Source: Burkholderiaceae bacterium
Lineage (GTDB): Bacteria > Pseudomonadota > Gammaproteobacteria > Burkholderiales > Burkholderiaceae_B
Reading direction: 5' to 3'
Assembly (NCBI GenBank): GCA_050252075.1
Contig: JBFWLP010000003.1
Span: 2,195-66,194, forward strand
DNA: 64,000 nt
Both the position numbers and the translations under genes were made by a program. This document shows positions 1-64,000 of the stretch, piece after piece; the first letter of the stretch is position 1; each line of letters begins with the position of its first letter. The notes beneath the pieces were generated by a model that searched no databases, was not told the origin of the DNA, and worked only from the letters and a program-made list of their open reading frames with translations.

Positions 1-687
1 GCAGTGGTGGGCGGCGTGGCCGTGCTGGTCATTTCCCATTACATCTATCCCATGATCGCACTCATGCACGCCACACCGTCAGCGGCGCTTACGCGCGGTA
101 TCGGCCTGGTGGCGCTATGCTGTTCGCTGATTGTGGCCGGTCTGATTATTATTGTGCTTATCGATGCCCCCTGGCAACTGTTCAGCCATCACAAGAAGTT
201 GCGTATGTCCCGCCAGGACGTCAAGCAAGAGCACAAGGAAAGTGAAGGCGACCCCTACGTCAAAGGGCGTATACGGCAACAGCAGCGGGCCATGGCCCGC
301 CGGCGCATGATGGCCGAGGTACCCAAGGCCGATGTCGTGATCACCAACCCCACCCACTATGCCGTGGCCCTGTCTTACCAGGAAGGCCAGGGCGGCGCGC
401 CGCGCGTCATTGCCAAGGGGTCGGGGCACCTGGCCGCCCGCATTCGCCAGGTGGGTGTGGAGCATCGCATTCCACTGCTCAGTGCACCGCCGCTGGCCCG
501 CGCCCTGTATCACCATGTCGAGATCGGGCACGAAATTCCCACAGCGCTGTATACCGCGGTGGCCGAGGTGCTGGCATGGGTGTTCCAGCTGCGGCGCTGG
601 AACCCGGTGGTCGGCGAGGCGCCGCCCGAGCCGGTGAATTTGCAGGTTCCCCGCGATCTCGACCCTGAACCGCAAGGTGCCGCATGA
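1..687 (+). CDS. flhB: Flagellar export apparatus protein FlhB (5' truncated at window edge)
   Basis: Frame is open from base 1. Carries the NPTHYAVAL autocleavage motif and a YscU/FlhB-type C-terminal domain. Stop overlaps the flhA ATG (ATGA at 684-687). Confidence 0.9.
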   Translation, partial: AVVGGVAVLVISHYIYPMIALMHATPSAALTRGIGLVALCCSLIVAGLIIIVLIDAPWQLFSHHKKLRMSRQDVKQEHKESEGDPYVKGRIRQQQRAMARRRMMAEVPKADVVITNPTHYAVALSYQEGQGGAPRVIAKGSGHLAARIRQVGVEHRIPLLSAPPLARALYHHVEIGHEIPTALYTAVAEVLAWVFQLRRWNPVVGEAPPEPVNLQVPRDLDPEPQGAA

Positions 688-2798
688 ACGGGTTACTGGC
701 ACTGATCAAGCAGAACGGCTCGGCCCACGCCCGGCTCATGGCCGGCCCGGTCCTGATTCTCATGGTTCTGGCCATGATGATTCTGCCGCTGCCGCCCTTC
801 ATTCTCGACTTGCTGTTCACGTTCAATATTTCCCTGGCCGTCATGATCCTGCTGGTGGCCATGTTCACGAAAAAGCCGCTCGATTTCGCGGCGTTTCCCG
901 CCGTGCTGCTGTTTGCCACGTTGCTGCGCCTGGCGCTGAACGTGGCTTCCACCCGTGTTGTGCTGCTCAACGGCCACGAAGGGCCTGATGCCGCCGGCAA
1001 GGTCATCGAGGCCTTCGGCCATTTTCTGGTGGGCGGCGATTTCGCGGTCGGCATTATTGTTTTCATTATTCTGGTCATTATCAATTTTGTGGTCATTACC
1101 AAGGGGGCGGGGCGTATTGCCGAAGTGGGCGCCCGTTTCACCCTGGATGCCATGCCCGGCAAGCAAATGGCCATCGATGCCGACCTGAACGCCGGCCTGA
1201 TCGGCGAAGAGGAAGCCCGGCGCCGGCGCCTGGAAGTGGCCCAGGAAGCCGAGTTCTACGGCTCCATGGACGGTGCCAGCAAGTTTGTGCGCGGCGATGC
1301 CGTGGCGGGCTTGCTGGTTATGATCATCAATATTATCGGCGGCCTGATCATCGGGGTGGGGTCGCACGATCTGTCTTTCGCCGAAGCCGGTCGCGTGTAT
1401 ACCCTGCTGACCATCGGCGACGGGCTGGTGGCGCAGATACCGGCACTGGTCATTTCCACGGCGGCCGGCGTGGTGGTGTCGCGGGTGGCAACCGACCAGG
1501 ACGTTGGCCAGCAAATGGTGGGCCAACTGTTCAGCAACCCCAATGTGCTGTTCATTACCTCGGGCATCATGGCATTGATGGGGCTGATACCCAATATGCC
1601 GCATGTGGCCTTTTTGCTGCTTGCGGCCGCCATGGCCGGCGGCGGGTGGCTGCTGTACAAGCGCCAGCAGCAGGAGAAGGCCCAAACGGCCCAAGAGCCG
1701 GCGGCCACGCTGGCCGCCGCGCAGGCCGCTGCGGCCGAAGCTACCTGGGACGATGTATCGCTGGTGGATCCCCTGGGGCTGGAAGTGGGCTACCGCTTGA
1801 TCAATCTGGTGGATCACTCGCAGAACGGCGAACTGCTGCATCGTATTCGCAGCCTGCGCAAGAAGTTCGCGCAAGATGTCGGTTTTCTGCCGCCCGTGGT
1901 GCATATCCGCGACAACCTGGAGCTCAAGCCGAACGATTACCGCATTATGCTGTTTGGCGTCGAAGTAGGGCGCGGGGCGGCCGTGCCGGGCCAGTGGCTT
2001 GCCATTGACCCAGGCGGCGTCTCCATGAAACTGCCGGGGGCCGTCACCAAGGATCCCGCCTTTGGGCTGCCGGCGGTGTGGATCGACGTGGAGCTGCGGG
2101 AACAGGCACAGATCGCCGGCTATACCGTGGTAGATGCCAGTACCGTGATCGCCACCCATCTGAACCATTTGATGCATCGCCACAGTGCGCGTCTGCTGGG
2201 CCGTCAGGAAGTTCAGCAATTGCTGGATCACATCGGTCGCGAAGCACCGCAGGTGGTCGAAGACCTGGTGCCGAAAACCGTCAGCATGACGCTGCTGCAA
2301 AAAGTCATGCGCGGCCTGCTCGACGAAGACGTACCCATTCGCGATTTGCGCAGCATTCTGGAAACCATCGCCGAGCACGCCCCCAGGCTGTCGGCCCAGA
2401 ACACGGCGGGTACCGGGCCCGACGCGAACGAATTGCTGCAGCTGGTGCGCGTGTCGCTGGGTCGGGCGATTACCCAGCAATGGTTTGCCGGCGACGACGA
2501 GTTGCGGGTCATCGGGCTGGATCCGCGCCTGGAGCGGGTACTTACGCAGGCGTTGACCACCAGCGGGGCACTCGAACCCGGTCTGGCAGACAGCCTGCTT
2601 ACCGAAGCACAGCGCACCATTCAGTTCCAGGAAGAAAACGGCGATCCGACCGTGCTGGTCGTACCCCCCTTGTTACGTCCGTCATTGGCACGCTTTCTTC
2701 GGCCGAATTTTCCCCAGTTGGGGGTATTGTCGAACGCCGAGCTCCCCGAGGAGCGGCGGCTTAGAATTACTGCAGTGATCGGCGGAGGCGCTTCGTGA
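684..2798 (+). CDS. flhA: Flagellar export gate protein FlhA
   Basis: 704 aa with a multi-TM N-terminus. Conserved GARFTLDAMPGKQMAIDADLNAGLI block and a large cytoplasmic C-domain. Translationally coupled to flhB and flhF. Confidence 0.95.
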   Translation: MNGLLALIKQNGSAHARLMAGPVLILMVLAMMILPLPPFILDLLFTFNISLAVMILLVAMFTKKPLDFAAFPAVLLFATLLRLALNVASTRVVLLNGHEGPDAAGKVIEAFGHFLVGGDFAVGIIVFIILVIINFVVITKGAGRIAEVGARFTLDAMPGKQMAIDADLNAGLIGEEEARRRRLEVAQEAEFYGSMDGASKFVRGDAVAGLLVMIINIIGGLIIGVGSHDLSFAEAGRVYTLLTIGDGLVAQIPALVISTAAGVVVSRVATDQDVGQQMVGQLFSNPNVLFITSGIMALMGLIPNMPHVAFLLLAAAMAGGGWLLYKRQQQEKAQTAQEPAATLAAAQAAAAEATWDDVSLVDPLGLEVGYRLINLVDHSQNGELLHRIRSLRKKFAQDVGFLPPVVHIRDNLELKPNDYRIMLFGVEVGRGAAVPGQWLAIDPGGVSMKLPGAVTKDPAFGLPAVWIDVELREQAQIAGYTVVDASTVIATHLNHLMHRHSARLLGRQEVQQLLDHIGREAPQVVEDLVPKTVSMTLLQKVMRGLLDEDVPIRDLRSILETIAEHAPRLSAQNTAGTGPDANELLQLVRVSLGRAITQQWFAGDDELRVIGLDPRLERVLTQALTTSGALEPGLADSLLTEAQRTIQFQEENGDPTVLVVPPLLRPSLARFLRPNFPQLGVLSNAELPEERRLRITAVIGGGAS

Positions 2799-5251
2799 AC
2801 ATCAGTCGTTTTTTTGGCATCACCAACCGTGAGGCCATGCGCCAGGTTCGGCTGGCGCTCGGTCCCGATGCCCTTATCCTGTCGAACCGTCGCGTCAATG
2901 GCGGCGTCGAGATTCTGGCCACCGATGCCACATCTATGCCGGTCGACGAGGACGGTCAGTGGATCGGTGAATTGCCCTCCCTGACTGAAGCGGACCACAG
3001 CCTGCCCGAGCCCGACACCGATACGCCGTTTTCAGCACCTGCGCCAACGTCTGATACCTGGGTGCCGGCCGGCGAGCCCGAGCCGGTGGCCCCGGCCGAT
3101 GAGCGCGTCGAGCTCATGAGCGCCATTGGCGAGCTGCGCGGCGCGCTGGAAAATCGCATCGACGAACTGATGTGGTCGAATCAGCTGAGCCGCACTCCGC
3201 AGGCTGTGAGTGTGTTCCAGACATTGCTGAGCTGTGGATTCAGCACGGCGCTGCTGCGGGCCATGTTAAAGCGCCTGCCGCAGAATGTGTCGCAACGGGC
3301 GGCGCTCGACTGGGCACGACGTGAGCTGGTCAAGAATCTGCCGGTGCTGGGTGCGGAAGACGCGTTGTGGATCCCCGGACGGGTGCTGGCGCTGGTGGGG
3401 CCCACGGGCGTGGGTAAAACCACCACGGTGGCCAAGCTGGCGGCGCGCTGTGTGCGTCGCCACGGGCCGCAGGGCCTGGTGCTCGTCACTACCGACACCT
3501 ACCGTATCGGCGCGCACGAGCAGCTTAGAATTTACGGCGACATGCTGGGGGTTCCCGTGCACGTGGTGAACAACGCGCACGATCTGGTTCAGGTGATGGC
3601 GACCATCCATCCGGAGCAGACGGTCATCATCGACAATATCGGCATGAGCCAGCGGGATCGCTACATTGCCGACCAGGCCGCCATGCTGGCGGCTTCCACA
3701 CGCCCGGTCGGGCGCCTGCTGGTGCTCAATGCGTCCAGCCAGGGGGACACCCTTGACGAAGTCGCCCGTACCTACAGCAATGACGGCGGAACAGGGCTGC
3801 TCGGCTGCATCATTACCAAAATGGACGAAGCGAGCCGCCCCGGAGCGGCGCTGGATACCGCGATCCGGTACCGGCTGCCCATACATTATGTTTCTGTGGG
3901 CCAGAAGGTGCCCGAAGATCTGGTTTTCCCGCAGGCCGACGACCTGATCGACCAGGCCCTGACACACCGGGCCGGTGCCGGTGGCTTGTATGCCCCGTCG
4001 GAAGCCGATTTTGCGGCGCTGCTTGCCGCATCCCAGGCCACATCCCTGGAAAAAACATCACAAGAAAACGCCCAGCGGCAGCAGTGGCTGCCCATGCTGT
4101 TGTCGGTAACAGGGGCAGGCGCCGGCCTGGACATGGCACAGCTGCGTCTGGCCTGCGATACCCTGGAAGAGCATCTGGCCCCGCGCGAGGCGCTGGGGTT
4201 ATGGCGACACGCCATGGCGCAGTCCGGCACCGAGGCCGGCCACGCCCGGCCCGCCGTCGATATCGACGCCACCTTGCGCCATCTGGCTCGGGTGGTGCAA
4301 CAAATGCACAACGACAAGGCCAACGGCCTGCCGGTCATTGCCGTGCATGATCAGGTGACCTTGCCCGCCAACCTGCAGGGCGGGGGGCGGTTGCGCGCCT
4401 CGCTGCTGTTTTCCGGCCAGGGGCACCCCTGGGCGTCCACCTTGCAGCTTTCCCAGTTGTCGGGCGGTTGGCTGCCTTCCCACGGTGCGGCGTTCCACAC
4501 CCCGTTACCGGCCGTTGAACTGTTGCGGCATCAGGTTTTTCAGCTTGGCCAGCAGCTTGGGAAAACGCCGGTCGTGCATGTGTTCGACGGCGGTTCGCCC
4601 GCCGCGTGGCAAGCCCTGGAAAGCGATGGCGTTGACTGGCTGGCGTTGATCTCACCCACCACACGTGTGTACACCGACGACTGCGCTACGCTGGCCGGTG
4701 CCGTGGCGTTGTCATTGCCGTATCAGCCTCTTACCGATTTCACGGCCTGGCCTGCATTGGTGAACATTGCCAACCGGCCGGCGGCGTCGGTGGTTGTCTG
4801 GGCGGCGGATCAGAGGGTTCAGGTTCAGGCGCGCGGCGTACCGGCGACCACACTGCGTCTGGTGTCGGTGCGCATTGTCGACCGTGAAACCGGTGATCTG
4901 GTTCGCTCCGTGCTGGGGCTGGCCAATGTCGATGAGTCGCGTTTGTCCACCGACACGCTGGCCGCCTGGCTGGTGATGCGCCACGAGGCCAAAATGGTTA
5001 TGCGCCATGCGGCAACGGCCTGGCGTCAACTGGCGGGCCCGCAAGCGCCGGCCTTGCAACGCCAACTGGCCTTGACAGCCGCACAACTGGGGCTGGCTGC
5101 CTGGCAAGTGCAGCAGGATCCAAAACTTGGGTTGGTGCGGCGCGTAGCCATGGCGTTGGTGGGCAAGCGTACATTGCCGGCCTCGCTGGCCGCGCCGGTG
5201 CTGATCAAATTGTTTGCCGCCCGCGACATGGTGGCCGGCGAGGCCGGATAG
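2795..5251 (+). CDS. flhF: Flagellar SRP-type GTPase FlhF with a long uncharacterised C-terminal extension
   Basis: GTG start overlaps the flhA stop (GTGA). N-terminus MNISRFFG..REAMRQVRLALGPDALILSNR is typical of FlhF. GTPase motifs GPTGVGKTTT, TTDTYRIGA, IIDNIG and IITKMDEA are present. Residues about 391-818 have no motif I recognise. Confidence 0.85.
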   Translation: MNISRFFGITNREAMRQVRLALGPDALILSNRRVNGGVEILATDATSMPVDEDGQWIGELPSLTEADHSLPEPDTDTPFSAPAPTSDTWVPAGEPEPVAPADERVELMSAIGELRGALENRIDELMWSNQLSRTPQAVSVFQTLLSCGFSTALLRAMLKRLPQNVSQRAALDWARRELVKNLPVLGAEDALWIPGRVLALVGPTGVGKTTTVAKLAARCVRRHGPQGLVLVTTDTYRIGAHEQLRIYGDMLGVPVHVVNNAHDLVQVMATIHPEQTVIIDNIGMSQRDRYIADQAAMLAASTRPVGRLLVLNASSQGDTLDEVARTYSNDGGTGLLGCIITKMDEASRPGAALDTAIRYRLPIHYVSVGQKVPEDLVFPQADDLIDQALTHRAGAGGLYAPSEADFAALLAASQATSLEKTSQENAQRQQWLPMLLSVTGAGAGLDMAQLRLACDTLEEHLAPREALGLWRHAMAQSGTEAGHARPAVDIDATLRHLARVVQQMHNDKANGLPVIAVHDQVTLPANLQGGGRLRASLLFSGQGHPWASTLQLSQLSGGWLPSHGAAFHTPLPAVELLRHQVFQLGQQLGKTPVVHVFDGGSPAAWQALESDGVDWLALISPTTRVYTDDCATLAGAVALSLPYQPLTDFTAWPALVNIANRPAASVVVWAADQRVQVQARGVPATTLRLVSVRIVDRETGDLVRSVLGLANVDESRLSTDTLAAWLVMRHEAKMVMRHAATAWRQLAGPQAPALQRQLALTAAQLGLAAWQVQQDPKLGLVRRVAMALVGKRTLPASLAAPVLIKLFAARDMVAGEAG

Positions 5252-5280
5252 CTCGTCGCCCGGCCATTGCTCAGGCTTTC

Positions 5281-5298
5281 AGCCGGCCAAGGCCGGCT
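5281..5298 (+). terminator. Weak stem-loop between convergent flhF and flgN
   Basis: AGCCGG-CCAAGG-CCGGCT (6-bp stem), followed a few nt later by GGTTTTT. Lies 30 nt after the flhF stop. Confidence 0.3.
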
Positions 5299-5311
5299 TC
5301 TTCAAGGTTTT

Positions 5312-5788
5312 TCAGGCTTTTACTTCGCGTTGCGAGCCGCGCCCCGACGCCGGGGTGGCCCGGCCACGAGCATCGTACAAATTGCCTTGGCCACTAATGG
5401 TACGCAGTGCGTGCAGGGTTTGCTGGTTGTTCTTCAGAAACGTGTCGATGAGCACGCCATTGCTGTTGTTCAGTTCATTGGCCCGGCGTGCCGTGAACAG
5501 CAGCTGGTTCACCACTGGTTCCAGCGTGGGGTGCTGCGCCACAGCGCTTTCCAGCCCCTTGCGCCCCGAGGGGTAACCCATTTGCAGCAGCCAGTACTCG
5601 CGCTGGCGGCCAATGGCGCTGAGACGATCGGCGTAATCGGTTTTCTTTTCCGTGTTGCGGGGAAGCTCGGTTTCGGATTGGGTATTCACCAGAACCTGTG
5701 CTTCTTCTTCCAGCACGCCGATAAATTCACGCGCCAGTTTAAGCTCCTGTTCCAGGCACTGATGCAGGGAAATCAGGGTGGTGCTCAT
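5312..5788 (-). CDS. flgN: Flagellar chaperone FlgN (for FlgK/FlgL)
   Basis: 158 aa, helical and Q/L-rich (MSTTLISLHQCLEQELKLAREFIGVLEEE...). Sits directly after flgM with a 1-nt gap. Confidence 0.8.
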   Translation of the reverse strand: MSTTLISLHQCLEQELKLAREFIGVLEEEAQVLVNTQSETELPRNTEKKTDYADRLSAIGRQREYWLLQMGYPSGRKGLESAVAQHPTLEPVVNQLLFTARRANELNNSNGVLIDTFLKNNQQTLHALRTISGQGNLYDARGRATPASGRGSQREVKA

Positions 5789-5789
5789 T

Positions 5790-6080
5790 TTATTTCAGCA
5801 GCTCGCGTGCACTGGCCAGCAGACCGTCGGCAATGCGGGAGGCGTCGATTTTGAGCTCGCCCGATGCCAGGGCGTCGCGCAGGGCCTGAACCTTGACCAC
5901 GTTGATGTCGCTGCTTGCGTTTTCCAGGCTGGCCATGTGGCGTGCGGTGACACTGAGGTCGACCGTGCTGCTGCCGGGCTGGGTGGCTTGGCCCGCCGCA
6001 CCGGAGCGTGCGCCGCCGCTACGGTTGCCCGACAGGGTTTCCGTGGCCAGCGAGGTAAGGGAGGAAGGTGTGATTTTCAA
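5790..6080 (-). CDS. flgM: Anti-sigma-28 factor FlgM
   Basis: 96 aa. C-terminus VKVQALRDALASGELKIDASRIADGLL is typical of FlgM. A sigma-28 promoter lies upstream. Confidence 0.9.
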   Translation of the reverse strand: MKITPSSLTSLATETLSGNRSGGARSGAAGQATQPGSSTVDLSVTARHMASLENASSDINVVKVQALRDALASGELKIDASRIADGLLASARELLK

Positions 6081-6127
6081 GGCAGTTCTCCGGGCATGGG
6101 CGTAGTGTATCGCGCTTCGTGTAATGT

Positions 6128-6154
6128 GTAACGGCAGAGCCGGAAAATTCTTTA
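6128..6154 (-). promoter_or_regulatory. Sigma-28 (FliA) promoter for flgMN
   Basis: Minus strand reads TAAAGAAT-N11-GCCGTTAC (consensus TAAAGTTT-N11-GCCGATAA). The -10 element ends 48 nt upstream of the flgM ATG. Confidence 0.75.
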
Positions 6155-6169
6155 GGGGATACCCCTGAA

Positions 6170-6901
6170 TTACATAGGTACGTTCACCGTGCTGCCGTCA
6201 ATCACCGTGGCGGTGATGATCTGGCCGGACGATGTGCGAACCTGAATCGAGCTGCCGGGGTTGCCGCTTTGCAACGCCTGGCCTTCGCCGGTGGCGATGA
6301 ACCCGGTGCCTCGCGCGATGGTGCGCACCATTTGCCCGCGCTGGATGGACTCGGGGTGACGCAGGGCCCCCGCCTTGATGGGGGCGCCCGACGGGATGCG
6401 CTGGGTGGTGATAAAGCCGACGGCCTGGCTGGGATCGACAATGGTACCGCGCGACAAGCGCAATACATCGCCTTCGCGGGCCATCATGTCGTCCAGGGTG
6501 AGCATTTCTCCGGGCTGGATCATGCGGTTGGCCACGTAAAAGAAGCCGTCGACACTCAGGTTGACCTGCACATAGGTTGTCCAGGGGCGGGGCGCCATGC
6601 AACGCACGCCTACGTTCATGCGCGAGCGCAGGCGCTGGCCGGTGGGCAGATAAACCTGAAGATCGTCGCAGGCGGGTTGATTGGTCAGGCGGGGCTTTTC
6701 GACGGAAACCGACGCCTTGCCCGGGTAGATTTCGGCCTGGGCGAGCATGTAGTCTTCGACCAGAGCGACCACGGCTTCGGGATCCTGGGCGCCGGATGCC
6801 GCCCCGGCGGTATTGCCCGCGGCCGCGGCGATGCCGGTGATCACCAACAGCAGCAGGATGACCGTTTGGCAGGCAGCGCGCAAGGAAGGGGTTATTTGCA
6901 T
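6170..6901 (-). CDS. flgA: P-ring assembly chaperone FlgA
   Basis: Start moved to the internal ATG at 6901 (MQITPSLRAACQTVILLLLVITGIAAAA signal peptide). FlgA/SAF-like C-terminus (IQVRTSSGQIITATVIDGSTVNV). Confidence 0.85.
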   Translation of the reverse strand: MQITPSLRAACQTVILLLLVITGIAAAAGNTAGAASGAQDPEAVVALVEDYMLAQAEIYPGKASVSVEKPRLTNQPACDDLQVYLPTGQRLRSRMNVGVRCMAPRPWTTYVQVNLSVDGFFYVANRMIQPGEMLTLDDMMAREGDVLRLSRGTIVDPSQAVGFITTQRIPSGAPIKAGALRHPESIQRGQMVRTIARGTGFIATGEGQALQSGNPGSSIQVRTSSGQIITATVIDGSTVNVPM

Positions 6902-7092
6902 GCTGAAATTGTATTGCCACACCGTTCGGCGTGCATTGGATGAATTAACTGGAAATTCGTCGTTTATTTCGCACTTTGTTCCAGGGCAAGCGGATTTACG
7001 ATGCAGGTATGGCGAAGGAAAGGATAAAGGGTGTGCATTCACCCGGTTCTTTCCGGAATTTGCAAGTGCATGAAAAACCCGGTGAACCCCGC

Positions 7093-7506
7093 ATGATCGA
7101 CCGAATTGCCAACGAACTGAAATTCTATCAAGAAGCGGTTGCCTTGCGTAACCAGCGTCAGGAAGTGCTGGCTGCAAACATTGCCAACGCCGATACGCCC
7201 AATTACAAGGCCCGCGATTTCGATTTCGGCTCGGCGCTGCAGCAAGCCATGGGCAATGGCGGGGCCATGCCGTTGCCGAATGTGCATCTGTCGCTAACGT
7301 CCGCCCGGCACATTCCCGGCCAGGCTGCCGCGCCCCAGCATGCCGAACTGCTGTACCGCCAGCCTTTGCAGCCCAGTCTGGACGGCAACACCGTCGACAT
7401 GGATGTCGAGCGCGTTGCGTTTGCCGACAACACCCAGCGCTATCAGGCCGATCTTGCCATCATTTCCTCGCGTATCAAGGGAATCATGGCGGCGCTGCAG
7501 CAGTAA
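7093..7506 (+). CDS. flgB: Proximal rod protein FlgB
   Basis: Start taken at the ATG at 7093 (MIDRIANELKFYQEAVALRNQRQEVLAANIANADTPNYKARD). The upstream extension in the ORF track overlaps the divergent promoter region. Confidence 0.9.
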   Translation: MIDRIANELKFYQEAVALRNQRQEVLAANIANADTPNYKARDFDFGSALQQAMGNGGAMPLPNVHLSLTSARHIPGQAAAPQHAELLYRQPLQPSLDGNTVDMDVERVAFADNTQRYQADLAIISSRIKGIMAALQQ

Positions 7507-7533
7507 CCCGAATTCCCGTAAAGGTACGTTTTT

Positions 7534-7950
7534 ATGTCTTCCATGACCATTTTCCAGATTGCCGGTTCCGCGCTCACAGCACAGTCGCAGCGCATGAACG
7601 TCACGGCCAGCAATCTGGCGAACGCCGAAAGTGTGGCCGGGCCCGATGGCCAGCCCTACAAGGCGCGGCAGGTGGTTTTTCAGATGGCGCCCATGGCCGG
7701 TCAAGCCTATGCGCCGGCGGTGGGCGGGGTGCAGGTTACCCAGGTGCTGGAAAGCAATGCGCCGCCTCGCCTGCAATACGATCCCAAGCACCCGCTGGCC
7801 AATGCCGACGGCTATGTCACCCTGCCCTATGTCGATGTCGTGGCCGAAACGGTCAACATGATTTCCGCATCGCGTTCGTACCAGGCCAATGTGGAAGTCA
7901 TCAATACGGCCAAGAGCCTGATGATGCGCACGCTGTCGATCGGCCAGTAA
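7534..7950 (+). CDS. flgC: Proximal rod protein FlgC
   Basis: 138 aa. Motifs [24 protein letters not shown] and [11 protein letters not shown]. Confidence 0.95.
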
Positions 7951-7984
7951 GCCCTCGGCAAGCACTTATTACCGGAGCCTCATA

Positions 7985-8674
7985 ATGAGCACCATCAACC
8001 CCGCATCCGCGTCAACTGCCTCTACGGCGGCCATGTCGGCTGCCCAGCGCGGCACGCAAACCCTCATGGGCGACACGCAAGACCGCTTCCTTACCCTGCT
8101 GGTTACCCAGCTGAAGAATCAGGATCCCCTGAATCCGCTCGACAACAACGAAGTTACGTCTCAAATTGCGCAGCTGTCGACCGTCAATGGCATTAACCAG
8201 CTGAACAACACCTTGCTGGCGCTGGCCGGGCAAATGGATGTTTCGCAATCCATGCAGGCGGCATCGTTGATCGGCAAGCAGGTGCTGGTGCCGGGGGCCA
8301 AGGTGCTGCTGGGGGGTGAAGACGGCAACAAGGTTGCCACACCCTTCGGCATCGATCTTATTTCGCCGGCTGCCAAAATTACCGTCAACATTCTGGATGC
8401 CGGCGGCATGGCCGTGCGCAAGCTGGAACTGGGCCCTCAGCCCGAAGGCGTGGCTTCAGTGGGCTGGGACGGTAAGGGCGAGGGCGGCGTGGAGCTGGCC
8501 GCCGGCGCTTATACGGTGCAGGTTACCGCCGTGGGCGGTGACGGTGCTCCGGTGGGGGTCAACCCCTTAATGGCCGGCAAGGTGGCCAGTGTGGTGAACA
8601 CCGGTCAGGGGCCCAAGCTTGACCTGGGTCTGGCCGGCACATTCTCGTTGCTGGATATCAAGAAAATTATGTAG
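7985..8674 (+). CDS. flgD: Hook capping/scaffold protein FlgD
   Basis: 229 aa. FLTLLVTQLKNQDPLNPLDN motif, and sits in the flgC-flgE position. Confidence 0.95.
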   Translation: MSTINPASASTASTAAMSAAQRGTQTLMGDTQDRFLTLLVTQLKNQDPLNPLDNNEVTSQIAQLSTVNGINQLNNTLLALAGQMDVSQSMQAASLIGKQVLVPGAKVLLGGEDGNKVATPFGIDLISPAAKITVNILDAGGMAVRKLELGPQPEGVASVGWDGKGEGGVELAAGAYTVQVTAVGGDGAPVGVNPLMAGKVASVVNTGQGPKLDLGLAGTFSLLDIKKIM

Positions 8675-8760
8675 GCGGTTGGGTCGGGCTTCCCCGTGCG
8701 GAGCCGGGTTTCAACGGTTTTTAACGATCAATACGTAGCAAGCACTTCGCGAGGTTAATC

Positions 8761-9966
8761 ATGGGTTTCGGTCAGGCACTTAGCGGCTTAAACGCCGCCG
8801 CCAGCAATCTGGACATTATCGGCAACAACATTGCCAACGCCGGTACGGTGGGTTTCAAAAGCAGCACCGCCCAATTCGCCGACGTTTACGCCAACGCATC
8901 GGTGGGCCTGGGTACCCAGCTCATCGGCGTGAAACAAAGCTTCGACACCGGCACCATATCGAACACGGGCAACGCCTTCGATATTGCCGTCGACGGCCCC
9001 AAAGGCTTTTTCCGGGTGCTGGATGCCAACGGCGTCATTATGTATACCCGCAACGGCCAATTTGGTCCTGACAAGGACAACTTCCTGGTCAACGCCCAGG
9101 GCCACCAGCTGACCGGTTACGACGTGGAAACGGGCACGCGCCTGCAGCCCATACAGATTCCCACGGGAAATATTCCGCCGCGATTCACCAGCGATGTTGA
9201 AGTGCGCATGAACGTTGACGCAAGCGCCACCGAACCCACCCTGGCTTTTGATCCCGACGATCCCGATACGTACAACCACTCCCTGCCCATCAATGTGTTC
9301 GATCAACAGGGCACTATGCACCAGATGGTTCAATATTTCCGGAAAACGGCCACTGCCAATGAGTGGAACGTGTATTACGTGATCAATGGCGCCACGACAT
9401 CGGTCGACGGCGGTGCTGCCGGAGCACCCGGAACGGTTACCTTTAATGCCGACGGAACACTCGACGCGGCATTCACGCCATTTTCGGTTGCCTTCACGGC
9501 CACGGATCCGGATGCCTCGCTCAATGGCTTGACATTCACCGCCGACTACGCGGGTTCCACTCAGTACCAGGGCGACTTCAACTATTCTTTCAAGCAAGAC
9601 GGCTACCCCACGGGTGAATACGCCAGTACCTCCATTGAGCCCGACGGCGCCATCATTGCGAACTACACCAACGGCGAAAGCAAGGAAATCGGCGCGCTGG
9701 TGCTGGCCGACTTTGTGAGCGTGAACGGCCTGAAGGCGGCCGGCGGCAACGCCTGGGTGGAAACCGGGGCGTCGGGCCAGCCGATTCTGGGCCGCCCGGG
9801 CAGCAACAGCCTGGCCACGGTGATCAGCATGGCGGTGGAAGAGTCCAACGTGGACCTGAGCCAGGAGCTGGTGAATCTGATCATTGCCCAACGCACTTAT
9901 CAGGCGAACTCGCAAACCATTAAAACGCAGGATCAGATCCTGCAAAGCCTGATGTCGCTGCGTTAA
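8761..9966 (+). CDS. flgE: Flagellar hook protein FlgE
   Basis: 401 aa. N-terminus MGFGQALSGLNAAASNLDIIGNNIANAGTVGFK and C-terminus IIAQRTYQANSQTIKTQDQILQSL. Confidence 0.95.
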   Translation: MGFGQALSGLNAAASNLDIIGNNIANAGTVGFKSSTAQFADVYANASVGLGTQLIGVKQSFDTGTISNTGNAFDIAVDGPKGFFRVLDANGVIMYTRNGQFGPDKDNFLVNAQGHQLTGYDVETGTRLQPIQIPTGNIPPRFTSDVEVRMNVDASATEPTLAFDPDDPDTYNHSLPINVFDQQGTMHQMVQYFRKTATANEWNVYYVINGATTSVDGGAAGAPGTVTFNADGTLDAAFTPFSVAFTATDPDASLNGLTFTADYAGSTQYQGDFNYSFKQDGYPTGEYASTSIEPDGAIIANYTNGESKEIGALVLADFVSVNGLKAAGGNAWVETGASGQPILGRPGSNSLATVISMAVEESNVDLSQELVNLIIAQRTYQANSQTIKTQDQILQSLMSLR

Positions 9967-9984
9967 GCGACAGGTTAAAACGGC

Positions 9985-10731
9985 ATGGATCGCGTTATTT
10001 ACACCGCTGCCGGCGGCGCCGCCCGGGTGCTTGAGCAGCAGTCCATCATCAGCAACAACCTGGCCAACGTGAACACCACGGGGTTCCGTGCACAGCTGGC
10101 GGCGTACCGGTCGGCGCCGCTGGTGGGGCAGGAGCCTGCGTTGCCAACACGGGTGGCCAGCGTGGCCAGTACGCCCGGCAGCCATATGGCCGAAGGCGTG
10201 ATGATGGAAACGGGCCACGCCCTGGATCTGGCGATCCGGGGCGAAGGCTGGTTTGCCGTGCTGACGCCGCAGGGCGAGGCCTACACGCGTGCGGGCGAAC
10301 TGGCTGTAAACCCGGAAGGTTTCCTGGTGAACCAGCTGGGGTTCCCCATGCTGCTCGAAGACGGTATGCCCATTGAAGTGCCTGATCGCGGGTCGATAAC
10401 CTTTTCCGACGACGGCCAGATTTCAGCCTTGGGTGCGGGCGACAACCCGGCCGATATCCAGGCCCTGGGGCGGCTAAAACTGGTGAATCCCCCGGCCGAT
10501 GCGCTGATCCGTGGCGACGACTCCCTGTTTCGCCTGCCCAACGGCCAGGTGGCGCCGGCCAGCGAGGCGGTGAAAGTGGTGGCGGGCTTTGTCGAGAAAA
10601 GCAATGTGAATCCGGCCGAGGCCATGGTGGGCATGATAGCCAACGCACGCCGCTTTGAGCTGCAAATGAAAATTATCCAGGACGCCAGCGCCAACGCCGA
10701 GCGCGCCAATTCGTTGTTGTCCAGCCAATAA
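9985..10731 (+). CDS. flgF: Proximal rod protein FlgF
   Basis: 248 aa. [15 protein letters not shown] motif and a rod-type C-terminus. Confidence 0.9.
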   Translation: MDRVIYTAAGGAARVLEQQSIISNNLANVNTTGFRAQLAAYRSAPLVGQEPALPTRVASVASTPGSHMAEGVMMETGHALDLAIRGEGWFAVLTPQGEAYTRAGELAVNPEGFLVNQLGFPMLLEDGMPIEVPDRGSITFSDDGQISALGAGDNPADIQALGRLKLVNPPADALIRGDDSLFRLPNGQVAPASEAVKVVAGFVEKSNVNPAEAMVGMIANARRFELQMKIIQDASANAERANSLLSSQ

Positions 10732-10770
10732 GCGGCGGGCTTCGCAAGAAATCGTAAAAGGATACTGAAA

Positions 10771-11556
10771 ATGATACGTTCGCTCTGGATCTCGAAGACC
10801 GGCCTGGAAGCCCAGCAAACCGGTATGGACGTGATCTCCAACAACCTGGCCAACGTGAACACCACCGGCTTCAAGCGCAGCCGTGCGGTCTTTGAAGACC
10901 TCATGTACCAAACCATACGGCAGCCCGGGGCGCAGGTGGGGGCGGCCAACCAGTTGCCGTCGGGCCTGCAGCTGGGCACCGGTGTTCGCACGGTGGCTAC
11001 CGAGCGCATCTTTTCCCAGGGCAATCTGATCAATACCGGCAACAGCATGGACATTGCCATTGAAGGGCGCGGTTTCCTGCAGGTGGAAATGCCCGATGGC
11101 ACGTTTGCCTACACCCGCGACGGCAGCCTGCAAGTGGACCAGAACGGCCAGATCGTGACAGCCGGTGGCTATCCCATCCAGCCGCCTATCAATATTCCCG
11201 ACAACGCGCTCAGCATCACCATTGCACGCGACGGCACGGTGTCGGTAACGCAACCGGGTGCAGTGGGTACCAATGTGGAAGTGGGGCAGTTGCAGCTGAG
11301 CACGTTTGTGAACCCCACCGGCTTGCTTAGCGCCGGCGAAAACCTGTATGCCGAAACCGATGCGTCGGGGCCGGCCAATTTTGCCCAGCCCGGCCTGGAC
11401 GGCGCGGGCCTGATTCTGCAGCAGTTTGTGGAAAGCGCCAACGTGAATGTGGCCGAAGAACTGGTAAACATGATCGCCACCCAGCGGGCCTATGAAATGA
11501 ACAGCAAGGCAATCCAGACATCCGACCAGATGCTGGCCCGGTTAGGACAACTGTAA
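10771..11556 (+). CDS. flgG: Distal rod protein FlgG
   Basis: 261 aa. [35 protein letters not shown] ... [20 protein letters not shown]. Confidence 0.95.
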
Positions 11557-12242
11557 TGTTTAATGTGGCTGTTCGGGCTGCCCTTGCCATGGCAGTGTTG
11601 ATCGTGTCCGGATGTGCCCTGGTGCCGCCGGAGCCGGTGGTGACCGGCCCGCTCACCGCGCCGCCGCCCATGCCGGTGGCGGTGCCGTCCGTCGAGGCCA
11701 ACGGTGCCATTTACCAGCCGACGGCGTATGGCAGCTACCCTTTGTTTGAAGACCGTCGCCCCCGCAACGTGGGGGATATCGTAACCGTCGTCATTCAAGA
11801 GCGCACGAACGCGGCCAAGAACGTACAAACCACCACCGACCGCAACAGCAGTGGCATGTTCGGTGCCGAGATCGTTCCCGACCTTCTGCCGTCGTCGCTG
11901 GGCGGCCAGGGCTTTGAAATGTCGGGTGAGAACTCGCTCGATGGCCGTGGTTCCACCCGCGCCGACAATACTTTCACCGGCACCCTGACCACCACCGTGG
12001 TGGGCGTGCTGCCCAACGGAAACCTGCAAATTGCGGGCGACAAGCAAATGGCTATCAATCGGGGCAGCGAGCATATCCGTTTTTCCGGCGTGGTCGACCC
12101 GCGCTCGATCACCGGCAATGGCACGGTACTGTCCACCCAGGTGGCCGACGCGCGCATCGAGTTTCGCAGCAAAGGCACCATGGATGAAGTGCAAACCATG
12201 GGTTGGCTGCAACGCTTTTTCCTGAACGTTTCACCGTTCTGA
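11556..12242 (+). CDS. flgH: L-ring lipoprotein FlgH
   Basis: 228 aa. Lipobox [22 protein letters not shown] and [10 protein letters not shown] motifs. ATG overlaps the flgG TAA. Confidence 0.95.
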
Positions 12243-12252
12243 TGGATTGATC

Positions 12253-13386
12253 ATGACTATCCCTGCTCCCCTTCGTCGTGTTGGCCGCCTGGGCGCGGCC
12301 GTATGGCTGAGCCTGCTTCTTGGGTGGCCATTGGCCGCTCAGGCCGACCGCATCAAGGATCTGGCTTCCATCCAGGGCGTGCGTGAGAACCAGCTGGTGG
12401 GCTATGGCCTGGTGGTCGGGCTGGACGGCAGCGGTGATCAGGTGCGCCAAAGCCCCTTCACCCAGCAAAGCCTGACCAATATGCTGTCGCAACTGGGTAT
12501 TACGGTGCCGCAAGGTACAAATATGCAGGTCAAGAACGTAGCCGCCGTGATGGTGACGGCTCGTTTGCCGGCCTTTGCGCGCCCCGGCCAGTCGGTCGAC
12601 GTGGTGGTGTCATCCATGGGGAACGCCAAAAGCTTGCGCGGCGGCACCTTGCTCATGACACCGCTAAAAGGGGCCAATGGCCAGGTGTACGCCATTGCAC
12701 AAGGCAACCTGCTGGTGGGCGGTGCGGGTGCCGAGGCCGGCGGCTCCAGTGTGCAGGTCAACCAGCTGAACGGCGGCATTATTCCCAGCGGCGCGATCGT
12801 GGAACGCGGTGTACCCACGGTGTATGTGCGCGACGGCGTCGTGAATCTGGAAATGAACACCACCGATTTCGGCGCCACTCAGGCCGTGGTGGCCGCGCTG
12901 AACAAAAAATTCGGCAAGGGTATTGCCAAGGCCCTGGACGGCCGTGTGGTTCAGGTTCGGTCGCCCATCGACCCCACCCAGCAATCGGCCTTTCTGTCTC
13001 AGCTCGAAAATCTTGATGTGCGGCTGCCGCCGGCGCGTGCCCGCGTAGTGATCAATGCCCGCACCGGCTCGGTGGTGATGAACCGTACCGTCACAATTGA
13101 CGAGGCGGCCATTGCCTATGGCAACCTGTCGGTCACCATCAATCGCCAGGCCGAAGTCAATCAGCCCGACACGCCGTTCGCGGGTGGCCAAACGGTGGTC
13201 ACCGACAACACCCAGATTGAAATGCGTACCCAGCAAGGCTCGCTGCAGCGGGTCACCACCAGTGCCAATCTGGCCGATGTGGTGCGTGCCCTGAACGCGC
13301 TGGGCGCCACGCCTCAGGATCTGCTGTCCATTTTGCAGAACCTGAAAAGCGCCGGCGCCTTGCGCGCCGACCTGGAAATCATCTAG
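12253..13386 (+). CDS. flgI: P-ring protein FlgI
   Basis: I prefer the ATG at 12253 over the TTG at 12247 used by the ORF track. Signal peptide followed by [30 protein letters not shown]. Confidence 0.95.
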
Positions 13387-13401
13387 CGATCCGGGGGCGT
13401 C

Positions 13402-14400
13402 ATGCGATTCGTTCAGTACGTACCTCGTCCGTCCGGCGATCAGCTGAATACCTTCGATTTCAACGGCTTGAATCAGATGCGCCGCGGCGTGCAGGGGGGG
13501 TCCCAGCACGAGGTCCGCGAGGCAGCCCACCAGTTCGAGGCCCTGTTTATCCAGCAAATGCTGAAACAGTCGCGGCAGGTGGCTCCCGAATCCTCGTTGT
13601 TCAACAGCGACCAGACACGCCTGGTGCAAAGCTTGCAAGATGAGCAGGTGGCGGCCCAGCTGGCCGACCCCGGCATGGGTCTGGCCAAGGCCATACTGGA
13701 TCAGATTCGCCGTGTTCAAGGCGTTGCCGCCGATGGCCAGGTGCCCACATTCGAGGGCAAGGAACGTCCGCCCGAGATGGCTTCGTCGCGCCTGCCGCAT
13801 CTGCAGTCGGTGGTGGGTGATGCAACGCGCCCCGAACATGCGTCGTCGATTGGCTCACTAATCGAGCTGATCACCCAGGGGGCCGCCGCCGTTGGCGAAC
13901 GGATACAGTCGGCCATTCGTGGCGCTCCACAGCATATTCAGCAATTTGTATCGCGCATGCGTGATGCCGCGCGCATCGCGTCGGCGGAAAGCGGAGTTCC
14001 TGAAAAACTGATTCTTAGCCAAGCCGCACTGGAGTCGGGCTGGGGGCGACGTGAAATTCGCGGTGAAGACGGCAGCACCAGTTACAACCTGTTCGGCATC
14101 AAGGCAACCGGCGGCTGGAGCGGGAAGGTGGTTCACATTACCACCACGGAATATATTGACGGTGAGCCGCGCAAACTGACCCAGCCGTTCCGCGCCTACA
14201 GTTCCTACGCGGAATCGTTTGCCGATTATGCCCGGCTGATCAGCAAGAACAGCCGGTACGCCGAGGTGCTCACGGCGCCGTCGGCCGAAGAGGCCGCCCG
14301 TCGTATTCAGGCCGCCGGTTACGCCACCGATCCGGCGTATGCCGACAAGCTCATTTCCATTATGCAGTACTTCGAAACCACGGGGATGACCCGGGGGTAG
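13402..14400 (+). CDS. flgJ: Rod-cap / peptidoglycan hydrolase FlgJ
   Basis: 332 aa. N-terminal rod-binding motif (AAHQFEALFIQQMLKQSR). C-terminal glucosaminidase-like domain (LSQAALESGWG...YNLFGIK). Confidence 0.9.
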   Translation: MRFVQYVPRPSGDQLNTFDFNGLNQMRRGVQGGSQHEVREAAHQFEALFIQQMLKQSRQVAPESSLFNSDQTRLVQSLQDEQVAAQLADPGMGLAKAILDQIRRVQGVAADGQVPTFEGKERPPEMASSRLPHLQSVVGDATRPEHASSIGSLIELITQGAAAVGERIQSAIRGAPQHIQQFVSRMRDAARIASAESGVPEKLILSQAALESGWGRREIRGEDGSTSYNLFGIKATGGWSGKVVHITTTEYIDGEPRKLTQPFRAYSSYAESFADYARLISKNSRYAEVLTAPSAEEAARRIQAAGYATDPAYADKLISIMQYFETTGMTRG

Positions 14401-14532
14401 GCCGGCCTGTTCCTGCCGGGCCGTTGATCACGGCGGCAACGGCGATCGCGGCGCCAGTCACTATGCCAACCGCGATTGCCGGGTACCCCTGTGAAAACCC
14501 GGATTAACAGCCAAAAGATGCCTGTAAAAGCA

Positions 14533-14559
14533 TAAATCTTTTCGCCAGAATGCCGTTAA
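14533..14559 (+). promoter_or_regulatory. Sigma-28 promoter for flgKL
   Basis: TAAATCTT-N11-GCCGTTAA. The -10 element ends 60 nt upstream of the flgK ATG. Confidence 0.7.
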
Positions 14560-14618
14560 CCTATACAACATGCCATCACAGGGCGGGTTTTTCGCCCTGA
14601 ACGCTACGGAATTCTGCC

Positions 14619-16286
14619 ATGAGCTTAACGAATCTAGGGTTATCGGGGTTAACGGCGGCGCAAAATCGCCTGATCACAACCGGTCACAACATCGATAATG
14701 CCGCTACCGAAGGCTACAACCGGCAGGCGGTAGCCGTGGAGACCGCCGGTGCGCGGGCGACCAGCGCCGGGTATTACGGTCGCGGTGTGCAAGTGGTTAC
14801 CGTTCAGCGTGCTTACGACAACTTTATGTACCGGCAACTGGTCAACGCCGAAACCGCCCAGGCATCGTTCACCAGCTATCAAAACGAAATCACCCAGGTG
14901 AACAATTTGTTCGCCGACCGCACAGTGGGCATTTCGCCCGCCATGCAGAAATTCTTCGACGGGGTTCACGCGGTGGCTTCGGCGCCGGCCGACAGCGCGG
15001 CGCGCCAGGAAATGCTGGGCCGGGCCAACAGCCTGGCCGCCCAGATCAACGATACCAATGCGTTTCTGAATAACCAGCGCAACAATATCAATACGCAATT
15101 AACCACCCTGGTCAGCCAGATCAACAGCCAGGCCGAGCGGGTCAACAGCCTGAATCTGCAAATTGCGCAAGCCCGGGCCTCGTCCTCGTCGCACGAGCCG
15201 AACGATCTGCTCGACCAGCGCGATCAGGTGGTACGTGAACTGAGCCAGCTGGTGGGTGTTACGGTCATCGAGCAGGAAGGCAAATACAATTTAACCCTGG
15301 GCGGCGGGCAAACGTTATTGGGCGGCACGTCGGTATTTCCGCTGCAGGCGGTGCCGGCCAGCGGCGATCCCTCGCGCCTGGTGGTGGCGGCAACGGCCAC
15401 GGGTTCCGGGGGTACCCCGGTTGCCAAGATCATCGATGAAACCCGCCTGACCGGCGGGCAACTGGGCGGGCTGCTTCAGTACCGGCGCGAATCGCTTGAC
15501 GCCGTCCAGAACGAGCTGGGCCGCCTGGCGGTGGGCCTTACCCATGCCTTCAACAGCGTTCATGCCACCGGGGCTGATCTGGCCGGCACTGCCGGCGGCG
15601 AATTCTTCCGCATTGGCGACATTACCGCCGTGCCCGGAAAGAACAACAGCGGTACCGGGCCGGCGGTTACGGCCGCCATTACCACCGCCGGCGATCTGTC
15701 GGCACAAGATTACGAAATCAGGCTCACCGACGCCACGGCGCCGGGAACCTACACCATCACCCGTCTGCCCGATGGCCAGGCGCAAACCTATACGGTCGAT
15801 GCCGGCCAGGAAATTGAAATCGACGGCGTCACGTTCGGCAATCTTGACGGCGCGCACACGGCAGGCGACTCCTGGGTAGTGCAGCCAACCCGCCAGGCGG
15901 CCGCCCAGTTTTCGGTATCCATTTCCGATCCGGCAAAAATTGCCGTGGCCAAACCCAATACCGGTACTGCCAACGGCGAAATCGGTCTTCAGCTGGCGCA
16001 GCTGCAAACCGCCAAGATCATGGGCAGCGGCAGTCTCAGCCCGAACGAGGCCTTCTCGCAAATCGTGAACCGTGTTGCCGTGCAAGCGCAGCAAAACGCC
16101 ACATCGGTGAAAGCCCAGGAAGCCCTGGTGGCCCAGAATCTGAAGACGCAGCAGTCGCTGTCGGGGGTTAACCTGAATGAAGAGTTCGTCAATCTTGAAC
16201 GCTTCCAGGAGCAGTTCCGCGCCGCTTCACGGCTTATCGACGTAAGCTCCAAGCTGTTTGAAACACTGATCAATCTGCGTTCTTAA
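14619..16286 (+). CDS. flgK: Hook-filament junction protein FlgK
   Basis: 555 aa. N-terminus LSGLTAAQNRLITTGHNIDNAATEGYNRQ and C-terminus SGVNLNEEFVNLERFQEQFRAASRLI. Confidence 0.95.
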   Translation: MSLTNLGLSGLTAAQNRLITTGHNIDNAATEGYNRQAVAVETAGARATSAGYYGRGVQVVTVQRAYDNFMYRQLVNAETAQASFTSYQNEITQVNNLFADRTVGISPAMQKFFDGVHAVASAPADSAARQEMLGRANSLAAQINDTNAFLNNQRNNINTQLTTLVSQINSQAERVNSLNLQIAQARASSSSHEPNDLLDQRDQVVRELSQLVGVTVIEQEGKYNLTLGGGQTLLGGTSVFPLQAVPASGDPSRLVVAATATGSGGTPVAKIIDETRLTGGQLGGLLQYRRESLDAVQNELGRLAVGLTHAFNSVHATGADLAGTAGGEFFRIGDITAVPGKNNSGTGPAVTAAITTAGDLSAQDYEIRLTDATAPGTYTITRLPDGQAQTYTVDAGQEIEIDGVTFGNLDGAHTAGDSWVVQPTRQAAAQFSVSISDPAKIAVAKPNTGTANGEIGLQLAQLQTAKIMGSGSLSPNEAFSQIVNRVAVQAQQNATSVKAQEALVAQNLKTQQSLSGVNLNEEFVNLERFQEQFRAASRLIDVSSKLFETLINLRS

Positions 16287-16302
16287 TTCAGGAAGCCCTG
16301 CC

Positions 16303-17838
16303 ATGCGCATCAGTTCCACTGTTTTCTTTGAAACCGGGCTCAACTCCATTACGGCGCAACAGTCCGATCTACTGCACATCTATCAGCAAGTCAGTACGGG
16401 CAAGCGCATGGTTACGCCTTCCGACGACCCGCTTGCCGCCTCGCAGGCTATCAATATCAGCCAGGCCCAGTCGCTGAACCAGCGTTTTTCCGAAAATCGC
16501 GAAGTGGCCAAACGCAACTTGGGGTTGTCGGAAAGCACGCTCGACAACACGGTGCTGTTGCTGCAAGACATCAAGACGCGTCTGGTGGAAGCCTCGAACG
16601 GCACCTTGTCCGATTCCGACCGCTCTACGCTGGCCGGGGTGTTTTCCGACGCCCGCGATTCGCTGCTGGGCCTGGCCAATGCCACCGACGGCAACGGCCA
16701 GTTTCTGTTTTCGGGGGCCAAGGGCAACACGGCTGCTTTCCAGGACATCAACGGAAAAATCGAATACATGGGCGATCAGGGTGCGCGCAGAATTCAAGCC
16801 GATCAAACCCGCCAGATCATTGCCAGCGATGTCGGCTCGCAGATTTTTGCCCGCGCTACCCCCGGCACCACCGACTACGTTACGCGGGCGGGCACCAATA
16901 CCGGCAACGGCTTTGCCAGCAATCCGGCTATTACCGATCCGTCCGGCGCCAATATCGGCAATGTATTCGAGGTAACGTTCACCAGCCCGGACCGCTACAG
17001 CGTTGTGGTGAAGGATCCCCTGGGGGCCACGGTGCAAACGGTCACCAACCAGGTGTACAACGCCGACGTCAGCAAAAGCCTGGCCCTGCCCGGCGGGGTG
17101 CAGATCCAGTTTACGGGCCAGCCGGCCATCAATGACACTTTCTTTGTCGAGCCGGCCCACATGCCCGACATGCTGGCATCGGCCGGGGTGCAAACCGGTA
17201 CCGGTTCCATCAGCTCACCGCTGGTGAACGACTATTCCATCTATAACGCCACGTACAGTTACGACATTGAGTTCACCGCGCTGAATGAATACACCGTGGT
17301 CATGAAAGACAGTGCCAATAACCCGGTCGAAACCCTGACCAACCAAACCTTTGTTCCTGGGCGTGAAAACGTATTGTCGTTGCCCGGGGGCGTTCAGGTG
17401 AAGGTGTCGGGAAATCCGGCGGTCAATGATACATTTTCCGTGGTACCCACTGACGACACCATCAAAACCGATCTGAACATTTTTGATACGCTCGACAGTG
17501 TGATCGAAGCCTTGCGCACCCCGTCCAACGGCAACCCCGCCGCGTCGGCCTACGTGCAAAATACCCTGGCCAGTGCCATGCAGCGCATCGACATCAATTA
17601 CAACAACGTCATTACCGTACGCGCTTCCGTTGGCGCACGCATGAACGAGCTCGACTCGCTCGATGCCAATGGCAGTCAGCGGGCACTGAACTATTCGCAG
17701 GAACTTTCCCGCCTGGAAGACCTGGACTACTACACCGCCACCACGCAATTGCAGCTGCGTACGGCCGCCCTGGAAGCTGCTTCACTGGCCTTCAAGAAAA
17801 TCCAGAACACCAGCCTGTTCAACATGGGTTCCAATTGA
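16303..17838 (+). CDS. flgL: Hook-filament junction protein FlgL (long form with internal duplication)
   Basis: 511 aa with flagellin-like N- and C-terminal helices (SDDPLAASQAINISQ...; RASVGARMNELD). The central region contains two ~90-aa repeats. Confidence 0.9.
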   Translation: MRISSTVFFETGLNSITAQQSDLLHIYQQVSTGKRMVTPSDDPLAASQAINISQAQSLNQRFSENREVAKRNLGLSESTLDNTVLLLQDIKTRLVEASNGTLSDSDRSTLAGVFSDARDSLLGLANATDGNGQFLFSGAKGNTAAFQDINGKIEYMGDQGARRIQADQTRQIIASDVGSQIFARATPGTTDYVTRAGTNTGNGFASNPAITDPSGANIGNVFEVTFTSPDRYSVVVKDPLGATVQTVTNQVYNADVSKSLALPGGVQIQFTGQPAINDTFFVEPAHMPDMLASAGVQTGTGSISSPLVNDYSIYNATYSYDIEFTALNEYTVVMKDSANNPVETLTNQTFVPGRENVLSLPGGVQVKVSGNPAVNDTFSVVPTDDTIKTDLNIFDTLDSVIEALRTPSNGNPAASAYVQNTLASAMQRIDINYNNVITVRASVGARMNELDSLDANGSQRALNYSQELSRLEDLDYYTATTQLQLRTAALEAASLAFKKIQNTSLFNMGSN

Positions 17839-18182
17839 CGCGCGCGCTTCGTTCCTTCGGGCTGGCCGCGCTGGTTGCGCTGAGCGGGTGTACCACCACC
17901 GGCAGCAGTTTTGATTCATCGGCGCTGCCGGCACTGGTGCCCGGCCAGACCACCATGGCCCAGGCCAGTGCCTTGCTGAAGTCTGACCCCGTGCAGGTGT
18001 ACCGGCGGCTCGACGGCTCGGCCACGGCCATCTGGGCACACAAGGCCAGCTGGGTGCCCGATGCCGTGTATTTCAATCAGGAATTGTGGCTGGCGTTCGG
18101 CCCCGACGGCACCTACCAGCGTATTGTGAAAGGCACGAATATTCCCCGGGCCAACCAGTTTGGCAGCCATAATCCGCCGTAA
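17835..18182 (+). CDS. Small lipoprotein of unknown function, translationally coupled to flgL
   Basis: 115 aa. TTG start overlaps the flgL TGA (TTGA). Lipoprotein signal FGLAALVALSGC. The mature part loosely resembles a SmpA/OmlA (BamE-like) fold, judged by eye only. Confidence 0.6.
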   Translation: MTRALRSFGLAALVALSGCTTTGSSFDSSALPALVPGQTTMAQASALLKSDPVQVYRRLDGSATAIWAHKASWVPDAVYFNQELWLAFGPDGTYQRIVKGTNIPRANQFGSHNPP

Positions 18183-18231
18183 ATCCGCCTGCTGCAATTC
18201 ACCTGCCGTAATTCGCCTTAATCCGCACCAG

Positions 18232-18277
18232 TTACACCATCTGCACCAATCACACCAATCGCACCGATCGCACCGAT
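18232..18277. repeat. Degenerate 9-10 bp tandem repeat (about 5 units, CNCACCRAT)
   Basis: TTACACCAT CTGCACCAAT CACACCAAT CGCACCGAT CGCACCGAT, in the convergent gap between the lipoprotein gene and fliR. Preceded by AATYCRCCT-like repeats at 18182-18228. Confidence 0.7.
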
Positions 18278-18286
18278 CTCCCGCTT

Positions 18287-19075
18287 TCAGCCGCCCGCCA
18301 GCATGTAGGCCATTTTCGCCATGGTGGTGTAGGCCTCTTCAAACAATCGTGACAAAAACGGTGCCGACTGGGGCAGCACAATGGCCAGCAGCACCAGCCC
18401 GGTGAGCAGGCTCATGGGAAAGCCCACGGCAAATACCGAAAGTTGCTGGGCCGTGCGGTTCAATATGCCCAGCGCCAGGCTGATGGTCAGCAATATGATA
18501 ATCAGGGGCAGGGCCAGCAGCATGCCCGACACCATGATTTGCGAACTCCATTCCAGCAATACACCCCAGCCGTCGGTGCGCAAGGGGTTCACGGCAATGG
18601 GAAGAATATCGAAGGTGCGTACCAGGCCTCCCAGCATGAGCAGGTGCCCGTTTACGGCCATGAACAGCAGCAGGGCCATGGTGTTCATAAAGCGCGAGAG
18701 TACGGCGGTGTTGGCGCCGGTGGCCGGGTCAAAAAAGCTGGCGAAGGAAAGCCCCATCTGCAGCCCGATGAATTCGCCGGCCGTTTGCACGGCGGCAAAG
18801 ACAATGCGCATGACCAGCCCCATGGCGATGCCGATCATCACTTGCTGGAAGGCGATCCACAAGCCCGTCCAGGACGCCGGCGGAACATCGGGCAAGGGGC
18901 CCAGGGTGGGGGCCACCGCCACGGTGACCACGGCGCCCAGGCCTACTTTGATACGGGTGGGAATTGCCGCGTCGCCCAGCAGCGGCGCCGTGGCCAGCAG
19001 CCCCATGATGCGGAACATGGGCCACAAAAAGGCGGCGATCCACTCGTAGAGCTGGGTGTCGGTGACCGAAATCAC
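18287..19075 (-). CDS. fliR: Export apparatus protein FliR
   Basis: 262 aa polytopic membrane protein at the end of fliOPQR. Confidence 0.9.
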   Translation of the reverse strand: MISVTDTQLYEWIAAFLWPMFRIMGLLATAPLLGDAAIPTRIKVGLGAVVTVAVAPTLGPLPDVPPASWTGLWIAFQQVMIGIAMGLVMRIVFAAVQTAGEFIGLQMGLSFASFFDPATGANTAVLSRFMNTMALLLFMAVNGHLLMLGGLVRTFDILPIAVNPLRTDGWGVLLEWSSQIMVSGMLLALPLIIILLTISLALGILNRTAQQLSVFAVGFPMSLLTGLVLLAIVLPQSAPFLSRLFEEAYTTMAKMAYMLAGG

Positions 19076-19090
19076 GGCGCGTCGTCCGGC

Positions 19091-19360
19091 TTACTGCACC
19101 AGGTTGGGCAAGCCCGTTAACAGGGTCTGTATGTAGTCCACCATGGTGCCGATAAGCCACGGACCCAGCAACACCAGTGCCAAGCCGACGGCCAGCAATT
19201 TGGGAATGAATGACAGTGTCATTTCATTGATCTGGGTGGCGGCCTGAAAGATGCTGATCACCAAACCCACCACCAGTGTCACCAGCAGCAGGGGGCCGGC
19301 CATGCTCAGGGCAATTTTCATGGCCTCGTAGGTCATGGACATGACGGCTTCGGAGTTCAT
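19091..19360 (-). CDS. fliQ: Export apparatus protein FliQ
   Basis: 89 aa with two TM segments (GPLLLVTLVVGLVISIFQAATQINEMTLSFIPK). Confidence 0.95.
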   Translation of the reverse strand: MNSEAVMSMTYEAMKIALSMAGPLLLVTLVVGLVISIFQAATQINEMTLSFIPKLLAVGLALVLLGPWLIGTMVDYIQTLLTGLPNLVQ

Positions 19361-19372
19361 GGCGGCGGTCTC

Positions 19373-20146
19373 CTAGGGATAAAAGCTGCGGGCCAGCGAC
19401 CCCAGCAACAAATGCCAGCCATCGGCCAGAACGAACAGCATCAGTTTGAACGGCAGTGAAATAGTCACCGGCGGCACCATCATCATACCCAGAGCCATCA
19501 GTACGCTGGCCACCACCAGATCGATGATCAGGAAGGGAATGAAAATGGTGAAACCGATCTGAAAGGCCGTTTTCAGCTCACTGGTCACAAAGGCCGGAAC
19601 CAGAACACGCAGCGGCGTGTCGGCGGGCGTTTCCAGCGGGCCTACATTGGCCATGTTGGCAAACAGGATCAGGTCGGCTTCGCGGGTTTGCGTCAGCATA
19701 AAGGTGTGCAAGGGGCCCACGGCTTGCTGCAGTGCCTGTTCAAAATTCAGCGCCCCGGTGCTCAGCGGCAGGTAGGCCTGCTGATAAATCTGGTCAAATA
19801 CCGGTGACATGGCATAGAACGTCAGGAACAGCGCCAGGGCAACCAGCACAGAGTTGGGCGGCGACGCGCCGGTTCCCATGGCCTGCCGCAACAAGCCCAG
19901 CACGATCACAATGCGTGTAAAGCCGGTCATGAGCAGCAGCATGGCCGGCAAAAACGACATCATGGTCAGCATGACCAGCGTTTGCAGGCTCAGCGACCAG
20001 GTTTGACTGCCATCGGGGTTGCTGGACGACGTTATGGCCGGCAGCGTGGCCTGCGCCCAAGCCGCGTCGGGCCGAACCAGCAGCAGCGCCAGCAGCACCC
20101 CGCAAACATACCGGAACACCGGCGAAAAACCACGATCAGCCATCAT
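19373..20146 (-). CDS. fliP: Export apparatus protein FliP
   Basis: 257 aa. Signal-like N-terminus and conserved [16 protein letters not shown] and [19 protein letters not shown] blocks. Confidence 0.95.
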
Positions 20147-20559
20147 CTTCGCTTCAACGACTGCGCCAGCACCCGGGAAAAAGCCCCCATCCGTCCCGAA
20201 TCCGGTGCGCTCAACCCGCCGGCGGAGTCGTTGGGGTCAGAGTAAATTTCGGGGTCAGAGCAGCCCTTGGGGTCAGAGTAAGCGCCGGCAGCCGCTGCGT
20301 CGTGGCTCTGCCCGGCAGGCAGCGTATGCAGCAAGGTGATGGATTGGGCCGTAACGCCCAGCACCAGGCGTGTGTCTTCCACCTGAACCATGGCAACATA
20401 ATTGCGCCCGCCCAGGCTTTGAGCCCCCAGAACTTTCATGCTGCGCGCCTGCCCCTTGCGATGCCAGCCGGCCCGGCGGGTAAGCCATGCCGCGCCAAGA
20501 ATGAGCAGCACGACAACGACCAGGCTGATGATCACCCGCAGGATATCGGCTTCTTGCAT
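20143..20559 (-). CDS. fliO: Export apparatus protein FliO
   Basis: 138 aa with a single N-terminal TM segment. Sits between fliN and fliP, and its stop overlaps the fliP start. Contains the in-frame 18-bp repeat block. Confidence 0.8.
20233..20286. repeat. 3 x 18-bp direct tandem repeat (GGGGTCAGAGYA + 6 nt) inside fliO
   Basis: Units at 20233-20250, 20251-20268 and 20269-20286. On the coding strand they read in frame as [18 protein letters not shown]. Confidence 0.9.
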
Positions 20560-20563
20560 TGTT

Positions 20564-21253
20564 TCAGCGGCGGCTGTTCAGCCGGTGAATGCGATCGGCC
20601 GGCGTAATGATGTCGGTCACGCGAATGCCGTATTTATCGTCGACCACCACCACCTCGCCCTGGGCGATCAGGTAGCCGTTGACATAAATATCCATGGGTT
20701 CGCCCGCCAGCCCGTCCAGCTCGACCACCGAGCCTTGTCCCAGCTGCAGTATGTTCTTGATGGTCAGGCGGGTGCGCCCCAGTTCCACCGACAGCTGCAC
20801 GGGGATGTCCATCACCATGTCGATATCGGCGCTGGTTTCCACCGGATCACCGCTCAAAGGCTGGAACACCTGCGCGGCGGCGGCATTGGCGTTGGCGCGC
20901 TGCTCCAGGCGGCGCGCCCGGTCGGAGCTTGCCGGCCCGGGGCCTGGGCCGGGGGCAGTACCTGCGGCGGCTGCAGCACCGGCGGCACCCGTACCGCCCG
21001 ATGCGGGCGCGGTGGCGCCGGCTGTCGGAGGTGTTTTGGGAGCACGCTGTCCGGGTGCGGCTTTGCCGCGCTGTGCCGCCGTTTGTTCGGCTAGCGCGGC
21101 AGCCCAGTCATCGTTGTCTTTGCGCAACCCCGCGGCCTGGTTCTCGCGAGCGGCATTGGCCCGGGTTTCCTCGGACAGGGCGGAAGCCCAGTCCAGATCG
21201 CCGGGCTCGTTGTCCGGGGTAGGGGGTGCGGGGTCTTTGTCGGAGTCGGTCAT
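20564..21253 (-). CDS. fliN: C-ring protein FliN with extended N-terminus
   Basis: 229 aa. C-terminal SpoA domain (IPVQLSVELGRTRLTIKNILQLGQGSVVELDGLAGEPMDIYVNG). The first ~140 aa are an acidic, Ala/Gly/Pro-rich region. Confidence 0.9.
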   Translation of the reverse strand: MTDSDKDPAPPTPDNEPGDLDWASALSEETRANAARENQAAGLRKDNDDWAAALAEQTAAQRGKAAPGQRAPKTPPTAGATAPASGGTGAAGAAAAAGTAPGPGPGPASSDRARRLEQRANANAAAAQVFQPLSGDPVETSADIDMVMDIPVQLSVELGRTRLTIKNILQLGQGSVVELDGLAGEPMDIYVNGYLIAQGEVVVVDDKYGIRVTDIITPADRIHRLNSRR

Positions 21254-21263
21254 GGGCGTTTGC

Positions 21264-22265
21264 TTAAGAAAAATCGGGTTCTGCGTTGGTAAGTAACTGG
21301 TTCACCCGCAGGGCGTAGCGCCCGCGCGATGTGCCGTAGGTGCCTTCCAGCACGGGTACCCCGCCAACGCTGGCGGTAATAAGGCCGGGAAGCTCAATAG
21401 GCAGCACATCGCCCACTTGCAGTTTCAGCAAGCTGGAAATCGAGCTCTCGATACGGGCAAATTCGGCCACCAGTTCGATATCGGCACTACGTACCTGCTG
21501 GGAAAGACGTTTTGTCCAGCGCTGGTCGGTCGTGTCGGCGGCGGCATCTTGCAAGGGGCGTGTCAGCAGATCGCGAATGGGTTCGATCATGGAATAGGGC
21601 AGGCAAATATGCATGCGCCCGCCGCCCTGGGAACCCATTTCGATATTGAAGGTGGAAACCACCACAATTTCATTGCTGCTGGCAATGCTGGCGAACTTGG
21701 TGTGCATTTCCGAGCGCACGTACTCGAACTCTACGGGATACACCTGCTCCCAGGAGGCACCGTAGCTTTCCAGGGCATTGGATAACAGGCGGCGAATGAT
21801 GCGCTGCTCGGTGCTGGTGAAATCACGCCCTTCAACGCGTGTGTTGTAGCGCCCGGTGCCGCCGAACACGCTGTCGATGATCAGAAACACCAGGCTGGGG
21901 TCGAAGGTAAACAGCGCGGTGCCGCGCAGCGGCTTCATGGCCACCATGTTCAGGTTGCTGGGTACCGGCAGGTTGCGTTCGAAGTCGGCGTACTTCTGGA
22001 TGCGCATGGCGCCCACGCTGATGTCGGCGTTACGGCGCATGAAGGTGAACAGTGCCGTACGCAGACGGCGTGCAAACCGCTCGTTGATGAGCTCCAGCGT
22101 TTGCATGCGATGGCGTACCACCCGGTCGGGCGACGTAAGGTCGTAGGCACGAACGCCGTGAAGGCTGATCTCTTCGTCGGGGGTTGCCTGACGTTCGCCG
22201 GTAAACTCGGCGAGTATCGCGTCAACTTCCTCCTGGGTCAGAGCGTTCTGGAAAGCCATAGTCAA
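21264..22265 (-). CDS. fliM: C-ring switch protein FliM
   Basis: 333 aa. N-terminal CheY-P binding-type motif LTQEEVDAIL and a SpoA-like C-terminus. Confidence 0.95.
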   Translation of the reverse strand: MTMAFQNALTQEEVDAILAEFTGERQATPDEEISLHGVRAYDLTSPDRVVRHRMQTLELINERFARRLRTALFTFMRRNADISVGAMRIQKYADFERNLPVPSNLNMVAMKPLRGTALFTFDPSLVFLIIDSVFGGTGRYNTRVEGRDFTSTEQRIIRRLLSNALESYGASWEQVYPVEFEYVRSEMHTKFASIASSNEIVVVSTFNIEMGSQGGGRMHICLPYSMIEPIRDLLTRPLQDAAADTTDQRWTKRLSQQVRSADIELVAEFARIESSISSLLKLQVGDVLPIELPGLITASVGGVPVLEGTYGTSRGRYALRVNQLLTNAEPDFS

Positions 22266-22320
22266 AAATCACCAACGTAATGCCAAGAAACTGCGAATGG
22301 ATCGAGCAACGGCGCTATTG

Positions 22321-22815
22321 TTATTGAATAACGAATGCGGTAAACAGAACGTCTGTGATCACCGGGCCTTTGGGCTGGGGTGCATACGGCTGACTGAGCG
22401 TGTCTTTAAGCTGTTGCACCAGTACCCCGCGGCCATCGGCCGTTTGCACGACATCGGGGCGCTGTTGCGACAGCAAACGCAGCACACGATCACGTACTTC
22501 GGGCATGTAGTCGGTGAGCATGGCCTGCGATGCGTCGTCGGCCACCCGGATCGTAATGCCGGCATACAGAATGCGCGTTTTGTAATCGCCCGCCAGGGTA
22601 ACGGTAAAGGGTTCCAGCGCGGTAAAGATGGGGCTGGGCAACGGTGCGGGCTTTTCCTCGACCTGAACCGGCGTGGCGGCCAGCCCCATCAGGGCCTGGC
22701 GAATGTTATCTGAAAAATAATACGCCAGACCGGCTAAAGAGCCTACCACCAGCACGACGGTGAGTACCAGTAAAAGTAGCCACTTGAGTACGGGAAGAAT
22801 GGGAATTTTAGGCAT
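22321..22815 (-). CDS. fliL: Flagellar basal-body associated protein FliL
   Basis: 164 aa with a single TM segment (LKWLLLLVLTVVLVV). Sits upstream of fliM. Confidence 0.85.
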   Translation of the reverse strand: MPKIPILPVLKWLLLLVLTVVLVVGSLAGLAYYFSDNIRQALMGLAATPVQVEEKPAPLPSPIFTALEPFTVTLAGDYKTRILYAGITIRVADDASQAMLTDYMPEVRDRVLRLLSQQRPDVVQTADGRGVLVQQLKDTLSQPYAPQPKGPVITDVLFTAFVIQ

Positions 22816-22876
22816 GCTGCGAATCTGCTTTCGGTGGTGACGTTAAAAAATTGACCAGCGGGGCGCGAAGGGTGGT

Positions 22877-24388
22877 TCAGGCGAACGTGTCGATAAGCGC
22901 ATTCGATGCCACGGCGCGGGTGGGTGGCATGGCTGGCGCAGTCGAGGGTTGCGCGGAGGCGCTTCCCGGGAATGCGTGGTTGCCTGCGGAACCCGATGAG
23001 TTCCCCGAACCCTGGCCTTGCTGGGCGAATGACTGCTGCTGTGCGCTGTGGTCGCTGACATCGGCTTGACCCAGGGTGATGCCCGACTGGGCCAGCAGCT
23101 GCTGCAGCTGGGGCAGTGCGTTTTCTACGCTTTGGCGAACAGCGGCATGCGCCGATACAAATGCCGCCTGCAGGGTGGATTCGTTCAGGTTGATGGAAAT
23201 GCGGATGGGCCCCAGATCGGGTGGGTCGAGGCGCATTTCAATAGTGTGCCCGCCGGCCGGGTTTGATTGAGCCAGCGCGGTAATCTGGCGACCGAATTCG
23301 GTTCCCCAGTCGGGATGGTGGATGGGCAGCGCCACTTGCCCCGACGCCGTCGGGGCTGCTGCGCTGATTACCTGCAAACCGGGCGAAACCGATGGGGAAA
23401 ACGCCGCACCGGCCGCCTGCGTGTCATGCCGTGCCAGCCAGTCGGCCTGCATCAGGGTGGCGCTGGGCATAGGGTCGGACGGAACACCGCGCGCCTGTGA
23501 CAGCGCGGTGAAGAAATCGGGGGCGATCTCGGGTTCCTGGCCGCTTTCCAGCGCCATGGCCCGGTGATGTGCCACTTGAACCGCATGCTTCAGCCCGGCA
23601 AGCGCGGCTTCGCGCTGGCTGCCGACGGGGCGGGTGGCGGCCGAGGCGGGCGCCCGAAGCGCTGCGGTATCGTCGGCGGTTAGCGCGTTGGTTGTACGCA
23701 TGGCGCTTGTACGGGCTGCCAGGGCGGTGTTGCTAGTGGCGTCGGCAGCAAGGGTTTGAGCCGATTCTCTGGCGGCGCCCCGTGCCTGGGCCGCAAGGGC
23801 CGCCTGACCGGCTTCGGATGTGCCCGCCTGTGCGCCGCGCGACTGCGACAGGCCCTGCGTACGGGCGACATCGGCCGTATGTTTGATGTCAGCGAATGCG
23901 GTGTCGGCAGCGTTGCCGCCGGCAGACAGGCCACCGCCGGACAAACGCCCGTTAACGGCCGCCGGTGCTTGACCGTTCAGGGGCGATTGCCCTTTGGCGT
24001 TCGCAGCGTCGCGACCAGAGTGCCCTGTGGCGGTTGCGCCGGCGCGGGTCGCCGAAACCGTATTTCCCCAGCGTGCCTGGATGCCCTGTCGTACGGCGGC
24101 CGCTTCGGCGGCCAGTGTCAGTGTTGTGGCGGGCTGAGCAGCAACATGGCCGGCGGCGGCTGCGGCTCCCGCCTGCGCGGCGGTGGCATCAGAGGCTGCC
24201 GCGGTGTCGGCGGCGGATGATTCACGTTCGGTTCGCTTTTGCGGATCGCGGGCGGGCGGTGTGGCCCGTTGCGCCGACAGCACGTTGGCAAACCCGGAGT
24301 GGCCGGCATCGGCGTGATTGACGTTTGCGCTGTGCACGCCGCCCGGCGTTGAGGCGGGTAGGACTGTTATAAGTTGTTGTGTCGTCAT
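22877..24388 (-). CDS. fliK: Hook-length control protein FliK
   Basis: 503 aa, Ala/Gln/Ser/Pro-rich. C-terminal Flg_hook-type block (IEMRLDPPDLGPIRISINLNESTLQAAFVSAHAAVRQSVENALPQLQQLLAQSGITLG). Confidence 0.85.
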   Translation of the reverse strand: MTTQQLITVLPASTPGGVHSANVNHADAGHSGFANVLSAQRATPPARDPQKRTERESSAADTAAASDATAAQAGAAAAAGHVAAQPATTLTLAAEAAAVRQGIQARWGNTVSATRAGATATGHSGRDAANAKGQSPLNGQAPAAVNGRLSGGGLSAGGNAADTAFADIKHTADVARTQGLSQSRGAQAGTSEAGQAALAAQARGAARESAQTLAADATSNTALAARTSAMRTTNALTADDTAALRAPASAATRPVGSQREAALAGLKHAVQVAHHRAMALESGQEPEIAPDFFTALSQARGVPSDPMPSATLMQADWLARHDTQAAGAAFSPSVSPGLQVISAAAPTASGQVALPIHHPDWGTEFGRQITALAQSNPAGGHTIEMRLDPPDLGPIRISINLNESTLQAAFVSAHAAVRQSVENALPQLQQLLAQSGITLGQADVSDHSAQQQSFAQQGQGSGNSSGSAGNHAFPGSASAQPSTAPAMPPTRAVASNALIDTFA

Positions 24389-24417
24389 GGGGTGCCTGCA
24401 CTAAAGCGAAGGGTGGC

Positions 24418-24867
24418 TTACGAGGGTTGGCGCAATCGTCGGTAAAGCGCGGCCGAGTATTCGTCGCTCTGGCGTTGCTCGCGTCGGTTATGCTGTTGCT
24501 GCAAACGCAGGTGCTGACGCGTTTGCAGGGCTTCGTACGAGTTAATTCGCCGCTTCTGAGCCAACCAACGTTCGCGAATTGCATCAATTCGGTGTTCCAA
24601 CTGCTGAACGACCTTATTTTGCTGCGAAATGGCCTGATCCAAAGTGGCGATAAACTGCCTAAAATTGTGGTAATTCGCGGCCGACAACCCCGATTCCGTG
24701 GCGTGTTGCAAGCGCTGGGCATAGTCAAGCCGGTACTCGTGCAAGGCGTCGAGCTGGGTTTGGGCGTTGCGTCTTTCCGCCGTGGCTTGCTGCAGCTCTT
24801 TCGCAATGTCGTCGGCTTCCTTGACCGCCAGCTCGATCAGCGTGGTGAGCGAGGTTTGCTTATGCAC
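24418..24867 (-). CDS. fliJ: Export chaperone / stalk protein FliJ
   Basis: 149 aa coiled-coil, Q/R/L-rich. Overlaps the fliI end by 8 nt. Confidence 0.85.
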
Positions 24868-26371
24868 GGTTTACTCCCGTAGCAGGGGCACGCCGCCCCG
24901 CACCGGCCGGTGCGCCCGCGCCTGAACCTGTGCTGTTGCGGCGAAACAGGGTGGCCAGTTCGCCGGTGGCAGCCGGGTAATCGATGCGTGTGGTCATGCC
25001 CTGCTGCAGGTACGATTCCAGCCACGGATACTTTTCAATGGCTTCATCAATTTGCGGGTCGTTGCCGGGCGTATAAGCCCCCACGGCGATCAGGTCGCGG
25101 TTTCGTTGGTAGCGCGACAACATGCGCTTGAATTGATGCACCAGATTCAGCTGTTCCTGCGGCACGATGGCCGACATGACCCGCGAAATGGAGCTTTCGA
25201 TGTCAATGGCAGGGTAGTGGCCTGACTCGGCCAGCGTGCGCGACAGCACAATGTGGCCATCGAGGATGGCTCGTGCCGAATCGGCAATGGGGTCTTGCTG
25301 GTCGTCGCCCTCGGTGAGCACTGTGTAAAACGCGGTAATCGATCCGGCCGCGTTGTCGTCATGGGCCGTGCCGTTGCCGGCGCGTTCTACCAGCGCGGGC
25401 AGTTTGGCAAACACCGAGGGCGGATAGCCCTTGGTGGCCGGCGGTTCGCCGATTGCCAGGGCTATCTCGCGCTGCGCCATGGCGTAGCGGGTGAGTGAAT
25501 CCATGATCAGCAATACATGCCGCCCCTGGTCGCGGAAGTGTTCCGCCAGGCGCGTGGCATACACGGCGCCTTGCATGCGCAGCAGGGGAGACACATCGGC
25601 CGGCGCGGCGACCACCACCGACCGGGCCAGCCCTTCGGCGCCCAGGTTGTGCTCGATGAATTCTTTCACCTCGCGCCCGCGCTCGCCGATCAGCCCGACG
25701 ACAATAATGTCGGCCTGGGTGTATCGGGCCATCATGCCCAGCAACACGCTTTTTCCAACCCCCGATCCGGCAAACAACCCCATGCGCTGGCCTCGCCCCA
25801 CCGTTAGCAGGCCGTTGATGGCACGCACGCCCACGTCGAGCACGGTATCGATGGGTGCGCGATCCAGCGGGTTGAGCACTGGCGCCGTCAGCGCGGCGGA
25901 ACCGGCATGCGTCAGCGGGCCCTTGCCATCGAGCGGGCGGCCGGCGCCGTCGACAACGCGACCCAGCAGGGCATTGCCCACCGGCAACTGGCGCGACAGC
26001 AGGGGCGAGGGCGGCACCCGGTGCTCGGCCTGCCGTGGCAGGGGAACCGGCGCCGGCTCGGTGGCTTGCAGCGGAACCACGGTTGCGCCGGGCGGAAGAC
26101 CGGCGATCTCGCTTTGGGGCATCAAATACAGCGTGTTGTCGTGAAAGCCAACCACCTCGGCATCGGCCCAGACATCCTGGCCTTCGATCAGCTGGATCTT
26201 GCAGGCCGCCCCCACCGCCAGCTGCAGGCCCGTGGCTTCCAGCACCAGCCCCGTGGCGCGGGTGATACGCCCCGCTTTATGCCAGAGCTCGGTGGCTGAT
26301 ACGCGCTGGGCGGCCAGTTCCAGCTGGGCTTGCCAGCGCTCTTCGGGCGATGCCAGTGTGGCGGCGGTCAT
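24860..26371 (-). CDS. fliI: Flagellum-specific ATPase FliI
   Basis: Start set at the ATG at 26371, overlapping the fliH stop (ATGA). Walker [14 protein letters not shown] and Walker [10 protein letters not shown]. Confidence 0.95.
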
Positions 26372-27126
26372 GACGGCCTGCCGGGCAGTGATTCCGGATG
26401 GCCCAGCGCCGTGGTGGCGCGCCGCCATCGGGTGGCCAGGGTGGCATCGATAGTGCCCAGTGGCGTTTGCGCGAGGCAGTCGCCGGGCTGCAGAGCCGGG
26501 TCGGCAACGAGTTGCCAGTGCGTAATGGTGGGGTCGCTTTCCAGGTACGTGCTTACGCGTTCATGGTCGTCGGGATGCACGCGCAAGGTGAGCAGAACAT
26601 CGCGATGCTGATACGACTGCACAATGTCGCGAACCATGTACAGGATTGTTTCGGGGTGTTGCTCCAGTTGCGTGTGCAGCACGCGTTCGGCAATGCGTAT
26701 GGCCAGTTGAACCAGTTGCTGGCCAACGGCCTCTTCCACATGGGCCAGTGCTTGCGACACAGTGTCAGTTAGCCGTGCCAGGCGCGCCACCTCTTCGCCG
26801 GCGGCATTCATGCCCGCTGCGTGGCCGGCGGTGAACCCCGTATCGTAGCCCGCCTGGTGCCCTTGCTGCTGGCCCTCGGCCGTACCTTCTTCAATGCCTT
26901 TGCTGTACCCGGCCCGATAACCTTCGGCATGGCCTTGCGATTGCGCCGCTTCGCGCAGTGCATTCAGCTCGGCTTCCAGCTGCCGGGGATCGGGACGCTG
27001 CGGTGTTGCGTCTTCCGTGGCGTCGTGCAGGGGTTCAGGCGGCGGTGGCGGTGTGTCAAGCCGCTGCGGCACCCAGCGCTGCCAGGGCGTTGCGCCGGTA
27101 TGTGGGTTGCCCGGCTGATCAGACAT
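26368..27126 (-). CDS. fliH: Flagellar export ATPase regulator FliH
   Basis: 252 aa. Acidic N-terminus, GY-rich helical repeats ([25 protein letters not shown]) and a FliH-type C-terminus. Confidence 0.85.
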
Positions 27127-28129
27127 ATTCCTCGTTGCCCGAGCGATTCAGGGAAATTTGCCCCGATTCGGCAAGACGTCGTACCACGGCCAGAATGTTG
27201 CGCTGTTCTTCTTCGACCTTGGACATACGTACCGGCCCCAGGGCTTCCAGGTCTTCGCGCAGCATTTCGGCAGCGCGGTTGGACATATTCCGGAAAATCT
27301 TGTTGCGCACTTCGTCGGGTGCGCCCTTGAGCGCAATGGTAAGGGCATTGGTATCGATTTCGCGCAAAATAGTCTGCACCGCAACATCTTCGATGTCGGC
27401 GATATTGTCGAACACAAACATTTCGTCGACCACCCGCTGGGCGAGTTCGGCGTCGGTGTCGCGCAGGTTGGTGACCACTGATTCCTCGTCGGTCGAGCTC
27501 ATGAAGTTCAGCAGTTCGGCAGCGGTACGTACACCGCCCATTTTGCTGCGTTTGGTTCCCTGGCCGGAGAGCACATCGTTCAGCACCTCGGTCAGTTCCT
27601 GCAGTGCGGCCGGCTGCACCCCGCCGAAGGTGGCAATGCGCAGCATAACGTCGTTGCGCAGGCGCTCGTCGAGCAGCGTGAGTACGGCGGACGCGCGTTC
27701 GCGTTCCAGGTGGACCAGAATGGTGGCGATGATCTGAGGGTGTTCCTCGGCGATCAGTTCGGCCACGCTGCCCGGGTCCAGCACGTTCAGGGCGTCAATA
27801 CCGCTGTTGATGCGCACCCCGTCGTCGAGAATGTCTTCGATCACGCCGGCGGCGCGGTCGGTGCCCAGTGCCTTGCTGAGCACCGATTTAATGTAGTCGT
27901 CGGCCCCCAGGTTGACCGCCATGTACTGGTCGGCATCTTCGCGGAACTCTTCCAGCACGCGGTCGGCGTCGTTGCGGGTAACCTGACGGATATTGGCCAT
28001 GGCCAGGCCGATTTCCTGAACTTCCTTGCCCGACATGTAGCGGAACACTTCCGCGGCCGTGTTCTCGCCCAGCGACATGATCAGGATAGCGCAGCGTTCC
28101 AGATGCGGGTTATGTTTCCGAAGGGCCAT
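27119..28129 (-). CDS. fliG: Rotor/switch protein FliG
   Basis: 336 aa. EEHPQIIATIL and MFVFDNI motifs. Confidence 0.95.
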   Translation of the reverse strand: MALRKHNPHLERCAILIMSLGENTAAEVFRYMSGKEVQEIGLAMANIRQVTRNDADRVLEEFREDADQYMAVNLGADDYIKSVLSKALGTDRAAGVIEDILDDGVRINSGIDALNVLDPGSVAELIAEEHPQIIATILVHLERERASAVLTLLDERLRNDVMLRIATFGGVQPAALQELTEVLNDVLSGQGTKRSKMGGVRTAAELLNFMSSTDEESVVTNLRDTDAELAQRVVDEMFVFDNIADIEDVAVQTILREIDTNALTIALKGAPDEVRNKIFRNMSNRAAEMLREDLEALGPVRMSKVEEEQRNILAVVRRLAESGQISLNRSGNEEYV

Positions 28130-29780
28130 TCTTGCTCTCCATCCATTGACGCAACACCATGGCCACGGCGCGCGGGTCGCGCTCGGCCAGCTGGCGTGCC
28201 ATATTCAGGTTGCTTTCGTAGCGGTTCATCTCGGCGGCCAGGCGGGCTTCGGCCTCGGCCTGCTCGCGGTTCAGTTTTTCGCTTTCGCGCTCGGCGTAGG
28301 CGCGGGCCTGTTCTTCGCGTGCCTTTTCAACCATACGGCGCAACCACAATTGCCACAGCAGATAAATGACAAAGCCAACAATCAGGTACTTGACCAATTG
28401 CAAACTGTAATCCAGATACAGCGGGTTTTGCCAGAACGGAATGCCGGGTTCTGGGGTGAACTGGCTGTTCACCACGCTGAGCGAGTCGCCGCGTTCGGCC
28501 GAATACCCCATGGCCTGGCGAACCAGTTCGTTCAGTTGTTCAAGTTCCGGCGCGGGCAGCGGTGCCGGTTCGCCGTCGAGCTCGCGATAATTCACCACCA
28601 CGGCGACGGACAGGCGGCGTATCTGGCCGATGGCGTCTTTGGTGTGGCTGATGGTGCGGTCAACTTCGTAGTTGATGGTGGCGTCGGAGCGGGCGCTGCC
28701 TTGGGCTTCGGCGGTTTGCGTGGTGACGGCATTGGGCGCATTGGGTGCGTTCTGCGCATTGGCCTGGTTCTGCGGATTCTGCGCCGCCGGCGGGACGTCG
28801 ATGGGGGCGACGGCGGTTCCAGGAGGCTGATTCGTAAGCGCGCCCGGAATGCCCTGCGGGGGCAGCACGCCGTTTTCAGTGGATGCACTGGATTGCCGGC
28901 TGCGCACCGCCGCCTGGCCCGGTTGCTGGTTGGGCCGGTAGACCTCGGAGGTTTGTTCGCGCTGAGAAAAGTCGAGATCGGCGCTGACCTGCGCTCGTAC
29001 ATTGCCCGCACCCACAATGGGGTTGAGCAGGGTAAGAATGCGTTGAACCGTTCGTTGCTCAATGTCGTGCACCAGGTCGCGGCGCGTGGCGTCCATGGCG
29101 GCATCGCCGGTGGGTGCCGTAAGCAGACGGCCGTTCTGGTCAACCACCGAGACGTTTTCGGCCGTTAAATGGGGAACACTGGACGACACCAGCCAGGTTA
29201 CCGCATTGACCTGGGCTTCGCTGAGCGTGCGGCCCGGGTACAGCGTAACCAGCACCGACGCGGTCGGGGGCTGGCGATCGCGCACAAACAGCGATTCGCG
29301 CGGAATGGCCAGGTGAACCCGAGCATGCTGCACCGCATGCAGCGACTGGATGGAGCTGCTCAGTTCGCCTTCCAGAGCCCGCTGGTAGGTGACCTGCTCG
29401 GCAAACTGGCTGGCGCCGAAACGTGTCTGGTCGAGCAGTTCGAACCCGGCCTCGCCGCTGCGCGGCAGCCCTTGCTGGGCCAGTTGCAGGCGCGCTTCGT
29501 GCACTTTGTCGGCCGGCACCAGGATGGCATTGCCCGACTCGGCCAGCCGGTACGGCACGTTCATTTGGGTGAGCGCCTGCACAATGGCGCCGCCGTCGCG
29601 GTCTTCGATATTGGAAAACAGCACTTTGTAATCGGGGGTGCGCAGCCACAACAAGGCCACGGCCAGAAGGGCTATGGCGCCGGCTGCCACACCCAGCTGG
29701 ACGGTGCGGGGCCAGCCGGCGATGGAATTCAGGCCGGGAATCGATGGCAGGCGGGCCATCCAGTTGGCCGCCGTGCTCAT
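28110..29780 (-). CDS. fliF: MS-ring protein FliF
   Basis: 556 aa. N-terminal TM segment, YscJ/FliF-type ring domain and a second TM segment near the C-terminus (VKYLIVGFVIYLLWQLWL). Confidence 0.95.
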   Translation of the reverse strand: MSTAANWMARLPSIPGLNSIAGWPRTVQLGVAAGAIALLAVALLWLRTPDYKVLFSNIEDRDGGAIVQALTQMNVPYRLAESGNAILVPADKVHEARLQLAQQGLPRSGEAGFELLDQTRFGASQFAEQVTYQRALEGELSSSIQSLHAVQHARVHLAIPRESLFVRDRQPPTASVLVTLYPGRTLSEAQVNAVTWLVSSSVPHLTAENVSVVDQNGRLLTAPTGDAAMDATRRDLVHDIEQRTVQRILTLLNPIVGAGNVRAQVSADLDFSQREQTSEVYRPNQQPGQAAVRSRQSSASTENGVLPPQGIPGALTNQPPGTAVAPIDVPPAAQNPQNQANAQNAPNAPNAVTTQTAEAQGSARSDATINYEVDRTISHTKDAIGQIRRLSVAVVVNYRELDGEPAPLPAPELEQLNELVRQAMGYSAERGDSLSVVNSQFTPEPGIPFWQNPLYLDYSLQLVKYLIVGFVIYLLWQLWLRRMVEKAREEQARAYAERESEKLNREQAEAEARLAAEMNRYESNLNMARQLAERDPRAVAMVLRQWMESKNGPSET

Positions 29781-30078
29781 CGGCTACCTCGGGGGTGGCA
29801 ACTGCAGGGTGCGGGAAGCATCAAACGGGACATCAGCAAGGTTTGCATGCGGCAGGGTTAGGTAAGTTGAGGCTGCATTATTGCCTGACCGGCCCGTTTG
29901 CCAAGCGCTGAAAAACACCATTTTTGGGTGTTATTTAGCTGCTATGGCCCGCACGCCGGGGCCATGCCCGGCCTGTAGCGAAGAATAGCGAGTAATTTTT
30001 GCCTTTGTTAGATCGCTTGCCGGCGATCGGCGTTCGGTATAGTGGCAGCTACTGTGTACTCACTTTCTGGTTAACGTC

Positions 30079-30420
30079 ATGGCTATCGACAAACTAACCG
30101 CCATTGAAAACGTGCTCGCGCAAATGCGCGTTATGTCCCAGGCGGCTTCAGCCGGGGCAGCGGTTGGCGCGCCGGGTAACGGGCACTCGTCCGTGAACGG
30201 CGGTTTCGCCGGCGAACTGGCACGTTCGCTTGAAAAAGTGGCCGAATTGCAGAATCAGTCGTCGGCCCAGGCCCGGGCGTTTCAACTGGGCGAGCCCAAT
30301 ATATCGCTGAACGATGTCATGATCGACATGCAAAAGGCCAGCATTGCCTTTCAAACCACTGTGCAGGCTCGCAACCGTTTGGTGGCGGCTTACCAGGAAA
30401 TTGCCAGTATGCCGATCTAA
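30079..30420 (+). CDS. fliE: Hook-basal body complex protein FliE
   Basis: 113 aa. C-terminus VMIDMQKASIAFQTTVQARNRLVAAYQEI. Divergent from fliF. Confidence 0.9.
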   Translation: MAIDKLTAIENVLAQMRVMSQAASAGAAVGAPGNGHSSVNGGFAGELARSLEKVAELQNQSSAQARAFQLGEPNISLNDVMIDMQKASIAFQTTVQARNRLVAAYQEIASMPI

Positions 30421-30740
30421 GCCTGGGTGCCAGGGCCTGCCTGGTCGGAAGCGGCCAGAAGTTCCTGGTGTTTCCGGCCGCCCTCAAGCGAGTACAGCCA
30501 TGCCAGCAGTTCGGCCACCGCCACATACAACTGCGGTGGAATATGGGCGTCAAGGTTCACCTGCATCAGCAGCCCCACCAGTTCGGGCGATTCATGCACG
30601 TACAGGCCGTGTTCCTTGGCGGTACGAATAATGTTGTCGGCCACGGTGCCATAGCCCTTGGCCACCACGCGCGGCGCCGCATCGGTTTTATCGTAGGCAA
30701 TGGCAACGGCGCTGGCCCGGCCGTCGTCGCGGGGTCTCAT
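30417..30740 (-). CDS. Stand-alone FlhB C-terminal (CC subdomain)-like protein, EscU/YscU/FlhB family
   Basis: 107 aa. Aligns by eye with the post-NPTH part of the FlhB in this window: AVAIAYDKTDAAPRVVAKGYG...IPPQLYVAVAELLAWLYSL against YAVALSYQEGQGGAPRVIAKGSG...IPTALYTAVAEVLAWVFQL. It has no TM region and no NPTH motif. Confidence 0.8.
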   Translation of the reverse strand: MRPRDDGRASAVAIAYDKTDAAPRVVAKGYGTVADNIIRTAKEHGLYVHESPELVGLLMQVNLDAHIPPQLYVAVAELLAWLYSLEGGRKHQELLAASDQAGPGTQA

Positions 30741-32350
30741 AGCGGCCCCCTGGCGCCCGTACCGCCGGCAGCGTCGTATTTGTCCCAGTAATCGTCATCG
30801 ATCAGATCGGCCAGCGGCGACGCCGCCGGGCCTTCCGCACGGGCGGCCGGTTCGGGCGCCGTGTCGTGGCGGCTGACGGAAAGCTGGCTGAGCACCAGCC
30901 CCTGCGCGCTGTAACGGCTGCGCAAGGCGTCGAGCTGTTGCGCCAGCATCGGCGCCGAATCGGGCGCAACCAGCCGCATGACCACCTGTTGATCCGTCAG
31001 TGTAATGCGCGCCTGAACCTGCCCCAGCTCGGGCAGATCAACGGTGAGGGTGGTTGCCCAATGGGCCGGGTGCTCGTCGCCGTTCATGTCTTGCCAGGCT
31101 TCCCGCCGCTCGATCTGCCATTCGGTGGGGGCATCGGGCCACACTTCGCCACGCCAGGCGACCTGCTGGTTCGCCAGCACGTCGAGCTGCTGGCGAACCA
31201 GCAGATGGGTTTTGGGATCCATGGCATTCAGACCCGACGCCAATGTGCCCGCGCCTGCGCCGGCAGCGGTGGCGGCGGATGCAGCCGCCGGTGGAGCGCC
31301 CGCCGGTGCCCCCGGACTGGCGGCCTGAACCGGGGCGCCGGGCATTGGTCCGGCCGATGCCGTGTTCGGAGCACCCTGGCGCAAGGCCGGCGAGGCAGTT
31401 TGCGCGGCCAGCTGGGCTTGCGGTTCTTGCCGAAGCTGCGATGGGGCCATTTTGCCGAATGCCAGCTGGGCCAGGTGCGCTTCGTAAAACATGCCGCTGT
31501 TCTGAATGGCTGCCGAGAGCGCCTGCGCCAGTTGCCCGGCAACCTGCCCTGCTACTTGGCCCGAAAGGGCTGCCGCTGCCGTTGTACCCGCCGCGGCGCC
31601 GGTCGCCGAGGCGGCTGACCCGGGCGCGGACGTTGACAAGGCCGGCGCCCCGCCGGCAGCACCCGAAGGAGAGCCGACCGCCTGGCCCGACGGCCCGGCC
31701 GATGCGCCGGCGCTGCCCGACGCACCCGGTGTTCCGGAAGGTGACGTCTGTGCGTTCGATGACCCCGGTGCGGATCCAGATTGCGGGGTGCCGCCCGCCG
31801 ATGGCGGCGTGGCACCTGTGGGTGCCGCCGGGCTGCCGGATGCCGACGATGACCCACCCGCCCCGGGCGAGGCGGCTTGCCCGGCAGAGGGTTGGCTTTG
31901 CCGGCCTTCGCCCTGGGCTTGCCCCTGCGGGCCGAACGGAAACAACGGGCGTCGGTGGTGGGTTAAGGGCGGCGATTCGGGATAACCGGCCAGCAGCGCC
32001 AGTATGGTTTGTGCGGCAAACCCCAGGCGGGTAGGGGCCGAGGCCGTGGCCGCCGTGCTGGGCGCGTTGCGTGCCTGCAATAGTTCGGCGGTTTTGGGAT
32101 CGAGCCGGCTGCGATCAATGGTTTGCCGGTTCGACTGTTCGGTATGGCTGCGGGCACGATCAACGGCTTCACGCGGGTCGCGCTGGGTGTCGTTGGGCAG
32201 GGCGTCGGTGCGTGCCGCCGTGCCGGGCTGGCTGACCGCGTCGGGCCGGGCGCCCGTAACCAGATTCGATTGCTGGGAAAGCGTGGTTCCCAGCATGGCA
32301 TCGAGACGCTGCACCAGCAGGGTGCCGAGGGCCGACGGGCCGGAGCTCAT
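30737..32350 (-). CDS. FliK-like (hook-length-control-like) protein, second paralog
   Basis: 537 aa with a very low-complexity Ala/Gly/Ser/Pro centre. The C-terminal block (LTVDLPELGQVQARITLTDQQVVMRLVAPDSAPMLAQQLDALRSRYSAQGLVLSQLSVS) resembles the FliK C-domain. Start overlaps the fliT stop, and its own stop overlaps the next gene's start. Confidence 0.65.
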   Translation of the reverse strand: MSSGPSALGTLLVQRLDAMLGTTLSQQSNLVTGARPDAVSQPGTAARTDALPNDTQRDPREAVDRARSHTEQSNRQTIDRSRLDPKTAELLQARNAPSTAATASAPTRLGFAAQTILALLAGYPESPPLTHHRRPLFPFGPQGQAQGEGRQSQPSAGQAASPGAGGSSSASGSPAAPTGATPPSAGGTPQSGSAPGSSNAQTSPSGTPGASGSAGASAGPSGQAVGSPSGAAGGAPALSTSAPGSAASATGAAAGTTAAAALSGQVAGQVAGQLAQALSAAIQNSGMFYEAHLAQLAFGKMAPSQLRQEPQAQLAAQTASPALRQGAPNTASAGPMPGAPVQAASPGAPAGAPPAAASAATAAGAGAGTLASGLNAMDPKTHLLVRQQLDVLANQQVAWRGEVWPDAPTEWQIERREAWQDMNGDEHPAHWATTLTVDLPELGQVQARITLTDQQVVMRLVAPDSAPMLAQQLDALRSRYSAQGLVLSQLSVSRHDTAPEPAARAEGPAASPLADLIDDDYWDKYDAAGGTGARGPL

Positions 32351-32721
32351 GGGTTAAATACAGGCGCCGAATAGGTTTGCAGTACGGCTTGTTGTCGTTT
32401 CAGGGTGCCCAGCAGGTGGCTAAGGCGCTCCAGCTCGGGGGTGACCAGGTGCCGGATGCAGGCATCGTTGTCGAGTATGCGGATAAGAATGTCGCGCCGG
32501 GCGTTGCGGTCGTCGGTGGACAGTTCGGGAAACTCCTGGAGCCGGGCGACTTCGGTGTTATAGGCCTGACCGAGTTCGATGACTTTATCCCAGTGTTTTG
32601 CCTGCGCCTCGGTCAGCATGCGCCCGGAAATGCGTTCAATAACCTGGTACTGCTGGAGCAGGCGGGTGGCCGATTGCAAGGGAGCGCCTGGTGGGGGAGT
32701 AGACATAAGGTAAGAAAGCAT
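32347..32721 (-). CDS. fliT: Flagellar chaperone FliT
   Basis: About 124 aa, helical (KHWDKVIELGQAYNTEV...ILIRILDNDACIRHLVTPELERLSHLLG). Sits after fliS. Start is uncertain (ATG at 32721 or 32706); the 185-aa track ORF would overlap fliS. Confidence 0.7.
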   Translation of the reverse strand: MLSYLMSTPPPGAPLQSATRLLQQYQVIERISGRMLTEAQAKHWDKVIELGQAYNTEVARLQEFPELSTDDRNARRDILIRILDNDACIRHLVTPELERLSHLLGTLKRQQAVLQTYSAPVFNP

Positions 32722-32761
32722 AAATACCCAGCGATGAAAAGAGTGATTCGTTGCTGCCCGA

Positions 32762-33232
32762 TTAACCTGCCGCTGCCAGCTCGGTGTGTGCCGATGCCGC
32801 CGGGCCGGGCTTGCCGGCCGCCGCAGGTTCGGTGACTTCCTTCCAGGCCGAGGCAATTTCCGTAAGGATGCGCTCGGCGGTGTCGAGACGCGACATGTCG
32901 CCATGCAGGTTCGCCTGAAGAAGGTTATAAATGATCAGGTCGTAACTGGTAATCAGGCTTTTGGCTACCTGGCCACCCGCTTCTTCGTTCACCGCAGCTT
33001 TCAGGCCCGAACCCACGATATCGATGGCTTTGGATATGGTTTGCCCCCGGCCGGGGATATCGCCGTTTTCCATGTGCAGCCGTGCTTTCATGATGGCGGC
33101 GCGGGCGCCGTTGAACAGCAGGGTGATCAGGCGTTCCGGGCTGGCCGACAGCACTTCCGTTTCCAGCCCCACATTGGCGTAAGACTGTGCCGATTTTTGG
33201 CGACCGGCGCCGCGTGGCATGGTGTAGGTCAT
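32762..33232 (-). CDS. fliS: Flagellin chaperone FliS
   Basis: 156 aa. SPERLITLLFNGARAAIMKA... and YDLIIYNLLQANL motifs. ATG overlaps the fliD stop. Confidence 0.9.
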   Translation of the reverse strand: MTYTMPRGAGRQKSAQSYANVGLETEVLSASPERLITLLFNGARAAIMKARLHMENGDIPGRGQTISKAIDIVGSGLKAAVNEEAGGQVAKSLITSYDLIIYNLLQANLHGDMSRLDTAERILTEIASAWKEVTEPAAAGKPGPAASAHTELAAAG

Positions 33233-34638
33233 TTCTGTTGTCCCCCAAGCTGGCTGAGCGCCGACAGTTGCTGCGTTAGGTAGGTGCTGGTGGAATTCAT
33301 TTGGGCGATCAGTTTGTCGAGCTGAATGAACTGGTTGCGATAGACTTCCATTTTGGTGTCGATACGTTCGGAAGCCGCGTCGTATTGCTGGTTCAGCACT
33401 TTCAGGTTGCTGTTGATGCTTTTGGTGGCACTGCTGAGCAGGCCGTCGGTTTTGACGTAAACGTCGGTGGCCGTGGTAATCCGCCCGCTAAGGGCGGTGC
33501 CGCCCGACAGCAGGTTTTTTACGTCGACCAGGTTGTCTTTCAGCGCTTCGGTAAGCGCATCGTTGTCAACCTTCAGGGTGCCGGTGGTGGGGTCGGTGGT
33601 GATGCCCATTTGCGACAGGTTGCGCACGGTACCCGTGCTGCCCGATACATTAATGGCTTCACGCACCTGGCTTTGAATGCGGCGTGCCAGGGAGTCGCCC
33701 GTGAGCGCACTGCCCCGTTGTGTATCGGTGTTGTACGAGGTGAGCGATTTGATCGAGTTTTGCAGCTTGTTGTAGGCCGAAACGAACGCGTTGACGGCAT
33801 CTTTGGCCACGGTATCGTCGCGCTGGATGGACAGGCTTTCGGGTGCCGTGTTTTCTTTGGTCAGGTTGAGCGTAACGCCTTCAATGGCATCGGTGAGAGT
33901 GTTGGTTTGACTGGTGACATCGATGCCGTTGATGGTAAGCGTGGCGTTCTTTGCGGCGGTTTCGCTGAGCGCACTGGCGGGATCGCCCTGAGTAAAGCCC
34001 AAGGCGTCGTTCAGTGCGGTGACATCGGTGCCGGCGTCGACCCCGGCGACAGTAATGGATTTGACCGCCGCCTGTTCGCCCATGCCTTCGGCATTGAGCA
34101 ACAGATAGTGCGGGTTCGCGGGATCGCCGTTGTTCACCAGCGTAGCCTGAACGCCCACGCCCGACGTATTGTTGATGGCCTGGGTGATGCCTTCGAGCGA
34201 GGTGTCGTCGGCGGCTACACTAATGGTTGTGGTGGTGCCGTCGACCAGTTCAACATTAACGGTAACATCGCCCGAGGCCAGGGCCGTATCGCGGCTGGCC
34301 TGCCCGGTGGCGCTTTTGAGCGTTTGCGCGCTGGCCAGCTGGGTTACCTGAATTTGATAGTTGCCGGCGATGGCACTGCTGGAGGCCGTGGCGGAAAACG
34401 CCTCGCTGCCTGTGGTTGCTTTCAGGGCGCCAAACGTTTCGGCTTTTTCCAGGGTGGCGGCCGCGGTTTTCAGCCCTTCCAGCGCGCTTTTAATGGTTCC
34501 GTAGGCCGACAACCGGCTTTTTTCGGCACTGAGGCGGTTGCTGATAAGGTTGAGCGACTGGCTTTCACTGGTTCGCAGATTGGACAGCAATTGATCCAGT
34601 GGAAGACCTGAACCAACGCCGATGGATGAAATGGCCAT
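33229..34638 (-). CDS. fliD: Filament cap protein FliD
   Basis: 469 aa. N-terminus ISSIGVGSGLPLDQLLSNLRTSE and C-terminus YRNQFIQLDKLIAQMNSTSTYLTQQL. Confidence 0.95.
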   Translation of the reverse strand: MAISSIGVGSGLPLDQLLSNLRTSESQSLNLISNRLSAEKSRLSAYGTIKSALEGLKTAAATLEKAETFGALKATTGSEAFSATASSSAIAGNYQIQVTQLASAQTLKSATGQASRDTALASGDVTVNVELVDGTTTTISVAADDTSLEGITQAINNTSGVGVQATLVNNGDPANPHYLLLNAEGMGEQAAVKSITVAGVDAGTDVTALNDALGFTQGDPASALSETAAKNATLTINGIDVTSQTNTLTDAIEGVTLNLTKENTAPESLSIQRDDTVAKDAVNAFVSAYNKLQNSIKSLTSYNTDTQRGSALTGDSLARRIQSQVREAINVSGSTGTVRNLSQMGITTDPTTGTLKVDNDALTEALKDNLVDVKNLLSGGTALSGRITTATDVYVKTDGLLSSATKSINSNLKVLNQQYDAASERIDTKMEVYRNQFIQLDKLIAQMNSTSTYLTQQLSALSQLGGQQK

Positions 34639-34674
34639 GAAATACTCCCGATGCGGGTATTGTGCTACTTTTGG

Positions 34675-34692
34675 CCGGGCATCAATGCCCGG
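34675..34692 (-). other. Perfect 7-bp stem-loop between flaG and fliD
   Basis: CCGGGCA-TCAA-TGCCCGG with no U-tract on the minus strand. Possible RNA processing or stability element rather than a terminator. Confidence 0.4.
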
Positions 34693-34756
34693 TTAAACCA
34701 CGAAAACGACTGGTACTTTGGGCATTTACCGCCCGCGAAGAACCGCGCCGCACTGC

Positions 34757-35155
34757 CTAAACGCGCGTGTCGACCCCGCCGCCCTGCATTTGAACGATAG
34801 CCCGCGCCACCTTCAGCACGGCTTCCGAAGGCACCTTGCGAATGACCTCGCCGCTTTCGGCATCGATGATGGAGACGACCAGCCGTTGGGCTTCGTCGTC
34901 CATTTCAAAGCGCATACCCGTGCGCCACGAACGTAACGATTCGTTCACTTTTTCCAGGGCGTCGGCAACCGATTGCTGCGGGTCGCGGGCAAAATCGGAC
35001 TGCTGCTGTTGCTGTTGCGAGTTTTCTGCACTTTTGGCCGATGCGGCGCCCGTAACGTGCACGGCCGGATCCGGCTGCACGCTGGGGTACTGAACGGCCG
35101 TCGGAGCAACACCTGATACAGCGGGGGCGACTCCGGAGGCGATTGGGCTGACCAT
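34757..35155 (-). CDS. flaG: FlaG-family flagellar protein
   Basis: 132 aa. C-terminus LRFEMDDEAQRLVVSIIDAESGEVIRKVPSEAVL is typical of FlaG. First gene after a sigma-28 promoter. Confidence 0.85.
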   Translation of the reverse strand: MVSPIASGVAPAVSGVAPTAVQYPSVQPDPAVHVTGAASAKSAENSQQQQQQSDFARDPQQSVADALEKVNESLRSWRTGMRFEMDDEAQRLVVSIIDAESGEVIRKVPSEAVLKVARAIVQMQGGGVDTRV

Positions 35156-35207
35156 GATGGACTCCTTGGTATTCGAATAACCTGAAACACGTACGCTTCT
35201 ACACGCG

Positions 35208-35234
35208 TTAACGGCAGTCGTTCACGAAACTTTA
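35208..35234 (-). promoter_or_regulatory. Sigma-28 promoter for the flaG-fliDST operon
   Basis: Minus strand reads TAAAGTTT-N11-GCCGTTAA. The -10 element ends 53 nt upstream of the flaG ATG. Confidence 0.8.
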
Positions 35235-35250
35235 ATTTATTCAATTAAGT

Positions 35251-35280
35251 TTGAAAACCCGTGCTTTTCATTTGTATGGT
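35251..35280 (+). promoter_or_regulatory. Candidate sigma-70-type promoter for fliA
   Basis: TTGAAA-N18-TATGGT, about 80 nt upstream of the fliA ATG. Pattern match only. Confidence 0.3.
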
Positions 35281-35361
35281 GCATGCTACGAAATGAAACA
35301 ATAGGCCTGCAGTCATCCAATGGTACAGTTTGGCGTTTTGCGTTCTACATACACATAATTC

Positions 35362-36126
35362 ATGGCAAGTTCCGAAGACATTCTGGTTGGGCAGTATGCG
35401 CCGCTGGTGCGCCGTTTGGCGTTGCAGCTGGTTTCGCGCTTGCCCCCCAGCGTGGAACTGGATGATCTGATTCAGGCCGGCCTGATGGGTTTGCTGGATG
35501 CCGTTCGGCGCTATCAGGAAATGCCCGAAGCCCAGTTTGAAACGTATGCGTCCACCCGCATACGCGGCGCCATGCTCGACGAACTGCGCAGCCAGGACTG
35601 GCTGCCACGCAGCGCCCGCAGCAAAAGCCGCACCATTGAGCACACCATACAGAAACTTACCCACGAACAGCTGCGGCCGCCGACCGAATCTGAAATTGCC
35701 GGTGCGCTGGGCGTGCCCCTGCCCGACTACCACGCCATGCTCGACGACGCGCGCGGCGTACAAATCGTCCATTACGAGGATCTGGCCCGCAATATCGACG
35801 AGGGGGCGGCGCATCCGCTGGATTTCGGCAGTGACCAGGCCCCGCTGAGCACCCCGTGGGACAACCCGCTAACCGTGCTGGAATCGGCCGGCTTGCGGCA
35901 TGCCCTGGTGGCCGCCATCGGGGCACTGCCCGAACGCGAGCAACTGGTGCTGTCACTGCAATTCGAGCAAGACCTGAACCAGAAAGAAATCGCCGCCGTC
36001 ATGGGCATTACCGAAGGCCGGGTGTCGCAGCTGCGATCCCAGGCCGTGGCCCGGCTGCGTGCCTCGCTGGCCGCAGGGGCATGGGATGAAAGCCCGGGCG
36101 ATGACTTGTTGTCGGGTTTGTTGTAG
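35362..36126 (+). CDS. fliA: Flagellar sigma factor FliA (sigma-28)
   Basis: 254 aa. Region 2 (DDLIQAGLMGLLDAVRRYQ) and region 4 HTH (LNQKEIAAVMGITEGRVSQLRSQAV). Confidence 0.95.
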   Translation: MASSEDILVGQYAPLVRRLALQLVSRLPPSVELDDLIQAGLMGLLDAVRRYQEMPEAQFETYASTRIRGAMLDELRSQDWLPRSARSKSRTIEHTIQKLTHEQLRPPTESEIAGALGVPLPDYHAMLDDARGVQIVHYEDLARNIDEGAAHPLDFGSDQAPLSTPWDNPLTVLESAGLRHALVAAIGALPEREQLVLSLQFEQDLNQKEIAAVMGITEGRVSQLRSQAVARLRASLAAGAWDESPGDDLLSGLL

Positions 36127-36224
36127 CAAACGGATTGTCCCGTTTACGGCCGTTATTCCCGCCTTTACACCGGCATTTCCCTTGGTATTCTGGCTTTCTT
36201 AGAAGACTGCTCAAGGTGGCGTGA

Positions 36225-37544
36225 ATGCGGGTAACTATTTTTGGAATCGGTTATGTGGGCCTGGCGCAGGCCGCCGTACTGGCCCAGGTGGGTCACGATG
36301 TGGTGTGCGTGGATGTTGATGCCGACAAGGTCGACGCCCTGAACCAGGGGAAAATTCCCATTTACGAACCCGGCCTTACCGCCCTGGTGCGTGACAACGC
36401 GGCGGCAGGGCGGTTGGTCTTCACCACCGATGCCGATGCCGGTGTAAAACACGCCGAAGTGCAGTTCATTGCGGTGGGCACCCCCCCCGACGAGGACGGT
36501 TCGGCCGATCTGCGCCATGTGCTTGCCGTTGCGGAAACCATTGGCCGCCACATGAACGGCCATCGTGTGGTCATAGACAAATCCACCGTGCCGGTAGGCA
36601 CGGCCGAAAAAGTGGCCGACCGCCTGCGCGCCGTGCTGGCCGGGCGACAGGCCTCGCACCTGACCTTCGACGTGGTGTCCAACCCGGAGTTCCTGAAAGA
36701 GGGTTCCGCCGTGGGCGACTGCATGCGCCCCGACCGTATTATTGTGGGCACCGACAGCAGCCACGCCGAAGACGTAATGCGCGAGCTTTATGCCCCGTTC
36801 AACCGCAATCACGAAAAAATGATTGTCATGGATGTACGCAGCGCCGAGCTGACCAAATACGCCGCCAACGGTATGCTGGCAACAAAAATCAGCTTCATGA
36901 ATGAAATAGCCAACGTGGCCGAGCGCCTGGGCGCCGACATTGAACTGGTGCGCCAGGGCATTGGTTCGGACCCCCGTATCGGCTACGACTTTATTTATGC
37001 CGGCGCCGGCTACGGCGGGTCGTGCTTTCCCAAAGATATTAAAGCCCTGATCAAGACCGCACACGATTGCGGGGTTGAGGCCTGGATACTGAAAGCGGTT
37101 GAACAACGCAATGCCGAGCAGAAAACCGTGCTGTTCCAGAAAATAGCCCGGCATTTCGGCGACCTGGCCGGCAAAGTGATTGCGGTGTGGGGGCTAAGCT
37201 TCAAGCCCAATACCAATGACATGCGGGACGCACCCAGCCGTGTGCTGATGGAAGCCCTGTGGAGCGCGGGCGCCGTGGTGCAGGCCTACGACCCCGAAGC
37301 CATGGAAGAAGCCCAGCGGCTGTATGCCGCACGCGACGAACTGGTGCTGTGCGGCACCAAAGAGGCGGCTCTGCGCGGCGCGGATGCCCTGGCCATCGTG
37401 ACCGACTGGCAGGTATTCAAGGCGCCCGACTTCGACTATATAAAAGAAAAACTGAAAACCCCTGTGGTGTTCGACGGCCGGAATTTATATGATCCCGCCC
37501 GCATGCAGCGCAGGGGGTTCACGTATTATTCGATTGGGCGCTGA
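36225..37544 (+). CDS. ugd: UDP-glucose 6-dehydrogenase
   Basis: 439 aa. Rossmann motif [16 protein letters not shown], catalytic-Cys block YGGSCFPKD, and [15 protein letters not shown]. Confidence 0.9.
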
Positions 37545-37619
37545 GTCGATTAAAAGTGGCGCCCGGCTGTTGTAAAGGGTTTGCCAGAGTGGGCGATAGT
37601 TTCGCAGTGCTTTTTATCG

Positions 37620-40600
37620 CTAATTTAAATGGCTTCGAATGCGGCCTGCCAGATCCTTGCTGCCATAAGCGTCGTCGAGTATTAATGCCAATTTTTCACG
37701 CTGGGTTTTACTTAGCTTATGAAGCTGGTTGATGTCCCTGATATAAACCGCATCTGCGGTTGTCAGCTGGTTTATGCCTTGGTGAATTTGCCCTTTCAGC
37801 ACGTATGGTGCAAATAGCCGTATACGCTGCTCAAGCAACGTGTGCAGCATGAAACCATGTTCGCGCATCCACTGATCGATTTCCGCGAACAATGGTTGAT
37901 TTTCGTATAGCGGAATAAAGTTGACTTCGGTTTGTATAACCAAGGCATCCTTGAGCTTTTGTTCGCCATGACGGAAAACAGCCAGCTCGCCGCCTTGAAT
38001 ATCAATTTTCAACCAGTCAATGTGGTCTATTTCATTGATGTCATCCAGCCGCACGGTTGTCAAGGGGATTTCCTGGCGTACTTTTGCCCAGTCGGGGTAT
38101 CCCTGAAAGTGGTTCAGTAACGCTGCGTTCGGCTTGAGGGTTGACGTCATTCCTGACGCCTGGCAAACATAGAGCGTCGCTGCACGTCCGTCGCCTACGG
38201 CGTAAGGCAGGTAGGTTTCGTTCGGCCCTTTGGTGCGTAACAGTGTATTTAGAGCGTCGGTCTGGGGTTCAAAACCCACCAGCTTTACCTGCTTTTTCTG
38301 CAGCAGCTTTTTATACGGAGGGTCGCCGTCGATCGGATTTGCTCCGATATCGACCACGTACAGCTCTTTTGAGTTCGCCGCTACGTTTGAATGCTGGGAG
38401 TCGTCCATGGATGTCAGGATGGCTTGGTTGAGTGGGGTATCTGCAGGGCTTGCACCCGGCAAGTAGCGCCCATCGTCTTGCAGAGCAGGTAACGTTGTTT
38501 TTACCGAAGTGGTATCAGAATGCCCCGCTTGTGCTTGATTAATAAAGCGGGCATCCAGCCAAGCGCGATAACGTTCCGCGTCGGTGGTGCTGATAGTAGC
38601 CAGCAGCGAGTAAGGCAAGTCGTAAATCTGGAAAGCGGTGTGCAGCAAAAAGGCAAGCTTGCGCTTGTCATTTTCGGGCCTCTGTTCCAGCATAGCTGGT
38701 GACGGAACAAATAACGCATCGAAACTAAGCAGCTTGGTAGCCTGCGTGCCTGAAGGATCGATTTGCTGATTAAAATAGCTGAAATAAGAAGGATTGCTGA
38801 ACTGATAAAAATCGAAACCCTTGTCTTTCAGAAACCCTTGCAGTGCGTCAAGCGTAGCCTGGTTCTGATACCTTGGTGTGGCGTTTAGTCGTACTTGAAT
38901 CAGTAGCGCTGAGGCCAGTTTGGATGATGCATTTTCCAGCAGTGTTAATGCATCGGTAGTTTCATCCATTAACAGCCAGTCCAGTTTTTCAACGCCATCA
39001 ATATCGTCTAAACGGCTGCTGGGTAAACTGACCTTGGCCAATGTATGAATGGGGTCGATAGCTTGTGCGCCATCATCACTGGCACCCAATGGTACTAAGG
39101 TTGAGGAATGCTGGTTATTCAAACATGCGTGCAGTGTCGCCGCAGACCCATTACCAAGAACGTGGTTCGGCACATAATGTAGATCGTTGCCGGAAAGCTG
39201 GCCAGCGTAATCCTTAAGCCGCGCTGCGGGGTCGAATACGACGGCTTCATGTACCTGAAGGTTCAGCAACGGTTTAAAGCGGTCGTCGGTGAGCAGTCGG
39301 CCGCCATGGTCGATCGCCACCAGTTTCCCGTTGAAAGAAAAGGAAAAATCCTTCGCCTTATCGTCAGCCCAAAGCCCGGGTAATTCAAAAGGTTTTGTTT
39401 CGCCGTCAAACCACGCTTTACCTTGTTTGTCCAGGGTTAACGCCGCAGGGGGTTTGCCTTCACAATAGCGGCTCCAGATGGCTCGCATAGCCAATGTAAA
39501 GTTCTTGGCGAACCGTTTGTAATCGCACAACGGCGATTTCTGCACCTGTTCCGGCAGCTTCTGGCGCAAGATTGCAAGATACTGCGGATTCATGGCCAGT
39601 TCGACGGCAATATCCTTGTACTGATCCCAATCGTTGGCCACCAGTTCCGGCAGACCGGCATTGGTCAAATGCGTGGCGCTGTGGCGCCCTGCAAAGGTGG
39701 GGCCGGGGTAGGTTACCACCGGCACCCCCATAATCAAGGATTCGCACGTAGTTAGCCCGCCGGAATATGGCCAGGGGTCTAGCGCAACATCAATTTTGTT
39801 GTACGTATCCAGTAGTTCGTAGTGCGGTGAATGGCCTTCAAATTCGATTCGTGAAGGCTCGATGCCGTGCTCGAGGAACTGGCTGCGAATACGATCTAAA
39901 AACTCCTGGTGGTCGTATTGGGGGCCTTTCAGAAGCAGATGGCTTTGCGGCACGCGATGCAGAATATCGGCCCAGTGCTGAACAATGACAGGGTTGATTT
40001 TTGAAGGATTGTTGAAGCAGCCGAATGTGATGTGGTTGTTTTCAAAGAAAGGCACATTTTTTATCGAAGGCCTGTCTCCCCGGGGGGTGTAGCAAATGTA
40101 ATCGTCAGGTAGGCGAATTATTTTTTCGGTATAGAAATTGTCGCAGCCGTTAGGGGTTTCTATTTCGTCGCTCAGAAAATAATCAATCGTATCAAGGCCG
40201 GTTGTATTTATCTGCCCCCCAACCCATTTCACTTGGATTGGGCTAGGCTTGGTTGCCATGGTCAATAGCCTGTTACCCTCGGTGTGGCCACATAGATCAA
40301 AAAGGATATCTATTTGATCATCTTGTATCTTGTCGGATAAAGCATCATGACTGAGTGCAGTTACACTTTGCCAGTAATCGAAACGGCTCTTGAATAGTTC
40401 TGTAATAGAGTCAGAATCATCGCGCATGCTGTATGCATGTAGCTCAAACTCTGATGGCGACAGGCGGCGCATTGACGAGATTATCATCTGGCCTACGGGA
40501 TGGATCCGAAGCCCTGCTGAAATAAACCCTAACTTTAACTTTCTATTAGGGTCTTTATTTGTTTTTTCCCTAGGTTTTGTTTTTACCTTGAATATTTTTT

Positions 40601-41354
40601 TCCAATCCAAGTGCTTCTGAAAAATATACTCGTTGCTGTGTGCAGGGTTGTAATGCAATGACATCAAATAGTTCGAATAAATTTCGACTCTTTCAGGGTC
40701 AAGCTTATGCGCTTTCAAATAGGCGTTTTCCGCTTTTTCGTAGGCTCCTATTGAGCGATAGGCGCCGGCAATATTCGATAAAGTGGCCGTATTGTTTGGA
40801 TTGTCCTTTAATATTTTCTCCAGGACATATAGCCCCTCAGAAAAATTTCCTTTTTTTGTAAATGAATTTGCTTTTCGGTTGCTTAATATTATATTTTCAG
40901 GGTGCTGTGTAAGGGCAAGATCTAACTCTTCTAAGCACTCATCGTACTTCCCCAGGTCGTACAAAAGTTTAGTGTGCAAATCACTCAAGGTAAAAGATTG
41001 CTTATTGATGCTCGATGCTTTTTTTGCATGTATTAAAGCAGTGATGAGGTCGTGTTTTGTGTACGCAATTTTTGCCAGTGCTTCTTCTAGTGCTTCGTCG
41101 CTTGGCAACAACCCTTGTATGCTTGTTATTATCTTTTCTGATTCTAAATGTTTGCCTTCTGCAAAAAGTGATAGTGCCAGAATTTTTTGCAGCTCTGGGT
41201 CGTTCAGAAACGGACTGTTTGACTCGTCAAACCAGTTAATTATCGCTTTAAAATTATTGTTTTTGTAAAGTGACAACAGGGATGTTAGTGCCTGCTGTTT
41301 GGTGTTGTAAGCGCTGGCTTTTCCAGTGCTTCGCTGCTTGTTTTTACGGTTCAT
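37620..41354 (-). CDS. Multidomain putative flagellin-modifying enzyme: TPR repeats + GT41 (SPINDLY/OGT-like) glycosyltransferase + two FkbM-type methyltransferase modules
   Basis: 1244 aa, clearly AT-richer than its surroundings. Residues ~1-260 are TPR-like helices. Residues ~270-650 carry GT41 blocks (IDILFDLCGHTEGNRLL..KPSPIQVKWVGG..TTGLDTIDYFLSDE; FGCFNNPSKINP; DVALDPWPYSGGLTTCESLIMGVPVVT). Residues ~690-880 are a degenerate FkbM-like module. Residues ~1010-1244 are an FkbM module (VVDIGAN...WLKIDIQGGEL). Lies directly downstream of fliC. Confidence 0.8.
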   Translation of the reverse strand: MNRKNKQRSTGKASAYNTKQQALTSLLSLYKNNNFKAIINWFDESNSPFLNDPELQKILALSLFAEGKHLESEKIITSIQGLLPSDEALEEALAKIAYTKHDLITALIHAKKASSINKQSFTLSDLHTKLLYDLGKYDECLEELDLALTQHPENIILSNRKANSFTKKGNFSEGLYVLEKILKDNPNNTATLSNIAGAYRSIGAYEKAENAYLKAHKLDPERVEIYSNYLMSLHYNPAHSNEYIFQKHLDWKKIFKVKTKPREKTNKDPNRKLKLGFISAGLRIHPVGQMIISSMRRLSPSEFELHAYSMRDDSDSITELFKSRFDYWQSVTALSHDALSDKIQDDQIDILFDLCGHTEGNRLLTMATKPSPIQVKWVGGQINTTGLDTIDYFLSDEIETPNGCDNFYTEKIIRLPDDYICYTPRGDRPSIKNVPFFENNHITFGCFNNPSKINPVIVQHWADILHRVPQSHLLLKGPQYDHQEFLDRIRSQFLEHGIEPSRIEFEGHSPHYELLDTYNKIDVALDPWPYSGGLTTCESLIMGVPVVTYPGPTFAGRHSATHLTNAGLPELVANDWDQYKDIAVELAMNPQYLAILRQKLPEQVQKSPLCDYKRFAKNFTLAMRAIWSRYCEGKPPAALTLDKQGKAWFDGETKPFELPGLWADDKAKDFSFSFNGKLVAIDHGGRLLTDDRFKPLLNLQVHEAVVFDPAARLKDYAGQLSGNDLHYVPNHVLGNGSAATLHACLNNQHSSTLVPLGASDDGAQAIDPIHTLAKVSLPSSRLDDIDGVEKLDWLLMDETTDALTLLENASSKLASALLIQVRLNATPRYQNQATLDALQGFLKDKGFDFYQFSNPSYFSYFNQQIDPSGTQATKLLSFDALFVPSPAMLEQRPENDKRKLAFLLHTAFQIYDLPYSLLATISTTDAERYRAWLDARFINQAQAGHSDTTSVKTTLPALQDDGRYLPGASPADTPLNQAILTSMDDSQHSNVAANSKELYVVDIGANPIDGDPPYKKLLQKKQVKLVGFEPQTDALNTLLRTKGPNETYLPYAVGDGRAATLYVCQASGMTSTLKPNAALLNHFQGYPDWAKVRQEIPLTTVRLDDINEIDHIDWLKIDIQGGELAVFRHGEQKLKDALVIQTEVNFIPLYENQPLFAEIDQWMREHGFMLHTLLEQRIRLFAPYVLKGQIHQGINQLTTADAVYIRDINQLHKLSKTQREKLALILDDAYGSKDLAGRIRSHLN

Positions 41355-41493
41355 GACAGATCACGTAGGGGGCTTGTAGTGGCTGGGTTATCAGCTGATT
41401 CTACAATTGCCTGACTATTTCTGTGGTACGAATAGCAGGTAAAAAAAGCACTATTTGGCTAGATTGTTTTGGAAAATAAACTCTTTAGCCATG

Positions 41494-41529
41494 AAAAACG
41501 GGCTCTCCAAATAGCGGAGAGCCCGTTTT
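41494..41529 (-). terminator. Rho-independent terminator after fliC
   Basis: 11-bp GC-rich stem ACGGGCTCTCC/GGAGAGCCCGT with a 7-nt loop, followed by TTTTT on the minus strand. Lies 20 nt after the fliC stop. Confidence 0.8.
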
Positions 41530-41549
41530 GTAAGCTACCTGGCGTCAAA

Positions 41550-42713
41550 TTAACGCAGCAGAGACAACACGCCTTGAGGCAACTGATTCGCTTGCGCCAG
41601 AACGGAGGTTCCAGCCTGTTGCAGAATCTGAGAGCGAGTCATATTTGCTACTTCCACCGCGTAGTCTGCATCTTCGATTCGCGAACGGGCAGCCGTCAGG
41701 TTTGTCGAATTCGTTTGCAGGTTGGTGATGGCAGTTTCAAGACGGTTTTGAATCGCCCCGAGATCAGATCTTAAGGTGTCTACGGTTGTCAAGGCCGTGT
41801 CCAGGGCAGCCAACGGATTATCCGTTGCGCCAGTTTTTAGTGCCCGTGCAGTCAGATCACTCATGTCCAGCGTGAAAGCGGCAGTAGTGGTGGCTGTTGC
41901 AGCATCGTTCGGGTTTAGTGCAACATAATATACACGGTTCTCTAAGCCCGTTTCTGCCTGTTCTGTTGAGGTAAGAGCAGCGACTGTGACTTGGGCAAAC
42001 CAGTTGCCTGCGTCGTCTACGAGCGCGTTAGCGGTATCGATCGTGACCGTGCCTGTAGTGATTCCAAGATCCGTTTTAAATTCTGCAGTGCCAGCCGCTG
42101 TAACCGATGAGTCTGCAATCTCTGTGGTTTCGCCCCATGCGGCCTCAAATGCAGCAGTAGATGCTGCAACTGGGGTGCCTTTCGCGCCATTGACATTGAA
42201 TGTCGACAGGTCAAGTGAATTGGAGGTAATCGCTTCCAGATCAATTTCGATCACTTCACCGTCATTGGCACCCACCTGAATGTTCAGTGTGGTGTCGTTC
42301 GCCAGAACTTTTACGCCGTTGAAGTCGGTTTGTGCTGAAATACGGTCAATTTCAGCCAGGCGTTGATTAATTTCAGCCTGCAGTGAGTCGCGGTCGGCAG
42401 TCGTGTATGTATCGTTCAGTGACTGAACGGCCAGTTCACGAATGCGTTGCAGGTTGGTGTTGACTTCGTTCAGCGCGCCTTCGGCGGTTTGGGCTACCGA
42501 AATACCGTCGTTGGCGTTACGCTGGGCTTGTGCCAGGCCGCGAGTTTGTGCGCTCATGCGGTTGGCAATGGCCTGGCCGGCGGCGTCGTCTTTGGCGCTG
42601 TTGATGCGCAGGCCCGACGACAGGCGCTCAATGGCGTTGCCCAGGGCGGATTGGGATTTCTGCAGGTTGTTCTGAGCAACCAGGGACAGATAGTTGGTGT
42701 TGATAACTGACAT
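41550..42713 (-). CDS. fliC: Flagellin FliC
   Basis: Start at the ATG at 42713, with AAGGAG 7 nt upstream. MSVINTNYLSLVAQNNLQKSQSALGNAIERLSSGLRINSAKDDAAGQAIANR... C-terminus SQILQQAGTSVLAQANQLPQGVLSLLR. The central domain is Thr/Ala/Ser-rich. Confidence 0.95.
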   Translation of the reverse strand: MSVINTNYLSLVAQNNLQKSQSALGNAIERLSSGLRINSAKDDAAGQAIANRMSAQTRGLAQAQRNANDGISVAQTAEGALNEVNTNLQRIRELAVQSLNDTYTTADRDSLQAEINQRLAEIDRISAQTDFNGVKVLANDTTLNIQVGANDGEVIEIDLEAITSNSLDLSTFNVNGAKGTPVAASTAAFEAAWGETTEIADSSVTAAGTAEFKTDLGITTGTVTIDTANALVDDAGNWFAQVTVAALTSTEQAETGLENRVYYVALNPNDAATATTTAAFTLDMSDLTARALKTGATDNPLAALDTALTTVDTLRSDLGAIQNRLETAITNLQTNSTNLTAARSRIEDADYAVEVANMTRSQILQQAGTSVLAQANQLPQGVLSLLR

Positions 42714-42844
42714 GATGAACTCCTTCGAGTAACAAATACGGCGACACGAGATCCGCCTGATTGCCAAGAAGAAAACGTTGGGTTTCTGTGCCGTATTACT
42801 GGTTTACACCCTGACTTAAAGCCGTTTCTTCCTGTTCACTCTCG

Positions 42845-42871
42845 TTAACGGCCCGGTTTGGAACAACTTTA
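42845..42871 (-). promoter_or_regulatory. Sigma-28 promoter for fliC
   Basis: Minus strand reads TAAAGTTG-N11-GCCGTTAA. The -10 element ends 132 nt upstream of the fliC ATG. Confidence 0.8.
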
Positions 42872-42991
42872 GGGCGAATCGCATAAATATTTTTGGCTTC
42901 ATGCGTTACATGTATGTGGGTGGATTCTTCTTCTCAAACGACTCCGGTGCGTCGTATAACCCTGTTTGGCAGACTGCATAAGGGGGGGGCG

Positions 42992-44197
42992 ATGAAATTT
43001 GGTTTTACGGATCCCATGTTTGAAACGTGGGCGCAGCGGGCGCTGCTGAATGTGCCGGGCGGCGGGGCCGAGGTGGGCGAGGTGGCGGCCATGGTGGGCC
43101 GTATTCCCGATGGGGATCGAGGGGCGTGGTTTGCGGCCTGGACGGCGTTGGCCGACAAATTGTCGGACCAGGCCGGGCAGTGCCTGCGCCAGGGGCACCG
43201 GGCAAGTGCCCGGCAGCTGTTTCAGCGGGCCAGTACGTATTACCGCTTGTCGTATCCGTTGTTGTTCGGGCGGCCCACCGATGCCCGGGTGGTTCAGGGG
43301 TATCAGCGTGAGGCGCAGGCGTTTGCGCAGGCGGCGGCGCTTTTTTCCGAGCCGGTGCAGGCGGTGGAGATTCCGTATGAAAATACGACGTTGCCGGGGT
43401 ACTTTTATTCGGGCGGGCCGGGCACGCGTCCGTTGGTGGTGTGTACCAATGGCTACGATGAAACCTTGCATGCCATGCACTATGCCCATGCGGTGGCGGC
43501 GCAGCAGCGCGGCTACCATGTACTGGTGTTCGACGGCCCTGGGCAGGGGCGGGCGCTGATCGAACAAGGGCTAACCATGCGGCCTGACTGGGAAGCCGTG
43601 GTGCAGCAGGTGGTGGATTATGCAGTGGCGTTGCCGGGCGTGGATGCCTTGCGCATTGCCCTGGTGGGGTGGAGTTTTGGCGGGTATCTGGCGCCGCGGG
43701 CGGCGGCGGGCGAGCCGCGTATTGCGGCGTTAATTGCCGATCCGGGCCAGTGGGATATGCTGGATGCGGTGCGCGGCATGTTCAGCAAGATGGGGGCCGG
43801 TGAGCTGGCCCGGGCGTTGCCGCAGGCCACGGAAAGCGATTTGCAGCCGGTGGTGCAGGCCATACAGGCCAATCCGGCCCTGCGCTGGACAGTCATGCAG
43901 CGCGGTTACTGGGTGCATGGGGTGGATTCGTTTTCGGGGTATGTGCAGGCGCTGGCGCAGTTTCGCCTGTCGCACCTGGCCGGGCAAATTGCCTGCCCCA
44001 CGCTGCTCACGTGGGCGAAAGACGATCCTATTGCCGCCTTTGCCCCGGTGCTGTATGAATCGCTGAACTGCCCGAAAACCCTAATAACATTCAGTGCCGA
44101 TGAAGGCACCGGGGGCCATTGCGAAACGTTGGCACGCTCGGTGTATCACCAGCGCGCCTACGATTGGCTGGGGCAGGTGTTCAACCACCCAGGTTGA
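42992..44197 (+). CDS. Alpha/beta-fold hydrolase
   Basis: Start moved to the ATG at 42992, after AAGGGGGG. Nucleophile elbow GWSFGG. Overall resembles the FrsA / dienelactone-hydrolase-like family, judged by eye. Confidence 0.65.
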   Translation: MKFGFTDPMFETWAQRALLNVPGGGAEVGEVAAMVGRIPDGDRGAWFAAWTALADKLSDQAGQCLRQGHRASARQLFQRASTYYRLSYPLLFGRPTDARVVQGYQREAQAFAQAAALFSEPVQAVEIPYENTTLPGYFYSGGPGTRPLVVCTNGYDETLHAMHYAHAVAAQQRGYHVLVFDGPGQGRALIEQGLTMRPDWEAVVQQVVDYAVALPGVDALRIALVGWSFGGYLAPRAAAGEPRIAALIADPGQWDMLDAVRGMFSKMGAGELARALPQATESDLQPVVQAIQANPALRWTVMQRGYWVHGVDSFSGYVQALAQFRLSHLAGQIACPTLLTWAKDDPIAAFAPVLYESLNCPKTLITFSADEGTGGHCETLARSVYHQRAYDWLGQVFNHPG

Positions 44198-45152
44198 GGT
44201 TGCGCGATTTAACCAGCTCGGCCCATTTTCTGGCGTCGGTGCCGATGAACTCTTCGGTTTGTTGCGGGGTGCTGGGGCCGGTGATCATGCCGGCCGCCTC
44301 AACGGCGGTTTTGAATTTGTCGGTTTTCATAATGTCGTTGAGCAGGGCGTTCACCTTGGCAATGCGGTCGGCGGGCGTGCCTTGCGTGGTGGCAACGGCA
44401 AACCACTGGGTGGCGTCGTAGCCCTTGATGCCGGCTTCCTGCACGGTGGGTACCTGGGGCAGGCTGGGCAGGCGGTAGGTGGTGGTGACGGCATAGGGCT
44501 TGAGCGCGCCCGACTTCAGGTGCGGCAGCACGGGTGTGGGGCCCAGAATGGCCAGCGGTACCTGGGCGCCGACAACGTCGGTAACGGCCTGGCCGCCTCC
44601 TTTGTAGGGAATCTGGGTCATTTGCACGCCGGCCAGGTCATTCACCAGTTCACCGGCCAGGTGTTGCGAGGTGCCGGTGCCCGATGTGGCGTAGTTCCAC
44701 CGGCCGGGGTTGGCCTTGGCGCTGGCAATCACTTCCTGCAGTGTGTTTTCCGGGTTTTTGGACGGCCCGGTAATGATCATGGGGCCTTGGGCCAGCAATA
44801 CCACCGGCGCCAGTTCTTTGCCGACCGATGGTTCCGGGCGCGGGAAAATGATGGGGCCGGGCACGGTGATCAGCAGGGTGTCTTTGGGGTCGGCCTTGGC
44901 CACGAATTGCAGGGCGATCGAGCCGGATGCGCCGGGGCGGTTTTCCACCACGACCGACTGGCCCAGTTTTTCGCCTAGCTGTTCGGCGGCAATGCGGGTC
45001 AGCACGTCGGCGGTGCCGCCGGGTGCGAAACCGACAATCCAGCGCACAGGGGCTTGCGGCCAGTTCTCGGCTGCCAGGGCCGGCGCCGACAGGGCCAGGG
45101 TGCAGGCGGCCAGCAGGCCGCGCAGCAACAGGGGGTGTTTCAGATTTTTCAT
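44181..45152 (-). CDS. Bug-family (TctC-like) periplasmic solute-binding protein
   Basis: 323 aa. Signal peptide followed by WPQAPVRWIVGFAPGGTADVLTRIAAEQL...ENRPGASG, typical of tripartite tricarboxylate transporter receptors. Confidence 0.85.
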   Translation of the reverse strand: MKNLKHPLLLRGLLAACTLALSAPALAAENWPQAPVRWIVGFAPGGTADVLTRIAAEQLGEKLGQSVVVENRPGASGSIALQFVAKADPKDTLLITVPGPIIFPRPEPSVGKELAPVVLLAQGPMIITGPSKNPENTLQEVIASAKANPGRWNYATSGTGTSQHLAGELVNDLAGVQMTQIPYKGGGQAVTDVVGAQVPLAILGPTPVLPHLKSGALKPYAVTTTYRLPSLPQVPTVQEAGIKGYDATQWFAVATTQGTPADRIAKVNALLNDIMKTDKFKTAVEAAGMITGPSTPQQTEEFIGTDARKWAELVKSRNLNLGG

Positions 45153-45179
45153 GGGGTTGTCCAGTAAGCAAGAAAGGGG

Positions 45180-46511
45180 TTAGTGGGTGTCCGGGGCGCC
45201 CGGTAGTGTGTTGGGGTGCGCTTTTACGCTGTCGTTGAAGGCGCGGATCATGCGCAGCATGGGGCCCATCACCCAGGTGTTGAAGATCAGCACATCGCTT
45301 TCTTCCTTGGGGTCGGTCAGCAGGTTGAACAGGTAGGGCGATTCCAGCTTGCCTTCACCCTTGTTCACCTCGGGCTCCCAGTAAAAGTGCAGTTTCCAGT
45401 GGCGCCATTTCACGGCGCGCAGGTCGTTCTTGATGTAGAAGAGGAACCCTTCGCGGTTCGATTTCTCGTTGCCCAGGAAAAATTCGGTCTGGTCCACCCC
45501 GTCGATGGGTTTGCCGGCGGGCAAGGGTGCACCGGCCAGGCCGGCCAGGGTGGTGAACAGGTCGGTAACATGCACGATTTCGTTGCTGACCCGCCCCGGC
45601 TGCACTTTGCCGGGCCAGCGGATAATGAAGGGCACGCGCAGGCTGCCTTCCATGGCGGTGTGGTAGGTGCCTGTCCACATGCCGGCCGACCCGCGGTAGG
45701 GGCGGCGAAATTCCGGGCCGTTGTCGCTGGCAAAAATGAAGACGGTATTTTCGGCAATGCCCAGGTCGTCCACTGCCTGCATGATCTGGCCAACCCGATG
45801 ATCCATCTCGATGACCGAGTCGGGGAAATCGCCCGCGCCGGAGCGTCCGGTAAAGTCGGGGTGCGGCAGGGTGGGGAAATGCAGGTGCACCATGGGGAAG
45901 TACAGGAAGAACGGCTGGTTTTGCCGGTGCCGGCGCTGCATGAAGTCGACGCTGCGGTCGACCAGGTCGGCGTCGATGCCGCGGCGCGCGTCCAGGTCGT
46001 ACACCTTGACATTGCGCGAGGGTTCGCCCGCCTTGCCTTCCATAATGTACGGCAGGTCAACCACACTGGGGTCGTATCCCACGGTCGACGTGAACTGACT
46101 TTCGTCGGTGGTGCGGGGTATGCCGTACCACTCGTCGAAGCCGCGATCCGACGGGAAGCGGCCTTCAATGTCGCCCAGGTGCCATTTGCCGAAATGGGCG
46201 GTGGCGTAGCCTTGCTGCGACAGCAGCTGGGCCAGCGTGGTTTCGTCGCGCGTCAGGCCCTGGGGCAAACCGGCGGGCACCGACTGCAGGCAGCCGGTGC
46301 GTATGGGGTGGCGCCCGCTCATCAAGGCCGAGCGCGTGGGCACGCAGTCGCTTTCCACGTTGAAGTTTTGCAGCAGCAAGCCTTGCGAGGCCAGGCGGTC
46401 GATATGGGGGGTGGGCTGGCCGCGCAGGGCGCCGCCGCCGTAGCAGCCCAGTTCACCCCAGCCCAGGTTGTCGGCAAGAATTAAAACGATGTTCGGTTTC
46501 TGGCAGGTCAT
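45180..46511 (-). CDS. Arylsulfatase-family (formylglycine-dependent) sulfatase
   Basis: Start at the ATG at 46511 (MTCQKPNIVLILADNLGWGE). CxPxR motif CVPTRSALMSG. No obvious signal peptide. Confidence 0.8.
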   Translation of the reverse strand: MTCQKPNIVLILADNLGWGELGCYGGGALRGQPTPHIDRLASQGLLLQNFNVESDCVPTRSALMSGRHPIRTGCLQSVPAGLPQGLTRDETTLAQLLSQQGYATAHFGKWHLGDIEGRFPSDRGFDEWYGIPRTTDESQFTSTVGYDPSVVDLPYIMEGKAGEPSRNVKVYDLDARRGIDADLVDRSVDFMQRRHRQNQPFFLYFPMVHLHFPTLPHPDFTGRSGAGDFPDSVIEMDHRVGQIMQAVDDLGIAENTVFIFASDNGPEFRRPYRGSAGMWTGTYHTAMEGSLRVPFIIRWPGKVQPGRVSNEIVHVTDLFTTLAGLAGAPLPAGKPIDGVDQTEFFLGNEKSNREGFLFYIKNDLRAVKWRHWKLHFYWEPEVNKGEGKLESPYLFNLLTDPKEESDVLIFNTWVMGPMLRMIRAFNDSVKAHPNTLPGAPDTH

Positions 46512-46626
46512 TGCGCCGGTGTTTCCAAAAAGATAAATAAATTGCCAAGCACAGTGGCATTGCATTATAGGTAGGGGTGGTTTCGTGATTTAATTCCCAA
46601 TTGTTGGTAATTAAGTCTTTTTTGGA

Positions 46627-47541
46627 ATGAATTTAAGTTTTCGCGACCTGGAGTACTTCCTGGCCATGGCGGAAACGGGCCACATGGGGCAGGCCGCGCT
46701 GCGTTGCGGCGTAACCCAGTCGGCTCTGTCGAAGTCGCTGCGCCGCCTGGAAGAGGAAACCGGGCTCACCCTGTTTGATCGCAGTGCGCGCCGTATCTGG
46801 CTGAATGCGTCGGGTGTGGCGTTTCTGGAACATGCCCGTCGCTTGCACGCCCAGTATCAGGATGCCTTGCTGCATACGTCGGCGCTGACGCTGGGCGAGG
46901 CCGGTTTGCTGCGCCTGGGGGCCACGGGCGCCACGCTCGATTCCCTGGTGCTGCCCGCCCTGGGGCGTTTGTTGCCCCAGCGCCCGGCGCTGCGGGCCTG
47001 CCTGACGGTGGGGCTGTCCGATGATCTGTTCGATCAGGTGGTGCAGGGTGCGCTGGACATGGCGGTGGCGCCGGTGTACGCACGTACGGCGGTGCCCGAC
47101 GGCACCGAAAAGACGGTGCTGCGCGAAGACGCCATGCATATTGTGGTACGGTCCGGGCACCCTTTGCTGGCCCGCACCCCTTTGCAGCTGGCCGATACCC
47201 TGGACTACCCATGGATTTTGCCGCTGGTGCAGTCGTCGGCGCGGCAGGCTCTGTTCCGTTACTTTGAAATGCACGGGCTGGCGTCGCCGCGCCCGGCCAT
47301 GGAGGTGCCGTTTGTGTCGCCGGGCACGCTGGCGCTGGTGGAGCAGGGCGACTTCATTTCCTTTGCCCACGGTAATGCCGCCGATCTGGTGCGGCGCCAT
47401 GCCGTGCATGTCTTGCCCATTTATGTACCGATTGCCCGCCAGCTGTGCCTGTTAACCCGCCGGGGCGGCACCTGGACACCCCTGATGCAGGCCTTTGATC
47501 AAACGCTGCGGGAGTCGCTGAGTGCCAGAGCCATGGCGTAA
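46627..47541 (+). CDS. LysR-family transcriptional regulator
   Basis: 304 aa. N-terminal HTH (FRDLEYFLAMAETGHMGQAALRCGVTQSALSKSLRRLEEE). Divergent from the sulfatase gene. Confidence 0.9.
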   Translation: MNLSFRDLEYFLAMAETGHMGQAALRCGVTQSALSKSLRRLEEETGLTLFDRSARRIWLNASGVAFLEHARRLHAQYQDALLHTSALTLGEAGLLRLGATGATLDSLVLPALGRLLPQRPALRACLTVGLSDDLFDQVVQGALDMAVAPVYARTAVPDGTEKTVLREDAMHIVVRSGHPLLARTPLQLADTLDYPWILPLVQSSARQALFRYFEMHGLASPRPAMEVPFVSPGTLALVEQGDFISFAHGNAADLVRRHAVHVLPIYVPIARQLCLLTRRGGTWTPLMQAFDQTLRESLSARAMA

Positions 47542-48530
47542 GCGGCGCGCAGCGAGGCGGGGTCGGCCAGGCCTTTTCCCGCGATGTCGAAGGCGGTGCC
47601 GTGATCCACGCTGGTACGCACAAAGGGCAGGCCCACCGTAACGTTCACGCCCTCGTCAACGCCCAGGTACTTTACGGGGATCAGGCCCTGGTCGTGGTAT
47701 TGCGCCACCACAATGTCGAATTCGCCCTGGCGCGCCCGCATGAAAACCGTGTCGCCCGGCCAGGGGCCGCTGGCATTGATGCCTTCGGCACACGCCTGCG
47801 CAATGGCCGGAGCGATGATGCGGATTTCCTCGTTGCCGAACTTGCCGTCTTCACCGGCATGCGGGTTCAGGCCCGCCACGGCCACCCGGGGCCGGGCAAT
47901 GCCGGCCTGCCGGCAGGCCAGGTGAGCCAGGCGAATGGTTTGCAGTTCGGCCTGCAGGGTGATCAGTGCCGGCACCTTGGCCAGGGGCTCGTGAATGGTG
48001 ACCAGAATGACGCGCAGCTGTTCATTGGCCAGCATCATGGCCACCTGCGGCGTGCCGGTGCGCTGGGCCAGAATTTCGGTGTGGCCGGGGTGGTCGATGC
48101 CGCCGGCCTGCATGGCTTTTTTGTGCAGGGGGGCGGTGACAATGGCCCGGATATGGCCGGCCCGGGCGTCGTCGATGGCCTGGCACAGGTATTCGTAGGC
48201 GGCCCGCCCCGCCTGGGCGCTGATTTTGCCGGGCGGCAAATCGGACGGCAGGGGTTCCCAGCGGTTCACCACAGGCAGCGTGTGGCCGGTACTGCCGCCA
48301 TGATCGGGCCATTGCCCGGTAATGTCGCACACCTGTATGTGGTCGCCCAGCCCCAGCCGCCGGGCCGTGGTTTGCAGAATGCCGGCGTCGCCGTACACCA
48401 CGGCCGGGTGGCTTAACGGGCGGGTGAAGAGCTTGACCACGATTTCCGGCCCGATGCCGGCCGCGTCGCCCAGGGTGATACCCACCGGGCGCGAGGAGGC
48501 GGTGAGCGCGGTTCCGGCGGGGTGAGCCAC
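47499..48530 (-). CDS. PdxA-family NAD-dependent dehydrogenase (4-hydroxythreonine-4-phosphate dehydrogenase-like)
   Basis: 343 aa. GITLGDAAGIGPEIVVK and DHPGHTE motifs. GTG start is assumed, so the start is uncertain. Confidence 0.75.
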   Translation of the reverse strand: MAHPAGTALTASSRPVGITLGDAAGIGPEIVVKLFTRPLSHPAVVYGDAGILQTTARRLGLGDHIQVCDITGQWPDHGGSTGHTLPVVNRWEPLPSDLPPGKISAQAGRAAYEYLCQAIDDARAGHIRAIVTAPLHKKAMQAGGIDHPGHTEILAQRTGTPQVAMMLANEQLRVILVTIHEPLAKVPALITLQAELQTIRLAHLACRQAGIARPRVAVAGLNPHAGEDGKFGNEEIRIIAPAIAQACAEGINASGPWPGDTVFMRARQGEFDIVVAQYHDQGLIPVKYLGVDEGVNVTVGLPFVRTSVDHGTAFDIAGKGLADPASLRAAYAMALALSDSRSV

Positions 48531-48535
48531 GGCGG

Positions 48536-50299
48536 TTACAGCGCCTCGCTGGCGTAGTCGGCCAGGCGCGAGCGTTCACCGCGCTGCAGGGTGATGTGCC
48601 CGGCATGCGGCCAGCCCTTGAAGCGGTCGACCACGTAGGTTAGCCCCGAGCTGCCTTCGGTAAGGTAGGGGGTGTCGATTTGCGCGATGTTGCCCAGGCA
48701 AATGATTTTTGTGCCGGGGCCGGCCCGAGTGACCAGGGTTTTCATTTGCTTGGGGGTAAGGTTCTGGGCCTCGTCGATGATCAGGTACTTGTTCAGGAAG
48801 GTTCGGCCGCGCATGAAGCTCATGGACTTGATCTTGATGCGCGAGCGTATGAGGTCCATGGTGGCGTTCTTGCCGCTGTCGTTGCCGCCGGCGTTGTGGG
48901 CCATGCCGCCGTGGGTGCCCAGATGCAGCACTTCCAGGTTGTCTTCCAGCGCGCCCATCCAGGGGGCCATTTTTTCTTCCTCGGTGCCGGGCAGAAAGCC
49001 GATCTCATCGCCCACGGGCACTGTGGCGCGGGTAATGATGATTTCGCTGTAGCGCTTGGTTTCCAGGGTTTGCGTCAGTGCCGCCGCCAGGGCCAGCAAT
49101 GTTTTGCCGGTACCGGCCTGACCCAGCAGCGACACGAAGTCGATGTCAGGGTTCATGAGCAGGTTCAGGGCGAAGTTCTGTTCGCGGTTGCGCGCCGTGA
49201 TGCCCCACACGTTGTTCTTGGCGTGGCTGTAGTCGCGCAGCGTGGCCAGCACGGCGCTTCGACCGCTGACTTCCTTCACCTGGGCCTGCAGGGGCAGGTC
49301 GCCGTCGAAGTACACGAATTCGTTGACGATGAATTCGGAACACAGCGGGCCGCGAACCCGGTAATAGGTGGTTCCCCCTTGCTGCCACGATTCAACGTCT
49401 TTGCCGTGTTTGGTCCAGAAATTGGCCGGCAAAGGCATAACGCCGTCGTACAGCAGGTCGGTGTCGTCGATGACGTGATCGTTCAGGTAGTCTTCGGCGG
49501 CCAGGCCCAGCGACCGGGCTTTCAGACGCATATTGATGTCTTTGGACACCAGAATGACATCACGCCCCTTGTGCAGCGACTTGAGCGCATGCACAACCCC
49601 CAGGATGGCGTTGTCGGCCTTGCCGGGCGGCAGTTCGATGGGCAGTTTGGCGCTGAGCGGCTGGGTCTGGAAGTGCAGCGTGCCCAGAGCATCGGTATTG
49701 CCCAGGGCATCGAGTGCGGCACCGTTTTCGAAGGCTGTGGGCGTTTCAGCCAGACCGTCCAGGTAGCGGCTGACCTGCCGCGCATTGCGGGCCACTTCCG
49801 ACATGCCTTTCTTCTGGTGGTCCAGCTCTTCGAGCACAATCATGGGCAGGAAAATGTCGTGTTCCTGGAAGCGGAACAGCGAGTTCGAGTCGTGCAGAAG
49901 CACGTTGGTGTCCAGCACAAAGAGTTTGCGCTTGCCCACCGGCAGGGCCTTTTTCTTGCTGTTGTTACGGGCGGGGGCTGTTCTGGCCGGGGCGGCGGCC
50001 GGTGTGGCGGGGGCCTGCGGTGCGGGGGCCGGAACGGCGGTTGCCTGCACCGGCACGGGTGCGGGCGTTGCTGCCGATGTTGCTGCCGGCGTCGACGGTG
50101 CTGCGCCGGTCTTGGCGGGCGTGGCGGGTACGGTGACCGGAGCCGCTGTTTTCAGCAGTGCAGCCGTGGGCGTTGCCTTTTTGCGGGCCCCACGGCGCGT
50201 GCCGGCAGCCGGCTCGTCGTGCGTTTGGGGTGGGGCGGATGGGGTGGCAACGGGATCAACCTTGTCACCCATACGGGTTGGCAACTTGGGAAGCGGCAT
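48536..50299 (-). CDS. PIN domain + PhoH-like ATPase
   Basis: 587 aa. PIN block (FVLDTNVLLHD...LPMIVLEELD) and P-loop GQAGTGKTLLALAAAL. The first ~110 aa are an Ala/Pro/Thr-rich extension. Confidence 0.85.
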   Translation of the reverse strand: MPLPKLPTRMGDKVDPVATPSAPPQTHDEPAAGTRRGARKKATPTAALLKTAAPVTVPATPAKTGAAPSTPAATSAATPAPVPVQATAVPAPAPQAPATPAAAPARTAPARNNSKKKALPVGKRKLFVLDTNVLLHDSNSLFRFQEHDIFLPMIVLEELDHQKKGMSEVARNARQVSRYLDGLAETPTAFENGAALDALGNTDALGTLHFQTQPLSAKLPIELPPGKADNAILGVVHALKSLHKGRDVILVSKDINMRLKARSLGLAAEDYLNDHVIDDTDLLYDGVMPLPANFWTKHGKDVESWQQGGTTYYRVRGPLCSEFIVNEFVYFDGDLPLQAQVKEVSGRSAVLATLRDYSHAKNNVWGITARNREQNFALNLLMNPDIDFVSLLGQAGTGKTLLALAAALTQTLETKRYSEIIITRATVPVGDEIGFLPGTEEEKMAPWMGALEDNLEVLHLGTHGGMAHNAGGNDSGKNATMDLIRSRIKIKSMSFMRGRTFLNKYLIIDEAQNLTPKQMKTLVTRAGPGTKIICLGNIAQIDTPYLTEGSSGLTYVVDRFKGWPHAGHITLQRGERSRLADYASEAL

Positions 50300-50343
50300 G
50301 TAGTCGGGCTCCTGCGTGTTATGTGCGTGTTATTGGCGTGTTC

Positions 50344-50808
50344 TTACGATTCGCGCACGGCCTGAAGGACCTCGTCGACATGGCCGGGCACTTTTACGCC
50401 GCGCCATTCGCGCAGCAGTGTTCCGTCAGCATCGATCAGGAACGTGCTGCGTTCAATTCCGCGTACTTGTTTACCGTACATGTTTTTCAGTTTCATGACG
50501 CCGAACTGCGTGCAAAGCGTTTCGTCGGGGTCGGAAATGAGCGGAAAAGGCAGGTTCTGTTTCTCGGTGAAATTCTGGTGCGACTTGAGCGAGTCGCGCG
50601 ACACGCCCATGATCTGGCAGCCGGCGGCCCGGAATGCGTCGTAGGTGTCGCGAAACCCCTGGGCTTCGGTGGTGCAGCCGGGGGTGTTGTCTTTGGGATA
50701 AAAAAACAACACCACTTTTTGCCCGGCCAGATCGGGCAAGTGGATTTCGCCTTGGGTGCTGTCGGCTGTAAACGAGGGGACAGGTTGTCCTTGGGCTAGA
50801 TCAGTCAT
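50344..50808 (-). CDS. bcp: Peroxiredoxin Bcp (thiol peroxidase)
   Basis: 154 aa. FFYPKDNTPGCTTEA active-site motif. Confidence 0.9.
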   Translation of the reverse strand: MTDLAQGQPVPSFTADSTQGEIHLPDLAGQKVVLFFYPKDNTPGCTTEAQGFRDTYDAFRAAGCQIMGVSRDSLKSHQNFTEKQNLPFPLISDPDETLCTQFGVMKLKNMYGKQVRGIERSTFLIDADGTLLREWRGVKVPGHVDEVLQAVRES

Positions 50809-51254
50809 GCGATTTCCTTGTTGGGAAGCAGGGCCACCACCACGCGGCGCCCTTCGGCCATCAGAATATTGTAGGTGCGTGCGGCGGCCTCAGTGCTCAT
50901 GGCTTCCACACCGATACCCAGGTCGAGCAGCGGGCGTACTACATGGGCGGGCAGCAAATACTGCCGCAGCCCGGTGCCCACCAGCATGACCTCGGGGGCG
51001 CCGGCCGGCCGCTCGCGCGGGCCGGTGTTCAGGAAGTCGGCCGGGTTGCCGGGCGCGGTGTCGGCAAGCCCGGCCACCGTGCGCAATTCGGCACTGGTAA
51101 TGTGCGCCGGTGCGCTAACGTGCCACTGTTCGATGGGGCCTTCGGGGCCGAAATACACCGCATGATGGAAGTCGACCTCGTTGATCTGGATGTAATCGGG
51201 GCCGTACGCCGTGACGGTGTTCAGCGCCGGATTGTTTTCACGTTGCAATTGCAA
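50805..51254 (-). CDS. Mth938/DUF498-like small protein
   Basis: Blocks ITAYGPDYIQINEV and LVGTGLRQYLLP...GIGVEAMSTEAAARTYNIL. I prefer the in-frame TTG at 51254, which lies 7 nt after an AGGAG, over the track start at 51356. Confidence 0.6.
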   Translation of the reverse strand: MQLQRENNPALNTVTAYGPDYIQINEVDFHHAVYFGPEGPIEQWHVSAPAHITSAELRTVAGLADTAPGNPADFLNTGPRERPAGAPEVMLVGTGLRQYLLPAHVVRPLLDLGIGVEAMSTEAAARTYNILMAEGRRVVVALLPNKEIA

Positions 51255-51413
51255 AGCATCACTCCTGACAATGGGTTGATGATAGCGCAAACCGCGGCCG
51301 GTTCGCCCGCCCCGGCGTGCCGTGTTGCTTCGCTTGCGCGACGCAGCAATATTCATCGCCCAATCGTTTAAACTAGTCAGTTATTTACTGTACTTTGTCA
51401 TCTAAGGAACATC

Positions 51414-52601
51414 ATGACGAACTTCCCGCGTATTGAACGGTTGCCGCCCTATGTATTCAATATTACCGGTGAACTCAAGATGGCGGCGCGCCGGCGCGGT
51501 GAGGACATTATCGATATGTCCATGGGTAACCCCGATGGCCCAACCCCCAAACATATCGTCGACAAACTGGTTGAAGTGGCCAGCCGCCCCGACACGCACG
51601 GCTATTCGGTGTCCAAAGGCATTCCGCGCTTGCGCCGTGCCATTTCGGGCTGGTACGAGCGCCGCTACAACGTGGCCATCGACCCCGATTCCGAGGCCAT
51701 AGTCACCATCGGCTCGAAAGAGGGGCTGGCCCACCTGATGCTGGCAACGCTCGATCGCGGCGACACGGTGCTGGTGCCCAACCCCAGCTACCCCATCCAT
51801 ATTTACGGCGCGGTCATTGCCGGGGCCAATATCCGTTCGGTGCCCATGACGCCGGGCCTGGACTTCTTCGAGGAAATCGAGCGCGCGGTTCGCGAAACCA
51901 TTCCCAAGCCGAAAATGATGATCCTGGGGTTCCCCAGCAATCCCACGGCGCAGTGCGTAGATTTATCGTTCTTCGAGCGTATTATCGGGCTGGCCCGGGA
52001 ACATAATATTCTGGTGGTGCACGATCTGGCCTATGCCGACATTACCTTCGACGGCTATGTGGCGCCTTCCATTATGCAGGTGCCGGGCGCACGCGATGTT
52101 GCCGTGGAGTTTTTCACCATGAGCAAGAGCTACAACATGGCCGGCTGGCGTGTGGGCTTCATGGTGGGCAACCAGGAATTGGTGAATGCGCTGGCGCGCA
52201 TCAAAAGCTACCACGACTACGGCACGTTCACGCCCATTCAGGTGGCGTCAATTGCCGCCCTGGAAGGCCCCCAAGACTGCGTGAAGCAGGTGGTGGAACA
52301 GTACAAAAACCGTCGCGATGTGCTGGCCAAAGGTTTGCATGAAGCCGGCTGGGTGGTCGATATTCCGAAAGCGTCCATGTACATCTGGGCCAAAATTCCC
52401 GAGCCTTACCAGAAAATGGGGTCGCTCGAATTTTCCAAGCGCGTGCTGGCCGATGCGAAAGTGGCGGTGTCGCCCGGTATCGGTTTCGGCGACTACGGCG
52501 ATGAATACGTTCGCTTTGCGCTGATTGAAAACGAGCAACGCACTCGCCAGGCGGTGCGCGGCGTGAAGGAAATGTTCCGAAAAGACGGGTTGATGAAATG
52601 A
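51414..52601 (+). CDS. Class I/II pyridoxal-phosphate aminotransferase
   Basis: 395 aa. [15 protein letters not shown]-lysine block. Stop overlaps the hom ATG. Confidence 0.85.
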
Positions 52602-53902
52602 CGACACCGATGAAAGTGGGTTTGCTGGGTCTGGGCGTTGTCGGTGGCGGCACCTGGAAGGTTTTGCAGAAAAATGCGCAGGAAATTGCGCGTCGTGCGG
52701 GTCGTAGCATTCAGGTGGCGGGTATTGCCGTGCGCGATGTCGAAAAGGCGCGTGCCCTGGTGGGCGACGCGGTGCCGGTTACCAGCGACCCCTTGTCGCT
52801 GGTGCGCGACCCCGACATCGATGTCATTGTGGAACTGATCGGCGGCGATTCCACGGCGTACGAAATGATCATGGAAGCCATTGCCCAGGGCAAGCACGTG
52901 GTAACGGCGAACAAGGCGTTGCTGGCCAAGTACGGCAACGAGGTGTTTGCCGCCGCCCATGCCAAGGGCGTCATGGTTACCTTCGAAGCAGCGGTGGCCG
53001 GGGGTATTCCCATTATCAAAGCCATTCGCGAGGGCCTGACGGCCAACCGCATCGAGTCGGTGGTGGGCATTATCAACGGCACCACCAATTTCATCTTGTC
53101 GGAAATGCGGTCGCGCGGGCAGCCGTTTTACTCGGTGCTGGCCGAAGCCCAGCATTTGGGATACGCCGAAGCCGATCCCACCTTCGATATTGAAGGGGTC
53201 GATGCCGCGCACAAGCTTACCTTGCTGTCCGCCATGGCATTCGGCATTCCGGTGCAATTTGAAAAAGCCCATATCGAAGGCATTACGAACCTGGCGCCGG
53301 AAGACATTCAGCACGCCGAGCGCCTGGGTTACCGGATCAAGCTGCTGGGCATTACGCGTCGCCGCCCCAACGGCATCGAGCTGCGGGTGCACCCCACGCT
53401 GGTGCCCACCAATTGCTTGCTGGCCAATGTTGAAGGGGCCATGAACGCGGTGCTGGTGCAAGGCGATGCCGTCGGCCCTTCGCTGTATTACGGGCAGGGC
53501 GCGGGCGAATTGCCCACGGCGTCGGCCGTGGTGGCCGATCTGGTTGACGTCGCCCGCTTGCAGGCGGCTGATCACGATCACCGTGTGCCTTATCTGGCGT
53601 TCCAGCTCGACGCCATGGATGACACTCCCGTTATGCCCATGGAAGACGTGGTGTCGTCGTATTACCTGCGCCTGCGTGTGCAGGACCGTCCGGGTGTTCT
53701 GGCCGATGTGGCCCGTATTCTGGCCAATGCCGGCATCTCTATCGGTTCCATGATCCAGGAACCCAATGGCGAGGCTGAAGCCGACATCATCTTCCTGACC
53801 CACGAGGCCCGCGAGGGGGCCATTGCCCAGGCGATGGACCAGATTCGTACCTTGCCCGTGGTGCAGTCCGAGCTGATTCTGCTGCGCGTGGAGAATATCT
53901 GA
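52598..53902 (+). CDS. hom: Homoserine dehydrogenase
   Basis: 434 aa. NAD motif [12 protein letters not shown], a catalytic domain and a C-terminal ACT domain ([22 protein letters not shown]). Confidence 0.95.
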
Positions 53903-55314
53903 TGAAATACCTTACAACGCGCGGGGGCATGGAACCCAAGCCGTTCAGTGACATTCTTCTGGAAGGGCTGGCCACCGACGGCGGCCTGGCGTTGCCCGAA
54001 AGCTATCCGGTGGTGTCCGCCGACACCCTGCAGGCCTGGCGCCGCTTGTCGTACGCCGGCCTGGCCACCGAGATTCTGTCGCTGTTCATCGACGACATTT
54101 CCCGCGATGACCTGGACCGCCTTACACACGCGGCTTATCGCCCCGACGTTTTCGGCAGCGAGCAGATCGTGCCCCTGAAGCCGCTGGACGGCGGGTTGAC
54201 CCTGCTGGGCTTGTCGGAAGGCCCCACTTTGGCTTTCAAAGACATGGCCATGCAGTTTCTGGGTCATATTTTTGAGTATGTTCTTACGCGGCGCGGCACC
54301 ACATTGAACATTCTGGGTGCCACGTCGGGCGACACCGGTTCGGCGGCCGAATATGCCTTGCGCGGAAAGCAGGGCGTGTCCGTGTTCATGCTGTCGCCTC
54401 ATGGCCGCATGAGCGATTTCCAGCGTGCGCAAATGTATTCCCTGCAAGACGCCAATATCCACAACCTTGCGGTCAAGGGTGTGTTTGATGACTGCCAGGA
54501 TATCGTCAAGGCTTTGTCGGGCGATCTGGCGTTCAAGGCGCGCTACCATCTGGGGGCGGTGAATTCGATCAACTGGGCGCGCATTGCGGCGCAGGTAGTG
54601 TATTACTTCTGGGGCTGGCTGCGCGCCACCCAAAGAGCAGACCAGCAGGTGTCGTTCGCGGTGCCGTCGGGCAACTTCGGGAATATTCTGGCGGGCCACA
54701 TTGCACGCCAGATGGGGCTGCCCGTGCGCCGTCTGGTACTGGCCACCAATGAAAACAATGTGCTGGAAGAGTTTTTCCGCACCGGTGTCTACCGGCCCCG
54801 GTCGGCCCAGAACACGCATGCCACGTCCAGTCCGTCCATGGACATTTCCCGGGCATCGAACTTCGAGCGTTTTGTCTTCGATCTGCTCGACCGCGATCCG
54901 GCGCGGGTGCGTCAGGCCTGGAACCAGCTGGCTTCGCAAGGCTACTTCGATCTTACCGATATGAAGCCGCTGTTTGAGTCGCGCTTTGGCTTTGTGGCGG
55001 GTGTCAGCAATCACGCCGACCGCCTGGCCACCATTCGTTCGGTGTCCAGTAGCACCGGTGTGCTCATCGATCCACACACGGCCGACGGTGTGAAGGTGGC
55101 GCGCGAGTACGTTGAGCCCGGCGTGCCCATGCTGGTGCTGGAAACGGCGTTGCCGGCCAAGTTCAATGAAACCATCCGCGAAGCCATCGGGCGCGACGCT
55201 CCGATACCCCCGCATTTGCACGACCTGGCCACGTTGCCGCAAAAAGTGCAGGTGATGGAGTGCCGGGTCGACGATGTTCGTCGCTACATCGAGACGCATG
55301 CTCCAGCTGGCTAA
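53902..55314 (+). CDS. thrC: Threonine synthase
   Basis: 470 aa. PLP-lysine block GPTLAFKDMAMQF. ATG overlaps the hom stop. Confidence 0.95.
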   Translation: MKYLTTRGGMEPKPFSDILLEGLATDGGLALPESYPVVSADTLQAWRRLSYAGLATEILSLFIDDISRDDLDRLTHAAYRPDVFGSEQIVPLKPLDGGLTLLGLSEGPTLAFKDMAMQFLGHIFEYVLTRRGTTLNILGATSGDTGSAAEYALRGKQGVSVFMLSPHGRMSDFQRAQMYSLQDANIHNLAVKGVFDDCQDIVKALSGDLAFKARYHLGAVNSINWARIAAQVVYYFWGWLRATQRADQQVSFAVPSGNFGNILAGHIARQMGLPVRRLVLATNENNVLEEFFRTGVYRPRSAQNTHATSSPSMDISRASNFERFVFDLLDRDPARVRQAWNQLASQGYFDLTDMKPLFESRFGFVAGVSNHADRLATIRSVSSSTGVLIDPHTADGVKVAREYVEPGVPMLVLETALPAKFNETIREAIGRDAPIPPHLHDLATLPQKVQVMECRVDDVRRYIETHAPAG

Positions 55315-55687
55315 TGTCGCCGCCATCGGTATCGGCGCTGCGCTGGGGGCCGTGTTCCGCTGGTTGCTGGGGTTGTGGCTGAATCAACCCTATTTGTCGT
55401 TGCCCTGGGGAACACTGGCCGCCAATTTTATCGGGGCCTACCTTATTGGCCTGGCCCTGGGGGCGTTGTCACTGTTTCCCGAGGTTCCAGTGTGGCTGCG
55501 CCTGTTTTTCGTTACCGGCTTTCTGGGCGGCCTGACCACCTTTTCCACTTTTTCGGGCGAATCCTTCGGTATGCTGGAGCGTGGCGAGTACCTGACCGCG
55601 CTGGGGTATATGGGCGGCAGCGTGGCCGGCTGTATCGCCTTGACCGCCGTGGGGTTTGTGACCGTTCACGCCCTGATCAAGCCCTGA
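55298..55687 (+). CDS. crcB: Fluoride channel CrcB/FluC
   Basis: About 129 aa with four TM segments. GFLGGLTTFSTFS motif. Start (ATG 55298) lies inside the thrC 3' end. Confidence 0.85.
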   Translation: MLQLANVAAIGIGAALGAVFRWLLGLWLNQPYLSLPWGTLAANFIGAYLIGLALGALSLFPEVPVWLRLFFVTGFLGGLTTFSTFSGESFGMLERGEYLTALGYMGGSVAGCIALTAVGFVTVHALIKP

Positions 55688-57080
55688 AGGCCTGGGGGGC
55701 GGCCGCCGTGGCGCCGTCCAGCTGGTCGGCCAGGCAGCGCGCGGCGCGCCGGCCGCTGCGTACCGCGCCTTCCAGCACCGCCGGGTAGCCTGTGGCCGTC
55801 CAGTCGCCCGCCACGACCACATTCGGCCATGCCGTAACATTGTCCGGGCGATCCAGCCCCGGCAACGCGGCGAATGTGGCTCGCTTCTCGACAATCAGGC
55901 TGTATCCGGTCACCGGCGGTAAATCCCCCCCTTGCTCCCGCACCTGGCCCGCCACCGCACTTGCCAGCCAGTCACCCTCCGCCTGCACCACCCCCACCGC
56001 ATCACTCACCACCACATGAACTTTGGGGTCAGAGTAAAAGTCGGGGTCAGAGTAAAACCCGTGCGGATTGAACAGCCATTGCCCTACCTGGCCTTCATGC
56101 GGGTTGTCGTGCAGCAGGTACATGGGGGTCTGTGTGACCCAGGGACGTTCCAGACGCAGTGTAAGGGTGGCAATGGGTCGATAGGTGAAGGCCGCCAGCG
56201 AGGACAGCAGTTGCCCGCTGCCGGGCATGGCCGGCAACTGCGCCGCCAATTGGCGCGCCGGTGCAGCTTGCGTGGCGATCACCAGGGCGTTGAAATGCTC
56301 GCCATTCACATACAGACTACGCGCATTTTCCCATTGCAGACGGCGCACGGGAGTACGCCATCGAACCATCGCGGCATGTTGCGTCTGCAACTGCCGCACG
56401 GCGGTGTCGCACCACAAGGCCGTAAGGTCAACTCGGGGAATCAGTACGTCAGTAGCTTGTCGGGTCGCGCCCCCGAGGCTGTCTTTCAGTACCCGCCAAA
56501 GCAGCTGCGCACAGGCCTCATGGGCGGGCGTGTTCAGCGCCGCCACGCACAGGGGTTCCCAGAAGTGGCGCAGCAGGGCGGCCGACGGTCTTGAAGGTGC
56601 CAGCCATTTCGCGACAGTGACGGATGGCGGGGCTGTTTTCAGGGCCCGATGCAGGAAGAGCGCGAATCGCGCACGGTCGGCCGTACTGACGCCGCGCACG
56701 GTGAGCAGGGCCGCGATCCGGTTCCAGGGCGCGGGCCAGGCCGGTGTGCCAAGCCGGAAGGTTCCATCCAGGCTTTCCAGTCGCAGGGGTTCGCGATAAA
56801 AGCGTTGTTCGGCGTCCAGCCCCAGTTCCCGCATGAGCGCCAGTGTTTCGGTATACGCACCCAGCAACAGGTGCTGGCCGTTGTCGATGATCCACGATTC
56901 GCCCGGCGTGGCGCCGTGTACCGGCGCCTTGATCCTGCGCGCCCGGCCGCCAACGGTGTCGGACGCCTCGAAGACGGTCACCTGGTACCCCTGGCGCGCC
57001 AGGGAGAGCGCGCAACTAAGGCCAGCCCACCCGGCGCCTGCAATGGCCACATGATGGCCGGCGCCTGCACCCAGACTCAC
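55677..57080 (-). CDS. hpnE: Hydroxysqualene dehydroxylase HpnE (FAD-dependent amine-oxidase fold)
   Basis: GTG start at 57080 overlaps the hpnD stop (GTGA). FAD motif VAIAGAGWAGLSCALSLARQGYQVTVFEASDTVGGR. Follows hpnC and hpnD. Contains the 2 x 18-bp repeat. Confidence 0.8.
   Translation of the reverse strand: MSLGAGAGHHVAIAGAGWAGLSCALSLARQGYQVTVFEASDTVGGRARRIKAPVHGATPGESWIIDNGQHLLLGAYTETLALMRELGLDAEQRFYREPLRLESLDGTFRLGTPAWPAPWNRIAALLTVRGVSTADRARFALFLHRALKTAPPSVTVAKWLAPSRPSAALLRHFWEPLCVAALNTPAHEACAQLLWRVLKDSLGGATRQATDVLIPRVDLTALWCDTAVRQLQTQHAAMVRWRTPVRRLQWENARSLYVNGEHFNALVIATQAAPARQLAAQLPAMPGSGQLLSSLAAFTYRPIATLTLRLERPWVTQTPMYLLHDNPHEGQVGQWLFNPHGFYSDPDFYSDPKVHVVVSDAVGVVQAEGDWLASAVAGQVREQGGDLPPVTGYSLIVEKRATFAALPGLDRPDNVTAWPNVVVAGDWTATGYPAVLEGAVRSGRRAARCLADQLDGATAAAPQAFRA
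56025..56060. repeat. 2 x 18-bp direct tandem repeat (GGGGTCAGAGTAAAA + 3 nt) inside hpnE
   Basis: Units at 56025-56042 and 56043-56060. They read in frame on the coding strand as FYSDPD FYSDPK. The core is the same as in the fliO repeat. Confidence 0.9.
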
Positions 57081-57946
57081 GGCCGGCCGAGACGCTTTAC
57101 CAGACCGTGCCCACCGCTCACCCACGTTTTCCAGGCAAGCCAGAGCTTGCGGATGGGGGTCAGGGAAATGCGCTGGTCCAGAACGCGCCATTGCTCGTCG
57201 TCGATTTCGTGCAGCAGGGTGTTGTAGATGGCGGCCATGAGCAGCCCGGGGCGCTGGCTGCGGATGTCCTGGGCGGGCAGCGCTTGCATGGCCTCGCGGT
57301 ATAGCGCATGCGTACGTTCCGACTGCGCTTTCATGAGCTCGGTGAAACCGGGTGTGTAGATGCCATTCAGAATATCCGCTTCGCGTACACCGAAGGCCTT
57401 CAGATCGGACAAGGGCAGGTAAATGCGGCCCCGCCGGGCATCGTCGCCGACGTCGCGAATGATGTTGGTCATTTGAAACGCCAGCCCCAGTTTCTGCGCG
57501 TAATCGAGGGTTTCGGGCCGGGTGTAGCCGAAAATGGCCGCTGAAAGCTCGCCCACCACACCCGCCGCATGCCAGCAGTAGCGGCGCAATGCCGCCCAGT
57601 CGTCGTAGCGGTGGCGGTCCAGATCCATTTCCATGCCTTCGATGATGGCATAAAGGTGATCCTGATTCAGGCCGAACGGCGCGATATGAGGGGCCAGCGC
57701 CTGCATTACAGGGTGCTCGGCCGAACCGTGTTCGTACAGCATTTCCACCTGCTTGCGCCACCACACCAGTTTCATGCGGGCCACCGAGGTTTCATGGACT
57801 TCGTCGACGATGTCGTCGACCTCGCGGCAAAACGCATAGAGCGCGGTAATGGCGCGTCGTCTGTCGGGAGGAAGAAACAGAAACGCATAGTAAAAGCTGG
57901 AGCCACTTTGCGCTGCTTTGTTTTGGCAGTACTCGTCGGGGGTCAT
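57077..57946 (-). CDS. hpnD: Presqualene diphosphate synthase HpnD
   Basis: Start taken at the ATG at 57946 (MTPDEYCQNKAAQSGSSFYYAFLFLP). Squalene/phytoene synthase motifs (YAFCREVDDIVD, IIRDVGDDARRGRIYLP). Confidence 0.85.
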   Translation of the reverse strand: MTPDEYCQNKAAQSGSSFYYAFLFLPPDRRRAITALYAFCREVDDIVDEVHETSVARMKLVWWRKQVEMLYEHGSAEHPVMQALAPHIAPFGLNQDHLYAIIEGMEMDLDRHRYDDWAALRRYCWHAAGVVGELSAAIFGYTRPETLDYAQKLGLAFQMTNIIRDVGDDARRGRIYLPLSDLKAFGVREADILNGIYTPGFTELMKAQSERTHALYREAMQALPAQDIRSQRPGLLMAAIYNTLLHEIDDEQWRVLDQRISLTPIRKLWLAWKTWVSGGHGLVKRLGRP

Positions 57947-57962
57947 GAAAACGTTGCTGGCC

Positions 57963-58844
57963 TTAGAGAGTTGGAGTGCGGTGTTCGAGTGAGTGAGTAT
58001 ATCGGTCAAAGCGCAGGGTTCGCCACGCCAGCCGGGCCCAGTCGGCCTTGCCCAGCACGGGGCGGTTCCCGAAAACGTCGTAGTTTAATTCGTCCAGCCG
58101 TTCGAGTATGCGTAATCCGCCCAGCACCACCAGGCGCAGCTCGATACCAATACGCCCGCCCAGCCGGCAAGCCAGGGGCGCACCATCGAGCAGCAGGCGG
58201 CGCGCGCCTGCAACCTGTTCACGCATGAGGGGTGCCCAACCGGGCGCGGGCCGCGAACCTTGCACGGCATGGCCGATGTCTTGTTCGTCGATGCCAAAGG
58301 CCAGCATGCGGGCCTGGGGAATGTAAATTCGCTGTTTTTGCCAGTCGATCGCCACATCTTGCCAGAAGTTGGCCAGTTGCAGACCGGTGCAAATGGCGTC
58401 GCTGTCTCGCAGGTTCTGCAGGCCGGCCGCACCGTACAGGTGCAGCATCAGGCGTCCCACCGGGTTGGCCGACCGCCGGCAGTAGTCGAGCAAGGCTTCG
58501 TTATCGGCGTAGCGCGTTGTGGTGACGTCTTGTTCGAAGGCCGAGAGCAGGTCGGTGAAGGGTTTGACGGGCAACTGGTAGCGCCGGATCACTTGTTCCA
58601 GGCGATAAAACAAGGCCGCACGCGGATGATCAGCCGCCAGGGGCTGCTCGCCACCCTGCATGGCATGCAGGGCCTGCCGGTAGTCGGCCAGCTGGGCCAG
58701 GCGTTCGGCCGGTGCGGCATCGCCTTCGTCGGCAATGTCGTCGGCTGTGCGTGCAAACTGGTAAATAGCCTGCACGGCCGGGCGCAAACGACGCGGCAGC
58801 AGCAGCGATGCAACAGGAAAGTTTTCGTAGTGATCAACGGCCAT
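57963..58844 (-). CDS. hpnC: Hydroxysqualene synthase HpnC
   Basis: 293 aa. HYENFPVASLLLPRRLRPAV..YQFARTADDIADEG. Confidence 0.85.
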   Translation of the reverse strand: MAVDHYENFPVASLLLPRRLRPAVQAIYQFARTADDIADEGDAAPAERLAQLADYRQALHAMQGGEQPLAADHPRAALFYRLEQVIRRYQLPVKPFTDLLSAFEQDVTTTRYADNEALLDYCRRSANPVGRLMLHLYGAAGLQNLRDSDAICTGLQLANFWQDVAIDWQKQRIYIPQARMLAFGIDEQDIGHAVQGSRPAPGWAPLMREQVAGARRLLLDGAPLACRLGGRIGIELRLVVLGGLRILERLDELNYDVFGNRPVLGKADWARLAWRTLRFDRYTHSLEHRTPTL

Positions 58845-58966
58845 AAGGCCAGAGTATAAGCGAGTGACCGCAGCGAATCAGGGGGCCGGACAGCTAACGT
58901 AGAACTGACATCTTAACGGGAGTGGCCGTTCTGGTTTAGACTTTGCCGTTGCACTCTGGAGAAGTC

Positions 58967-60097
58967 ATGTCCCGGCCCATTTCAGCGACGATTTCCGTTC
59001 CCAATCTACGCCACAATTTACACACCATACAAGGTTTGCTGTCTACTACGCCCGCCCCCCTGCAACCCCCGCATGTGTGGGCGGTCATCAAGGCGCGGGC
59101 CTACGGGCACGGGGTGGCGGCGGCGCTGCAGGCTTTCGCCCAGGCCCAGGGCCTGGCCATGCTCGATCTGCAGGAAGCCTTCGAGTGCCGCGAATCGGGC
59201 TGGACCAAGCCCATCCTGATGCTGGAGGGCTTTTTTCGCCCCGCCGACATCGCCGTCATGCGCACGGGCGGCCTGACGGCCGTGGTTCACAGCCGGGAAC
59301 AGATCGCCATGCTGCAGGCCCAGGCCCCCGACTCCGTCGGGCCGCTCAATGTGTGGCTGAAACTGGACACCGGCATGAATCGCCTGGGGCTGTCGGTTGA
59401 CGATTTGCCCGGCGCCTTGCAGGCACTGCAGACGCTGGCTGCAGAAAAAATTGTTGCGGTGCGCGGCCTCATGACTCACTTCGCCGATGCCGACGGCAAC
59501 GAAACCACAACCTTGCAACAATGCCGCCTGTTCCGGCGAGCTTCAGACGGCCTTGGCTTGCCGGTCAGTGTCTGCAATTCGGCGGCCACCTTGCAGCCCG
59601 CCATCTGGCAATCGTTTCCGGCCGGTACTGAACAATGGGTGCGCCCGGGCATTGCCTTGTACGGCGCGTCGCCGTTCGACCAGCGTCCGGCCTCGTCGTT
59701 TGGCTTGTTGCCCGCGATGACGCTAACATCCGAGCTGATCAGTGTTCGCTCCATTGCCGCCGGTGCCGGCGTGGGCTATGGCCATCGTTTCACCGCTCCT
59801 GAGCCCATGCGGGTGGGAATCGTGGCCTGCGGCTATGCCGACGGCTATCCGCGCCACGCGCCCACCGGCACTCCGGTGACGGTGCATGGTGTGCCCACAC
59901 GCCTGGTGGGGCGGGTTTCCATGGATATGCTGGCCGTTGACCTTACCCCGGTGCCGCAGGCCGTGGTGGGGTCGCCGGTGGTGCTCTGGGGTGAAGGCGG
60001 CCCCGGCGTCGACGCGGTGGCGCAGGCCGCCGGTACCATCGGTTATGAATTGCTTTGCGCGGTGGCACCGCGCGTTCCGAAAAACTATCGGCAGTAA
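58967..60097 (+). CDS. alr: Alanine racemase
   Basis: Start at the ATG at 58967. PLP-lysine block AVIKARAYGHG. C-terminus YELLCAVAPRVP. Confidence 0.9.
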   Translation: MSRPISATISVPNLRHNLHTIQGLLSTTPAPLQPPHVWAVIKARAYGHGVAAALQAFAQAQGLAMLDLQEAFECRESGWTKPILMLEGFFRPADIAVMRTGGLTAVVHSREQIAMLQAQAPDSVGPLNVWLKLDTGMNRLGLSVDDLPGALQALQTLAAEKIVAVRGLMTHFADADGNETTTLQQCRLFRRASDGLGLPVSVCNSAATLQPAIWQSFPAGTEQWVRPGIALYGASPFDQRPASSFGLLPAMTLTSELISVRSIAAGAGVGYGHRFTAPEPMRVGIVACGYADGYPRHAPTGTPVTVHGVPTRLVGRVSMDMLAVDLTPVPQAVVGSPVVLWGEGGPGVDAVAQAAGTIGYELLCAVAPRVPKNYRQ

Positions 60098-60117
60098 CCA
60101 TCCAGAAGGGGACATCG

Positions 60118-60840
60118 GTGAAAGACAAATGTTTTGTGGTAACGGGGGCAACGCGCGGGATCGGCTGGGCGATCAGCCAGCGCCTGGCCGACGCGGGATG
60201 CCATGTCGTGGGCTTGGCGCGCAATACGCAAGACATCGATTTCCCCGGCTATTTGTATGCCTGCGATCTGGCCAATGCGGGGGAAACGGAAGATGTGCTG
60301 CGTCTTGTGCGCGAAAAATACCCGGTTGACGGTGTTGTGAACAATGCCGGGTTGTTGTTGCCCGGGTTGCTGGGCGACATTGATCTTGCGGATCTTTACC
60401 ACGTGTACGACGCGAATGTGCGCGTTTGCGTGCAGGTTACCCAGGCGTTTTTGCCGTCCATGAAGGCGCGCATGCAGGGGCGTATTGTCAACATTACCAG
60501 CCGCGCCGTGCACGGGGTGCCCAACCGAAGCAGCTACGGGGCGGCCAAGGCCGCCATGAATGCGCTGACGCGAACCTGGGCTGTCGAGCTGGCCCCGTTC
60601 GGGGTGACCGTCAATGCGGTGGCGCCCGGCCCTATTGAAACGGAATTTTTCCGCGCCAATCATCCGGTGGGAAGTGACCAGGAAAAAGCCACGCTGGCCG
60701 ATATCCCGCTGGGGCGCCTGGGCGCGCCGGCCGATGTCGCGGCGGCGGTCAGCTTCCTGTTGTCCGACGAAGCGTCGTTCATCACCGGGCAAGTGCTGGG
60801 CGTTGACGGCGGAGGGTCGCTGGTCGGCCGCGCGCGCTAG
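60118..60840 (+). CDS. Short-chain dehydrogenase/reductase (SDR)
   Basis: GTG start at 60118, after AAGGGGA. TGATRGIG cofactor motif and the YGAAKAA catalytic YxxxK. Confidence 0.85.
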   Translation: MKDKCFVVTGATRGIGWAISQRLADAGCHVVGLARNTQDIDFPGYLYACDLANAGETEDVLRLVREKYPVDGVVNNAGLLLPGLLGDIDLADLYHVYDANVRVCVQVTQAFLPSMKARMQGRIVNITSRAVHGVPNRSSYGAAKAAMNALTRTWAVELAPFGVTVNAVAPGPIETEFFRANHPVGSDQEKATLADIPLGRLGAPADVAAAVSFLLSDEASFITGQVLGVDGGGSLVGRAR

Positions 60841-60867
60841 GGCCGGCTTGCCGGTTACACTAACGGC

Positions 60868-62229
60868 ATGGCCAAATCCCGAACCTCGTTTGTATGCACC
60901 GATTGCGGCGGAACCTCTCTGAAATGGGAGGGTAAGTGCCCTCATTGCGGCGCTTGGAACACGCTCGTCGAGCACCAGGAATCGGCCGTGACATCGCACC
61001 GGTTTGCGCCGCTGGCGTCAGCCAGCCCCGTGCGCCGCATTTCCGATATTGAGGCCCGCGAAGAGCCCCGCGAACCCACCGGCATCGGCGAGTTCGACCG
61101 GGTGCTGGGCGGCGGCCTGGTTGACGGGGCGGTGGTGCTGATCGGCGGCGATCCGGGCATTGGCAAATCGACCTTGCTGCTGCAGGCCCTGGTTGCCGTG
61201 TCGAACCGGCGTGAGGTTCTGTACGTAACCGGCGAGGAATCTGCGCAGCAAGTGGCATTGCGCGCCATGCGCCTGGATCTTGTGTCAGACAAGGTCAAGT
61301 TGCTGGCCGAAATCCGCCTGGAAGAAATTACGGCGGCCCTGCTGGAGCACAAGCCTCGTGTCGCCGTGATCGACTCCATACAAACACTGTATTCGTCCAG
61401 CCTGACTGCTGCACCGGGGTCGGTGTCCCAGGTGCGCGAATGCGCCGCCCAGCTTACCCGCCTGGCCAAGCAAACCGGCATCACCATCATTCTGATCGGG
61501 CACGTGACCAAAGACGGTGCCCTGGCCGGCCCCCGTGTGCTGGAGCACATCGTCGACACGGTGCTCTATTTCGAGGGTGATACGCATTCCTCGTTCCGTC
61601 TCATCCGGGCGTTCAAGAATCGCTTTGGCGCGGTCAATGAGCTGGGCGTTTTTGCCATGACCGATCGTGGTTTGCGCGGTGTGGCCAACCCGTCGGCTCT
61701 TTTTCTGTCGCAGCACGCCGAAAACGTTGCCGGATCATGCGTCATGGCAACGCAAGAGGGCACACGCCCGTTGCTGGTCGAAATTCAGGCGCTGGTCGAC
61801 AGCGCCCATGTACCGAATCCGCGCCGGCTGTCCGTCGGGCTGGAAGGTAACCGGCTGGCCATGTTGCTGGCGGTGCTGCATCGCCATGCCGGCATAGCCA
61901 CGTACGATCAGGATGTTTTTGTCAATGCTGTAGGCGGCGTGAAAATTGCCGAGCCGGCGGCCGATCTGGCCGTGTTGCTGGCCATCATGTCCTCGCTCAC
62001 CGGCAGGCCTTTGCCCCAGGGCCTGGTGGTGTTCGGCGAGGTGGGGCTTGCCGGCGAGATCCGCCCGGCTCCGCGTGGGCAGGAGCGCCTGCGCGAAGCC
62101 GCCAAACTGGGGTTCGGCCGGGCCCTGATTCCCCGCGCCAATGCTCCCAAGCAAGCCATCGAGGGTCTGTCTATAATCGCCGTCGACCGCATCGACGAAG
62201 CTATGTCTCGTCTGCGAGAGGGCATTTAA
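60868..62229 (+). CDS. radA: DNA repair protein RadA/Sms
   Basis: 453 aa. Zinc ribbon CTDCGGTSLKWEGKCPHCGAWN, Walker A GDPGIGKST, the KNRFG motif and a Lon-like C-domain. Confidence 0.95.
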   Translation: MAKSRTSFVCTDCGGTSLKWEGKCPHCGAWNTLVEHQESAVTSHRFAPLASASPVRRISDIEAREEPREPTGIGEFDRVLGGGLVDGAVVLIGGDPGIGKSTLLLQALVAVSNRREVLYVTGEESAQQVALRAMRLDLVSDKVKLLAEIRLEEITAALLEHKPRVAVIDSIQTLYSSSLTAAPGSVSQVRECAAQLTRLAKQTGITIILIGHVTKDGALAGPRVLEHIVDTVLYFEGDTHSSFRLIRAFKNRFGAVNELGVFAMTDRGLRGVANPSALFLSQHAENVAGSCVMATQEGTRPLLVEIQALVDSAHVPNPRRLSVGLEGNRLAMLLAVLHRHAGIATYDQDVFVNAVGGVKIAEPAADLAVLLAIMSSLTGRPLPQGLVVFGEVGLAGEIRPAPRGQERLREAAKLGFGRALIPRANAPKQAIEGLSIIAVDRIDEAMSRLREGI

Positions 62230-62240
62230 GGGGCATTATC

Positions 62241-63017
62241 TTGACGTGGTATGTGGTGGTTGCAGGCGCACTGGTTTCCGGTGCGCTTATTGGTTTCACC
62301 GGGGGCGTCCTGGGAATAGGCGGCGGCCTGCTGGCCATACCGTTGCTGGGTCTGGTAATGGGTATGGACCAGCAACTGGCCCAAGGGACGGCCATGATCA
62401 TGGTGCTGCCCGCCGTTCTGGCCACGGTGCGCAAATACAACCAACGGGAACCGATCGACAAGCGCGCGGCCATCACCGGTGCCCTGGCGTCGGTGGCATT
62501 CACCTGGCTGGGCGCCCAGCTTGCCCTGGGCATCGACTCGGGCTTTCTGCGCCGTATTTATGCCGCTTTTGTGCTGGGCATCGCCATCTTTTATTTTTAC
62601 CAGAGCGGGCGGGCCGTGCGGCGCCGGCAGCCTGCGCCGCCGCGGAGCAAGCCCGGGCAGTTTCACATGGGCTGGTTCGCCTTGCTGGGCGCCATTGCCG
62701 GGTTCACCGGCGGGGTGTTTGGTGTGGGGGGGTCGGTACTTGTGGTTCCCATGCTCACTACCTGGTTCCGTTTGTCGCAAACCGATGCGCAGGCGCTGGC
62801 ATTGAGCATGATCATTCCCGGCATGTTCGTTGCGCTGGCTGCCTACGGCATGCACGGGCAGGCCGACTGGTGGGTGGGGTTGCCCATGGCCATCGGCAGT
62901 ATTGCCCTGGTTCCCTATGGCGTACGGCTGGCGTTTTCCTTACCCGAGCCGCGTCTGAAGCTTACATTTGCCTGTATGCTCCTTGTTATCATGGTGCTGT
63001 TACTCGTTAATTCCTGA
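62241..63017 (+). CDS. TauE/SafE (TSUP) family membrane permease
   Basis: 258 aa polytopic protein with duplicated G-rich TM motifs (GFTGGVLGIGGGLLAIPLL; GFTGGVFGVGGSVLVVPML). TTG start as given in the track; start is uncertain. Confidence 0.75.
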   Translation: MTWYVVVAGALVSGALIGFTGGVLGIGGGLLAIPLLGLVMGMDQQLAQGTAMIMVLPAVLATVRKYNQREPIDKRAAITGALASVAFTWLGAQLALGIDSGFLRRIYAAFVLGIAIFYFYQSGRAVRRRQPAPPRSKPGQFHMGWFALLGAIAGFTGGVFGVGGSVLVVPMLTTWFRLSQTDAQALALSMIIPGMFVALAAYGMHGQADWWVGLPMAIGSIALVPYGVRLAFSLPEPRLKLTFACMLLVIMVLLLVNS

Positions 63018-63032
63018 ACGAAGGCTATCGCA

Positions 63033-64000
63033 TGATTTCCTCAATTCGGCTTGGCTGGTCGGCGCTGCGGCGCGACTGGCATTCCGGTGAATTGCGTCTT
63101 CTGGCGCTGGCCCTTGTTATCGCCGTGGCCGCGGTAACCAGTGTGGGGTTTCTGGCCGATCGTGTGTCGCGCGCCCTGGAGCGCGACTCCGCCCAGATGC
63201 TGGGCGCCGATCTGGCCGTGCAAAGCCGGGAGCAGCCGCCCGACCGGTTTGCAAGGCAGGCAACAGATCTGGGGCTGGAAACGGCCGACACGGTTCAGTT
63301 TCCCTCGATGGTCAGTACGGAACAAAATTCGCAACTGGTATCCCTGAAGGCTGTTTCCAGCGGCTATCCGCTGCGCGGGCAGGTGCGCCTTGCCGAGCCG
63401 GGTCAGGCCGGCCTGACCCGTGTGCCCAACGGCCCGCCGGCGCCGGGCACGGCCTGGGCCGATCCGCAGCTGCTGCGTTTGCTGGGGGCCAGCGAGGGAG
63501 ACACGATCGAAGTGGGCGAAATTCCACTGACCATTGCAGCAACCCTGGTGTACGAGCCGGACCGCAGCCTGCAGTTCGTGAATGTTGCGCCTCGGCTGAT
63601 GATCAATTTTGCCGACTTGCCGGCCACCGGGCTGATTGCACCGGGCAGCCGTGTCAGCTATCGCCTGCTGGTGGCGGGTCATCCTGACGCCGTCACGCGC
63701 TATCGCAATTGGCTCGATACAAACCTGGAGCGCGGCCAGGAAGTGCGTACGGTCGAGAACAGCCAGCCGGCGGTGCAGCGTTCGCTGGATCGCGCGAAAC
63801 AGTTCCTGTCGCTGGTTGCCTTGCTGACCGTGATGATTGCGGCGGTCGCGGTGGCGCTGGCCGCCCGCCGTTTCAGTTTGCGCCACCAGGATGGGATAGC
63901 CGTCATGCGCTGCCTGGGCGCGCGTTCGGGGCAACTGGCGGGCATGCTTTGGGTCGAATTCTGCGGCCTGGCTCTTATCGCCTGCGCGGTTGGCACTGTT
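63033..64000 (+). CDS. FtsX-type ABC transporter permease (YbbP-like), 3' truncated at window edge
   Basis: Not in the ORF track because no stop is reached. My own translation from the ATG at 63033 gives MISSIRLGWSALRRDWHSGELRLLALALVIAVAAVTSVGFLADRV... and later LSLVALLTVMIAAVAVALAARRF. The frame is open to base 64000. Confidence 0.7.

What the first reader, a model, noticed from the sequence alone, without database searches (positions are those of the whole stretch)
37620..42871. AT-rich two-gene cassette: flagellin plus a 1244-aa TPR-GT41-FkbM-FkbM fusion enzyme
This is the only clearly AT-rich block in the window. My hand counts on sample lines give about 37% GC at 40501-40560 and about 52% at 38701-38760, against about 58-67% in the flanking genes. 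It holds only fliC, with its own sigma-28 promoter and a strong terminator, and directly downstream a single giant ORF. That ORF joins N-terminal TPR repeats, an OGT/SPINDLY-type GT41 glycosyltransferase core and two FkbM-type methyltransferase modules. TPR-plus-GT enzymes are known flagellin glycosyltransferases (for example Caulobacter FlmG, where the TPR part binds flagellin). The central domain of this flagellin is Thr/Ser/Ala-rich. A single polypeptide that would both glycosylate and O-methylate, apparently travelling with its flagellin as a compositionally foreign unit, is something I cannot assign to a characterised system.
Basis: partly seen in the sequence, partly recalled or inferred. 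Interest (0 to 1): 0.75.

Follow-up and report, generated by a model that had tools for sequence, protein, structure and literature searches.

The report
Flagellin gene with fused sugar-adding, methylating enzyme
This is a small, AT-rich flagellin glycosylation island: a flagellin gene followed by one large enzyme predicted to attach a sugar to flagellin and methylate it, a gene arrangement common in Proteobacteria and already catalogued by comparative genomics but not yet studied biochemically.

Summary
The block 37620-42871 has 48.6% GC against 62.1% elsewhere. It holds only fliC, with a sigma-28 promoter and a strong terminator, and a 1244-aa ORF. That ORF reads TPR, then a SPINDLY-like GT41 domain, then an FkbM-like middle module, then a canonical FkbM methyltransferase. 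Pfam misses the middle module, but it is a full-length paralogue of the FkbM module (hhalign E 3.7e-45) with a methyltransferase fold.

The combination is not unassignable. TPR+GT41+middle module is the core of a large proteobacterial family. In 49 of 54 related loci it lies directly downstream of a flagellin gene. GT41-methyltransferase fusions in low-GC flagellin glycosylation islands were described for Enterobacteriaceae in 2016.

The new points are local:
- Three near-identical alleles show module swapping. The FkbM end is replaced by an unrelated module at a linker.
- The TPR end diverges together with the flagellin surface domain.
- A compositionally native UDP-glucose dehydrogenase sits between fliA and the enzyme. 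That arrangement recurs in five metagenome contigs, so the functional unit probably has three genes.
- An invariant Tyr at the SPINDLY Y744 position argues against GlcNAc as donor.

Verdict: a new member of a known kind, of moderate interest.

The parts
42845..42871 (-). sigma-28 (FliA)-type promoter of fliC, TAAAGTTG-N11-GCCGTTAA
   Evidence: Read directly. Pattern scan: 1 mismatch to TAAA-N15-GCCGATAA. There were 7 hits in the window against 2.07 expected, and the same GCCGTTAA form occurs before flaG/fliD (35208-35234) and flgK (14533-14559).
41550..42713 (-). fliC, flagellin, 387 aa; the predicted acceptor substrate
   Evidence: Pfam Flagellin_N 2e-45 and Flagellin_C 3.7e-30; NCBIfam FliC/FljB 1.1e-142. 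It is 100% identical to a flagellin of an NCBI MAG labelled 'Burkholderiaceae bacterium'. The ATG at 42713 follows AAGGAG. The central 125 residues are Ala/Thr-rich, with 29 Ser+Thr.
41494..41529 (-). intrinsic terminator after fliC: AAAACGGGCTCTCC / loop / GGAGAGCCCGTTTT, then T
   Evidence: Read directly. The hairpin is also present after fliC in allele L003, with a slightly different loop. It was not listed by the simple scan, probably because its T-run falls short of that scan's rule of at least 5 T in 8 bases after the stem.
41355..41549 (-). 195-nt AT-rich spacer between fliC and the enzyme gene; no recognisable sigma-28 promoter
   Evidence: GC 0.436. There is no TAAA-N15-GCCGATAA match with up to 2 mismatches. 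How the enzyme gene is transcribed is therefore inferred (terminator read-through or an unrecognised promoter).
40635..41354 (-). residues 1-240 of the 1244-aa ORF: N-terminal TPR region, the predicted flagellin-binding part
   Evidence: TPR_14, TPR_2, TPR_1, TPR_11 and TPR_19 score above their Pfam cut-offs around residues 130-235. It aligns to the last TPRs of SPINDLY. It is the most AT-rich part (GC 0.40) and the most variable between alleles (26-55% identity in P0001).
39435..40634 (-). residues 241-640: GT41 (SPINDLY/OGT-type) glycosyltransferase catalytic domain
   Evidence: Glyco_transf_41 2.9e-45. Arabidopsis SPINDLY 7y4i matches at E 2.9e-85 over residues 132-643. K452, H285, N448 and Y530 align to SPINDLY K665, H495, N661 and Y744 and are invariant in alignment A1.
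38565..39377 (-). residues 660-930: middle FkbM-like module, a diverged paralogue of the C-terminal methyltransferase; activity unknown
   Evidence: No Pfam hit at E<=10. BLASTP against the C-terminal module gives 3e-20. hhalign gives probability 100%, E 3.7e-45, 246 columns. The AlphaFold2 model has pLDDT 83.8, and all 50 listed Foldseek PDB matches are SAM-dependent methyltransferases or methyltransferase-fold enzymes. The module is present in every core family member, including the 903-aa P. poae protein.
37623..38357 (-). residues 1000-1244: canonical FkbM-family (Methyltransf_21) methyltransferase module, a swappable tailoring domain
   Evidence: PF05050 5.2e-23 and TIGR01444 8.3e-11, both above cut-off. 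Motifs VVDIGANPIDG, GFEPQ and KIDIQGGEL are invariant in A1. It is 67-74% identical in distant homologues against 52% for GT41. In allele L003 it is replaced by an unrelated module, with the junction near residue 960.
36225..37544 (+). ugd, UDP-glucose 6-dehydrogenase-type gene, convergent with the enzyme gene; probable functional partner (inferred)
   Evidence: Three UDPG_MGDP_dh Pfam domains. NCBIfam NDP-sugar dehydrogenase 1.3e-136, TuaD-like. GC3 0.718, so compositionally native. It is the only sugar-nucleotide gene found in the flagellar cluster. The same arrangement, enzyme gene then convergent ugd then fliA, occurs in L094, L099, L119, L138 and L142. A dehydrogenase of this family also lies next to the homologues in L084 and Pectobacterium.
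35362..36126 (+). fliA (sigma-28), directly upstream of ugd on the same strand
   Evidence: NCBIfam FliA 2.4e-79. No terminator-like site lies between fliA and ugd on the + strand.

Best explanation
The block is a minimal flagellin glycosylation island at the outer end of a flagellar gene cluster, in a bacterium that NCBI labels a Burkholderiaceae MAG. Its nearest named flagellins include several from Alcaligenaceae genera.

Proposed mechanism:
1. FliA (sigma-28) drives very strong fliC transcription.
2. A strong terminator lets only a little transcription pass into the enzyme gene, or that gene has a weak promoter of its own. Either way the enzyme is made in far smaller amounts than its substrate (inferred).
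3. The 1244-aa protein is cytoplasmic.
4. Its N-terminal TPR region binds unfolded or chaperone-free flagellin. This is by analogy with FlmG, where it was shown experimentally.
5. The SPINDLY-like GT41 domain transfers a small, non-N-acetylated sugar from a nucleotide sugar onto Ser/Thr of the Ala/Thr-rich surface domain, before export through the flagellar type III system.
6. The C-terminal FkbM domain O-methylates that sugar with S-adenosylmethionine.
7. The middle module is an ancient duplicate of the FkbM domain and belongs to the invariant core of the family. It is either a second methyltransferase or a non-catalytic scaffold or sugar-binding domain.
8. The neighbouring ugd, embedded in the flagellar cluster downstream of fliA, probably supplies UDP-glucuronic acid, or a sugar derived from it, as donor. 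This is the weakest step.

The locus is a recombination hot spot, like O-antigen loci. The fliC centre and the TPR end are exchanged together. The C-terminal tailoring module is exchanged separately, at an inter-domain linker. This diversifies the filament surface.
For: Shown here:
- Domain calls.
- The SPINDLY match at E 2.9e-85, with the essential Lys (K665 to K452) and His (H495 to H285) conserved and invariant in the family.
- The middle module is a paralogue of the FkbM module with a methyltransferase fold.
- Synteny: a flagellin gene lies immediately upstream on the same strand in 49 of 54 related loci. This holds in Pectobacterium, Bordetella bronchialis, Pseudomonas poae and a metagenome contig.
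- Family-wide lower GC: median -0.04 against flanks, n=49. Here it is about -0.14.
- The sigma-28 promoter and the terminator.
- Mosaic alleles at one chromosomal site with 97-100% identical ugd.
- TPR distance tracks flagellin-centre distance after controlling for the GT41 domain: partial r 0.305, reached by 0 of 500 permutations. The reverse partial r is 0.13.
- ugd recurs next to the enzyme gene and fliA.
- Tyr530 sits at the SPINDLY Y744 position, which that structural study links to small donors rather than GlcNAc.

From the literature:
- The FlmG TPR domain binds flagellins, and glycosylation is cytoplasmic (PMC7591256).
- Flagellin glycosylation islands with GT41-methyltransferase fusions are known (PMC4875605).
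- Methylated sugars occur in Pseudomonas syringae flagellin glycans (PMC3927599).
Against: - No member of this GT41 flagellin-linked family was found to be biochemically characterised in the searchable literature. Acceptor, donor sugar and methylation target are therefore all inferred.
- No promoter was found for the enzyme gene.
- ugd is compositionally native and is absent from most related loci: it lies within 7 kb in 11 of 65. It may serve lipopolysaccharide or other pathways instead.
- Several donor-contacting residues differ from SPINDLY (T748 to Leu534, S496 to Pro286), so donor prediction from homology is weak.
- The TPR/flagellin covariation could reflect nothing more than physical linkage within one recombination tract, because the TPR-coding end is the part nearest fliC.
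- Fold matches for the middle module are of modest quality (TM 0.3-0.5).
Confidence: 0.72

Rival explanations
1. The enzyme is a general cytoplasmic SPINDLY/OGT-like protein glycosyltransferase with many substrates or a regulatory role. On this view it only happens to lie beside fliC, and flagellin is not its dedicated substrate.
For: The catalytic domain is closest to SPINDLY and to OGT homologues, which modify many proteins. Bacterial GT41 proteins such as XcOGT and TtOGT have no established substrates (PMC9715652). The enzyme gene has no flagellar promoter.
Against: Adjacency to a flagellin gene is conserved in 49 of 54 loci, in Enterobacterales, Pseudomonas and Bordetella as well as many unnamed metagenome contigs. 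The taxa with the closest flagellins are the same taxa that carry the closest enzyme homologues. The TPR region co-varies with the flagellin centre.
Confidence: 0.06
2. The methyltransferase modules act on the flagellin protein itself, for example on Lys or other side chains as FliB does in Salmonella, rather than on the transferred sugar.
For: Flagellin methylation is known in Enterobacteriaceae and Aeromonas (PMC4875605; PMC9290775, listed). The enzyme holds flagellin through its TPR region, so the protein would be within reach.
Against: FkbM/Methyltransf_21 enzymes are, from general knowledge of the family, hydroxyl O-methyltransferases of small molecules and sugars, and are unrelated to FliB. 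This flagellin has only 6 Lys. In other family members the C-terminal position is occupied by glycosyltransferase, sulfotransferase or other sugar-tailoring domains, which fits a glycan-tailoring slot.
Confidence: 0.08
3. The low GC does not mark a recently imported island. The locus is resident and hypervariable, and its AT-richness is maintained by frequent recombination among alleles and by relaxed or different codon selection, as at O-antigen loci. In that case 'foreign cassette' is the wrong picture.
For: Three alleles occupy exactly the same site between 97-100% identical ugd and the conserved fliC ends. The arrangement fliC, enzyme gene, convergent ugd, fliA is old: it is seen with about 42% identical enzymes and about 60% identical ugd in five metagenome loci. 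No mobile-element genes lie in or next to the block.
Against: GC3 of 0.52 against 0.725 is a large gap for a long-resident gene. The nearest named flagellins and enzyme homologues come from many different orders. The FkbM module is far more conserved across taxa (67-74%) than the rest of the protein, as expected if it spreads horizontally. This rival overlaps with the best explanation and differs mainly in emphasis.
Confidence: 0.3

Closest known systems
Flagellin glycosylation islands of Enterobacteriaceae with GT41-methyltransferase fusion enzymes (De Maayer & Cowan 2016, PMC4875605)
   Same: A low-GC insert next to fliC, sometimes a single gene. The GT41 (COG3914, SPINDLY-family) glycosyltransferase carries a methyltransferase domain. 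FkbM-family methyltransferases are common in these islands. There are hallmarks of horizontal exchange. A Pectobacterium full-length homologue (P0018, 42% identity) lies in exactly such an island between fliC and fliA.
   Different: The host here is a betaproteobacterial MAG, not an enterobacterium. That study was purely comparative: it inferred GlcNAc-type sugars and did not resolve the duplicated FkbM-like architecture. Here the Tyr at the SPINDLY Y744 position argues against GlcNAc.
Caulobacter crescentus FlmG (PMC7591256)
   Same: A soluble enzyme with an N-terminal TPR domain that binds flagellins and a C-terminal GT-B glycosyltransferase domain. It acts in the cytoplasm before export. 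This is the working model for how the TPR part functions here.
   Different: FlmG has 596 residues, transfers pseudaminic acid, has no methyltransferase modules, and was not described as GT41. Sequence relatedness to this ORF was not tested here. The resemblance is in how it works, not in family membership.
Arabidopsis SPINDLY (PDB 7y4i, 8dtf), a protein O-fucosyltransferase of family GT41
   Same: It is the best solved-structure match (E 2.9e-85, residues 132-643), covering the last TPRs and both catalytic lobes. There is no intervening domain as in animal OGT. K665, H495, N661 and Y744 are conserved.
   Different: SPINDLY is eukaryotic and nucleocytoplasmic, with hundreds of substrates, 11 TPRs and no methyltransferase modules. 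T748 and S496 are not conserved here (Leu534, Pro286). The donor is unknown.
Pseudomonas syringae flagellin glycosylation (Fgt1/Fgt2 with the viosamine island, including the methyltransferase VioM; PMC3927599)
   Same: Flagellin Ser residues carry a glycan whose terminal sugar is O-methylated by a dedicated methyltransferase. A methylated deoxyhexose is seen in strain B728a. The glycosyltransferase genes lie beside fliC.
   Different: There the methyltransferase is a separate 241-aa protein encoded elsewhere, and it acts in nucleotide-sugar synthesis. Whether Fgt1/Fgt2 are homologous to this ORF was not established. The Pseudomonas homologues I found belong to a second, FlhDC-type flagellar cluster.
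Burkholderia cenocepacia FlmQ (BCAL0111)
   Same: A predicted flagellin glycosyltransferase of a betaproteobacterium. Its deletion gives non-glycosylated flagellin and reduced motility (PMC4462625).
   Different: Its domain make-up and any homology to this ORF could not be checked, because the primary paper is not held. No Burkholderia protein is among the 120 best hits. It is a lead from memory only.

Membership tests
GT41 glycosyltransferases (SPINDLY/OGT/HMW1C type) | Significant match to the Glyco_transf_41 profile across both catalytic lobes | tested here: met
   PF13844 scores 155 bits against a cut-off of 25, E 2.9e-45. SPINDLY 7y4i matches at E 2.9e-85 over residues 132-643, followed by TtOGT, OGT and XcOGT.
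GT41 glycosyltransferases (SPINDLY/OGT/HMW1C type) | Essential phosphate-binding Lys (SPINDLY K665, human OGT K842) and active-site His (SPINDLY H495, human OGT H558) | tested here: met
   K452 and H285 align to these residues and are invariant in 14 full-length homologues. Their roles are taken from PMC9715652.
GT41 glycosyltransferases (SPINDLY/OGT/HMW1C type) | N-terminal TPR array directly preceding the catalytic domain | tested here: met
   Five TPR Pfam families score above their cut-offs at residues 130-235. This stretch aligns with the C-terminal TPRs of SPINDLY.
GT41 glycosyltransferases (SPINDLY/OGT/HMW1C type) | Glycosyl transfer to protein Ser/Thr (or Asn), and the identity of the donor | not testable with these tools
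   Only an indirect hint is available: Tyr530 at the SPINDLY Y744 position, which PMC9715652 links to small sugars and not to GlcNAc.
FkbM-family methyltransferases (Pfam Methyltransf_21, TIGR01444): C-terminal module | Profile match above the curated cut-offs, with the glycine-rich SAM motif and the KIDxEGxE-type motif | tested here: met
   PF05050 scores 82.5 bits (cut-off 22.7) and TIGR01444 scores 42.5 (cut-off 37.7). VVDIGANPIDG, GFEPQ and KIDIQGGEL are invariant in A1.
FkbM-family methyltransferases: middle module (residues 660-930) | Profile match to Methyltransf_21 | tested here: not met
   No Pfam family matches at E<=10. By curated criteria it cannot be filed as an FkbM family member.
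FkbM-family methyltransferases: middle module (residues 660-930) | Homology to an FkbM domain, and a class I methyltransferase fold | tested here: met
   hhalign against the family's C-terminal FkbM profile gives probability 100%, E 3.7e-45, 246 columns. The AlphaFold2 model has pLDDT 83.8, and its best PDB matches are all SAM-dependent methyltransferases or methyltransferase-fold enzymes (E from 2.7e-5, TM 0.3-0.5).
FkbM-family methyltransferases: middle module (residues 660-930) | Intact cofactor and catalytic motifs | tested here: inconclusive
   D-x-G-[AG] (IDHGG) and the acidic F-D-P are kept and nearly invariant. The NPIDG part and the KIDIQGGE motif are lost (LMDETTDA).
Flagellin glycosylation island | A glycosyltransferase gene, with or without tailoring genes, directly linked to the flagellin gene in the flagellar cluster | tested here: met
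   The ORF starts 195 nt after fliC on the same strand, at the end of a cluster running from flgA to fliC. The same linkage holds in 49 of 54 related loci.
Flagellin glycosylation island | Composition differing from the genome, or other signs of horizontal exchange | tested here: met
   GC is 0.486 against 0.621 and GC3 is 0.52 against 0.725. Alleles are mosaic.
Flagellin glycosylation island | The flagellin is actually glycosylated | not testable with these tools
   This needs mass spectrometry of purified flagellin.
Maf-type or FlmG-type nonulosonic-acid flagellin glycosyltransferases | A Maf domain, or linked pseudaminic/legionaminic acid synthesis genes | tested here: not met
   No Maf-type Pfam domain is found in the ORF. 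No nonulosonic-acid synthesis genes are found among the window's annotated ORFs. Sequence homology to FlmG itself was not tested.

The most novel reading that the evidence does not exclude
The family may be a single-polypeptide, plug-and-play assembly line for the flagellin glycan, built from three parts:
1. A TPR 'reader' that co-diversifies with the flagellin surface domain.
2. A constant core made of the SPINDLY-like transferase and an FkbM-derived pseudo- or second methyltransferase.
3. A C-terminal slot in which tailoring domains are exchanged by recombination in a linker, even between strains whose remaining sequence is 96-100% identical. Domains seen in this slot are FkbM, another methyltransferase-like fold, GT2, GT56 and sulfotransferase.

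In this lineage the donor would be a uronic acid supplied by a ugd recruited into the flagellar regulon downstream of fliA. The product would then be a methylated glucuronic-acid-type flagellin glycan made by a GT41 enzyme, which is outside the GT41 donors (fucose, GlcNAc, glucose/galactose) described in the SPINDLY structure paper I read.
Probability: 0.25. Interest if true: 0.6.

Novelty: new member of a known kind. Interest (0 to 1): 0.4.

Why it matters
Flagellin glycans affect filament assembly, motility, immune recognition and probably phage or predator recognition. The GT41-type flagellin glycosyltransferases appear to be one of the most widespread types in Proteobacteria: 613 homologues at E<=1e-10 among the candidates scored. 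Yet no member that I could find has a known sugar, acceptor site or structure.

This locus is a compact, genetically simple example: one substrate gene, one enzyme gene, and perhaps one sugar-nucleotide gene. The natural allele series (FkbM end against another module; divergent TPR with divergent flagellin) amounts to ready-made domain-swap experiments. They could address how a cytoplasmic O-glycosyltransferase recognises its protein substrate and how tailoring is coupled to transfer.

For the genome scan itself, the lesson is that this striking fusion is a known kind of island, not a new system.

Tried and rejected
1. Source genome and close relatives. An exact-protein look-up of the big ORF found only a 5.8-kb Logan contig, and ugd was not on record. 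The single genome-contig scan, anchored on ugd, returned nothing closer than 76% (Halomonas, Azotobacter, Pusillimonas). Only one of its 80 loci (Azotobacter vinelandii) held an enzyme homologue. The planned synteny test in sister species therefore could not be done. The three Logan alleles substituted for it.

2. The idea that the Pseudomonas hits are the characterised Fgt1/Fgt2 of P. syringae was rejected as unsupported. The P. poae homologue sits in a second flagellar cluster with FlhDC.

3. Burkholderia FlmQ as a characterised homologue could not be verified, because the paper is not held.

4. My first reading that the middle module had lost motif I was wrong. The profile alignment shows D-x-G-[AG] retained, so I no longer call it a dead enzyme.

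5. No sigma-28 promoter was found for the enzyme gene. The GCTGATAA-like element near 41387-41394 has no matching -35 element.

6. A sigma-28-like hit at 37573-37599 (+) has 2 mismatches and points antisense into the enzyme gene's 3' end. I treat it as chance.

7. ugd as a universal component was rejected. It is present in only a minority of related loci.

8. The simple terminator scan did not list the fliC terminator. It was read by eye.

Full report
**1. The observation**

The AT-rich block is real and sharply bounded.
- The stretch 37620-42871 has GC 0.486 and the rest of the window 0.621. The lowest other window of the same length is 0.589, and such windows have an sd of 0.014.
- Third-position GC is 0.52 for the big ORF and 0.557 for fliC, against 0.725 +/- 0.057 for 45 other ORFs. 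The neighbouring ugd (0.718) and the hydrolase gene (0.729) are native.
- Inside the block the TPR-coding end is lowest (GC 0.40).

The block holds exactly two genes. The first is fliC, 41550-42713 (-), 387 aa. Its true start is the ATG at 42713 behind AAGGAG, not the listed TTG at 42767. The second is an ORF of 1244 aa at 37620-41354 (-).

fliC has a sigma-28-type promoter, TAAAGTTG-N11-GCCGTTAA, at 42845-42871. It has the same form as the sites before flaG/fliD and flgK. It also has a 14-bp-stem terminator at 41494-41529. No such promoter precedes the big ORF.

**2. Anatomy of the ORF**

Pfam and NCBIfam give three domains:
- TPR repeats at about residues 130-235.
- Glyco_transf_41, E 2.9e-45.
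- One FkbM domain (Methyltransf_21, residues 1002-1168, E 5.2e-23; TIGR01444 above its cut-off).

The best solved-structure relative is Arabidopsis SPINDLY (E 2.9e-85, residues 132-643). It is followed by the Thermobaculum OGT homologue, animal OGT and XcOGT.

I mapped that alignment onto the SPINDLY structure paper (PMC9715652).
- The essential Lys (K665) is K452, the active-site His (H495) is H285, and N661 is N448.
- The donor-size residue Y744 is Y530. All four are invariant in 14 full-length homologues.
- T748 and S496 are not conserved (Leu534, Pro286).
- That paper argues that an aromatic residue at the Y744 position excludes GlcNAc and goes with smaller sugars. The database label 'O-GlcNAc transferase' is therefore probably wrong for this family.

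Three results show what it is:
- It matches the C-terminal module by BLASTP (3e-20, 26% over 209 residues).
- It matches end to end by profile-profile comparison (probability 100%, E 3.7e-45, 246 columns).
- An AlphaFold2 model (pLDDT 83.8, pTM 0.79) finds only SAM-dependent methyltransferases or methyltransferase-fold enzymes among its 50 listed PDB matches, with modest TM-scores of 0.3-0.5.

The module keeps D-x-G-[AG] and the acidic F-D-P motif but has lost the KIDIQGGE motif. Whether it is active cannot be decided from sequence.

**3. The family**

The protein search gave 613 homologues at E<=1e-10 among the candidates scored.
- Full-length homologues with the same four-part architecture (42-47% identity) are annotated 'FkbM family methyltransferase' in Oceanimonas, Brenneria, Pectobacterium and Billgrantia.
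- Reading the sequences shows that TPR + GT41 + middle module is the constant core. The 903-aa Pseudomonas poae protein is the core alone.
- The C-terminal position is a variable slot. From the domain lists it can hold FkbM, another methyltransferase-like module, GT2, GT56, GT1-type or sulfotransferase domains.
- Among distant homologues the FkbM module is much better conserved (67-74% identity) than GT41 (52%), the middle module (29-37%) or the TPR region (20-28%).

**4. Context**

The first 43 kb of the window are a flagellar cluster: flgA, flgK, flgL, fliR, fliP, fliN, fliM, fliK, fliI, fliH, fliG, fliF, fliT, fliS, fliD, flaG, fliA, ugd, the enzyme gene and fliC. Unrelated genes follow.

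The flagellin is 100% identical to one from an NCBI MAG labelled Burkholderiaceae bacterium. The nearest named flagellins (59-68%) come from Halomonadaceae, Azotobacter, Microbulbifer, Thauera and Alcaligenaceae. These are the same taxa that carry the enzyme homologues.

I examined 85 related loci in all: five from exact-protein look-ups and 80 from a metagenome scan. Of these, 65 have GT41 and the middle module in one ORF. Among the 54 with at least 1.5 kb of upstream sequence, 49 have a flagellin gene ending less than 600 nt upstream on the same strand. The enzyme gene is lower in GC than its flanks in most loci (median -0.04, n=49).

**5. Alleles**

Two Logan contigs carry the same locus, fliC, then the enzyme gene, then a convergent ugd. 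Their ugd is 97-100% identical to the window's.
- L003: the GT41 and middle parts are 96-100% identical. The last 285 codons are replaced by an unrelated module, with the junction in the linker near residue 960. That module is homologous to the C-terminus of a Pseudomonas family member (E 3e-24) and weakly resembles Methyltransf_24.
- L002: the FkbM, middle and most of the GT41 parts are 92-100% identical at DNA level. The TPR-coding end (47-60%) and the fliC centre (61-71%) are essentially different sequences.
- At protein level, N-terminus/TPR identity against flagellin-centre identity is 26-55% against 56% in one allele and 74-88% against 88% in the other. The catalytic modules stay at 94-100%.
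- Across 51 flagellin-enzyme pairs, TPR distance follows flagellin-centre distance after controlling for GT41 distance (partial r 0.305, reached by 0 of 500 permutations). The reverse partial correlation is 0.13.

This pattern fits co-evolution of a flagellin-binding TPR domain. It fits equally well a single recombination tract, because the TPR-coding end is the part next to fliC.

**6. ugd**

The convergent neighbour is a UDP-glucose 6-dehydrogenase-type gene. It lies 99 nt downstream of fliA on the same strand, with no terminator-like site between them. It is the only sugar-nucleotide gene in the cluster.

A homologue of at least 58% identity lies within 7 kb in 11 of the 65 core loci. In L094, L099, L119, L138 and L142 the order is the same as here: enzyme gene, convergent ugd, then fliA. 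The closest full-length homologue (L084) and Pectobacterium have a hexapeptide acyltransferase gene plus a dehydrogenase of this family right after the enzyme gene.

I therefore think the functional unit includes ugd, and a uronic-acid-type donor is plausible. This is inference. ugd is native in composition, absent from most related loci, and could serve other pathways.

**7. Mechanism**

1. FliA drives fliC transcription.
2. The enzyme is made at a low level, by read-through of the fliC terminator or from an unrecognised promoter.
3. In the cytoplasm the TPR region holds flagellin. For FlmG this was shown by two-hybrid assays, and the glycosyltransferase domain alone is inactive in vivo (PMC7591256).
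4. The GT41 domain glycosylates Ser/Thr of the Ala/Thr-rich centre, which has 29 Ser+Thr in 125 residues.
5. The FkbM module methylates the sugar.

Methylated sugars in flagellin glycans have precedent in Pseudomonas syringae (PMC3927599).

**8. Comparison with what is known, and novelty**

De Maayer & Cowan (PMC4875605) described enterobacterial flagellin glycosylation islands. These have 1-18 genes, GC on average 5.2% below the genome, and eleven GT41 enzyme types. Nearly all of those enzymes carry a methyltransferase domain, and separate FkbM methyltransferases are common in the islands.

However, I found no biochemical characterisation of any GT41-type flagellin glycosyltransferase in the searchable literature.

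I file this as a new member of a known kind. The local points of interest are the module-swap alleles, the TPR/flagellin co-divergence, the duplicated FkbM architecture and the fliA-ugd link.

**9. Limits**

- The source genome's close relatives could not be retrieved, so 'island' rests on composition and on the three alleles.
- All functional statements beyond domain homology and synteny are inferred.
- The covariation test does not separate co-evolution from linkage, and it uses highly diverged alignments.

Noticed in passing
window 35362-37544 (+); also L094, L099, L119, L138, L142: A UDP-glucose dehydrogenase gene sits directly downstream of fliA inside the flagellar cluster, with no terminator-like site between them. 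The same order, fliA then ugd, convergent with the flagellin glycosyltransferase gene, recurs in five metagenome contigs whose enzymes are only about 42% identical. A sugar-nucleotide gene possibly under flagellar control is unusual.
   Followed up: partly
window 22877-24388 (-) and 30737-32350 (-): Two separate ORFs carry the FliK hook-length-control domain (Flg_hook). The second lies next to fliT, has 70% GC, and its ORF overlaps the fliT ORF by four bases.
   Followed up: no
L003 4137-4755 (C-terminus of P0002) and P0069 residues about 915-1109: An unnamed module of about 200 residues (YFEFGSGGST...DGRFRVAC) replaces the FkbM domain in a near-identical allele. It also ends a Pseudomonas family member (29% identity, E 3e-24). 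Its only Pfam hint is Methyltransf_24 at E 0.11, so it is an uncharacterised tailoring domain.
   Followed up: partly
L085 (Bordetella bronchialis CP016171.1), 8001-15042: The homologue has 1632 aa and adds a GT56 (Fuc4NAc-transferase-like) domain after the FkbM module. It is followed by a DegT aminotransferase gene and a formyltransferase gene, which suggests a formylated amino-deoxyhexose as a second sugar on that flagellin.
   Followed up: no
L088 (Pseudomonas poae CP159260.1): The core-only 903-aa family member lies in a second flagellar cluster with FlhDC, its own flagellin, MotAB and FliA, separate from the usual polar-flagellum genes of Pseudomonas.
   Followed up: no
L084 13771-15228 and L086/L087 13567-15522: In the closest full-length homologue's locus and in Pectobacterium, a second, longer flagellin gene (485-646 aa) follows the dehydrogenase gene. 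One enzyme may therefore serve two flagellins there. The window has only one flagellin gene, plus flgL.
   Followed up: no
window 37573-37599 (+): A sigma-28-like motif with two mismatches lies in the 75-nt gap between the converging ugd and enzyme genes, and points antisense into the enzyme gene. It is probably chance.
   Followed up: no
window 8788-10218, 10281-11102, 12664-13839 (-): Three long ORFs inside the flagellar cluster gave no Pfam match at E<=1e-5. They may be wrong-frame shadow ORFs of this GC-rich DNA rather than genes (one has an atypical GC1/GC2 pattern).
   Followed up: no
window 41550-42716: The public annotation of the identical flagellin has 388 aa, one residue longer than the ATG-started 387-aa reading. 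It apparently starts at the ATC codon just upstream.
   Followed up: partly
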